Source: Prochlorococcus sp. MIT 0801
GTDB taxonomy: Bacteria; Cyanobacteriota; Cyanobacteriia; PCC-6307; Cyanobiaceae
NCBI RefSeq assembly: GCF_000757865.1
Contig: NZ_CP007754.1
Span: 60,001-92,000, forward strand
Direction: 5' to 3'
DNA length: 32,000 nt
Position numbers and translations under genes: made by a program. How positions within the stretch are numbered: the first letter of the stretch is position 1; every line of letters starts with the position of its first letter. The notes below the pieces were generated by a model. The model was not told the DNA's origin and did not search any database. It was given only the letters and a program-made list of their open reading frames with translations. Positions 1 through 32,000 of this stretch are shown one piece after another.

Positions 1-2169
1 GATAATTTTTGGTCATCTGGAGCTACAGGACCTTGCGGTCCATGTTCGGAACTTTATTTTGATTTTAAACCCGAGTTAGGAAGTGATGAAATAGATCTTG
101 AAGACGATAGTCGATTTATAGAATTTTATAATTTGGTTTTTATGCAATACAACCGCGACTTAAAGGGCAATCTTGAACCATTGGCGAATTGTCATATTGA
201 TACAGGAATGGGCTTAGAAAGAATGGCTCAAATTTTGCAGGGCAAATCTAATAATTATGAAACGGATCTTATTTTTCCTCTCATTGAGGCAGCGGCTTTA
301 TTAGCTCAAATTAAGTATGAAACTATAGATGAAAAAAATAAAACATCATTAAAAATTATTGGAGATCATTGCAGGGCTGTTACTCATTTAATTTGTGATG
401 GTGTAAGTGCTAGTAATCTAGGGCGAGGCTATATTCTTCGTCGTCTCATACGGCGTATGATTCGACATGGTCGACTGGTAGGCATTAATCAGCCGTTTTT
501 ACCTCAACTGGCTGAAATTGCTATTGAGTTGATGAAAAATGCTTATCCTCAATTACTTGAGAAAAAGAAAATTATTCTTAATGAGTTAAAAATAGAAGAA
601 TCTCGTTTCCTTGAAACGCTTGAACGGGGAGAGAAACTTTTGGCAGAGATAACAGCTCATGAATGTGATCTTATCTCTGGAGCGCAGGCATTTGAGCTTT
701 ATGATACTTATGGTTTTCCTTTGGAATTAACAGAAGAGATCGCGAATGAAAAAGGTATTTCTGTTGATACTAATGGTTTTGAGAATGAGATGGCACAGCA
801 ACGTAAACGTGCAAAAGAGGCTTCTGTCAGTATTGATTTAACTGAAGAAGGTTCAATTGAAAGAGAAATTTCTTTATTTGATGAAACAAGATTTCAGGGC
901 TATGAAAAATTAGAAACCATTTCAACTGTGATAGGCATTTTTAAAAATAATGAATCAGTGAAACAAGCTGTTCAGGGTGATTTAGTAAAGATTATTGTTA
1001 ATAGAACGCCTTTTTATGCTGAGTCGGGTGGCCAAATAGGAGATAAAGGCTTAATAACGTCTAAGAATCTTGAGGTATCCATCGAAAATGTTAGAAAAAA
1101 GAAGAATATTTATATTCATTCTGGATGTGTTAACACTGGAGTTCTAAAAGTTAACTCATCTGTTCAGATGAATGTTACTCCATCTTTTCGTCAACGAACT
1201 ACATCAAATCACACTGCTACACATCTATTACAATCAGCTTTAAAGTTATCTATTGACTCAAGTATAAGTCAAAGAGGCTCTTTAGTTTCAAATCATCGAT
1301 TGAGATTTGATTTTAATGCTCCACAACCTTTGACAATAAAAGAACTTGAAGATGTGGAAGTACGAATAAATCAATGGATTAACGAAGATCATCCAATTCA
1401 GATTAAAACAATGCCAATTAAGAAGGCTATGGCTATTGGTGCTTTGGCAATGTTTGGTGAGAAATATGGTGACGTAGTACGTGTTGTAGATGTTCCAGGC
1501 GTTTCTATGGAGTTATGCGGAGGAACCCATGTGACTCGCACGTCACAATTAGGTACATTTAAGATTATTAATGAGACAGGTATTGCTTCAGGTGTCAGAC
1601 GAATAGAGGCCATAGCGGGTCCATCAGTTTTAGATTATTTTAATGAACGTGATTTGGTAGTTAAGGAGTTAAGTAAATCATTCAAAGTTCAATCATATGA
1701 AATTGTTGAGAGAGTCTCATCTCTTCAACTGGAATTGAAAGATAAAACAAAAGAACTTATCAAAGTAAAAAATGAACTCGCTTTGGCGAAGGCACTGGGT
1801 TTAGCGAGTTATGCAAAATCTGTTGGTAAGAGTAAATTATTAATTAGACGTTTAGATGGAATTGACGGATCTGGATTGCAATCTGCTGCTTCAAGTTTGA
1901 TAGATCATTTAGGCAAGTACTCTGCTGTTATTTTTGGAGGCATTCCAAATCAGGAGATTGATAATAAATTAGTCTTTGTTGCGGCATTTTCTCCTGATTT
2001 AGTCTCAGATGGTTTACATGCAGGCAAATTTATAAGCGGGGTTGCAAAAATGTGTGGTGGTGGTGGTGGTGGTCGTCCAAATCTCGCCCAAGCTGGTGGT
2101 AGTCAACCTCAATCGTTGGATCTAGCTTTAGAAAAAGCTAATGAGGATTTGACTCAACAATTCTCTTAA
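1..2169 (+). CDS. alaS: Alanine--tRNA ligase, 5'-truncated by the window edge
   Basis: Frame 1 is open from base 1 (DNFWSSGATGPCGPCSELYFDF...) and continues into the tracked ORF at 133. Editing-domain motifs HTATHLL and CGGTHV are present, with a C-terminal GGGGGGRPNLAQAGG. Confidence 0.96.
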   Translation, partial: DNFWSSGATGPCGPCSELYFDFKPELGSDEIDLEDDSRFIEFYNLVFMQYNRDLKGNLEPLANCHIDTGMGLERMAQILQGKSNNYETDLIFPLIEAAALLAQIKYETIDEKNKTSLKIIGDHCRAVTHLICDGVSASNLGRGYILRRLIRRMIRHGRLVGINQPFLPQLAEIAIELMKNAYPQLLEKKKIILNELKIEESRFLETLERGEKLLAEITAHECDLISGAQAFELYDTYGFPLELTEEIANEKGISVDTNGFENEMAQQRKRAKEASVSIDLTEEGSIEREISLFDETRFQGYEKLETISTVIGIFKNNESVKQAVQGDLVKIIVNRTPFYAESGGQIGDKGLITSKNLEVSIENVRKKKNIYIHSGCVNTGVLKVNSSVQMNVTPSFRQRTTSNHTATHLLQSALKLSIDSSISQRGSLVSNHRLRFDFNAPQPLTIKELEDVEVRINQWINEDHPIQIKTMPIKKAMAIGALAMFGEKYGDVVRVVDVPGVSMELCGGTHVTRTSQLGTFKIINETGIASGVRRIEAIAGPSVLDYFNERDLVVKELSKSFKVQSYEIVERVSSLQLELKDKTKELIKVKNELALAKALGLASYAKSVGKSKLLIRRLDGIDGSGLQSAASSLIDHLGKYSAVIFGGIPNQEIDNKLVFVAAFSPDLVSDGLHAGKFISGVAKMCGGGGGGRPNLAQAGGSQPQSLDLALEKANEDLTQQFS

Positions 2170-2170
2170 T

Positions 2171-4114
2171 CTAGCTCTGTAGGTAAGTACTTTGTCGGAG
2201 GCTTGCCTCTACATGCTCTATTAGTTTTTGTGCATCATGGATTTTTAGATGCCCGCCTTGGATAGCTAATTCGCTTGATTTTCGTAATCGTTCTAATAAT
2301 ATTTCTGGATCATGTTCCAAATATTCAAGAACATTTGATTTTGTATTCCCACGAATGACATGCTCAACTTTATAGTTCCCTTTTTCTGTAAATCTTATAT
2401 GGACTGCATTTGTACTCCCAAATAAATTATGTAGATTTCCCATTACTTCTTGATAAGCGCCACCTAAGAAAAGACCAATTAGATATTTTTCGTCTTGATT
2501 AAATTCATGAAGAGGTAGCAAATTTTTAATTTTTCCATTATCAATAAATTGGTCAAGCTTTCCATCTGAATCACATGTTAAATCTGCAAAGTGACCAAGT
2601 TTTTTCGGTTCTTTGCTTAGCCGATGGATTGGCATAATTGGAAAAACTTGATCAATGGCCCAAGTGTCTGGAGCCGATCTAAATACGGAAAGGTTTGCGT
2701 AATACGTTACGGCTAAGCTTTCACTTAATTTCTTTAGTTCTTTAGGTAGAAGTATGTTTTTTGGTAACTGATTAACTATTGTTTTTGCACAGGCCCATGT
2801 CAACTGCTCAGCTTTTGCACGTTCAACTAAATCTATATAACCTAGTCGAAAAGCTGCAAGTGCATCTGCTTTAAATTTTAGAGAATCATTCCATGCTTCT
2901 TGTAGTTTGGCTAAATCTTCTTCTTGCTTAAGTTCTAGAGAATTTATATGGACTAATGTTTCACGTAAATTTCTGACAGAGAGACATTCTTTTTCGTCTT
3001 CTTTAGGAATGTCAGAAGGTAACGAATTTTTGCCTAGAATATTGAAGATTAAAATCGAAAAGTGACTCGCAATAGCTCTTCCACTCTCTGTGATTAAAGT
3101 GGGTAGTGGTATCTTTTTTGATTCACAACATTCTTTAATTGTTGCTACTACATCATTTGCATAATTTTGAAGTGAATAGTTAGTAGATGCTATTGAGGCA
3201 GTTTGACTTCCATCGTAATCAATTCCTAAACCACCTCCAACATCTAAGTATCCCATAGGTGCCCCAAGATTAATTAATTCGGCATAAATTTGTCCGGCTT
3301 CTTGTAAGGCATCTTTTAAAACACCTATATCATTAATTTGACTCCCTAGATGAAAATGTAAAAGCTTTAATTCATTGAGAAGATTTGCTTCTTTTAACCT
3401 TTTGATTGTTTTCAATATTTCTGGAATTGAAAGTCCAAATTTTGACTTGTCACCAATCGAGCTACTCCATCTCCCACTGCTTTGACTTGATAGCTTGGCT
3501 CGCATTCCTATGAGTGGAGATGCTCCCAGTAAATTACTAGATTTGATTATAAGATCAACATCACTTGCTTGTTCTATAACTACTATAGGTTGACGTCCAA
3601 GCTGACGTGCTAAAATAGCTGTTTCAATATAACGTTGATCTTTATAGCCGTTACATATGAGTAAGGCTTGAGGATCTTCTAGGATTGATAAAGCAATTAG
3701 TAACTCTGGCTTGCTTCCAGCTTCTAAGCCAAAATTCCATTTAGAACCACAGGTGATTAATTCTTCAACTACGTGACGCTGTTGATTACATTTGATTGGA
3801 AATACACCTTGGTATTTTCCTTGATATTGATAGTCATTAATCGCTTTTTCAAAAGCTTTGTGTAAGTTTTTTAAGCAGTCTTCGAGAATATCGTCAAATC
3901 TTATTAAGAGAGGAAATTTTAGTTTTCGACTTTCAAGTTCATCTAAGAGTTCCATCAAATCATGAGATTTATTTTTGGAACCGTTAGGACAAATACTAAT
4001 ATTCCCTTTTTCATTGATAGTGAAATAACCCTTTCCCCATCGATCAATTCCATAGAGCTCTGAGCTATTTTGGATAGTCCAAGAGAGAGATTGGTTAGTA
4101 TTTTTCACAGCCAT
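2171..4114 (-). CDS. speA: Biosynthetic arginine decarboxylase (PLP-dependent)
   Basis: 647 aa, with GVFPIKCNQ (PLP-lysine context) and DVGGGLGIDYDG motifs. Length and architecture are typical of SpeA. Confidence 0.94.
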   Translation of the reverse strand: MAVKNTNQSLSWTIQNSSELYGIDRWGKGYFTINEKGNISICPNGSKNKSHDLMELLDELESRKLKFPLLIRFDDILEDCLKNLHKAFEKAINDYQYQGKYQGVFPIKCNQQRHVVEELITCGSKWNFGLEAGSKPELLIALSILEDPQALLICNGYKDQRYIETAILARQLGRQPIVVIEQASDVDLIIKSSNLLGASPLIGMRAKLSSQSSGRWSSSIGDKSKFGLSIPEILKTIKRLKEANLLNELKLLHFHLGSQINDIGVLKDALQEAGQIYAELINLGAPMGYLDVGGGLGIDYDGSQTASIASTNYSLQNYANDVVATIKECCESKKIPLPTLITESGRAIASHFSILIFNILGKNSLPSDIPKEDEKECLSVRNLRETLVHINSLELKQEEDLAKLQEAWNDSLKFKADALAAFRLGYIDLVERAKAEQLTWACAKTIVNQLPKNILLPKELKKLSESLAVTYYANLSVFRSAPDTWAIDQVFPIMPIHRLSKEPKKLGHFADLTCDSDGKLDQFIDNGKIKNLLPLHEFNQDEKYLIGLFLGGAYQEVMGNLHNLFGSTNAVHIRFTEKGNYKVEHVIRGNTKSNVLEYLEHDPEILLERLRKSSELAIQGGHLKIHDAQKLIEHVEASLRQSTYLQS

Positions 4115-4256
4115 TTATGCGATAACAAAGTTGCCAAGTTTTGATCATTCACGATTAATACAATTAAATCTAAGAACAGTTTTATTAAGTGTCATGTTTT
4201 ACTTGCCAAGAGGGCAGTTTTAGGAAGACTATGGCTTCATATTATTGAATATCGCA

Positions 4257-4712
4257 ATGACTTTGGAAAGAACCTTTGTTGCTATCAAGCCAGATGGTGT
4301 GCAAAGAGGTTTAATCGCTGAGATTCTTGGTCGTTTTGAAACTAAAGGGTTCAAATTAGTAGGCCTAAAGCAACTAAAACCAAGCAAAGAACTTGCTGAA
4401 AAACACTACGGTGTTCACAAAGATCGTCCTTTCTTTTCAGGTTTAGTTGATTTCATAACAAGTGGACCTGTTATAGCTATGGTTTGGGAGGGTGAAGGTG
4501 TTATTGCAAGTGCGAGAAAATTGATTGGAGCAACAAAGCCTCTTGAGGCAGAACCTGGAACTATTAGAGGTGATTTAGCGGTGAATATTGGTCGTAATGT
4601 CATTCATGGTTCTGATGGTTCTGAGACGGCAGTTTTTGAAATCAACTTATGGTTCCAAGAAAATGAACTTGTTGATTGGACTCCATCAGATCAAGTATGG
4701 AGAGTTGAATAA
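4257..4712 (+). CDS. ndk: Nucleoside diphosphate kinase
   Basis: [19 protein letters not shown]... and NVIHGSDG (active-site His). I prefer the ATG at 4257 to the TTG at 4245 used by the ORF track. Confidence 0.96.
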
Positions 4713-4750
4713 ATTATTTTTGAACTTCAAAAGCTTTTTGTTAGTGGTTT

Positions 4751-5854
4751 TTAAAATCTGTCCCAACTGAATTGGGACATAAAAGTACTTTCTTCATTAT
4801 TTAAAGGGATCGAGCAAATTGATTTGCCTATTAATTCTGAAGTTATCGCGGCCAATAGAACCCCATTGCGATGATGCCCTGTAGCAAGCCAGAGACCATT
4901 AATTGATGACATTCCCATTAATGGTTCTTCGTCTGGTGTGCATGGACGAAAACCCCACCATCTCTCCATATGAGGTAATTGATTAAGTTCAGGAATAAGA
5001 GATTGAATTCCTTTTTTTAGATCGCTTTGTCCTTTTGGAGTCAGTCCTTTCTGGAAGCCTGCCTCACGCTCACTAGTTGCACCTACGATTATTAGACCGT
5101 CATCTCTTGGAACCAAGTAAATGCCAGGCCCAAAAACAATTCTTTTCAGGATCTGTTTTGGCCCCTGAATAGATAACATCTGGCCTTTAACAGGAAAAAT
5201 AGGGAGTGTTTTAAAAATTTGTTTGCTCCAAGCTCCGCAGCAGAGAACTCCTTTTTCGCTTTTTAAATGCTTGATATTTCCATTAATGTCTTTAATTTTG
5301 ACTCCATGAAATGCGCCTGATTCTTTCAGGATTTCAATAACTTCTACTCCTTCTTGAAAGTGAACACCTAATTCAACACAAGCTTTTTCAAGTGCTCTCA
5401 TTAAAAGTCTTCGATTATCGATTTGACCGTCTTGTCTAAAAAGTAAACCTGCTTTCCATTTCTCTGAGAGTCCAGGAACTTCTCTAAGGAGCTCATTCTT
5501 TTTTAGCTTTTCACCAAATTTGTAAGTTGGGTAGGATTCACATTCTTTCTGGTTTTCAAACGGAACAACAATTCCGCAAGTTTTGAGACCACATGACATT
5601 TTGCTATTTGACTCAATGCTTTTTATCCATGCTGGGTGTCTTCGAAGACTAGTTTGACCAAGATTTAATAAATTACCTTGCAACCCTTCAGCATGAGGAG
5701 CAAGCATTCCAGCGGCAACAAAGCCTGCGGCTTCGTTTCTGCTTCTACTTAAAACTTCTACATGTTTGCCTCTTTGAGCAAGTTCATGGGCTATTGCAAG
5801 ACCCATTAATCCTCCTCCGAGGATTAACAATGGTTTTTCATTTAAGCCACCCAT
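4751..5854 (-). CDS. thiO: FAD-dependent glycine oxidase / DAO-family oxidoreductase (thiamine biosynthesis type)
   Basis: N-terminal Rossmann motif LILGGGLMGLAIAHELAQRG, 367 aa, DAO-family layout. The position between ndk and gatB matches what I recall for picocyanobacteria. Confidence 0.75.
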   Translation of the reverse strand: MGGLNEKPLLILGGGLMGLAIAHELAQRGKHVEVLSRSRNEAAGFVAAGMLAPHAEGLQGNLLNLGQTSLRRHPAWIKSIESNSKMSCGLKTCGIVVPFENQKECESYPTYKFGEKLKKNELLREVPGLSEKWKAGLLFRQDGQIDNRRLLMRALEKACVELGVHFQEGVEVIEILKESGAFHGVKIKDINGNIKHLKSEKGVLCCGAWSKQIFKTLPIFPVKGQMLSIQGPKQILKRIVFGPGIYLVPRDDGLIIVGATSEREAGFQKGLTPKGQSDLKKGIQSLIPELNQLPHMERWWGFRPCTPDEEPLMGMSSINGLWLATGHHRNGVLLAAITSELIGKSICSIPLNNEESTFMSQFSWDRF

Positions 5855-5953
5855 TGCTTGAATTTAGAAAATGTTATTTTCAATGTTTTAGATTACGTTA
5901 GCTTCCATGACAGAGCTTTTCTTTCATAAGATTCACATATCTAGGTCAAATTA

Positions 5954-7429
5954 ATGACAGAATCCAATGTTTCATGGGAAGTGGTAATCGGATTAGAGAC
6001 GCATGTGCAGTTGGGGACTAATAGCAAAATATTTACCAGCGCATCAACAAATTTTGGTGACGATCCAAATACTCATATCGACCCAGTTGTTTGCGGATTA
6101 CCAGGCACTTTACCAGTTTTAAATAAGAAGGTTTTGGAATATGCAGTAAAAGCAGCAATGGCTTTGAATCTAAATATTGCTTCTCATAGCAAATTTGATA
6201 GAAAGCAATATTTTTATCCAGACCTACCAAAAAACTATCAAATATCTCAGTTTGATGAACCTATTGCAGAAGATGGTTGGATAGAGGTAGAAGTGGCTGA
6301 AAAAGGCAAAGAAACTTATGTCAAAAAAATAGGTATTGAAAGACTACATATGGAGGAGGATGCGGGAAAACTTGTTCACGCAGGTAGTGATCAATTGTCA
6401 GGTTCCACACATTCTTTGGTTGATTACAATAGGGCAGGTGTGGCACTAGCTGAAATAGTTAGTAAACCTGATTTAAGAACAGGTAGAGAGGCTGCGGAAT
6501 ATGCAGCTGAGATTAGAAGAATAATGCGTTATTTGGGAGTATCTGATGGGAACATGCAGGAAGGTTCTTTGCGTTGTGATGTGAATATTTCAGTCAGACC
6601 GACTGTTAACGACCCATTTGGCACAAAAGTAGAAATAAAAAATATGAATTCATTTTCGGCTATTCAGAAAGCTTGTGAATATGAAATTAAACGGCAAATA
6701 AAAGCTTATGAATCCGGAGAAGAAGTAAAACAAGAAACGAGGTTATGGGATGAAGGTAAGCAACTGACTAAAAGTATGAGATCCAAAGAAGGCAGTAGCG
6801 ATTATCGTTATTTTCCTGATCCTGATTTAGGTCCGATAGAAGTCAGTAATGATTTAAAAGAAAAATGGCGTTCAGAATTACCAGAATTGCCAGCTGCAAA
6901 AAGAAATAGATATTCAGCAGAGCTCGGTCTTTCTATTTATGATGCACGAGTTTTGACTGATGAATCTTCAATGGCTAAATACTTTGAGAAAGTTGTTAAT
7001 GAAGGTGGGGCAGCAAAATCTTCAGCAAATTGGATAACAGGAGATATAGCAGCCTATATAAAGTCTAATAAATTATCATTTGATCAATTAACCTTTAAGC
7101 CAAATGAATTAGCAGAAATGTTAAAAATGATTGATTCTGGAGAAATAAGTGGAAAAATCGCGAAAGACATTTTACCTGAACTATTAAATAACGGTGGTTC
7201 CCCAAAGCAATTAGTCCAAGAACGTGGTTTAGGTATGATTGGTGATCCAAAAGTGATTGAAGAAATTATTGATCAATTGATCGTTAGGCATCCTAATGAG
7301 GTTGAATCTTTCAGGGCTGGGAAGAAGAAACTTTTAGGTTTTTTTGTTGGTCAATTAATGAAGGAAACAAAAGGGAAAGCGGATCCAAAACTCGCAAATC
7401 AAATATTAAATAAAAAATTACAAGGTTAG
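5954..7429 (+). CDS. gatB: Asp-tRNA(Asn)/Glu-tRNA(Gln) amidotransferase subunit B
   Basis: VIGLETHVQL, HMEEDAGKL and a C-terminal GatB/YqeY tail; 491 aa. Confidence 0.96.
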   Translation: MTESNVSWEVVIGLETHVQLGTNSKIFTSASTNFGDDPNTHIDPVVCGLPGTLPVLNKKVLEYAVKAAMALNLNIASHSKFDRKQYFYPDLPKNYQISQFDEPIAEDGWIEVEVAEKGKETYVKKIGIERLHMEEDAGKLVHAGSDQLSGSTHSLVDYNRAGVALAEIVSKPDLRTGREAAEYAAEIRRIMRYLGVSDGNMQEGSLRCDVNISVRPTVNDPFGTKVEIKNMNSFSAIQKACEYEIKRQIKAYESGEEVKQETRLWDEGKQLTKSMRSKEGSSDYRYFPDPDLGPIEVSNDLKEKWRSELPELPAAKRNRYSAELGLSIYDARVLTDESSMAKYFEKVVNEGGAAKSSANWITGDIAAYIKSNKLSFDQLTFKPNELAEMLKMIDSGEISGKIAKDILPELLNNGGSPKQLVQERGLGMIGDPKVIEEIIDQLIVRHPNEVESFRAGKKKLLGFFVGQLMKETKGKADPKLANQILNKKLQG

Positions 7430-8070
7430 AAATTATATAATTTTTTTAATTGCACTTTCCAAGTCTCATCATCATTAGAATTATTAATTACATAATCTGC
7501 AAATTGTTTTTTTAAAGAGTTCTCCCATTGTGCATCAATTCTTTGATTTGCCTCCTTAAGACTTAAATTATCTCTTGACTGAAGTCTCTTTAATTGCATG
7601 TTCCTAGGGCACTCTATGTAACAAATCTCACTACATAAACCTGTATAATTCTTTTCAAATAGGAGTGGAATGATCAAAATTACAATTGAATTTGATTTCA
7701 ATTTCTCTAATTCTTCTTCAATTCTTTTGTTGACGAATGGATGTATTACTCCCTCCAGCCATTTTTTTTCAATTTCATTTTGAAAAACTATTTTGGCTAA
7801 TGCTTTGCGATTAATAATTTGATCATTTTGACTTGAATTTTTAATTATTTTACTTCCATATCTCAAAAAGACTTTTTTGGCTATTTGACTTTCAGCACTT
7901 AATGCTTCATGAGCGTATAAGTCAGCGTCTAAAATAGGCCATTGCTTGGCTTGAAATAGAAAATCTCCAATGATTGTTTTTCCACTGGCGATACCTCCAG
8001 TGATGCCTATTCTTCTTTGCCTGCCTTTCCATCTAAGACAAAGTTTGTTTGTTTGTTTTTGGTCAATCAT
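7426..8070 (-). CDS. coaE: Dephospho-CoA kinase
   Basis: P-loop GITGGIASGKT; 214 aa. Its stop codon overlaps the gatB stop on the opposite strand. Confidence 0.88.
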   Translation of the reverse strand: MIDQKQTNKLCLRWKGRQRRIGITGGIASGKTIIGDFLFQAKQWPILDADLYAHEALSAESQIAKKVFLRYGSKIIKNSSQNDQIINRKALAKIVFQNEIEKKWLEGVIHPFVNKRIEEELEKLKSNSIVILIIPLLFEKNYTGLCSEICYIECPRNMQLKRLQSRDNLSLKEANQRIDAQWENSLKKQFADYVINNSNDDETWKVQLKKLYNF

Positions 8071-8085
8071 TAATATTGATAGTAA

Positions 8086-9348
8086 GTGAAAAATGCTCTT
8101 CTGAATTTGAGTCTTTTGACATCTTCTGTATGGTCTCCAATATCTGGTGGTATTACTGCCCCTGATGGTTTTTTAGCAGCTGGCATTTCCGCAGGATTGA
8201 AGCCTTCTGGGAGGAAAGATCTTGCTTTGCTATATGCACCTGATGGTGCTTGTTGCAGTGGGACATTTACTCAATCAGTCACTCGTGCTTATTGCGTGGA
8301 TCTATGTATTGATCGAATCAAGGCATCTGAGGGAAAAATACGTGCTGTAATTATTAACTCTGGACACGCAAATGCTTGTACAGGTAATCGAGGCAAAATT
8401 GATAGTGAACTGATCACACATGAGCTTGCTAAACGCTTGGGATTATCTAATGAAGAAGTTTTAATATGTTCCACCGGTGTGATTGGAGAGGCAATACCTG
8501 TTGAAAAGGTTCATAGTCACTTGGATCAACTTGTAAACAGTTTAGATAAGGAGGCATACCTGGATGCAGCAAATGCAATTTTGACAACTGATCTTCAGGT
8601 AAAGCAAATTGCATATCAAGCAGTTTTAGGAGGAAGACGAATATCTATTGGAGGAATGGCTAAAGGTTCAGGTATGATTCATCCTTCAATGGCAACAATG
8701 TTGAGTTATCTTACCTGTGATGCAGGAGTAGATCATGTTTTATGGTCAGATATGATAAAGCGTGTTGCAGAATCATCTTTTAATTCCATTACAGTTGATG
8801 GAGATACGAGTACTAATGACACTTTTTTAGCTTTTTCTTCTGGAGCAGAATTAGATCCAAGATATTTATCAATCCTTGAAGAGGGACTGTATTTAACAGC
8901 TCAACACTTGGCTAGAGCTATTGCAAGGGATGGAGAAGGGGCTAATTGTTTGATTGAGATAAAGGTTGAAGGTGCTTCAAGTGATTTAGATGCTCGTGTC
9001 ATAGCTCGTACAATTGCTTCATCTTCTTTGGTTAAAACTGCAGTCAATGGTTCCGACCCTAATTGGGGAAGAATTATTGCTGCACTTGGTCGTGCAGGTA
9101 CTTCTTTTAATTTCAATGATGTCAAATTATGGATTGGACCTTATGAAATATTTTCTAATGGCACACCTTTGGATTTTGATAAACAAATTGTGAGTAAGTT
9201 TATGAAAGCAAGATTAACAGGCAAATATTTGATCGATGATCTTATCAGGATCAGATTAAGGATAGGGAAAGGAATAGGCTCGGCTACTGCTTGGGGATGT
9301 GATTTGTCTGAGCAATATGTCCATATCAATGCCGACTATACAACGTAA
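8086..9348 (+). CDS. argJ: Bifunctional ornithine acetyltransferase / N-acetylglutamate synthase
   Basis: GITAPDGFLAAGISAGLK, autoprocessing-site context PSMATMLSYLTCDA and SDPNWGRI; 420 aa. The start is a GTG 15 bp from the divergent coaE start. Confidence 0.94.
   Translation: MKNALLNLSLLTSSVWSPISGGITAPDGFLAAGISAGLKPSGRKDLALLYAPDGACCSGTFTQSVTRAYCVDLCIDRIKASEGKIRAVIINSGHANACTGNRGKIDSELITHELAKRLGLSNEEVLICSTGVIGEAIPVEKVHSHLDQLVNSLDKEAYLDAANAILTTDLQVKQIAYQAVLGGRRISIGGMAKGSGMIHPSMATMLSYLTCDAGVDHVLWSDMIKRVAESSFNSITVDGDTSTNDTFLAFSSGAELDPRYLSILEEGLYLTAQHLARAIARDGEGANCLIEIKVEGASSDLDARVIARTIASSSLVKTAVNGSDPNWGRIIAALGRAGTSFNFNDVKLWIGPYEIFSNGTPLDFDKQIVSKFMKARLTGKYLIDDLIRIRLRIGKGIGSATAWGCDLSEQYVHINADYTT
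9325..9348 (+). repeat. R0: authentic argJ 3' terminus, reference copy of the att-like core
   Basis: ATCAATGCCGACTATACAACGTAA. Four degenerate direct copies lie downstream. Confidence 0.8.
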
Positions 9349-9392
9349 GTAAGACCCATTGCAGCACAGTGGATCTCAGCGATAAGTATAGC

Positions 9393-9417
9393 AAATAAAA
9401 CACTAATAAAACAGTGA
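9393..9417 (+). repeat. B-repeat copy 1 (AAATAAAACACTAATAAAACAGTGA), followed by TTATGACTGGGATTTGG
   Basis: The same 25-mer recurs at 11998 and 12058, always within about 100 nt of an argJ-terminus copy. Confidence 0.75.
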
Positions 9418-9468
9418 CGTCGTTATGACTGGGATTTGGTCAAAAAAAGCGGTTTTTATTTTGGTGTT

Positions 9469-10587
9469 TTAAAAAAATGATGTCTCTATACCACTCTTTT
9501 CTTTGAGTTCGGCAAGAGAATGAACTTCTATTTTGGAAGTGTACCAATTTTCTGTTTTACCTTTAACTAGTCCAACTTCTGTTCTTAACCATTTTTTCAA
9601 TTTTTTCTCGATTGCCTCTAGTTCATTACCATCATGTGGTCCTTTTGTTTGAAGTTCACTCCAACCCCTATCAGAGTGATATCTAATTCTCTCTTTAATA
9701 TGATTGGTAATGCCAAATTGTTGTTCCCCTTCTCTTTTCATCAAATAAAACCAAGTAGGTTTATCAGGATCGAACCCATATTCCGCACAGGTACGACAAC
9801 CCGTTCCCTCCCTTGTTCTCTTGTCAACTGCTGCCTCCCAAGTATGTCCCTTTAGGCATTTCCATGGCATCTTTTTTTTACTACCAAAAAGCACAGTTGA
9901 CGGATCCCATCCATCTGCCTCCTTTGCAATCTCTGGACTCTTGCTCTGGAGGTCATTGAAACCAACACAAAGTTTTTTACCAGCGCAAAACGGACAACTG
10001 TTTCCGTTCTTGGTTCTTTTGTAAACAGATGCCTCCCACTTGTGTCCCTTAGCGCATTGCCAAGGCATTTTTTTTAAAGCACCAGCAAGCACAGTTGAAG
10101 GATCCCAACCATCTGCTTCTTTTGCAATTTTTGGAAACTTGGTTAGTAGGTCATTAAATCGAATCCATACTTTTCTATTCGCACAAAATGGACAACTACT
10201 CTTTTTTGCTCTAGTCCTTTGAGCAGGGGTATTAATCCATTTGTGTCCCTTTATGCATTTCCAAGATAATCGTTTAGAGGAACCTGCCGTAACATACGAA
10301 GGATCCCAACCATCTGCTTCTTTTGCAATTTCTGGAAACTTGGTTAGTAGGTCATTAAAACCCCTACAGATTTTATGTTGATTACTGCATACAGGACAGA
10401 CTGATCCCACTCGGGTTCTTTTATAAACCGATGCCTCCCATTTGTGTCCCTTTATGCATTTCCAAGATAATCGTTTAGAAGAACCTGAAACAACAGTAGA
10501 CGCATCCCACCCATCTGCCTCCGCTGCTACTTCAGGATGCAGCGTTAATAAATCATTTACACCAACAATTACTTTTTCTTGAAGCAT
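9469..10587 (-). CDS. Protein with four zinc-ribbon repeats (DUF4379-like) and a C-terminal GIY-YIG/T5orf172-like domain
   Basis: Four repeats of about 75 aa follow the pattern FNDLLTKFPEIAKEADGWDPS...WKC.KGHKWEA.V..RT....CP.C. The tail reads WFYLMKREGEQQFGITNHIKERIRYH. The DNA itself is internally repetitive. Confidence 0.7.
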   Translation of the reverse strand: MLQEKVIVGVNDLLTLHPEVAAEADGWDASTVVSGSSKRLSWKCIKGHKWEASVYKRTRVGSVCPVCSNQHKICRGFNDLLTKFPEIAKEADGWDPSYVTAGSSKRLSWKCIKGHKWINTPAQRTRAKKSSCPFCANRKVWIRFNDLLTKFPKIAKEADGWDPSTVLAGALKKMPWQCAKGHKWEASVYKRTKNGNSCPFCAGKKLCVGFNDLQSKSPEIAKEADGWDPSTVLFGSKKKMPWKCLKGHTWEAAVDKRTREGTGCRTCAEYGFDPDKPTWFYLMKREGEQQFGITNHIKERIRYHSDRGWSELQTKGPHDGNELEAIEKKLKKWLRTEVGLVKGKTENWYTSKIEVHSLAELKEKSGIETSFF

Positions 10588-10600
10588 AACTAATGTTAGT

Positions 10601-11419
10601 TTATCTAGTTACTTTCAATATTTTTGAATATTGATCTGCATAGGCACAGTTTCTGCAACTTGGATGTGATTCAGGAATTTCATGCTGGTTTATAAGGACA
10701 AGCATTTGCTCAATCTTGTCTTCGATCCATTCCTTATTCCAGTTGTAAGGAATTAAATATTCATCAAAATGCATCGTTGCATGAAATCCATTTTCATCTG
10801 TTTTGGCATTGCAAACTAAAAAATAAGATGTTGGATCAACATCAAATCCCATTCCTGATAGCAGATAAGCGTAGAAGTCCATTTGGATTTTGTATCCGTC
10901 ATGAAATGCATCATCTAAATAATCTTGCTTAGTGACGACTCCATTCTTTGCTTGAGATTTATAGTCAACTACAATCAATTTTTTTGTTTTCGTATCTTGC
11001 CATATATCGTCTATACCTCCCGATAAAATAATATTTGTGTTTTTGTAGCGAAGTCTCAATCCATGATGTAATGCATCTCTCCAGTTATCCATTTCAGGAT
11101 GATCAAAAGGAACCAAATGTCCTAAACCATTTTCTTTGAATAATCGGTGAGGTTTTTTATTCTTTCTGCTCTCATCAAATTCTTTTTTGAGTAAATTGTC
11201 TACTGTTGAATTTAATGTCCATCCAGGAGTTTTTGGCGTTTCTAAACCCGAAACCCGATCGAGATAAAAACATCTTAGACACGTAAGAAAATCGGAGAAT
11301 TTACTTCTACTCATTTGAAAATCACTACTCTGCCTTGGAGAGTAAATTGATTTTTTTTTAACTCGTTTTCCAGTCGCTTTTGCGAATCCTTTTTTGGGAT
11401 GTCTTTTTAAATCAATCAT
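10601..11419 (-). CDS. PD-(D/E)XK nuclease family protein (Cas4/RecB-like fold, four Cys)
   Basis: SRSKFSDFLTCLRCFYL (N-terminal CxxC), GGIDDIW...LIVVDYKS (D...D/ExK), QMDFYAYLL (QxxxY) and a C-terminal CRNCAY. It lies 13 bp upstream of the zinc-ribbon gene on the same strand. Confidence 0.72.
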   Translation of the reverse strand: MIDLKRHPKKGFAKATGKRVKKKSIYSPRQSSDFQMSRSKFSDFLTCLRCFYLDRVSGLETPKTPGWTLNSTVDNLLKKEFDESRKNKKPHRLFKENGLGHLVPFDHPEMDNWRDALHHGLRLRYKNTNIILSGGIDDIWQDTKTKKLIVVDYKSQAKNGVVTKQDYLDDAFHDGYKIQMDFYAYLLSGMGFDVDPTSYFLVCNAKTDENGFHATMHFDEYLIPYNWNKEWIEDKIEQMLVLINQHEIPESHPSCRNCAYADQYSKILKVTR

Positions 11420-11488
11420 GATCTTTAAGGTTTTTACGAAAAAAATTAATAATGAGAATGGTGATAACTGTTCAAAATCAAATCAAGT

Positions 11489-11722
11489 TCAATATTCATT
11501 TATCCAGCATTCGCCGTTTTTCCACTTTCTATGTTGCGTACGGATTTCTTCAATATCTTTTTCGGGTAATTTGCTCTCCATAAGATCAATTAGATTCGTA
11601 ATTATTGACCACGCTTCATAGAGTTCTTCTTTCTTGTCCTCAAGTTGAGATATCAGTACAATCTTGGATGTTTTGATTTTGGAAGACATTGCTAAAACTA
11701 CGTTGTGAAGAGACCATATCAA
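11489..11722 (-). CDS. Hypothetical small protein
   Basis: Open frame only, with a TTG start at 11722 or an ATG at 11689. It is the first gene of the minus-strand unit in slot 1. Confidence 0.35.
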   Translation of the reverse strand: MIWSLHNVVLAMSSKIKTSKIVLISQLEDKKEELYEAWSIITNLIDLMESKLPEKDIEEIRTQHRKWKNGECWINEY

Positions 11723-11790
11723 GGATATATGAGATTGGAATCAACTCTTAAATATTTTTTAATATTCGTAAGTTCTTCGTGAAAGTTATA

Positions 11791-11840
11791 TCTTGCAGGG
11801 TGTAAGACGTGTCTTGCATTGGTGTACGATATGTCTTGCA
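11791..11840. promoter_or_regulatory. Three direct TCTTGCA repeats, 21-22 bp apart (iteron, operator or arm-site candidates)
   Basis: ATATCTTGCA at 11788, GTGTCTTGCA at 11809 and ATGTCTTGCA at 11831. They lie 70-120 bp upstream of the 11722 gene start. Confidence 0.4.
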
Positions 11841-11997
11841 AAGTGATAGATATAGTAAACAAAATATTAAAGTAAATTTATATTTTAGGAAACATAATTA
11901 CCTGAACTATTTAATTGATCTATCATAGTTATGCCATTTAAAAGTTAATCAAATAAATGATCTATATTATGCTTTATTTATTATTTACATGCGCCAT

Positions 11998-12082
11998 AAA
12001 TAAAACACTAATAAAACGGTGATGGGGTTATGACTAGGTTTCGGGCGGTTTTAACAGAAATAAAACACTAATAAAACAGTAA
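11998..12082 (+). repeat. B-repeat copies 2 and 3 in tandem
   Basis: AAATAAAACACTAATAAAACGGTGA at 11998 is followed by TTATGACTAGGTTTCGG. AAATAAAACACTAATAAAACAGTAA at 12058 is followed by CTATGACTAAT. Confidence 0.75.
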
Positions 12083-12133
12083 TGACTTTCTTGAGATTGA
12101 CTGCTATGACTAATATTTTGTAGTTATATTTGT

Positions 12134-12157
12134 ATCAATGCCGATTATACGACTTAA
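12134..12157 (+). repeat. R1: argJ-terminus copy (att-like)
   Basis: ATCAATGCCGATTATACGACTTAA matches R0 at 21 of 24 positions. It shares about 90 nt of downstream flank with R2. Confidence 0.75.
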
Positions 12158-12325
12158 CCTAAGATCTATTCCACTGGAATGGATTTGAGAGATTGCTTTT
12201 TCAAATATACCGCTTTTATACCACTTGAAAATATATCAAGGATTTAATTTCTACCTTTCTAATGGTGTAAGTCACTCTATTTAACTATTTTAATTTCCAC
12301 TTTGACCAAAGTGTGATTAAAGTAA

Positions 12326-12658
12326 TTAGTTTGCTCCTATTACTTTAATTTGATTACCAGCATCACTTAATTTCATCAACTCGTTTTCATACTCATCAGT
12401 AAACGTTTCGACTCTTCTTGCGTAAACAGCATCTGCATTTAAGTCTTCGATCATTTCATAACCAAAGAATTCCAATAATTCCTCTTGATTCTTGAAACAT
12501 CTATCACTCCACTCATAATTCTTGTTCCCCTTCGCATTTTCATACTCATAGCACTCATAAAAATAATCAGTTCTATACCGCTCTACTAATGCAAACTCTT
12601 TTTGCTCTTCCATTGGGAGTTTGTCGTAAATGCTCCAACCAATTATCAAGACTGGCAT
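12326..12658 (-). CDS. Cassette A gene 4, hypothetical 110-aa acidic protein
   Basis: A paralogue lies at 23947..24279. Its start overlaps the upstream gene by 13 nt. Confidence 0.6.
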   Translation of the reverse strand: MPVLIIGWSIYDKLPMEEQKEFALVERYRTDYFYECYEYENAKGNKNYEWSDRCFKNQEELLEFFGYEMIEDLNADAVYARRVETFTDEYENELMKLSDAGNQIKVIGAN

Positions 12659-12882
12659 GTGTTTACATCCTCAACTTTTTTATTCCACCCCTGAAAACTT
12701 GAATTGGAATCGGGTGCTGGTTGTTCTCGAATGCCTTTTAACTTTTTCCATCTGATGTAGAGAGCGCCAAGCAACCAACTTTTAATTAATGACTTTGTAC
12801 CATTATTTAATTGGTTCTCTTGTTTCTTATTGAACTTTTCTGAATCAAGAAGTTCTTGTTTCCAATCTATTTCTTCAGTCAT
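12646..12882 (-). CDS. Cassette A gene 3, hypothetical 78-aa protein
   Basis: Paralogues lie at 24267..24506 and 30230..30433. It overlaps both neighbouring genes. Confidence 0.55.
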   Translation of the reverse strand: MTEEIDWKQELLDSEKFNKKQENQLNNGTKSLIKSWLLGALYIRWKKLKGIREQPAPDSNSSFQGWNKKVEDVNTCQS

Positions 12883-13057
12883 TGACTTTTGCTCTCAACT
12901 TGTAGAAGGTTTCTTCACATCGACAAGAAATACCTTTGTATTCATCTGGGAAAGATTTCATCCAAGTAGGAATACTCATCGTCACGGGATAACCACCTTT
13001 AATGTGAAAGACAACCTCTTTCTTTTTTGCGTCTATGAAATGCGGAGGAAGACTCAT
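12875..13057 (-). CDS. Cassette A gene 2, hypothetical 60-aa protein (CRCEETFYKLRAKVND tail)
   Basis: Paralogues lie at 24499..24678 and 30058..30237. By hand count, 9 of about 20 substituted codons between copies A and A' are synonymous in this frame, against 3 in the antisense frame. Confidence 0.55.
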   Translation of the reverse strand: MSLPPHFIDAKKKEVVFHIKGGYPVTMSIPTWMKSFPDEYKGISCRCEETFYKLRAKVND

Positions 13058-13069
13058 GTTGCTATCTAT

Positions 13070-13213
13070 TTATTTCATTAATACCTTTCTATTAACTACT
13101 CTACAAAAGGGATTTCTTGATTTTGCGACCTTATCCGCATCCTCAAATTTGTCTACATGTACTATTTCTTTGATGACCATTCCTCCAACGAAACAAGAAA
13201 CTTCAACTTTCAT
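13070..13213 (-). CDS. Cassette A gene 1, hypothetical 47-aa protein
   Basis: MKVEVSCFVGGMVIKEIVHVDKFEDADKVAKSRNPFCRVVNRKVLMK, preceded by GGAGGAGG. The 3' part is conserved in frame in the inverted copy at 29983-30046. Confidence 0.35.
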   Translation of the reverse strand: MKVEVSCFVGGMVIKEIVHVDKFEDADKVAKSRNPFCRVVNRKVLMK

Positions 13214-13365
13214 TGTTGACCTCCTCCCAGTCGGGAATTAAGAGTTCATCTTTAATTGATACGTCTATGAAAACCCACTCTCTTACTTCAAGCAACAGAT
13301 ATAGTTTCTTTTTTTCAGATTCGCTTTTCTTTATTTCTAATTACTGAATTAGGTTTGTAATACGT

Positions 13366-13389
13366 ATCAACGCCGACTATACACGATAA
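13366..13389 (+). repeat. R2: argJ-terminus copy (att-like)
   Basis: ATCAACGCCGACTATACACGATAA matches R0 at 20 of 24 positions. Confidence 0.7.
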
Positions 13390-13471
13390 CCTAAAATCCA
13401 TTGTACTGGAAGAGATCTTGAGGTCTAGTTTTTCTAAACTACCACTTGAAAATATATCAAGGAATTAATCT

Positions 13472-13915
13472 TTACCATTTCTTGTAGGGTAAAAACTTTC
13501 CACACATTGAAACCTTCACTCTGTCACCTTTCGGATCTTCGACTTTATCTACATTGATTGTAAAATCTATTGCACTCATTATCCCATCACCAAACTTTTC
13601 TTGAATAACGTCTTTCATTGGCATGCCATAAACTTGCATGATTTCATAAAAACGATATATCAATGGATCAGTGGGAATTACTGGATCTAGTGATCCTTTT
13701 ACTGGTGGAGTTGTCAATATCTCTTTAAGTTCCGTACCAAGTCCTAAAGTAGTTAATAATTTATCAGCCTCTTCATCACTGGCAGTTGATTGTCCATAAA
13801 GAAGACTAGCAACCCAGACTTCATCTAGTCCTAATAGAATTCCAATATCTGCAAAGGTTAATCTTTTTTCTTTTTTTGCTTTTAATAATAATTGAGTTGA
13901 TTCAGGAAATGACAT
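13472..13915 (-). CDS. cynS: Cyanase (cyanate hydratase)
   Basis: 147 aa. An N-terminal HTH-like region ([28 protein letters not shown]) is followed by a cyanase C-terminal domain ([12 protein letters not shown]...SAIDF...GDRVKV...GKFLPY). Confidence 0.9.
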
Positions 13916-14140
13916 AGAAACAAATTTAACAACGTAAAGAAAGGTATATCTAACGAGAGATATTCATTAGATAGGTAATTAACTAATACGATTAAATCTT
14001 GATTGTTTCAGTTAGAATAGTTACAAAATTGCATGATTAATAATGTATGCAAATTAACAATAAAAATTGTATTTTTGTGCGATCGAGTTCATTTATTTTT
14101 ATGGCTAAAATTTTAAATCTTAGTAGACTTCTAAAAATTT

Positions 14141-14296
14141 TTATAATAAATCATATTTTGAATCCTCCTTTATCTCTCTCCAAAGGTCTCCTAATGATTG
14201 ATTGAAACCATTTAATCGGAGGAAACTTCTAGATTGATTAACTCTATCTTGAATAAGTTTTTCCTGCGGACTCATTTCACTAGAGGAATCAGACAT
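14141..14296 (-). CDS. Hypothetical 51-aa ORF
   Basis: MSDSSSEMSPQEKLIQDRVNQSRSFLRLNGFNQSLGDLWREIKEDSKYDLL. It is below the ORF-track cutoff and supported by the open frame only. Confidence 0.25.
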   Translation of the reverse strand: MSDSSSEMSPQEKLIQDRVNQSRSFLRLNGFNQSLGDLWREIKEDSKYDLL

Positions 14297-14651
14297 TTTT
14301 TAAGCCTAATAATTAATAATATTAATAATGAATTTTCTTGAATATCATGACAAGTGATAGTCGCTACAATATAAGCACTTCTAATAGTTAATCATCATTT
14401 TCATTTCTTTAATATATTGGTGAAAATTATCTATATAAAATTGATATCTACCCTTTTGTACCGAAATTTATTTAAAGTAAATTAAAATAAGTAAAATTTT
14501 ATATTTATATTATCTACATGAGTTAGTTATATACTACTAAAATACCGGTAAGTCTTCTATGAATGGGTTTTCGGGTGAAAAACTGCAAATATACCACTAA
14601 CTTAATCCTTGCAATCAATTGCTGTCACTGGGTTTTGATTCTTATGTACGT

Positions 14652-14675
14652 ATTAATGCCGATTACACGACTTAG
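14652..14675 (+). repeat. R3: argJ-terminus copy (att-like)
   Basis: ATTAATGCCGATTACACGACTTAG matches R0 at 18 of 24 positions. It shares its downstream flank with R4. Confidence 0.65.
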
Positions 14676-14945
14676 CTCGTAAATGTAGTCATATGAATTG
14701 ATTGTAATTGTAAATATTTTTTTGGTCACACTTTGGTCACAGTTGATTTAAACGTATCTTTTCAGAAATGATTTAAGTATTCTCAAGATTTATTGTAAGA
14801 CTCTTAGAGAACTTGCTTAGACAGTAAACAACAAGGAGCAATAAAAAACGAATTTGACAGCTCAGATATAAGGAAGTTTAGAAACTTTTAAAATGATTTT
14901 AATAGCTCTAAATAATGCATAGAATCTTTAATTAACTGAAAATAA

Positions 14946-15013
14946 AAATGATTATCATATACATAATTAATAACCAAGTACCCTAATTATGAAATTTAAA
15001 AATGATTATCATT
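14946..15013. promoter_or_regulatory. Two Fur-family (Fur/Zur)-like boxes
   Basis: The palindrome ATGATTATCAT occurs at 14948-14958 and 15002-15012, inside direct repeats of about 30 nt. The second copy, AATGATTATCATT, equals the central 13 nt of the classical Fur box apart from the symmetric centre base. Confidence 0.45.
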
Positions 15014-15108
15014 GTAATTATCTATGGACATAGAAGTTTATATCCCCTTGTTATAATAGACTTTTAACTCTTCTTATATTATAGTTAGAGATGTAAACAA
15101 AAGTTACT

Positions 15109-15255
15109 ATGATTAAAAATTTCTTTAAGTATAGAGTTTTAAGCTATGCAATTATTTCCAATGGAAATGAAGAAGAATTATGTCCAGGATGTGGCTGTGT
15201 TTGTCCCTGTGAATGTTCAGAATGCGACGTTTGTTCACCTTGTAAAGATCATTAA
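15109..15255 (+). CDS. Cys-rich 48-aa ORF (metallothionein-like or RiPP-precursor-like)
   Basis: MIKNFFKYRVLSYAIISNGNEEELCPGCGCVCPCECSECDVCSPCKDH has 9 Cys in the last 24 residues. It is below the ORF-track cutoff. A TATAAT lies at 15052. Confidence 0.45.
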   Translation: MIKNFFKYRVLSYAIISNGNEEELCPGCGCVCPCECSECDVCSPCKDH

Positions 15256-15256
15256 T

Positions 15257-15279
15257 CTTAATGCGATTACACAACGTAA
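15257..15279 (+). repeat. R4: argJ-terminus copy (att-like, 1-nt deletion)
   Basis: CTTAATGC-GATTACACAACGTAA matches R0 at 19 of 24 positions. It starts immediately after the stop of the Cys-rich ORF. Confidence 0.6.
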
Positions 15280-15389
15280 CTCCTGATCTATGTTATGCCA
15301 ATTGATTGTAGGGATTAATTTTTTGGTCATACTTTATTCACCTTTGATTTAAATCTATTTTTTTAGACTCTCTGCTCAAAGAACAATTA

Positions 15390-15525
15390 GTGAAGTTATT
15401 ACTGAGGTTCCAAGGGGAAACAGCCATTGGAGGTAACGGGGAAAAGCGGTGAAAATCCGCTACTGTCCCGCAGCTGTGAAGTATCGATATTCATCGATAT
15501 CAGTCAGAACGCCCGCCTTATTTCA
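15390..15525 (+). promoter_or_regulatory. Cobalamin (B12) riboswitch
   Basis: GGTTCCAAGGGGAAAC...GGTGAAAATCCGCTACTGTCCCGCAGCTGTGAAG...CAGTCAGAACGCCCGCC matches the conserved core and B12-box region as I remember them. It lies directly upstream of hupE. Confidence 0.8.
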
Positions 15526-15546
15526 CAATTCGACGAGGATCGATCT

Positions 15547-16179
15547 ATGACGTTTCCCTATTTTGGGCGTAAGCAATTTCTTGCAGCTTTTCTTCCACTC
15601 TTGTTTTGGTTGACTTTTTTAGTTGCTCCAGTGTTCGCTCATCACCCTTTTGGTATGGGAGATAGTGCTGGGCTGTCAGCCTGGCAAGCTCTGCTTAGTG
15701 GCATCGGGCACCCATTACTTGGACCTGATCATTTGCTTTTTATGTTAGGCATCGCCCTTCTTGGGATCAAAAAAACGAAGCAATGGGTGTTCCCTCTTTT
15801 AGTGGTTGGCTTGTTAGGTAGTGCATTAGTGCAGTTGCAGCCATTGCCTGATGTAATGTCTGCCTGGGCAGAAGCAGTTGTGTCTTTATCTTTAGCCATA
15901 GAGGGGTTAATTGTTCTAAATCTTTTGAGCTCAAAATGGCTATTGCCAATGTTCGCTTTACATGGCTATTTACTTGGAAGCACAATTGTTGGTGCTGAAC
16001 CGACTCCTCTCATAGGTTATTTTTTTGGTCTTCTTCTTGCACAAGGATCATTACTTTTAGTTGTAACAGCAACATCTCAAAAAGTGATCAAAAAGTTTGA
16101 TATTAATAGCCGTAATTTGGTGGCTGGTATTTGGATAGGTATAGGACTTGCCTTCTCTTGGGTTGCTATTATTCCATAG
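15547..16179 (+). CDS. hupE: HupE/UreJ-family metal (Co/Ni) transporter
   Basis: Signal-like N-terminus, then AHHPFGMG and GHPLLGPDHLLFMLG, with several TM helices. The tracked ORF start at 15427 runs through the riboswitch, so I prefer the ATG at 15547. Confidence 0.82.
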   Translation: MTFPYFGRKQFLAAFLPLLFWLTFLVAPVFAHHPFGMGDSAGLSAWQALLSGIGHPLLGPDHLLFMLGIALLGIKKTKQWVFPLLVVGLLGSALVQLQPLPDVMSAWAEAVVSLSLAIEGLIVLNLLSSKWLLPMFALHGYLLGSTIVGAEPTPLIGYFFGLLLAQGSLLLVVTATSQKVIKKFDINSRNLVAGIWIGIGLAFSWVAIIP

Positions 16180-16195
16180 CATCTATTAGATAAGA

Positions 16196-16387
16196 TTAGT
16201 TTTGTTTCTTCTTCAGCTGCTCTTCTAAAAGCTTTTGTTCTCTTTCTTGCTTCGGTGGCAATGGTATCTCGATATCGCATAGATCTAATTCGAAAACTCC
16301 TCCTGTACTAAAGTGATTGGTATCTGATTGTGATGGCTTAGGTAAGAGAAGTGCAGTGGTAAGAGCTACTATTACGAAGTTATTCAT
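16196..16387 (-). CDS. Small ORF family member 3 (signal-like N-terminus, core GGVFELDL.D.EIPL..KQEREQKLLEEQLKKK)
   Basis: 63 aa. Paralogous sequence lies at 20646..20850 and 22640..22864. Confidence 0.5.
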   Translation of the reverse strand: MNNFVIVALTTALLLPKPSQSDTNHFSTGGVFELDLCDIEIPLPPKQEREQKLLEEQLKKKQN

Positions 16388-16390
16388 TAG

Positions 16391-19300
16391 TCAACCAAAC
16401 CCTGTCATTTCAGTAAAGAGAGCTTTGTTCTCGGCTGACTCTGCAAAGCCAAGCAGTGCTTCGTATCTTGTTTCAGCTCCGCTATTAAGTTGACCTAACC
16501 AATAAATCAAACCACTCGTATCAGCCTCACGACCTAAAACATTTTTATAGAGAGTATTGACATAGGTTGAATCAGATACATCTTCTCCATAGCGTTGTTT
16601 AAATTCTGCAGACCCTAAAAAGGAGGAGGCAACCACTCTGATTGTATTTCTACCAGAACTGAAATTATCAATCCAATACTTCAATCCATCCGCATCAGGA
16701 AGACGCTTGAAGGAAGCGTTATAGAGGCGGAACATACGACCTGAATCTGTATTTAAACCAGTGACTTGATCAAATGTGCCTTTGATATCTGCGATTGCAC
16801 TCACATCATGGAATGAACTTGTAGTTGCTTCTCCCGTAAATTGTAAGGATGGGTAGCCAGTGATGTCGTCATACCCAGAATCAGTTTTGATTTGATAAAC
16901 GCCATTACCTTTGTTGTAGAACTTATAATCACTAAATTTACCGCTATAAGTTTTAACAACGTCTACTTTTGATTCCTCTACGGTTTGATCAGAAAATTGA
17001 ATGTATTCAATATTTTTGAGCGTATCAGTTCCATCAGTTGTTCCTGTTGTTCGTTGATCCGCGATTTGTAAGGTGTCTGAGCCACGGGTAAAGGAGTACT
17101 TAGAGAAGCTGCCAGAGTAGACAATGGTGTCTGTACCCGCTTTCCCATCAATCGAGTCATTACTACTTGTGCTTTGTATAATGTCAGTGCTAGATGTTCC
17201 TGAGATTGTTGCTGTGAACTCTTCCAGATCATTAACTATAAGTGTGTTGTATAAATCAGGAGAAGTTAAACCTTTTGCATCAGTGACTCTGACAACAACT
17301 GTATAAGTACTTTGAGCCTCATAATCAGGTGAAGTCTTGATTTTTAATTGATTACCATCTATATAAAAATTACTGTTACCTGAACTTTCTACATAACCAC
17401 CAATTAAGGAAAATGTATGAGTATCTGATTGATCTTCATCTACTGCTGAAATAATGGCAACTGTTGAATCTGCAGCAATATTTTCGTCAAAGTAATAGGA
17501 GGAGAAGTTCCATGACGTAGGTGCTTCATTGAGATCCTTGACAGACAGAGTGAATGCTTCGGCATAGGTTTCACCACCACTATCAGTTGTTTGTAAGCGA
17601 ATCTTGTAGGAGGATTTTGTTTCGTAATCCGGAGAGGCTTTAATTTTTAAGGATGATCCATCAATCGTAAAGGAGCTGTTATCTGTATCATCAGTACCGG
17701 TGACTAAAGAGTAGGTATGCGTATCGGATGTATCATCATCTGTCGTAGAGAGAGTTGCGACCGTAGAAGCAGCAGCAATATTTTCATTAAAACTGCTTGA
17801 AGATAAGGTTAATGCTGTAGGTGTTTCATTGAGATCATTCACCGAGAGTGTGAAAGCTTTAGCGTAGGTTTCACCACCACTATCAGTGACTTGTAAGCGG
17901 ATATTGTAGGAAGACTTTGTCTCGTAATCAGGAGAAGAATTTATCTTTAAATATGTTATTGCTACTCCTTTATAGATGGTGAATAAACTGTTATCGGTGT
18001 CACCATTACCACTGATTAAAGAGTAGGTTCGTAGATCGGAAGTATCAGCATCTGTACTACCTATTGCCGAGACGATTGTAGAGGCAGCAATATTTTCATT
18101 GAAACTTGTTGAGATTAATCGAAGGTCTGTAGGCGCTTCATTAACATCGGCAATAGTAGTCTCAATCCATTGATTAGAAGAATTCCCAGCGAGGTCTGTC
18201 GCTTTTACATATATCGAATAAATGCCATTGGAATTGCTATCAAGATGATTTTCATAATCAGGAGCATTATTAAACGTTAATAGACCAGTAGTGGAATTAA
18301 TTGAAAAGAATGTGGGGTCATTTCCTCCATTAATTGACCAAGTAACAGCTTCGTTGGCAGTAAAGGTATGAACAGTTGTCGTATTCTCATTGATTGTTTT
18401 CTTACTATTTTCCGCACCAGCACTTCCTGAAGGACCCGTAATTAATGGTGCAGTTGTGTCTTCATTAACATCTGCAATGGTAACTTCAATCCATTGATTA
18501 GAAGAATTTCCAGCGAGGTCGGTTGCTTTTATATATATCGAATAAATGCCATTGGAATTGCTATCAATTTTATTTTCATAATCAGGAGCGTTATTAAATG
18601 TTAATAGACCAGTAGTGGAATTAATTGAAAAGAATGTGGGATCATTTCCTCCATTAATTGACCAAGTAACAGTTTCGTTGGCAGTAAAGGTATGAACAGT
18701 TGTCGTATTCTCATTGATTGTTTTCTTACTATTTTCCGCACCAGCACTTCCTGAAGGACCCGTAATTAATGGTGCAGTTGTGTCTTCATTAACATCTGCA
18801 ATGGTAACTTCAATCCATTGATTAGAAGAATTTCCAGCGAGGTCGGTTGCTTTTACATATATCGAATAAATGCCATTGGAATTGCTATCAAGATGATTTT
18901 CATAATCAGGAGCGTTATTAAATGTTAATTCACCAGTAGTGGAATTAATTGAAAAGAATGTTGGGTCATTTCCTCCACCAATGGACCAAGTAACAGCTTC
19001 GTTGGCAGTAAAGGTATGAACAGTTGTCGTATTCTCATTGATTGTTTTAAAGGACTCTGATGCTCCAGCACTTCCTGAAGGACCCGTAATTAATGGTGCA
19101 GTTGTGTCTTCATTAACATCTGCAATGGTAACTTCAATCCATTGATTAGAAGAATTCCCAGAGAGGTCGGTTGCTTTTACATATATCGAATAAATGCCAT
19201 TGGAATTGCTATCAAGATGATTTTCATAATCAGGAGCATCTTTAAATGTTAATAGACCAGTAGTGGAATTAATTGAAAAGAATGTGGGATCATTTCCTCC

Positions 19301-20512
19301 ATTAATTGACCAAGTAACAGTTTCGTTGGCAGTAAAGGTATGAACAGTTGTCGTATTCTCATTGATTGTTTTCTTACTATTTTCCGCACCAGCACTTCCT
19401 GAAGGACCAGTGATTAATGGTGCTGTTGTGTCTTCATTAACATCTGCAATGGTAACTTCAATCCATTGATTAGAAGAATTCCCAGAGAGGTCGGTTGCTT
19501 TTACATATATCGAATAAATGCCATTGGAATTGCTATCAAGATGATTTTCATAATCAGGAGCGTTATTAAATGTTAATTCACCAGTACTAGAATTAATTGA
19601 AAAGAATGTGGGGTCATTTCCTCCATTAATTGACCAAGTAACAGTTTCGTTAGCAGTAAATCTATGAACACTTGTCGTGTTTTCATTAATGGTTTTAGAG
19701 GACTCTGATGCTCCAGCACTTCCTGAAGGACCCGTAATTAATGGTGCAGTTGTGTCTGCTGTTGAGTCTTCATCACCCCATAAACTCTTTAATGCTTCAA
19801 TGTCTACAAGAGAAAACCATGATTGATATTTACCCCATTCATCAGGGGCTCCATATGCCATCGCTGTTTCTTCTACTGTCGTAGAATATGTTGTGCCATA
19901 AACATCTCCATCGTTATTACTAAACGGATGCTCTAAATGAAGTGCATGACCTAATTCATGAAGAATTAAATGTTCCCAGAAATTACTTCCTTTATTTTTA
20001 TAATGATCATTATTCTTTGAAGTCAATGCAACTTCATGATTCATATATCCTAAAGAATCTGTTTCAGGATTCATTTGACCAGCATAACTAGATCCTGTTG
20101 TTGCATATGTATGTTCATAGATACTTATATTGGCATCTGTTCTATTAAATACGTATTGAAAATCTACACCTAAAATATCATCTAATTTAGCTATTGTTTC
20201 TTTTATAAAATCTATTCTATACGAAGGCATATTAAGAGCATCTATATAATAATTGTTATAAGTAGTTGAAACTCCCTCAGTATCAATCCATATATTAATT
20301 GTATTATTATTTATTTTAACGTTATCGTACCAACTTGAATCTTGTGTTAGATGATAATATTTAAGGCCAGAAGTTTGAGTAGTATTATTACTATTACTAT
20401 TACTATTACTATTATTATTTGAATTTAGAGTATTAAATGAATCAGATAAATTTACTTCACTATGAAGCAAGGAGATCAGTTCTGGATTAGAAGAATTGCA
20501 TAGAAAACACAA
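16391..20512 (-). CDS. Giant secreted/surface-type protein: metzincin protease domain, 5+3 cadherin-like repeats, RTX-like/DUF4214-like C-terminus
   Basis: HELGHALHLEH (HExxHxxGxxH) at 19928-19960. There are five near-identical 108-aa repeats with cadherin-like F.I...TG.L.....DYE and V.D.NE, then three diverged cadherin-like repeats. The C-terminal roughly 265 aa is shared with 20855..22546. The start is uncertain: TTG at 20512, and no ATG for about 90 codons. Confidence 0.8.
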   Translation of the reverse strand: MCFLCNSSNPELISLLHSEVNLSDSFNTLNSNNNSNSNSNSNNTTQTSGLKYYHLTQDSSWYDNVKINNNTINIWIDTEGVSTTYNNYYIDALNMPSYRIDFIKETIAKLDDILGVDFQYVFNRTDANISIYEHTYATTGSSYAGQMNPETDSLGYMNHEVALTSKNNDHYKNKGSNFWEHLILHELGHALHLEHPFSNNDGDVYGTTYSTTVEETAMAYGAPDEWGKYQSWFSLVDIEALKSLWGDEDSTADTTAPLITGPSGSAGASESSKTINENTTSVHRFTANETVTWSINGGNDPTFFSINSSTGELTFNNAPDYENHLDSNSNGIYSIYVKATDLSGNSSNQWIEVTIADVNEDTTAPLITGPSGSAGAENSKKTINENTTTVHTFTANETVTWSINGGNDPTFFSINSTTGLLTFKDAPDYENHLDSNSNGIYSIYVKATDLSGNSSNQWIEVTIADVNEDTTAPLITGPSGSAGASESFKTINENTTTVHTFTANEAVTWSIGGGNDPTFFSINSTTGELTFNNAPDYENHLDSNSNGIYSIYVKATDLAGNSSNQWIEVTIADVNEDTTAPLITGPSGSAGAENSKKTINENTTTVHTFTANETVTWSINGGNDPTFFSINSTTGLLTFNNAPDYENKIDSNSNGIYSIYIKATDLAGNSSNQWIEVTIADVNEDTTAPLITGPSGSAGAENSKKTINENTTTVHTFTANEAVTWSINGGNDPTFFSINSTTGLLTFNNAPDYENHLDSNSNGIYSIYVKATDLAGNSSNQWIETTIADVNEAPTDLRLISTSFNENIAASTIVSAIGSTDADTSDLRTYSLISGNGDTDNSLFTIYKGVAITYLKINSSPDYETKSSYNIRLQVTDSGGETYAKAFTLSVNDLNETPTALTLSSSSFNENIAAASTVATLSTTDDDTSDTHTYSLVTGTDDTDNSSFTIDGSSLKIKASPDYETKSSYKIRLQTTDSGGETYAEAFTLSVKDLNEAPTSWNFSSYYFDENIAADSTVAIISAVDEDQSDTHTFSLIGGYVESSGNSNFYIDGNQLKIKTSPDYEAQSTYTVVVRVTDAKGLTSPDLYNTLIVNDLEEFTATISGTSSTDIIQSTSSNDSIDGKAGTDTIVYSGSFSKYSFTRGSDTLQIADQRTTGTTDGTDTLKNIEYIQFSDQTVEESKVDVVKTYSGKFSDYKFYNKGNGVYQIKTDSGYDDITGYPSLQFTGEATTSSFHDVSAIADIKGTFDQVTGLNTDSGRMFRLYNASFKRLPDADGLKYWIDNFSSGRNTIRVVASSFLGSAEFKQRYGEDVSDSTYVNTLYKNVLGREADTSGLIYWLGQLNSGAETRYEALLGFAESAENKALFTEMTGFG
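18134..19753 (-). repeat. Five tandem 324-bp coding repeats (108 aa each)
   Basis: The unit starts with TTAPLITGPSGSAGA and ends with IADVNED. The period of 324 nt was read directly from recurring strings at about 18140, 18464, 18787, 19111 and 19436. Confidence 0.9.
20384..20419 (-). repeat. Hexanucleotide microsatellite (ATTACT)4 plus ATTATT variants, encoding NSNSNSNSN
   Basis: Read directly from the sequence. It lies in the 5' region of the giant gene. Confidence 0.85.
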
Positions 20513-20645
20513 TTGAGAATTCTCTCAGTTATTTTTATTGTATATCCTTTGTATACTTTATAGCTAAATGATCGCTCCTTTGAAATCTTTGAAACACCAG
20601 CCAACGCAAATGGTTCGACTGACGTGTCTTATTAAATTTATTTGG

Positions 20646-20850
20646 TCTATTTAGTTTCATTAGTTTTCATTTTTAATTGTTCTTCTAAAACCTTTTGCTC
20701 TCTTTCTTGCTTAGGTGTCAAAGGTATCTCGCTATCGCCTAGATCTAATTCGAAGACTCCACTACTACCCAAGTGATTGGTGTCTGATTGTGATGGGGTA
20801 GGGAGGGAAGAGGAGTGTGGTGGTGAGATCTAGTTGTAAGAGTTTGTTCA
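20646..20850 (-). pseudogene. Small ORF family member 2, frameshifted
   Basis: MNKLLQLDLTTTLLFPPYP is followed, after a +1 shift relative to copy 3, by SQSDTNHLGSSGVFELDLGDSEIPLTPKQEREQKVLEEQLKMKTNETK. Confidence 0.45.
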
Positions 20851-20854
20851 TTGC

Positions 20855-22546
20855 TTATCCGAAACCTGTCATTTCAGTGAAGAGAGCTTTGTTTTCTGCT
20901 GATTCAGCAAACCCTAAAAGCAACTCATATCTCGTCTCTAAACCACTATTCAAGTTTCCTAACCAATAGTTATAACCTTCTTGGTCATATTCCCTACCTA
21001 AAACATTGACATAGAGAGTTTCAACATACTTAGCGTTCGTAACATCTTCACCATAGCGTTGTTTAAATTCAGCAGAAACAAGAAAGGATGATGCCACTGC
21101 TCTATCATCATTTTCTCCAGATGTGTATTTGCCTATCCAGTACTTCAATCCATCAGAATCTGGAAGCCTTTTAAAAGCAGCGTTATAGAGACGGAACATC
21201 TTTGCGTCTTTTGTATTTAACCCAGTTACTTGATCAAATGTTCCTTTAATATCAACAATGGCACTGATATCTCTAAATGAGCTGGTTGTTGATTCTCCTG
21301 TAAATGTTAATAATGGTAGTCCTGTGATGTCATCAGTTGTTCCTGAGTTTGATTTAATCTCATATGATCCATTACCTTTATTGTAGAATTTATAATCACT
21401 AAAAATACCGCTATAGTTTTTAATAACGTCTACTTTTGATTCTTCTACTGTCTGATCAGAGAACTGAATGTATTCGATATTTTTTAGAGTATCGGTACCA
21501 TCATTTGTTGCGGTTGTTCTTTGATCTGCGATTTGTAGTGTGTCAGTACTACGTGTAAAGGAATAATCAGCAAATTTTGATGAATAAATACAAGTATCGG
21601 AACCTGCCCCACCATCAATTACATCATTTCCACCAGACCCTGTAATTGAATCTGCTCCATCTAGTGCATTGATTTCATTTGCCTCACTTGTTCCATTAAT
21701 AATGTCTGATGAATCAGTGGCTGAATTAGAAGTAAAGGTAAGCTCGGCTGCTACTAGTGAATATTCGCGATCTCCGAGAATTGATAGCGATGAGCTCATT
21801 ATAAGTCTCCATTTATTTGCCGAGTTAGAAAATAGTAGTCCAGTTGGATCAAGATAACTCTTTTCTGGAGGAGCCAAATTTGTCTCATTTATTTCCCAGG
21901 TGAGCCCATCATTAGAGACTCCAACATAAATTCCTTGGGATTGATCTGGAAGTGTTACAGGTGAGGAAGACATTATTGCTATCCAATCATTGTCCTCTGC
22001 TTTTAAAACCTCAAAGTCAACATATCCCCCTTCCACTCTTTTCCCTGAATCTACTAAAAAGTTTGTTCCTTTTGTAGTTGTTGAAGTTGCACTGAGGATA
22101 ACTTCATTGGCTAGTGTGGTCGCTTCAGTATCTGATTTTACCCAGTATATTCTCACTCTTCCATCTGGAAGAACAACTGAATCCGGCACACCCCAAGCCT
22201 CATCACCGTTGTGTGAGATACCTGTTGATGAAACTCCAGACAGACTTAATCCATCCTTTGAGATTAATGCTGTAAAAATTTCATGTTTCCCCGAATTAGG
22301 GTCCACTTCTATGTAATAGGCTCTACGTATTCCTTCTGTGGTGGTAACAATTGTAAGGTCTTGTATGAAATTAATTTGTCCTTCTTGGGTTAATTTAAGA
22401 TTAGTAGACATTGCAGCAATCGTTACTCCACCATTGCCGGTGTAATAGAGTTGATATGCTTCACCACTATTGTCTACATCATTTTCCAGGTGAGGACTGA
22501 CACCAAGTGTGTCAAGTTCTTGAATATTCTTAAGTGACCAAGTCAT
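20855..22546 (-). CDS. Asp-box (BNR)/beta-propeller-like protein with RTX-like repeat and DUF4214-like C-terminus
   Basis: SNDGLTW (SxDxGxTW Asp-box) and GSGGNDVIDGGAGSDT (GGxGxD). The C-terminal roughly 265 aa is paralogous to the giant protein and ends identically in FAESAENKALFTEMTGFG. Confidence 0.7.
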   Translation of the reverse strand: MTWSLKNIQELDTLGVSPHLENDVDNSGEAYQLYYTGNGGVTIAAMSTNLKLTQEGQINFIQDLTIVTTTEGIRRAYYIEVDPNSGKHEIFTALISKDGLSLSGVSSTGISHNGDEAWGVPDSVVLPDGRVRIYWVKSDTEATTLANEVILSATSTTTKGTNFLVDSGKRVEGGYVDFEVLKAEDNDWIAIMSSSPVTLPDQSQGIYVGVSNDGLTWEINETNLAPPEKSYLDPTGLLFSNSANKWRLIMSSSLSILGDREYSLVAAELTFTSNSATDSSDIINGTSEANEINALDGADSITGSGGNDVIDGGAGSDTCIYSSKFADYSFTRSTDTLQIADQRTTATNDGTDTLKNIEYIQFSDQTVEESKVDVIKNYSGIFSDYKFYNKGNGSYEIKSNSGTTDDITGLPLLTFTGESTTSSFRDISAIVDIKGTFDQVTGLNTKDAKMFRLYNAAFKRLPDSDGLKYWIGKYTSGENDDRAVASSFLVSAEFKQRYGEDVTNAKYVETLYVNVLGREYDQEGYNYWLGNLNSGLETRYELLLGFAESAENKALFTEMTGFG

Positions 22547-22639
22547 TCGGAAGTTGTTCCAATGCTCATTTAACTAACATATTACTTTTTATAGTTATAG
22601 AGAATTTTGGAAAGTATTTGTTGTATTTCCTTTAATAAA

Positions 22640-22864
22640 TCAGTAATCCTGCGGGATATAGATTGCATTTTGGAATAGCTTGATTAATTCATTGAAGTGC
22701 ATCTTTTCTTTCTTCTTCAACTTCTCTTCAAAAAGCTTTTGTTCTCTTTCTCGCTTTGTTGTCAAAGGTATCTCGCTATCGCCAAGATTTAATTCAAAGA
22801 CTCCTCCAGCACCAATATCTTCAGCAAATGTGAACCCATCAATCAATTCATTGATTCGGTTCAA
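22640..22864 (-). CDS. Small ORF family member 1
   Basis: ...EDIGAGGVFELNLGDSEIPLTTKREREQKLFEEKLKKKEK... The start is uncertain (TTG). It lies 93 nt upstream of 20855..22546 on the same strand. Confidence 0.4.
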   Translation of the reverse strand: MNRINELIDGFTFAEDIGAGGVFELNLGDSEIPLTTKREREQKLFEEKLKKKEKMHFNELIKLFQNAIYIPQDY

Positions 22865-23218
22865 AGGAGGAATTAGCTTTGCAGTTTTAGATCATGTCTT
22901 CACGATGGATGTGAGTGTGCAGCTGCTTATTTTCGTGTCTCAGAAGGTGCAATTGCTATATGCCTTAAGTCACTAACTGCTGTTGATATCTAGGGGTGCT
23001 GGCAATGAAAAGTAAAAACAGCATTCGACGCATTATCAGATTCACCGATGAAATGGGAATATCTCGAGTAAAAAGAATCTAAGTTGAAAAGAAGAGAGCA
23101 GGAAGCCAGCTTAAAGGTTTACAAAGAAAAGAAATATAGATAGTGCAAAAAATCCTATAAACCTTTGTTTAAATATGGAACCAAGAGATGGAAGCTCAGT
23201 CAATTCTGCTTCAGCCAA

Positions 23219-23809
23219 TTAGAAAGTGAAAAAATCCTCTGTTCGTTTTTGCTGAACCTGTAAAAAATTATTATTTTCGGAACTATTGTTAGTTGATAAT
23301 AATGGATCATTATAACTGATTTTTTTTATTTTAGTTTGAGATTGATTTGATGATTTTATTTGAGCTATTGATAATAAAGATTTTGTCGATTGATTCTCTG
23401 TCTTGATATTGACATGACTAGTGTTCACTCCTTTATATAAATTTTGGATAGTTGGGATCCTTAAAAGACTTGAGCCTCCTATGGCTACAACAACCAAACT
23501 ACCAATCCCCCAAAATTTTGAAGGTGGTATGAAATTTAGTTTTTTAATATTTGGCTTTTCTGATTTTTCGTGATTCACTGTTGCTGACTCAAGAGTTAAT
23601 TGATCCTCTGGCTTTTCTTTGACTAATTCAAGATGTAAATTATCGTCTACTTTTTCGACAAGTTGATTTGTTTGATTGTCGAGAATGTTGTGAAAGTAAT
23701 AACCTATGAATGCAAAGACAGTTAATAGAAAAAGTATCAATATTGCATCTGTAGGAATTGAAATTGTACTTGTATCGGTCAACTCAAGCTCAGTGATTCC
23801 AAGGGACAT
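23219..23809 (-). CDS. Hypothetical membrane protein (two hydrophobic segments)
   Basis: ILILFLLTVFAFIGYYF and IGSLVVVAIGGSSLL. I recognised no family. Confidence 0.45.
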   Translation of the reverse strand: MSLGITELELTDTSTISIPTDAILILFLLTVFAFIGYYFHNILDNQTNQLVEKVDDNLHLELVKEKPEDQLTLESATVNHEKSEKPNIKKLNFIPPSKFWGIGSLVVVAIGGSSLLRIPTIQNLYKGVNTSHVNIKTENQSTKSLLSIAQIKSSNQSQTKIKKISYNDPLLSTNNSSENNNFLQVQQKRTEDFFTF

Positions 23810-23946
23810 TTAAAATCTACAACTCTATTTATTAAAACTACCTCTAAAAAATATGGCTAGACTTCTTTACTTATCTATTTAATTTCAATGCGTATTAACA
23901 CTGGCTAGATAATTTGAAAGCGTGATTAGTTTTAGACAGAGTGTGA

Positions 23947-24279
23947 TTAGTTGGCTTCTATGACTTTTATTTGATTACCAGCATCACAGAATTTCATCAA
24001 CCCCTTTTCATACTCATCAGTAAACGTTTCGACTCTTCTTGCATACACGGCATTTGCATTTAAGTCTTCGATCATTTCATAACCGAAGAACTCAAATAAT
24101 TCCTCTTGATTCTTAAAGCATCGATTACTCCATTCATAATTCTTGTTCCCCTTCGCATTTTCATACTCATAGCTCTCATAAAAATAATCAGTGCCATAAC
24201 GCTCTACTAATGCAAACTCTTTTTGTTCTTCCTCTGGGAGTTTCTCATAAATACTCCCCCCCATTATCAAGACTGGCAT
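23947..24279 (-). CDS. Cassette A' gene 4 (paralogue of 12326..12658)
   Basis: 110 aa, collinear with copy A along its full length. Confidence 0.6.
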   Translation of the reverse strand: MPVLIMGGSIYEKLPEEEQKEFALVERYGTDYFYESYEYENAKGNKNYEWSNRCFKNQEELFEFFGYEMIEDLNANAVYARRVETFTDEYEKGLMKFCDAGNQIKVIEAN

Positions 24280-24506
24280 AAGTTTGTATCTTCAATTTTT
24301 TTATTCCACTCCTGAAAACTTGAACTGCAATTAGGCATTTCTGGATCTGGTCTGATACCTTTCAACTTTTTCCATCTGAGGTAGAGAGCGCCAAGCAACC
24401 AATTATCAGTTAATGACTTTGTACGATTTTTTAATAGGTTTTCTTGTTTCTTATTGAAATTTTCCGAATCAAGCAGTTCTTGTTTCCAATCTATTTTTTC
24501 AGTCAT
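24267..24506 (-). CDS. Cassette A' gene 3 (paralogue of 12646..12882)
   Basis: 79 aa, overlapping both neighbouring genes. Confidence 0.55.
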   Translation of the reverse strand: MTEKIDWKQELLDSENFNKKQENLLKNRTKSLTDNWLLGALYLRWKKLKGIRPDPEMPNCSSSFQEWNKKIEDTNLCQS

Positions 24507-24671
24507 TGACTTTTGCCCTCAACTTGTAGAAGGTTTCTTCACACCGACAAGAAACTCCCTTGTAGTGATCTGGGAAAGATTTCATCCAAGTAAGAATTGC
24601 CATTGTCACGGGATCACCTTTGATGTAAAAAACAACCTCTTTGTTTTTCTCATCTATGAAATAGGGAGGAA
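24323..24671 (-). repeat. Left arm of a 349-bp near-perfect inverted repeat
   Basis: It is the reverse complement of 30065..30413. I found a single substitution by eye (TAC versus CAC codon). Confidence 0.85.
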
Positions 24672-24678
24672 TATTCAT
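24499..24678 (-). CDS. Cassette A' gene 2 (paralogue of 12875..13057)
   Basis: MNIPPYFIDEKNKEVVFYIKGDPV... I chose the internal ATG at 24678 by alignment with the other two copies. Confidence 0.5.
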   Translation of the reverse strand: MNIPPYFIDEKNKEVVFYIKGDPVTMAILTWMKSFPDHYKGVSCRCEETFYKLRAKVND

Positions 24679-24869
24679 CACACTTTCCCCCATACTTCTT
24701 GATCTCATTCCAGTCAATTGTGACTGCGCCCTTGAAATCATGACGAAACGATTCCTTCATGATTGCTGGAATTACCAATCAATCTGGATAGATATTATGC
24801 AAATAAAAAATAACTTCCTTCTCTTCTTTCAAAACAATGTAATCATTTAAACCCCTTATGTTTTTTTAG

Positions 24870-25121
24870 TCATGCTGATTCCTTCTCATCAAAATTAGGA
24901 ACCGTCAATACATCATCTATTTCTTCAGAAATCGGGTTATACATCCACTCACCCATTTCACATAGAAGATGGAACCTGTCTTGAGGGTTGAGAGTTTTCA
25001 TTTTCTCGCAAGCATTCACCACACATTCATCCATTGCATTCATTATTTCTGTCTTCTTGCTCATACCTCTATCAACACACATTATGTTCAACAATAATTC
25101 TTCGGAAGGTTGATCAAGCAA
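24870..25121 (-). CDS. Hypothetical protein
   Basis: Open frame only. It overlaps the end of the recombinase remnant by 8 nt. Confidence 0.3.
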   Translation of the reverse strand: MLDQPSEELLLNIMCVDRGMSKKTEIMNAMDECVVNACEKMKTLNPQDRFHLLCEMGEWMYNPISEEIDDVLTVPNFDEKESA

Positions 25122-25640
25122 GTCCAGTTTGTTTCCTAATTGAACGATAATAACAACCTTCGTATCTTAAACGCAAAACCAAACTTTCTTTCTCATCATT
25201 TGTCTTTGGTCTGCCTCCAATATTTCCTCCTATTTCTCTTCTATGGTTAATGCTCTCTTGAGTTCTCTCAATCACCATCTGATGCTCTACTTCTCCCAGG
25301 CCAGATAAAAGACCAATGATGATTGGAGCAAACTTTCCAAGTGCTCTGGTATTAATCATTCCATCCGTTGTCCTTACATGAATGCCTTTCTCTTGAAGGT
25401 CGTAAAGAGTATTGATGCACTGCCTCTGATTTCTAAAACCCCTATCCAATTTGGTGAATACGATTTCTTCCCCTTCCTCAAAGGTTCCTAATGCTGCCTC
25501 GAGTTGTGGTCTTGCTTTATCCGCACTTGAGACAGTCTCCTGAAAAACAACAACGCAACCTCTTCAACTTGAGCAACAATAGAGATTTGTTTATTGGCGA
25601 ACTTCCTCGTATAGCCGATGCACTTGTATTCAAGTCTGTC
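25114..25640 (-). pseudogene. Small serine recombinase (resolvase/invertase family), decayed
   Basis: GCVVVFQETVSSADKARPQLEAALGTFEEGEEIVFTKLDRGFRN...GEVEHQMVIERTQESINHRREIGGNIGGRPK fits the resolvase core. The N-terminal IGYTRKFANKQ lies in another frame and has RKFA where the catalytic RVST-type serine is expected. The C-terminal HTH is truncated. Confidence 0.65.
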
Positions 25641-25850
25641 TCTAAACAGTAGTTTTCCTCTGGTGAACTTCTTTTTTATTGACCTGTTCTAGAAACTATG
25701 GTGTTTCTTATTGAATTACGTATGTAATTATCCTGCCAACCAAACAGTCTTTGAGTTTGATTACCACACCCTTTTTGGAACACAAATTTTTTCCAATATT
25801 TAAGATATTATTTTTGTTATTGCCATCTTGGTCTTGGATATATAAGAATG

Positions 25851-25915
25851 GGAATACAGAACAACTCCTCACACATAGTTCTGTGCCAAAAGAGCATCCA
25901 ATAGGGTGCTTTTTT
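25851..25915 (+). ncRNA. Yfr1-like sRNA candidate
   Basis: The undecamer ACTCCTCACAC lies at 25864-25874. It is flanked by the stem ACAGAAC/GTTCTGT and followed by an intrinsic terminator (GCATCC-AATA-GGGTGC plus T6). A TATATA/TATAAG -10 candidate lies at 25839-25846. Confidence 0.5.
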
Positions 25916-25983
25916 AGTGCCTGTGCCAATCAATAAACCCTCCTGTTAAGGATTTATTCTTAATCCTCTTCCGGTAAATTCTG

Positions 25984-26078
25984 TGTGTGAGGAGTTGAGA
26001 TCCTCCGCAGTGGAAACAAGGAAACACTTGCGCCTGATCTCACAAAGAAACCGCCTAACAGAACTAGGCGGCTTTTTT
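25984..26078 (+). ncRNA. Yfr2-family-like sRNA candidate
   Basis: The 5' TGTGTGAGGAGTTG (25984-25997) is complementary to the Yfr1 motif. GGAAACAAGGAAAC follows, then a terminator (CCGCCTA-N7-TAGGCGG plus T6). A TAAATT -10 candidate lies at 25975. The length of about 94 nt fits the family. Confidence 0.5.
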
Positions 26079-26142
26079 GTGCCTAACGAAAGACACCGTT
26101 AAGTAAAATTACTTATAATATGTTATGAATTTAAATTTATAG

Positions 26143-26232
26143 ATGATCAAGAAGTACCCCTTCCTTCCTTTCTTTATCTTTACTGCTTTTGTTGCAGGTA
26201 CCGCAACAATTGGTCTTCCAGTATTTGCTTGA
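26143..26232 (+). CDS. Hypothetical 29-aa hydrophobic peptide
   Basis: MIKKYPFLPFFIFTAFVAGTATIGLPVFA. Open frame only. Confidence 0.2.
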   Translation: MIKKYPFLPFFIFTAFVAGTATIGLPVFA

Positions 26233-26379
26233 GTTGGTTAATTTTTCTAGAAAAATATATTTATAAATGACCATTTTTAACTACAAAGTCCTACGTTCTA
26301 ATACGTCAAGCAATTCAGTTATTATCTGAATTGCTTGTTATAAGATTAGATAAATCTTTTGTTTTTAATAGAGATAAAT

Positions 26380-26683
26380 ATGAGCAATATGAATCCAACC
26401 ATTAGTTCTAACTGCGGTTATTCTCTCTCCAATAGCAGATGGAGATCATCACATCCATAATTTTCCTTACACTCATCGCATGTATTGCAGACCAACTCAC
26501 CATCAAGTATTAGTTTCTCGCAGTTATCGAACAAGCGGAGTCAGTTGTCGTTCTGCTATTTCAACTACAGGGTGATTGATTAGAAGTGGTCTTGCCGCAG
26601 CAATTTCCAAGAAATATGCTTCCGCATGATCTATTCCTCTAGGTGCTGTTCTAGGTATGGGTATTGCAAACGCTGATTGCTAA
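26380..26683 (+). pseudogene. Possible gene remnant spread over several frames (glycine-zipper-like C-terminus)
   Basis: MSNMNPTISSNCGYSLSNS / DGDHHIHNFPYTHRMYC... / LIRSGLAAAISKKYASA / SIPLGAVLGMGIANADC are consecutive pieces in different frames. Confidence 0.2.
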
Positions 26684-27158
26684 TTAGGAATTTATCCTGA
26701 TGCAGACTCTTTGAGGGTTTGAGTAGAAAGCAAAAGCAGAACAAATCCTTACCAGTGTTAGTTCTGTTAACACAGAGAGAAAGGGACTCAAGGTCGCTGA
26801 AGCAGCAGGGTCCCTTTCTTCATGCCATGAAAAAAGGGGTTTTGTCTCATGTTCTTCTGAGCCAGATTTGTTTGGAATGAATTAGGAGTTCTAACACTTC
26901 CCTTCCAGCAAAGGGTTAGCAAGGAAATGCCTGAATTTTCTAAATGATACAAAAGTGCTGAACTCGAAAGGGGCGATACAAACTCGCCCCTTCTTAATGT
27001 CAAAAAATGATGACCAGAGCAACTAGACAGAAAAAGTATGTTTTATTAGTTTGATCCCCGTCGCAAACGCAAGCAAGCAAAGCAGGAGTGAGCGGTGCTT
27101 TTTTTATCTCTACTTCGTCATCCCTCTGATTACTGACTTCACCAGAATCTTTATAGGA

Positions 27159-27491
27159 ATGAATCCACCATCAGATATCAGTTACATGAATGAAGAAGCA
27201 AGAGAAGCACGTCCAACTCCTTCAGATTGCTTAATCGCTCGAACTAAAGATTTTATTCTTCTTCCTATCCGTGACAAGAAATCTGTGATGGTTTCTCCGA
27301 CTGTCTTTAATAAACTTTGGTTTTGCGCTGAAGAAGGTATTCCAACCAAATTAAAGAACACAAGAAGACTTGACTACGAAGGTGCTCATGAGAAACTGAG
27401 ATCCTTGGTAAAGGTAGAAAGATCAAACCAGCAGAGGAATGTCTTAGGTGGGTTGGATCAAGTTAGATTTACACTTTTCCACTTTATATAG
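27159..27491 (+). CDS. Hypothetical protein
   Basis: Open frame. I prefer the ATG at 27159 because the upstream part of the tracked ORF runs through a T-tract hairpin at about 27090-27117. Confidence 0.35.
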   Translation: MNPPSDISYMNEEAREARPTPSDCLIARTKDFILLPIRDKKSVMVSPTVFNKLWFCAEEGIPTKLKNTRRLDYEGAHEKLRSLVKVERSNQQRNVLGGLDQVRFTLFHFI

Positions 27492-27515
27492 TTCTGCTTT
27501 TGAATTATTCTTTTT

Positions 27516-28106
27516 TTATAAATAGATCTTCACGCCTGCAAGAATAGATTGACTAGATTCATCAGAGATTCGTACATCTCCAAATGTTATGTCGTCATAG
27601 ATTCTATATGTATATTTTATATCTAAAATAGTATTATCAGTGATTTGATAACCAACGCCTACCATGAAATCAGTATTTAGCACCGTATCTTCATCTGAAG
27701 CTACCTCATGTTTTGTACCTCCAATGCCTACTCCGAGAGAAGTAACAAATTTAGAATCATTATTAAAATCCATGAAAACATTTGCTACCCATGTTGATGA
27801 AATAATATCAACATAAGTTGAGCTCTTTGTTGTATTTTCAAAATCTGCTCCACTTCTATTATATAAACCTTCAATTCTAAATCCTCCAAAGTCATATCCA
27901 AGACCAGCCTGCATTTCTATTCCAGGATCAAAACCTAATGTTCCTGTTGCTCCTCCAAAATCTAAATCAGTAGATTGACTTACACCTAAATAACCCGTGG
28001 CGTATATACCTTTTAAATCATCTTCTGCCAAAACAGGAGAAGATAATGCCGTAATAAATAAAGTAATAACACCCAACAACTTCTTAGAGAAACTCATGAA
28101 AACCAC
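27516..28106 (-). CDS. Outer-membrane beta-barrel protein (OmpA-like/OMP_b-brl type)
   Basis: Signal peptide MSFSKKLLGVITLFITALSSPVLA, then alternating amphipathic strands rich in G/Y/D (GLGYDFGGFRIEGLY, VGVGYQITDNTILDIKYTY). The start may be the ATG at 28097. Confidence 0.65.
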   Translation of the reverse strand: MVFMSFSKKLLGVITLFITALSSPVLAEDDLKGIYATGYLGVSQSTDLDFGGATGTLGFDPGIEMQAGLGYDFGGFRIEGLYNRSGADFENTTKSSTYVDIISSTWVANVFMDFNNDSKFVTSLGVGIGGTKHEVASDEDTVLNTDFMVGVGYQITDNTILDIKYTYRIYDDITFGDVRISDESSQSILAGVKIYL

Positions 28107-28250
28107 CTAACTTTAAATAGATTAATCTATACACATAGATAAGCTAGTTCAACTAGAGAGGTTCTCGATTTGTCACGTACTTCTCATAGGTAATTCTCAG
28201 TTTAAAAGTAAAGCTATTGTTGTTAACACTAGAATTAAAGTGAAGAAAAA

Positions 28251-28268
28251 GAAGAAGAAGAAGAAGAA
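28251..28268. repeat. (GAA)6 microsatellite
   Basis: Read directly. It sits just upstream of the integrase remnant. Confidence 0.85.
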
Positions 28269-28299
28269 TATTTCATGACCTCTAAAATCCAATAGCCAG

Positions 28300-29106
28300 C
28301 TATAAAGGGGAAAGGGAAACAGGCTAAGTTGTTAATTTATTATGCAAATAATTCTTCAAGAGGTGGAGAAAAGAAAGAGCCATTGAATTTAAAAAAGAGA
28401 TTCCACAACAAACGACTATTAATCAAGAGATGTCTTATCTCAGAAGAGTCTTTTCAGAAGTGGCTGTAACTCATGGATTTATTAGTAAAGATACAGTCCC
28501 TGATATACCATCTATCCGATTACCAAAAGATGAAAAACACAGATGAGATAACCTAACTGCTAAAGAATGGGAAGAACAAGAAACAGTTACCAGGCTCAAT
28601 TGGATCAAAGGAACAATAAGAATCCTCAATGAGAATTACATAATCAACAAAGATAAGAATAGAAAGTATCAGACCAGATCAAATCAACCCTTTGGAGAGA
28701 AGAGAGGTAAGAAGCAATTAATCTATAGAGAGCTTGCTTACTTAGCAATGAGAGTGGCTATGGATACTGGGATGAGAACAGGTAGCTTACGGAAATTAAA
28801 ATGGAGCGATATCGGTGAGAACACCGCAATACCAGAAAAGAAAGAAAGATCTGGGTCAAAATTGATGTGCCAGCTTAGAAGACCAAAACAGGTAGGTCTT
28901 ACTGGGTTGCAGCTCCCATTGCCAAGTTCTAAGAACGAAGACGAATGATCACTAAATACAAAAAGATGGATTACTATATCTTCACGAATCAGGGTTCAGG
29001 TAAACAAATCAGTGAGAGAATTTGGCAAGATTCAATTGCTGATCTGTTAGTCGAAGCAAGACCTGCAAACTTGAGAAAAGATTTACTCTTAATATTTTGC
29101 GAATAG
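28300..29106 (+). pseudogene. Tyrosine recombinase (phage-type integrase), decayed and 3'-truncated
   Basis: The core-binding-like TINQEMSYLRRVFSEVAVTHGFI...LTAKEWEE has an in-frame TGA at 28544. LAMRVAMDTGMRTGSLRKLKWSDI follows. The frame then shifts to WVKIDVPA*KTKTGRSYWVAAPIAKF (TAG at 28876). The sequence ends before the HxxR and Tyr catalytic region. Confidence 0.65.
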
Positions 29107-29231
29107 GAAGCCTCAAAAGCTGTTTTATAAATAGAGCAATAACCTGTAATTATTTTAGGAAAGAAGCATTGAGACTATCTCGAACTCGAATGGGATCGAA
29201 AAATAAAGCAATGAGATACTACAAATACAAT

Positions 29232-29507
29232 TTAATCACCAAATCGATAATGCTTACGGACTGCCTTATGAACATCCCATCTACAGTCCATACCAGCCGG
29301 AAAAACCACTAAGTCCCCTTCACCAAACTTCACAGGTTCTCCTCCCTCAGGAGTAACTGTGACTTCTCCCTCAAGCAACAAGCAAGTCTCTTGGTCGTCA
29401 TAAGTCCAATCGAAAGAGCTTGTTTCACACGTCCAGATTGGCCAGTTTTTAATACCTAGCTCATTAACGGTACTCTCAGGACAAGGAGAGGTGACTGCTA
29501 TAGACAA
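29232..29507 (-). CDS. Small cupin-domain protein (cupin_3/DUF861-like)
   Basis: IWTCETSSFDWTYDDQETCLLLEGEVTVTPEGGEPVKFGEGDLVVFPAGMDCRWDV is the typical single-cupin layout. TTG start. Confidence 0.65.
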   Translation of the reverse strand: MSIAVTSPCPESTVNELGIKNWPIWTCETSSFDWTYDDQETCLLLEGEVTVTPEGGEPVKFGEGDLVVFPAGMDCRWDVHKAVRKHYRFGD

Positions 29508-29681
29508 GAGATAAAAAAATAGTGGACTTCTTTTTTAGCTCCTCATAGAAACAGTTGTCTAATGACTACTCAAATTTTTGAAGCCATAACCCTGAAATAC
29601 CAGAGATGATAAGTTTTTTTAATCTATACTTGTAGTCCAATCAGTCATTCGTTTTATTGGCATAGAACAATACTTTAGTTA

Positions 29682-29888
29682 ATGGATTCAGCTAATCAAA
29701 TCCAAGCCCTCGTTGACGAAGTAGAAAAGAATCCAGAATACAAAATTAGCGAACAAGAAGCTAAGGGTTTCCTGTCAGAAATTAAGCGACTTACAAAAGA
29801 AGATAAAACAAATATGCCTCCCTTGGTTGTGATAATAATGGCTTATATCAACATGCTTTTTCCAGAACTAGATGAAGTGAAGGTCTGA
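29682..29888 (+). CDS. Hypothetical protein
   Basis: Open frame only. Confidence 0.3.
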   Translation: MDSANQIQALVDEVEKNPEYKISEQEAKGFLSEIKRLTKEDKTNMPPLVVIIMAYINMLFPELDEVKV

Positions 29889-30057
29889 GAAAAAGTAAAA
29901 AAAATAAAATAGATTTCTCTTCACTATTAATATATAAGCTAGGACCCTATTGACCACTCATACCCCCTGGCAAGTCGCTACTAAGGTCGCAAAATCAAGA
30001 AATCCCTTTTGCGGAGTAGTCAATAGAAAGGTATTGATGAAATGAATAGGTAGCAAC

Positions 30058-30237
30058 ATGAGTCTTCCTCCCTATTTCATAGATGAGAAAAACAAAGAGG
30101 TTGTTTTTCACATCAAAGGTGATCCCGTGACAATGGCAATTCTTACTTGGATGAAATCTTTCCCAGATCACTACAAGGGAGTTTCTTGTCGGTGTGAAGA
30201 AACCTTCTACAAGTTGAGGGCAAAAGTCAATGACTGA
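30058..30237 (+). CDS. Cassette A'' gene 2 (inverted copy)
   Basis: MSLPPYFIDEKNKEVVFHIKGDPV...AKVND. It is below the ORF-track cutoff. Its upstream 75 nt match copy A, not copy A'. Confidence 0.5.
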   Translation: MSLPPYFIDEKNKEVVFHIKGDPVTMAILTWMKSFPDHYKGVSCRCEETFYKLRAKVND

Positions 30238-30413
30238 AAAAATAGATTGGAAACAAGAACTGCTTGATTCGGAAAATTTCAATAAGAAACAAGAAAACCT
30301 ATTAAAAAATCGTACAAAGTCATTAACTGATAATTGGTTGCTTGGCGCTCTCTACCTCAGATGGAAAAAGTTGAAAGGTATCAGACCAGATCCAGAAATG
30401 CCTAATTGCAGTT
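30065..30413 (+). repeat. Right arm of the 349-bp near-perfect inverted repeat
   Basis: It is the reverse complement of 24323..24671. Confidence 0.85.
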
Positions 30414-30433
30414 TCAACGTTCAAGAAAGATAA
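30230..30433 (+). pseudogene. Cassette A'' gene 3, 3'-truncated at the repeat boundary
   Basis: The first 61 aa are identical to 24267..24506. The sequence then diverges (FNVQER*), and gene 4 is absent. Confidence 0.5.
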
Positions 30434-30892
30434 CCGTACTAGTTAATTAACTCATTAACTAAGTTTCCTAGCCAAAATATTTAACAAGTTGTGTGGGTTG
30501 GTCAATCACCTACAAGTGCTTGAAAAGGTTTTGCAAAGCGCCTTTTTGACACTCAACTAGAGCTAGGGGAATTGTTCTGCATAGCAATTTCCCTCTCTCG
30601 CTTAGCAGTTAGTCAGACTTATTGCAATGAGCTACCACAATGCCTCTTTAAACTTTTCGCACGCATCTACTAGTCATAATGTTGCACTGGTTGAGAAGTC
30701 TGTTTCTGTATGAGATACAAATGCAGCGTATAGATAATTAAGAGCTAAGGCTTTAGATACATAGAACTGATGAACAAGGCACAAAAGATACTTAGTAGAA
30801 ACGTGGCTATTGACTTAATCAAAGAATCAGAGTTGATCTGGAAAAATTAGTGCTTAAATAGTTTTTTTTGAACTCTTGCTTTCCCAATAACT

Positions 30893-31033
30893 TTATGCAG
30901 AGTCAATCATTTTGACTATCTCGCTATCAGGACAACCAGTTTGCTCTCGCAATAATTTGCATTGAGAATTGATATCTCTCCAGATTTCTCTGATTTCTAC
31001 AAACTGTTCATCAGTGAATTGGAAGTTACTCAT
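30893..31033 (-). CDS. Hypothetical 46-aa ORF
   Basis: MSNFQFTDEQFVEIREIWRDINSQCKLLREQTGCPDSEIVKMIDSA. Open frame only. Confidence 0.25.
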   Translation of the reverse strand: MSNFQFTDEQFVEIREIWRDINSQCKLLREQTGCPDSEIVKMIDSA

Positions 31034-31112
31034 GTTCTCGAACTCTTTAAAGTTTTCATCAATTTGTGTCAGTTTTTATGGACACCTTCCCTTGAATTGC
31101 GAAGATGAACGT

Positions 31113-31208
31113 ATGAAAAGCATTTCTAAACTTTTAGCAATTAGTATCGTTGCAATTTTTGTCCTTTCTGCCTTTGCAGGATTGTTTGGAACACTTTTAT
31201 CGCGCTAA
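31113..31208 (+). CDS. Hypothetical 31-aa single-TM peptide
   Basis: MKSISKLLAISIVAIFVLSAFAGLFGTLLSR, from an internal ATG of the tracked ORF 30969..31208. Confidence 0.25.
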   Translation: MKSISKLLAISIVAIFVLSAFAGLFGTLLSR

Positions 31209-31219
31209 TCAATTGTTTT

Positions 31220-31393
31220 ATGGTTTATAAAATCATCAGGTACGATAAAGAATCCGATGAAATTACTTTGCAATCATTTAACTGCTATGACGAGGCATAT
31301 GATCTGTTAGAAGAGATATACTCAGATGTTTGTTGTTCTGATGCTGATTATGGCGACCGTCCCTATTATGAAATTATTGAAGTAGAAAAGTGA
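31220..31393 (+). CDS. Hypothetical 57-aa acidic protein
   Basis: MVYKIIRYDKESDEITLQSFNCYDEAYDLLEEIYSDVCCSDADYGDRPYYEIIEVEK. Open frame only. Confidence 0.3.
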   Translation: MVYKIIRYDKESDEITLQSFNCYDEAYDLLEEIYSDVCCSDADYGDRPYYEIIEVEK

Positions 31394-31530
31394 AACTGAC
31401 AGAGAGTCAATATCTGCTATTTGTTTGTTATCTAAATAGGCTTGATTTTAGTGGTTTTAGATCTCTTTGTCTTATCTTTGGTAAAGGAGCCATCATTCCT
31501 ATGATATTTAAAATGCTAATTGAGTACTAG

Positions 31531-31737
31531 ATGTTTAAGCAAGAGACTATTTTGGAATATTTAAGCTCATCTGAGGGGATTAATAAAATTATTGTTGGAA
31601 TTATTTTAGTGGGAACTATTAATGCCATTTTCATAGCTTATAGCGTTAGAAGCACTTATGGGGCTGCCAAAAAAGAAAGAGAAAAACTAAAAATTCAACA
31701 AGATAAAATCGATAAATTGTCCCCTAAACAAGAATAG
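31531..31737 (+). CDS. Hypothetical single-TM protein
   Basis: A hydrophobic segment IIVGIILVGTINAIFIAY is followed by a K/E-rich tail. Confidence 0.3.
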   Translation: MFKQETILEYLSSSEGINKIIVGIILVGTINAIFIAYSVRSTYGAAKKEREKLKIQQDKIDKLSPKQE

Positions 31738-32000
31738 AATATATGTCTATTTTAATACTATGGACTAAGGCATCGAGGTGTAGACGACTGTATATGAAAC
31801 TTGTCATTTCGTTTATATAGAGTATATTTTTTTATGCCAAGCTTTTGCATTGTTTATGGCTGGATTTGTATTTAGTTGATTTTTTTCTTTAGAAGATCGT
31901 ATCTCCTATGGGTTCTCTATAACTTAAAAGCTCAAGTGGTTAATTTGGATTATCTCTCTTAATTAACTTGTTATGAGGTAAAAATACTTGAGCATATCGA

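Follow-up and report, generated by a model that had tools for sequence, protein, structure and literature searches.

A conserved Cys-rich small-protein gene behind Zur-type boxes in Prochlorococcus: a candidate metallothionein-like metal handler with a cyanophage branch

No phototroph on Earth is more abundant than Prochlorococcus, whose growth is sensitive to picomolar Zn, Co, Cd, and Cu. The metallothionein SmtA is a Zn4Cys9His2 protein in which Cys and internal His ligands bind the metal within a zinc-finger-like fold. The β-domain of vertebrate metallothioneins and the Cu-metallothioneins of Neurospora and Agaricus contain nine (or seven) Cys residues in CxC and CxxC motifs over approximately 25 to 30 residues, and the nine-Cys β-domain holds 3 divalent ions. 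In marine Synechococcus WH8102, the bmtA gene is preceded by 2 Zur boxes and is activated by Zur (PMC9337993), and the cyanobacterial Zur consensus NTNANAATGATNATCATTNTNAN, taken from RegPrecise, is quoted in the Methods of the same paper. Prochlorococcus strains MIT9312 and NATL2A are stated to lack a metallothionein gene, and the handling of excess zinc by Prochlorococcus is described as unknown (PMC8374608); an initial annotation of the DNA studied here had likewise stated that the genus is generally considered to lack bmtA. The HupE protein of marine cyanobacteria is a predicted cobalt importer under the control of a B12 riboswitch, and a Synechocystis hupE mutant was rescued by Co or Met (PMC4284471). 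It has also been reported, by Hawco and Saito (2018) as cited in PMC9337993, that Zn competitively inhibits Co uptake in Prochlorococcus.

The window examined here is a 32-kb stretch of the genome of Prochlorococcus sp. MIT 0801, in which the core genes alaS, speA, ndk, gatB, coaE, and argJ give way to a flexible island that starts at approximately 9.4 kb and includes cynS. The following features surround a short Cys-rich ORF:

14653..14766, + strand: upstream copy of a direct repeat of approximately 110 nt, which together with the downstream copy brackets the Zur-box/Cys-ORF module
14942..14964, + strand: predicted distal Zur box, ATAAAAATGATTATCATATACAT, 14/16 against the consensus NTNANAATGATNATCATTNTNAN
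14996..15018, + strand: predicted proximal Zur box, TTAAAAATGATTATCATTGTAAT, 16/16 against the same consensus
15057..15085, + strand: predicted sigma-70 promoter from a promoter scan, with a -35 element TAGACT (15057-62), a 17-nt spacer, and a -10 element TATAGT (15080-85)
15109..15255, + strand: gene for the Cys-rich protein, ATG start, 48 aa, MIKNFFKYRVLSYAIISNGNEEELCPGCGCVCPCECSECDVCSPCKDH, under purifying selection in frame (codon-position and pN/pS tests)
15258..15367, + strand: downstream repeat copy, which separates the Cys ORF from the riboswitch
15388..15534, + strand: cobalamin riboswitch aptamer (RF00174, 60.9 bits, E 6.6e-13, gathering score 31.5)
15547..16179, + strand: hupE, HupE/UreJ secondary metal permease and predicted cobalt importer (PF04955, E 7.2e-15)

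The protein MIKNFFKYRVLSYAIISNGNEEELCPGCGCVCPCECSECDVCSPCKDH consists of a variable N-terminal segment of approximately 24 aa, an invariant nine-Cys core, and a C-terminal KDH. The nine Cys residues are located at residues 25 to 45 in the spacing CxxCxCxCxCxCxxCxxCxxC, as originally read, and account for 43% of the 21-residue core, where they are arranged in CxC and CxxC motifs. The core contains no aromatic residues, and the N-terminal segment contains F5, F6, Y8, and Y13. The ORF had been presented as unannotated; the exact protein sequence is, however, already present in NCBI nr as an unnamed or hypothetical protein. An AlphaFold2 model based on a 103-sequence alignment (pLDDT 55.5, pTM 0.21) predicted an N-terminal helix at residues 4 to 16 and a disordered core, as expected for a metal-free thiolate protein such as an apo-metallothionein.

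No match was obtained for the window peptide in Pfam (E ≤ 0.01), which agrees with the earlier remark that it lacks the His-containing SmtA/BmtA signature, and searches of Pfam, NCBIfam, PDB sequences, and PHROG yielded no meaningful family. The metallothionein family models were not matched by any of 19 family members (E ≤ 10), and a PDB profile search with the family gave 0 matches at E ≤ 10. Like BmtA/SmtA of marine Synechococcus (SYNW0359 in WH8102), the protein is small, Cys-rich, and picocyanobacterial, and a role in zinc handling is proposed for both. However, it shows no sequence homology to BmtA/SmtA, no match to PF02069, and neither the internal His ligands nor the zinc-finger-like fold signature of SmtA, and it differs from BmtA in its 9 Cys within 21 residues, its acidic core, and its extra variable N-terminal segment. 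The dense CxC/CxxC array and the lack of a stable metal-free fold are shared with the vertebrate β-domain and with the Neurospora/Agaricus type, whereas the family is unrelated to these in sequence, is confined to Prochlorococcus and cyanophages, contains a CPC/CEC motif, acidic residues, and a C-terminal His, and leaves their Pfam models unmatched. The strongly acidic core and the N-terminal aromatics are furthermore atypical of classical metallothioneins.

We think it rather likely, judging from sequence and genomic context, that the gene encodes a Zur-controlled, metallothionein-like cytoplasmic metal-thiolate protein for Zn/Co/Cd handling that falls outside the known metallothionein families, and we propose it as the strongest current candidate for a metal handler of the metallothionein type in Prochlorococcus. 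A small cytoplasmic protein of this type would act like a metallothionein or a metallochaperone, buffering Zn, Co, or Cd or handing these ions on. With nine core thiolates, as in the mammalian β-domain, it may bind approximately 3 Zn(II), Co(II), or Cd(II) ions, or a larger number of Cu(I) ions.

When the peptide alone was used in a word-indexed protein search, only its own cluster was retrieved, and the homologs surfaced through a degenerate-pattern genome scan, exhaustive HMMER searches, and a profile search; homologs with conserved Cys spacing, the search for which had been set as a check in the initial annotation, were thereby found. The scan of GTDB genomes identified 6 Prochlorococcus loci, 2 of which were 98% identical and had the same context, and 4 of which were of the HL type (including strains SB and MIT 9314) and encoded a 45-aa version, MVITFTKHLLTDTLILNEKEVCPGCGCVCPCECTDCEECSPCKDH. 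The HMMER searches gave 21 representatives at 50% identity, and the profile search gave at least 161 clusters at 90% identity, nearly all of which came from marine metagenomes and a few from Prochlorococcus genomes. Some of the clusters comprised 100 to 158 member sequences, and every named cluster was labelled "hypothetical protein". The motif C-x-G-C-G-C-x-C-P-C-x-C-x-D-C-x-x-C-S-x-C was common to the at least 161 clusters, with E given at core position 11 in a more specific form (C-x-G-C-G-C-x-C-P-C-E-C-x-D-C-x-x-C-S-x-C) and K-D-H typically following; a full-text literature search for the motif strings returned no relevant paper. The 48-aa ORF is a genuine, conserved, and uncharacterised small-protein gene of Prochlorococcus, to which a cyanophage branch is added, and it represents a lineage-specific new family, unusual in its architecture and in its phage counterpart, that would fall within the broad functional kind of metallothionein-like, Zur-regulon proteins. 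Being Zur-linked and common in wild populations, such a thiolate protein would be a concrete candidate for the missing metal-handling function.

The cobalamin riboswitch and hupE follow the Cys ORF in the window, as the initial annotation had stated, and the ORF had been regarded as a cargo separate from this unit. However, the Cys ORF is immediately followed by hupE in all 6 genome loci, which belong to 2 distant clades, and in the HL loci the 2 genes are separated by only 14 nt with no intervening riboswitch, so that they look like an operon. The riboswitch is also present in loci L001 and L002 of our collection, and in the lineage of the window it separates the Cys ORF from hupE together with a repeat copy; a scan of this interval found no terminator-like site. 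The 2 repeat copies are 75% to 81% identical (81% with MAFFT, 75% with blastn), and both are present in L001 and L002, while the downstream copy is absent from the HL loci. The repeat had no match in Rfam and, when folded as RNA on both strands, showed no structure beyond that of shuffled sequences (z +1.6 to -0.3).

It was also noted that a deletion has fused the Cys ORF to HupE in P0026, and that the HL-type HupE cluster comprises 806 member sequences, with a gene call that extends into the Cys ORF and nearest relatives that are at most 61% identical. The hupE pairing, the fusion, and the size of this cluster suggest that the pair is a flexible cassette in HL cells. In a genome of the LLII/III type, hupE was present but the Cys ORF and a Zur box were absent, and no riboswitch reached the gathering score, which means that the pairing is lineage-specific rather than universal.

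Other members of the family were convergent to an operon for a COG0523 protein, an accessory protein, the alpha and beta subunits of a nitrile hydratase (NHase), and a DUF1097 protein. The NHase alpha subunit next to the Cys ORF carries CTLCSC, which we take from established NHase biochemistry to be the cobalt-type motif. Contig L023 contained the Cys ORF, COG0523, the Co-type NHase, znuB, a FUR-family gene, znuC, and a probable znuA, with the Cys ORF located approximately 5 kb from the znuB/FUR-family gene/znuC/znuA genes, an arrangement that corresponds to the Prochlorococcus zur-znu cluster as described (PMC3323870). The Cys gene shares the type of Zur box with the Zur-regulated COG0523 metallochaperones and znuABC, and on L023 also the neighbourhood (PMC2770081, PMC3323870), but its product is a thiolate peptide of 45 to 48 aa and neither a GTPase nor a transporter. 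In one context the gene was part of a mobile element that also carries genes for a capsid protein, VapE, and a serine recombinase, and in others it followed cynABD-cynS or was placed among small island ORFs; several Cys ORFs had no metal gene nearby at all. The variety of these contexts, repeatedly beside Zn/Co genes, suggests that the gene and its Zur boxes form a self-contained mobile module, one that rides islands and mobile elements and adjoins the only candidate cobalt importer.

One alternative is that the Cys-rich protein is a dedicated cobalt (or nickel) metallochaperone or accessory subunit and not a general zinc buffer; it would take up the ion imported by HupE or feed COG0523 and the Co-type NHase, or it would act on the permease itself, in the way that MntS and similar small proteins directly modulate Mn transport. 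We regard this as unlikely. The position of hupE directly downstream in 2 clades, the operon-like pair in HL strains, the adjacency of divergent members to COG0523 and the CTLCSC-bearing NHase, and the B12 riboswitch on the hupE gene of the window, which implies cobalt (PMC4284471), would all fit such a role, but many members lack a neighbouring hupE, NHase, or COG0523 gene, the phages carry the gene alone, and the Cys ORF and the NHase operon converge and are not co-transcribed. Furthermore, the boxes upstream of the gene are of the zinc-sensor type.

The palindrome ATGATTATCAT occurs exactly twice in the window, at 14948-14958 and 15002-15012, in accordance with the 2 upstream copies first described, and 8 matches are obtained on both strands if up to 1 mismatch is allowed, a number that was not reached in any of 100 dinucleotide shuffles. 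The description of these sites as Fur/Zur-like was borne out by their fit to the cyanobacterial Zur consensus at 16/16 (proximal) and 14/16 (distal), the proximal box being the only site in the window with at least 15/16. The distances of approximately 50 and 105 nt given previously were too short, since the boxes end 96 nt (proximal) and 150 nt (distal) upstream of the ATG. Across LLI and HL loci, the distal box is kept at approximately 150 to 156 nt from the ATG, and the distance from the centre of the proximal box to the ATG is fixed at approximately 97 to 102 nt in LLI, HL, mobile-element, and other island contexts. The 2 boxes are spaced by 53 to 54 or 32 to 33 bp, which are whole helical turns and place them on the same helical face.

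Boxes were identified upstream of the gene in L001 to L007, L010, and L014 to L018, that is, in every locus with sufficient upstream DNA and an intact nine-Cys gene, and no box was found upstream of the gene in L019 and L020, where it lacks the last Cys. The scores remained high in loci with different neighbours, with 16 and 15 in L007, 16 and 16 in L010, and 15 in L014/L015. Across the 161,098 nt of the window and the loci there were 16 sites of at least 15/16, as compared to 0 in each of 20 shuffles; 14 of the 16 were located within 300 nt upstream of a Cys ORF, and the other 2 upstream of the neighbouring DUF1097-NHase-COG0523 operon. The boxes persist in otherwise diverged DNA. These patterns support the identification of the upstream palindromes as putative Fur-family boxes of the Zur type that belong to the Cys-rich gene.

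The box core AATGATNATCATT also resembles the classical Fur box, and given this likeness the regulator may be Fur or another Fur-family protein; a literature search retrieved no Prochlorococcus Fur-box consensus that separates Fur from Zur. The gene could accordingly be read as coding for a Fur-regulated, iron-responsive small Fe-S or iron-binding protein, with CxxCxxCxxC ligating an Fe-S cluster. "Zur boxes" have been noted by Barnett et al. in the vicinity of iron genes in Prochlorococcus MED4 (PMC3323870), the C-terminal CxxCxxCxxC bears a loose resemblance to ferredoxins, and nine Cys in CxxC/CxC arrays could bind Fe-S. This is nevertheless improbable, as the box flanks fit the Zur-specific consensus at 16/16, the same box type is found upstream of the COG0523 operon and in a weaker form in the znuC-znuA region by the FUR-family gene, there are no iron genes nearby, and the ferredoxin-family models were not matched by the Cys-rich family.

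For the Zur-controlled thiolate protein that we favour, the position of the boxes relative to the promoter bears on the direction of control. The predicted promoter of the window aligns with a TTGACT-17-TATATT sequence in L004, L014, and L015, of which near variants are found in L006 and L017, and this sequence has been retained between the box and the ATG while the surrounding DNA diverged. The predicted -35/-10 elements place the proximal box at about -83 to -85 in 6 contexts, and the boxes of the window at about -85 and -139 relative to the inferred start, upstream of the predicted -35. The stretch between znuC and znuA of L023 contains a box of the same type but with a lower score (13/16 when aligned by hand), which is located only 38 nt from the ATG of znuA and therefore overlaps the core promoter, which is a repressor geometry; the different position of the Cys-ORF box suggests a different mode of control. 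As for BmtA, there are 2 Zur boxes in the promoter region with at least 1 beyond the -35, and Zur is the only zinc sensor available (PMC9337993, PMC3323870), although in the Cys ORF both boxes are upstream of the predicted -35 and the gene is, unlike bmtA, frequently paired with hupE.

The location of the boxes upstream of the -35, together with the bmtA precedent in WH8102, favours activation over simple repression, with Zur as a possible activator of the Cys ORF at sufficient or excess zinc, and would extend the finding in that strain that Zur can activate a metal-storage gene. A transcription start close to the boxes would instead make Zur a simple repressor, with the protein then produced during zinc starvation, a condition less fitting for a buffer.

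The scheme that we propose is that the zinc sensor Zur controls transcription of the gene via one or two of the Zur boxes. In HL strains, the Cys gene would be co-transcribed with the gene for the HupE permease, and in the low-light lineage of the window transcription probably reads through into the riboswitch-controlled hupE. Zinc buffering and cobalt import would be linked by such co-transcription or read-through, a sensible coupling given that Zn competitively inhibits Co uptake in Prochlorococcus. If true, the pair would serve to manage a Zn/Co antagonism by which Prochlorococcus is limited in the ocean.

The pattern of conservation within the family also bears on a different kind of product. 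In the alignment of 103 sequences, 93 contained exactly nine Cys, with the spacing kept, 79 were 45 aa in length, and 79 ended with a His, which is the sole His and is missing from 22 of the 103 members. Residues C25, C28, G29, C30, C34, and C42 were invariant, and C32, P33, C36, D38, C39, S43, and C45 were at least 90% conserved, while the N-terminal segment of approximately 20 residues was variable across the family and even replaceable. As in the prochlorosin precursors, an N-terminal segment precedes a C-terminal part with Cys in these short Prochlorococcus ORFs, and the protein could be conceived as a RiPP precursor with a leader of approximately 24 residues and a Cys-rich core that is cross-linked by a maturase encoded elsewhere. 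In addition to this leader-plus-core-like layout, the P0098/L013 contig fuses an N-terminal domain of the Nif11 type, which is the prochlorosin leader type, to the Cys-rich family, and weak matches to an epilancin precursor model were obtained.

However, a near-invariant core behind a variable or replaceable leader is the reverse of what is seen in prochlorosins and most RiPPs, where the leader is the conserved part, and the family proper lacks the Nif11 domain, the GG site, and a nearby ProcM of the prochlorosins. The Nif11 match is confined to the single chimera P0098, on a contig of 790 nt, no GG/GA cleavage motif is present, and the matches to the epilancin model lanti_ElxA scored 12 to 19 bits against a cutoff of 75 and covered the CGC stretch only. 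The absence of a maturase near the ORF, pointed out at the start, holds more widely, with none in the window or in loci L001 to L024 and no LanM/ProcM, radical-SAM, or other maturase in approximately 12 host contexts; likewise, NCBIfam gave no SCIFF/ranthipeptide match at E ≤ 10 and no context contained a radical-SAM gene. A RiPP precursor would also leave the Zur boxes and the metal-gene neighbours unexplained, and we consider it very improbable.

The reading frame itself was examined in 13 distinct DNA sequences of the core, in which the variable columns at the first, second, and third codon positions numbered 10, 7, and 21, of 21 each. The mean pairwise pS was 0.59 as compared to a pN of 0.16, with TGT and TGC being interchanged. 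The excess of third-position variation and of pS over pN indicates purifying selection on the Cys reading frame, which rules out a chance ORF and an overlapping alternative frame. The idea that there is no functional protein, with the ORF being a chance product, a translated leader (uORF) that regulates hupE, or the shadow of an alternative frame, might draw on the short length, on the signal peptide that phage DNA encodes in another frame, and on the alternative frame of HL hosts that is open into hupE, but it is largely refuted and has next to no credibility in view of the codon variation in host and phage, with third-position wobble and a pN/pS of approximately 0.27 in the Cys frame where an alternative frame would vary mostly at its own second codon positions, the nine Cys kept across at least 161 clusters, and the convergent or unrelated downstream gene in L007/L010, L014, L016, L017, and L019, since an ORF that often has a convergent or no downstream gene cannot be a hupE leader.

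A scan of IMG/VR identified 62 viral contigs with relatives, 44 of which contained the full motif. These contigs are fragments of T4-like cyanomyoviruses, in which the ORF is flanked by a gene adjacent to hsp20 on one side and by one that encodes a structural or secreted protein on the other, with the Cys core overlapping the signal-peptide codons of the latter in another frame. In the overlapping frame, the phage sequence CxGCGCVCPCEC reads A(L/M)VVVVSALANV. The variation among the phage sequences affected 6, 5, and 14 of 18 columns at the first, second, and third codon positions of the Cys frame; the dominating third positions correspond to the second codon positions of the overlapping phage gene, where changes yield V/A swaps. 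This concentration at third positions indicates that the Cys frame is constrained and that the region is dual-coding. If true, a CxC-repeat protein and a hydrophobic signal peptide would here be encoded by the same DNA, an arrangement that has rarely been documented.

Besides this unusual dual-coding arrangement, the phage version may represent a new auxiliary metabolic gene. Taken as a whole, the picture of a widespread flexible-genome metallothionein family of Prochlorococcus' own, turned on by Zur at sufficient zinc, with HupE as the partner in managing the Zn/Co antagonism and with a T4-like cyanophage auxiliary gene overprinted on signal-peptide codons, is tentative, and we would not expect all of its parts to hold together. 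In isolate phage genomes, tblastn searches with phage-type peptides gave at most N-terminal similarity, and the isolates P-TIM40, S-RIM14, and S-CAM9 contained no intact motif. The N-terminus of the phage ORF differs from that of the host protein and is common to an unrelated phage protein family, and no Zur box was found at the phage ORFs on the viral contigs, which suggests that the Cys core is a portable functional unit. The cyanophage branch was unexpected and had not been foreseen in the initial annotation.

The same 9-Cys core as in the Cys ORF was encoded on IMG/VR contigs of T4-like cyanomyoviruses (L025 to L086), where it occurred in three forms; examples are located at 3001-3144 and 3056-3547 on contig L033 and at 2325-2468 on contig L009. 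On these contigs, the Cys core was overprinted, in a different frame, onto the codons that specify the signal peptide in a conserved gene of the phages. The variation by codon position within the overlap was 6/5/14, and the constrained frame is therefore the Cys frame. None of the phage contigs carrying the core contained a Zur box, and the intact motif was absent from the isolate phages P-TIM40, S-RIM14, and S-CAM9.

The frame of the Cys core that the phages use for the signal peptide was also open in the high-light (HL) host loci, where it was continuous in frame with hupE (L004:6074-6784 in strain SB, protein P0131). Because this alternative frame runs open into hupE, gene callers give a HupE protein of 234 to 236 amino acids that starts within the Cys ORF, and this start is probably an annotation artefact.

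A low-GC Prochlorococcus contig (L023, the full contig of L007) contained a zinc-homeostasis neighborhood at 443-8312. The gene order was: Cys ORF; COG0523, an accessory protein, the alpha and beta subunits of a cobalt-type nitrile hydratase, and DUF1097 (COG0523 to DUF1097 on the minus strand); a 158-amino-acid protein of no known function; znuB; a FUR-family gene; znuC; and a probable znuA. A Zur box scoring 15/16 was located at 4380, upstream of the minus-strand COG0523, nitrile hydratase, and DUF1097 genes. The cobalt-type nitrile hydratase is apparently under Zur control, which is unusual.

Family members were also identified in mobile or chimeric settings. The element at L014:1-8129, which encodes a VapE-like primase, a phage major capsid protein, and a large serine recombinase, held a family member together with a Zur box of 15/16. 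This mobile element resembles the PICI-like tycheposons, which have been reported as being without extra cargo. In protein P0098 (L013:216-482), identified on a single metagenomic contig of 790 nt, a Nif11-type N-terminal domain was joined in frame to a family member, which could be a true chimera or an assembly artefact.

The following features were identified in the window:

9393-9439, 11998-12044, and 12058-12104, 47-nt repeat (AAATAAAACACTAATAAAACAGTGACG...)
12322-13057 and 23943-24678, duplicated module of ~740 nt, copies 11.6 kb apart with 83% to 91% identity
14653-14766 and 15258-15367, direct repeat of ~110 nt flanking the Zur-box/Cys-ORF module
16391-20512, minus strand, giant repeat protein of 1373 amino acids with five tandem repeats of 324 nt
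20855-22546, minus strand, 563-amino-acid paralogue of the giant protein, with DUF4214 and RTX repeats
25114-25449, minus strand, truncated resolvase, in which the Resolvase N-terminal domain is reduced to its C-terminal part
25981-26045, plus strand, Cyano-1 RNA (RF01701), 66.1 bits, within the island

The copies of the ~110-nt repeat were 75% to 81% identical, depending on the method, and were also present in loci L001 and L002; only in this lineage does the repeat stand between the Cys-ORF module and the riboswitch-hupE unit. Neither an RNA structure nor an Rfam match was found for the repeat, which may be a scar left by recombination or mark the edge of a cassette.

The 47-nt repeat is located directly after argJ at the boundary between the core and the island, and recurs 2.6 kb into the island. 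These repeats may be remnants of attachment sites; no tRNA genes were found in the 32-kb window. The truncated resolvase suggests that a mobile element has decayed within the island. Each ~740-nt module contained two small minus-strand ORFs of 110 and 78 amino acids, neither of which had a match in Pfam.

The genes for the 1373- and 563-amino-acid proteins had ~1.3 kb of 3' and downstream sequence in common, with 72% to 83% identity. Strain SB contained a similar giant RTX-like protein (L004:16-5208) upstream of its Cys ORF-hupE pair.

Follow-up and report, generated by a model that had tools for sequence, protein, structure and literature searches.

The window, by which we mean the whole 32-kb stretch of Prochlorococcus DNA analysed here, has a G+C content of 35-38% and passes from core genes (alaS, speA, ndk, gatB, coaE, argJ) to patchy small ORFs, paralogous repeats and a giant repeat protein. 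In agreement with the earlier note on this DNA, which had placed two adjacent sRNA candidates in an accessory region, their surroundings are accessory-like and include a recombinase pseudogene. The features relevant to this study are as follows.

25078-25679, minus strand: serine recombinase (resolvase/invertase) pseudogene, divergent from unit 1 (Pfam Resolvase, tblastn)
25820-25849, plus strand: promoter-like site of unit 1, TTGCCA and AAGAAT separated by an 18-nt spacer (consensus scan, 9/12; putative function)
25854-25915, plus strand: unit 1, Yfr10-like sRNA gene (fold, best Rfam match, covariance model R1 described below)
25916-25983, plus strand: spacer with a -10-like box, TAAATT (25975-25980), and a half palindrome, CTGTGCCAATCAA (alignments)
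25981-26078, plus strand: unit 2, Yfr2-family sRNA gene (Rfam Cyano-1, terminator scan, fold)
26734-26819, plus strand: third element, degenerate Yfr10-like hairpin and terminator-like stem (model R1, fold)

Units 1 and 2 both look like genuine sRNA genes. Unit 1 harbours the exact undecamer ACTCCTCACAC at 25864-25874, displayed between ACAGAAC (25856-25862) and the pairing GTTCTGT (25878-25884) and followed by a terminator, and the coordinates given for these parts in the earlier note were confirmed in the sequence. The predicted fold consists of an 8-bp stem (25855-25862 with 25878-25885) closing a 15-nt loop, AACUCCUCACACAUA, which holds the Yfr1/Yfr10 undecamer, and of a terminator (25888-25915) made of a 12-bp hairpin and a run of six T. 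Its minimum free energy (MFE) amounts to -22.2 kcal/mol (z = -4.85). With up to one mismatch, the undecamer is found at two sites in the window, one per strand, which correspond to units 1 and 2, where 0.24 sites are expected from shuffled sequences. Alignments with relatives from the low-light clade LLI showed that a TAGAAA/TAAGAAT box is kept at the position of the unit 1 promoter-like site.

Unit 2 is clearly a Yfr2-family gene. It matches the Rfam Cyano-1 family (RF01701), which includes Yfr2, over positions 1-69 of 69 with 66.1 bits, for a threshold of 41 (E = 1.1e-09), and the match starts 66 nt past the T-run of unit 1. The anti-motif TGTGTGAGGAGTTG (25984-25997), which starts 68 nt beyond this T-run, is the exact reverse complement of 25862-25875, so that both the second plus-strand unit announced about 70 nt past the first terminator and the 14 nt of perfect mutual complementarity are borne out. 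In the MFE fold (-30.5 kcal/mol), this GUGUGAGGAG-type 5' motif is unpaired, and GGAAACAAGGAAAC (26012-26025) occupies the loop of the first stem-loop. The terminator scan delineated a hairpin at 26051-26071 followed by a T-run up to 26078. The resulting length of ~95 nt (25984-26078), for which ~94 nt had been proposed along with membership of the Yfr2 family and an own terminator, fits the ~89-95 nt of Yfr2 RNAs (Voss 2007, PMC2190773).

The spacer between the two units is weakly conserved and variable in length in alignments. In the window, as in every LLI-type locus among the matches listed, the end of the -10-like hexamer of unit 2 lies 5 nt ahead of TGTGAGGAG, and the unit 2 transcript therefore probably starts near 25986-25988. 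If so, a separate Yfr2 RNA may carry only ~11-12 of the 14 complementary nt, and two additional GU repeats, a peculiarity of the window, may lie outside the transcript. Some yfr2 genes, but not all, have a CGRE1 element ~55-57 nt upstream, the site of GntR (PMM1637), which drives Yfr2 induction. The published CGRE1 consensus is available as a figure only, and the regular expressions that we made from its description in the text matched none of 103 Yfr2 upstream regions. Some relatives harbour the palindrome CAATTGGCACATGTGACAGTTG upstream of Yfr2, of which the window keeps one half.

Relationship of unit 1 to Yfr10 and Yfr1

Comparison with all 4227 Rfam families identified Yfr10 (RF02362) as the best match of unit 1, over its full length, with 24.4 bits and an E value of 0.23, which is below the family threshold of 43. 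The Rfam Yfr10 consensus presents ACUCCUCACACAC in a hairpin loop and then a terminator, a layout also found in unit 1. The Rfam seed was presumably drawn from high-light strains. In addition, unit 1 immediately precedes a Yfr2 homologue in the same orientation, as expected for Yfr10.

The earlier note interpreted unit 1 as an extra, possibly mobile copy of Yfr1, normally a core sRNA gene, a reading that we consider highly improbable. Unit 1 does resemble canonical Yfr1 by its identical undecanucleotide, ACUCCUCACAC, by its presumed partner, the 5' end of Yfr2, and by its length, its 62 nt being within the 54-69 nt range of Yfr1 RNAs (Voss 2007, PMC2190773), and the recombinase pseudogene that adjoins it could be taken as a sign of mobility. 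However, Yfr1 displays the motif in an unpaired stretch of 16-20 nt between two stem-loops (Voss 2007, PMC2190773), whereas the fold predicted for unit 1 places it in a loop closed by the 8-bp stem and has no 5' stem-loop. No match to Rfam Yfr1 was obtained at E<=10 in a sensitive scan of 25700-26200 (501 nt), which was run without a genuine Yfr1 as a positive control. The genetic environment differs as well. The gene order guaB-yfr1-trxA has been described in all Prochlorococcus having Yfr1, including the LLI strains NATL1A and NATL2A (Voss 2007, PMC2190773), but neither guaB nor trxA is present among the ORFs of the 32-kb window, and the neighbours of unit 1 are the resolvase pseudogene and Yfr2. 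The CAGAA/UUCUG stem, which surrounds the motif in MED4 Yfr10 as well (Lambrecht 2019, Table S4, PMC6778093), the terminator layout and the place upstream of Yfr2 are those of Yfr10 and not of MED4 Yfr1. With Yfr1 thus ruled out by the Rfam scan, the loop architecture and the gene context, unit 1 is a Yfr10-like sRNA and not a stray Yfr1 copy. Judging from its LLI relatives in the literature, the same genome should also carry a canonical guaB-yfr1-trxA locus. In summary, of the Rfam models that the earlier note had singled out, Cyano-1 passes its threshold and Yfr1 gives no match, and Yfr10 comes out as the best match of unit 1 at a score below threshold. The observation in that note that the motif sits in a hairpin loop was correct and describes the defining trait of the published Yfr10 family.

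The tandem arrangement has precedents. In MED4, Yfr10 shows the undecamer in a loop, and its gene immediately precedes that of Yfr2 in genomic island 1, in the same orientation; Yfr12-Yfr4 and Yfr18-Yfr5 were described as parallel pairs, the base pairing was proposed, and Yfr10 homologues were then found in high-light strains only (Steglich 2008, PMC2518516). Yfr2 was later shown experimentally to bind Yfr1 and Yfr10 and to block their action on ppa and PMM1121 (Lambrecht 2019, PMC6778093). The latter study also reported Yfr10 homologues upstream of Yfr2 homologues in high-light strains, and Yfr10-like RNAs in SS120, WH8102 and MIT9313 (Yfr104). The kind of system found here, including its location in an island, is thus already known, and since the tandem was described in 2008 and the interaction shown in 2019, the arrangement is not a new pair, where an extra copy had been suggested. 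In both studies, nevertheless, Yfr10 homologues preceding Yfr2 were described from high-light strains only (PMC2518516, PMC6778093).

The window shares with the MED4 Yfr10-Yfr2 tandem the gene order, the strand and the island-like context. In both, a CAGAA/UUCUG stem closes the loop that holds the undecamer, a terminator follows, and Yfr2, whose single-stranded 5' end is complementary, is situated 110-160 nt farther downstream. The window differs by its LLI-type stem, ACAGAAC/GUUCUGU, a shifted loop, a different terminator and the score below the Rfam Yfr10 threshold. As in SS120, WH8102 and MIT9313, a sRNA with the Yfr1 motif is thus found outside the high-light strains.

Distribution, structural conservation and genomic context

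We scanned genomes with a motif-hairpin pattern and collected at least 120 loci with at least 124 hairpins. Among the matches listed, all loci belong to Prochlorococcus or Synechococcaceae, except one in a Nostoc MAG (L087), and 100 of 124 hairpins are followed by a Yfr2 core on the same strand within 450 nt. Three hairpin subtypes were distinguished among these matches: two from high-light strains, one of which corresponds to MED4 Yfr10, and that of the window. The latter subtype, (A/U)ACAGAAC-AACUCCUCACA-(A)UAGUUCUGU, occurs at least 26 times, the window included. It is present in single-cell genomes and in the complete genomes of MIT1012 and MIT0916, the latter having two copies; the two strains are members of clade LLI (PMC12675747). 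Unit 1 of one MIT0916 locus (L037) is the same as that of the window except for the first two bases. Cyano-1 passes its threshold beside the unit in 17 of the 20 LLI-type loci among the matches listed, with scores of 49-66 bits, and the window's unit 2 scores as high as any of these relatives.

Homology with relatives that lack the recombinase extends from about 25785 to 26084, indicating that the conserved block is made up of the two genes and the putative unit 1 promoter. Among the matches listed, this block is common to at least 17 loci, and the flanks to 0-10.

To analyse the structure of the first unit across these loci, we used a covariance model built from 24 LLI-type homologues only (R1), which gave 80.6 bits for unit 1. 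In the LLI set (24 units, two helices), 98.1% of the cells are paired, compared with 46-57% when the partners are slid. The outermost stem pair shows a compensatory or wobble series (A-U, U.G, U-A), and so does the terminator (C-G, U.G, U-A). R1 also recovered at least 91 high-light units at 29-43 bits, including one nearly identical to MED4 Yfr10 (L119). In a model-based alignment of the high-light set, 93.7% of the cells are paired, and 16 of 20 pairs have changed on both sides. Pair counts were taken from model-based alignments, and a MAFFT alignment of high-light and low-light units, in which the stem arms were offset, was not used. As both sets had been pre-selected by a hairpin pattern that fixes five stem pairs and the motif, the columns fixed in this manner provide no independent support, such support being limited to the outer stem pairs and the terminator. 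Judged from their sequences and predicted folds, units 1 and 2 have kept all their structural features.

R1 produced a second match in the window, the third element (33.3 bits, E = 2.9e-05 with filters off), whose fold has a predicted energy of -33.7 kcal/mol (z = -3.81). It is composed of a GCAGAAC/GUUCUGU stem and a loop, CAAAUCCUUACC, with a mutated motif. Its T-run is weak, and a TAGAAA box is found upstream. At least nine LLI-type loci have kept this element, on the same strand and ~180 nt downstream of Yfr2, with AACUCCUUACC or ACUCCUCAAC in the loop. The C-to-U change would preserve wobble pairing with a G of Yfr2, a point also made for Yfr12 (Steglich 2008, PMC2518516), and the third element recalls Yfr12 in being a degenerate copy whose C-to-U changes still allow G.U pairing. 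In the window, the loop has one more change, C to A, found nowhere else among the matches listed, and ~600 nt more than in the relatives separate Yfr2 from the third element. We also considered a decayed second Yfr2 gene after the third element, suggested by TTAGGAGTT...GCAAGGAAATG seen by eye, but dropped it in the absence of a Cyano-1 match there, even at E<=10.

Upstream of unit 1, the recombinase pseudogene matches the C-terminal half only of the Pfam Resolvase domain. Using tblastn with an intact 209-residue homologue from MIT0916, we identified several lesions, namely loss of the start codon, a frameshift near residue 42, replacement of GYARQST by GYTRKFA, and an in-frame stop codon. The MIT0916 locus L092, the loci L051, L071 and L064, and the high-light-type locus L113 have a homologue, intact or partial, in this divergent position, with 57-96% amino acid identity to the MIT0916 protein. 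At least six loci have such a gene 180-500 nt from the hairpin. By contrast, at least about 100 tandem pairs among the matches listed have no recombinase in the 8-kb locus. In the window, a 5.4-kb segment flanked by inverted repeats of 369 nt with 98% complementarity, at 24310-24678 and 30058-30426, contains both the cassette and the pseudogene.

The recombinase and the inverted repeats hint at a recombinase-linked rearrangement of the locus. The earlier note had mentioned flanking recombinase remnants: one is present, the pseudogene upstream of unit 1, and no second one was detected among the downstream ORFs tested. As for the mobility suggested for the pair, the divergent serine recombinase is intact in relatives, but nothing shows movement, and the hairpin pattern had no match in viral contigs, so that phage carriage is not indicated. 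In our opinion, it is unlikely that a small serine-recombinase element carries the LLI trio of Yfr10-like, Yfr2 and variant Yfr10 genes as its cargo or uses it as a recombination target. If it did, the sRNA/anti-sRNA pair would form a cassette that moves, duplicates or inverts between genomic islands.

Pairing of the two RNAs and proposed mode of action

Units 1 and 2 are predicted to form a helix of 17 bp, comprising the 14 Watson-Crick pairs, one G.U pair and two more pairs, with a duplex energy of -30.3 kcal/mol. The helix is thus longer than that first claimed. Cofolding yielded -71.7 kcal/mol, compared with -22.2 and -30.5 kcal/mol for the separate RNAs. Among the matches listed, the longest perfect complement in LLI-type tandems is usually 10-12 nt (CAACUCCUCACA), and the 14 nt of the window are the longest. 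The high-light tandems have only 5-9 nt of uninterrupted complement, owing to the bulged C described in MED4. Pairing with Yfr2 would be uninterrupted in the LLI type, whereas the MED4 pair needs a bulged C and a mismatch. Potential mRNA targets of the unit 1 loop were sought at 65 gene starts in the window. None was convincing, the nearby OMP gene being unremarkable in this respect. The best of these duplexes reaches -12.8 kcal/mol, for a mean of -6.8 (sd 3.0), compared with -30.3 kcal/mol for Yfr2.

Altogether, we consider it likely, with a probability of roughly 0.85, that the locus is a plus-strand cassette of independently terminated sRNA genes in an LLI-type genome, consisting of a Yfr10-like gene, Yfr2 and a degenerate paralogue, which operates by a MED4-like mechanism. 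By analogy with the systems already studied, we infer that these genes are transcribed with the RNA ends proposed above, that the RNAs pair in vivo, and that the regulatory outcome and the targets are of the same kind. The Yfr10-like RNA would present ACUCCUCACAC in its hairpin loop and pair with mRNAs, as in MED4. The single-stranded 5' end of Yfr2 (…GUGAGGAGUUG) would pair with this loop, and we propose that Yfr2 would consequently act as a sponge or antagonist that releases the targets of Yfr10 and of Yfr1. Pairing shields Yfr2 from RNase E (Lambrecht 2019, PMC6778093) and might likewise hide its 5' end from this enzyme here. The second Yfr2 motif, in the GGAAACAAGGAAAC loop, would remain free for targets of its own. 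The side-by-side genes may favour the meeting of the two RNAs, and read-through of the first terminator would generate one RNA of ~225 nt with an intramolecular motif/anti-motif helix.

Besides the Yfr1 reading discussed above, three other interpretations were weighed. That the ~225-nt co-transcript (25854-26078) is the main product, with the helix serving as a processing or self-sequestration structure and the two RNAs being made or kept inactive as a unit, appears rather unlikely. In the predicted fold of such an RNA (-80 kcal/mol, z = -6.2), motif and anti-motif pair over 16 bp, and a joint Yfr10-Yfr2 precursor of 270 nt was detected in MED4 (Steglich 2008, PMC2518516). Given the probable start of unit 2, moreover, only read-through from unit 1 would put all 14-17 complementary nt, including the two extra GU repeats of the window, into an RNA. 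However, the unit 1 terminator is strong, with 12 bp and six T, unit 2 has its own -10-like box, kept in all relatives among the matches listed, and the spacer is weakly conserved and variable in length. Furthermore, the MED4 RNAs accumulate separately and differ in the stimuli that they respond to, darkness for Yfr10, high light and nitrogen stress for Yfr2 (PMC6778093). According to another alternative, the island is degrading and the cassette is a relic, in decay and unexpressed. This view draws on the lesions of the recombinase pseudogene, on the window-specific motif mutation of the third element among the matches listed and on the ~600 nt inserted before it. Some decay of the locus is possible, given its dead recombinase and, in this genome, its degenerate third element. 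Nonetheless, the structural integrity of units 1 and 2, the near-identity of unit 1 with its MIT0916 counterpart, a unit 2 score at the top of the 49-66 bits of the relatives among the matches listed, and the fact that the sRNA genes form the best-conserved segment (at least 17 loci, versus 0-10 for the flanks) make this reading very unlikely.

Invertases act on short inverted repeats, and the 14-17-nt repeat could accordingly be viewed as a DNA crossover or inversion site of the serine recombinase and not as RNA motifs, the more so because a resolvase/invertase-type gene lies divergently 180-500 nt from the hairpin in at least six loci, including diverged copies. We give this idea an almost negligible probability. 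The same motifs occur in the at least about 100 tandem pairs devoid of a recombinase in their 8-kb loci, unit 2 is a sRNA confirmed by Rfam, and the stems and terminators show compensatory changes as RNA. In high-light strains, moreover, the repeat is broken by a bulge that leaves 5-9 perfect nt, yet the interaction between the RNAs is experimentally supported (PMC6778093).

With the cassette of independently terminated sRNA genes, which remains our preferred interpretation, the range of the Yfr10-Yfr2 tandem, so far high-light Prochlorococcus, comes to include the low-light clade LLI, where the cassette often has a third, variant-motif sRNA-like gene. The Yfr1/Yfr10-Yfr2 pairing is among the few experimentally supported antagonisms between sRNAs in cyanobacteria. 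New in this work are the predicted uninterrupted LLI pairing, the conserved third variant element and the recombinase linkage. The existing picture of how the system works is unchanged, and the practical gains are modest. As the current Rfam Yfr10 model misses LLI-type genes, a broader seed would improve the annotation of picocyanobacterial genomes and metatranscriptomes, and the perfectly complementary LLI pair offers a clean system for studying how the strength of sRNA-sRNA pairing tunes a network. Finally, the probe used for the Yfr10-like RNA of SS120 has no match in the window within three mismatches, and its reverse complement has TCCAATAGGG in common with the terminator loop of unit 1.

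Tandem cassettes and divergent recombinase genes

Several contigs carrying LLI-type hairpins, the window's subtype, harbour two or three cassettes each (loci L051, at 122-602 on the minus strand, L058, L040 and L088 of the genome scan), and the Yfr10-like/Yfr2 module is therefore locally amplified. L051 contains two head-to-tail modules whose Yfr10-like starts lie ~420 nt apart, and three Cyano-1 genes are found within 8 kb in L058.

At six loci among the matches listed, a small serine recombinase is encoded divergently from the Yfr10-like hairpin, at a distance of 180-500 nt. Some of these enzymes share just 57-68% amino-acid identity with the intact MIT0916 protein, and one of the six adjoining hairpins is a high-light-type unit.

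Serine recombinase genes near Yfr10-like hairpins
Window 25078-25679, minus strand: serine recombinase pseudogene
L092 (MIT0916) 352-981: small serine recombinase
L051 840-1463: small serine recombinase
L071 211-822: small serine recombinase
L113 (locus of a high-light-type unit) 4086-4646: small serine recombinase

In L066, another locus of the scan, a Glutamine-II riboswitch (7186-7248, minus strand) is located ~440 nt 5' of the Yfr10-like/Yfr2 cassette; the same locus also contains the end of an rRNA operon.

The region 3' of Yfr2

At 26734-26819 of the window (plus strand) lies a degenerate Yfr10-like element whose loop motif is mutated, and such an element is kept 3' of Yfr2 in nine LLI-type loci among the matches listed. 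As a further option, it could be the leader of the DUF1651 gene, since it is upstream of that gene in the relatives. The distance between Yfr2 and this third element is ~600 nt in the window (26085-26680), versus ~180 nt in the relatives. Pieces of this longer spacer are found again at other places in other loci.

Features of the spacer and downstream gene
Window 26090-26119: promoter-like site, inside the spacer
Window 26144-26233: hydrophobic 29-codon ORF, MIKKYPFLPFFIFTAFVAGTATIGLPVFA, inside the spacer
Window 27051-27491: DUF1651 gene

Inverted repeats and other features of the variable region

The cassette is enclosed by inverted repeats of 369 nt each (24310-24678 and 30058-30426), 98% complementary and spaced by 5379 nt, between which are also found the recombinase pseudogene, the DUF1651 ORF and genes for a beta-barrel OMP and a cupin. 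The enclosed segment could be invertible. Alternatively, the arms, which encode small ORFs and have a third copy (88%) at 12717-12994, could merely be island paralogues.

Just 3' of argJ, a 47-nt direct repeat (AAATAAAACACTAATAAAACAGTGA...) occurs three times (9393-9439, 11998-12044 and 12058-12104) and may mark the island boundary or an insertion scar. The gene right after argJ, at the start of the variable region (9469-10587, minus strand), codes for a 372-aa protein consisting of four DUF4379 treble-clef zinc-finger repeats (198-201 nt each at the DNA level). A cobalamin riboswitch (15388-15534, plus strand; Rfam 60.9 bits, threshold 31.5) directly precedes or overlaps an ORF for a HupE/UreJ-family membrane protein (15427-16179), which suggests that the island encodes a metal transporter (for cobalt or nickel) under B12 control. 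The products of two minus-strand genes, a 1373-aa protein containing five tandem repeats of 324 nt each (16391-20512) and its 563-aa paralogue with a common C-terminal region (20855-22546), resemble the large proteins, secreted or on the cell surface, that hypervariable islands typically encode.
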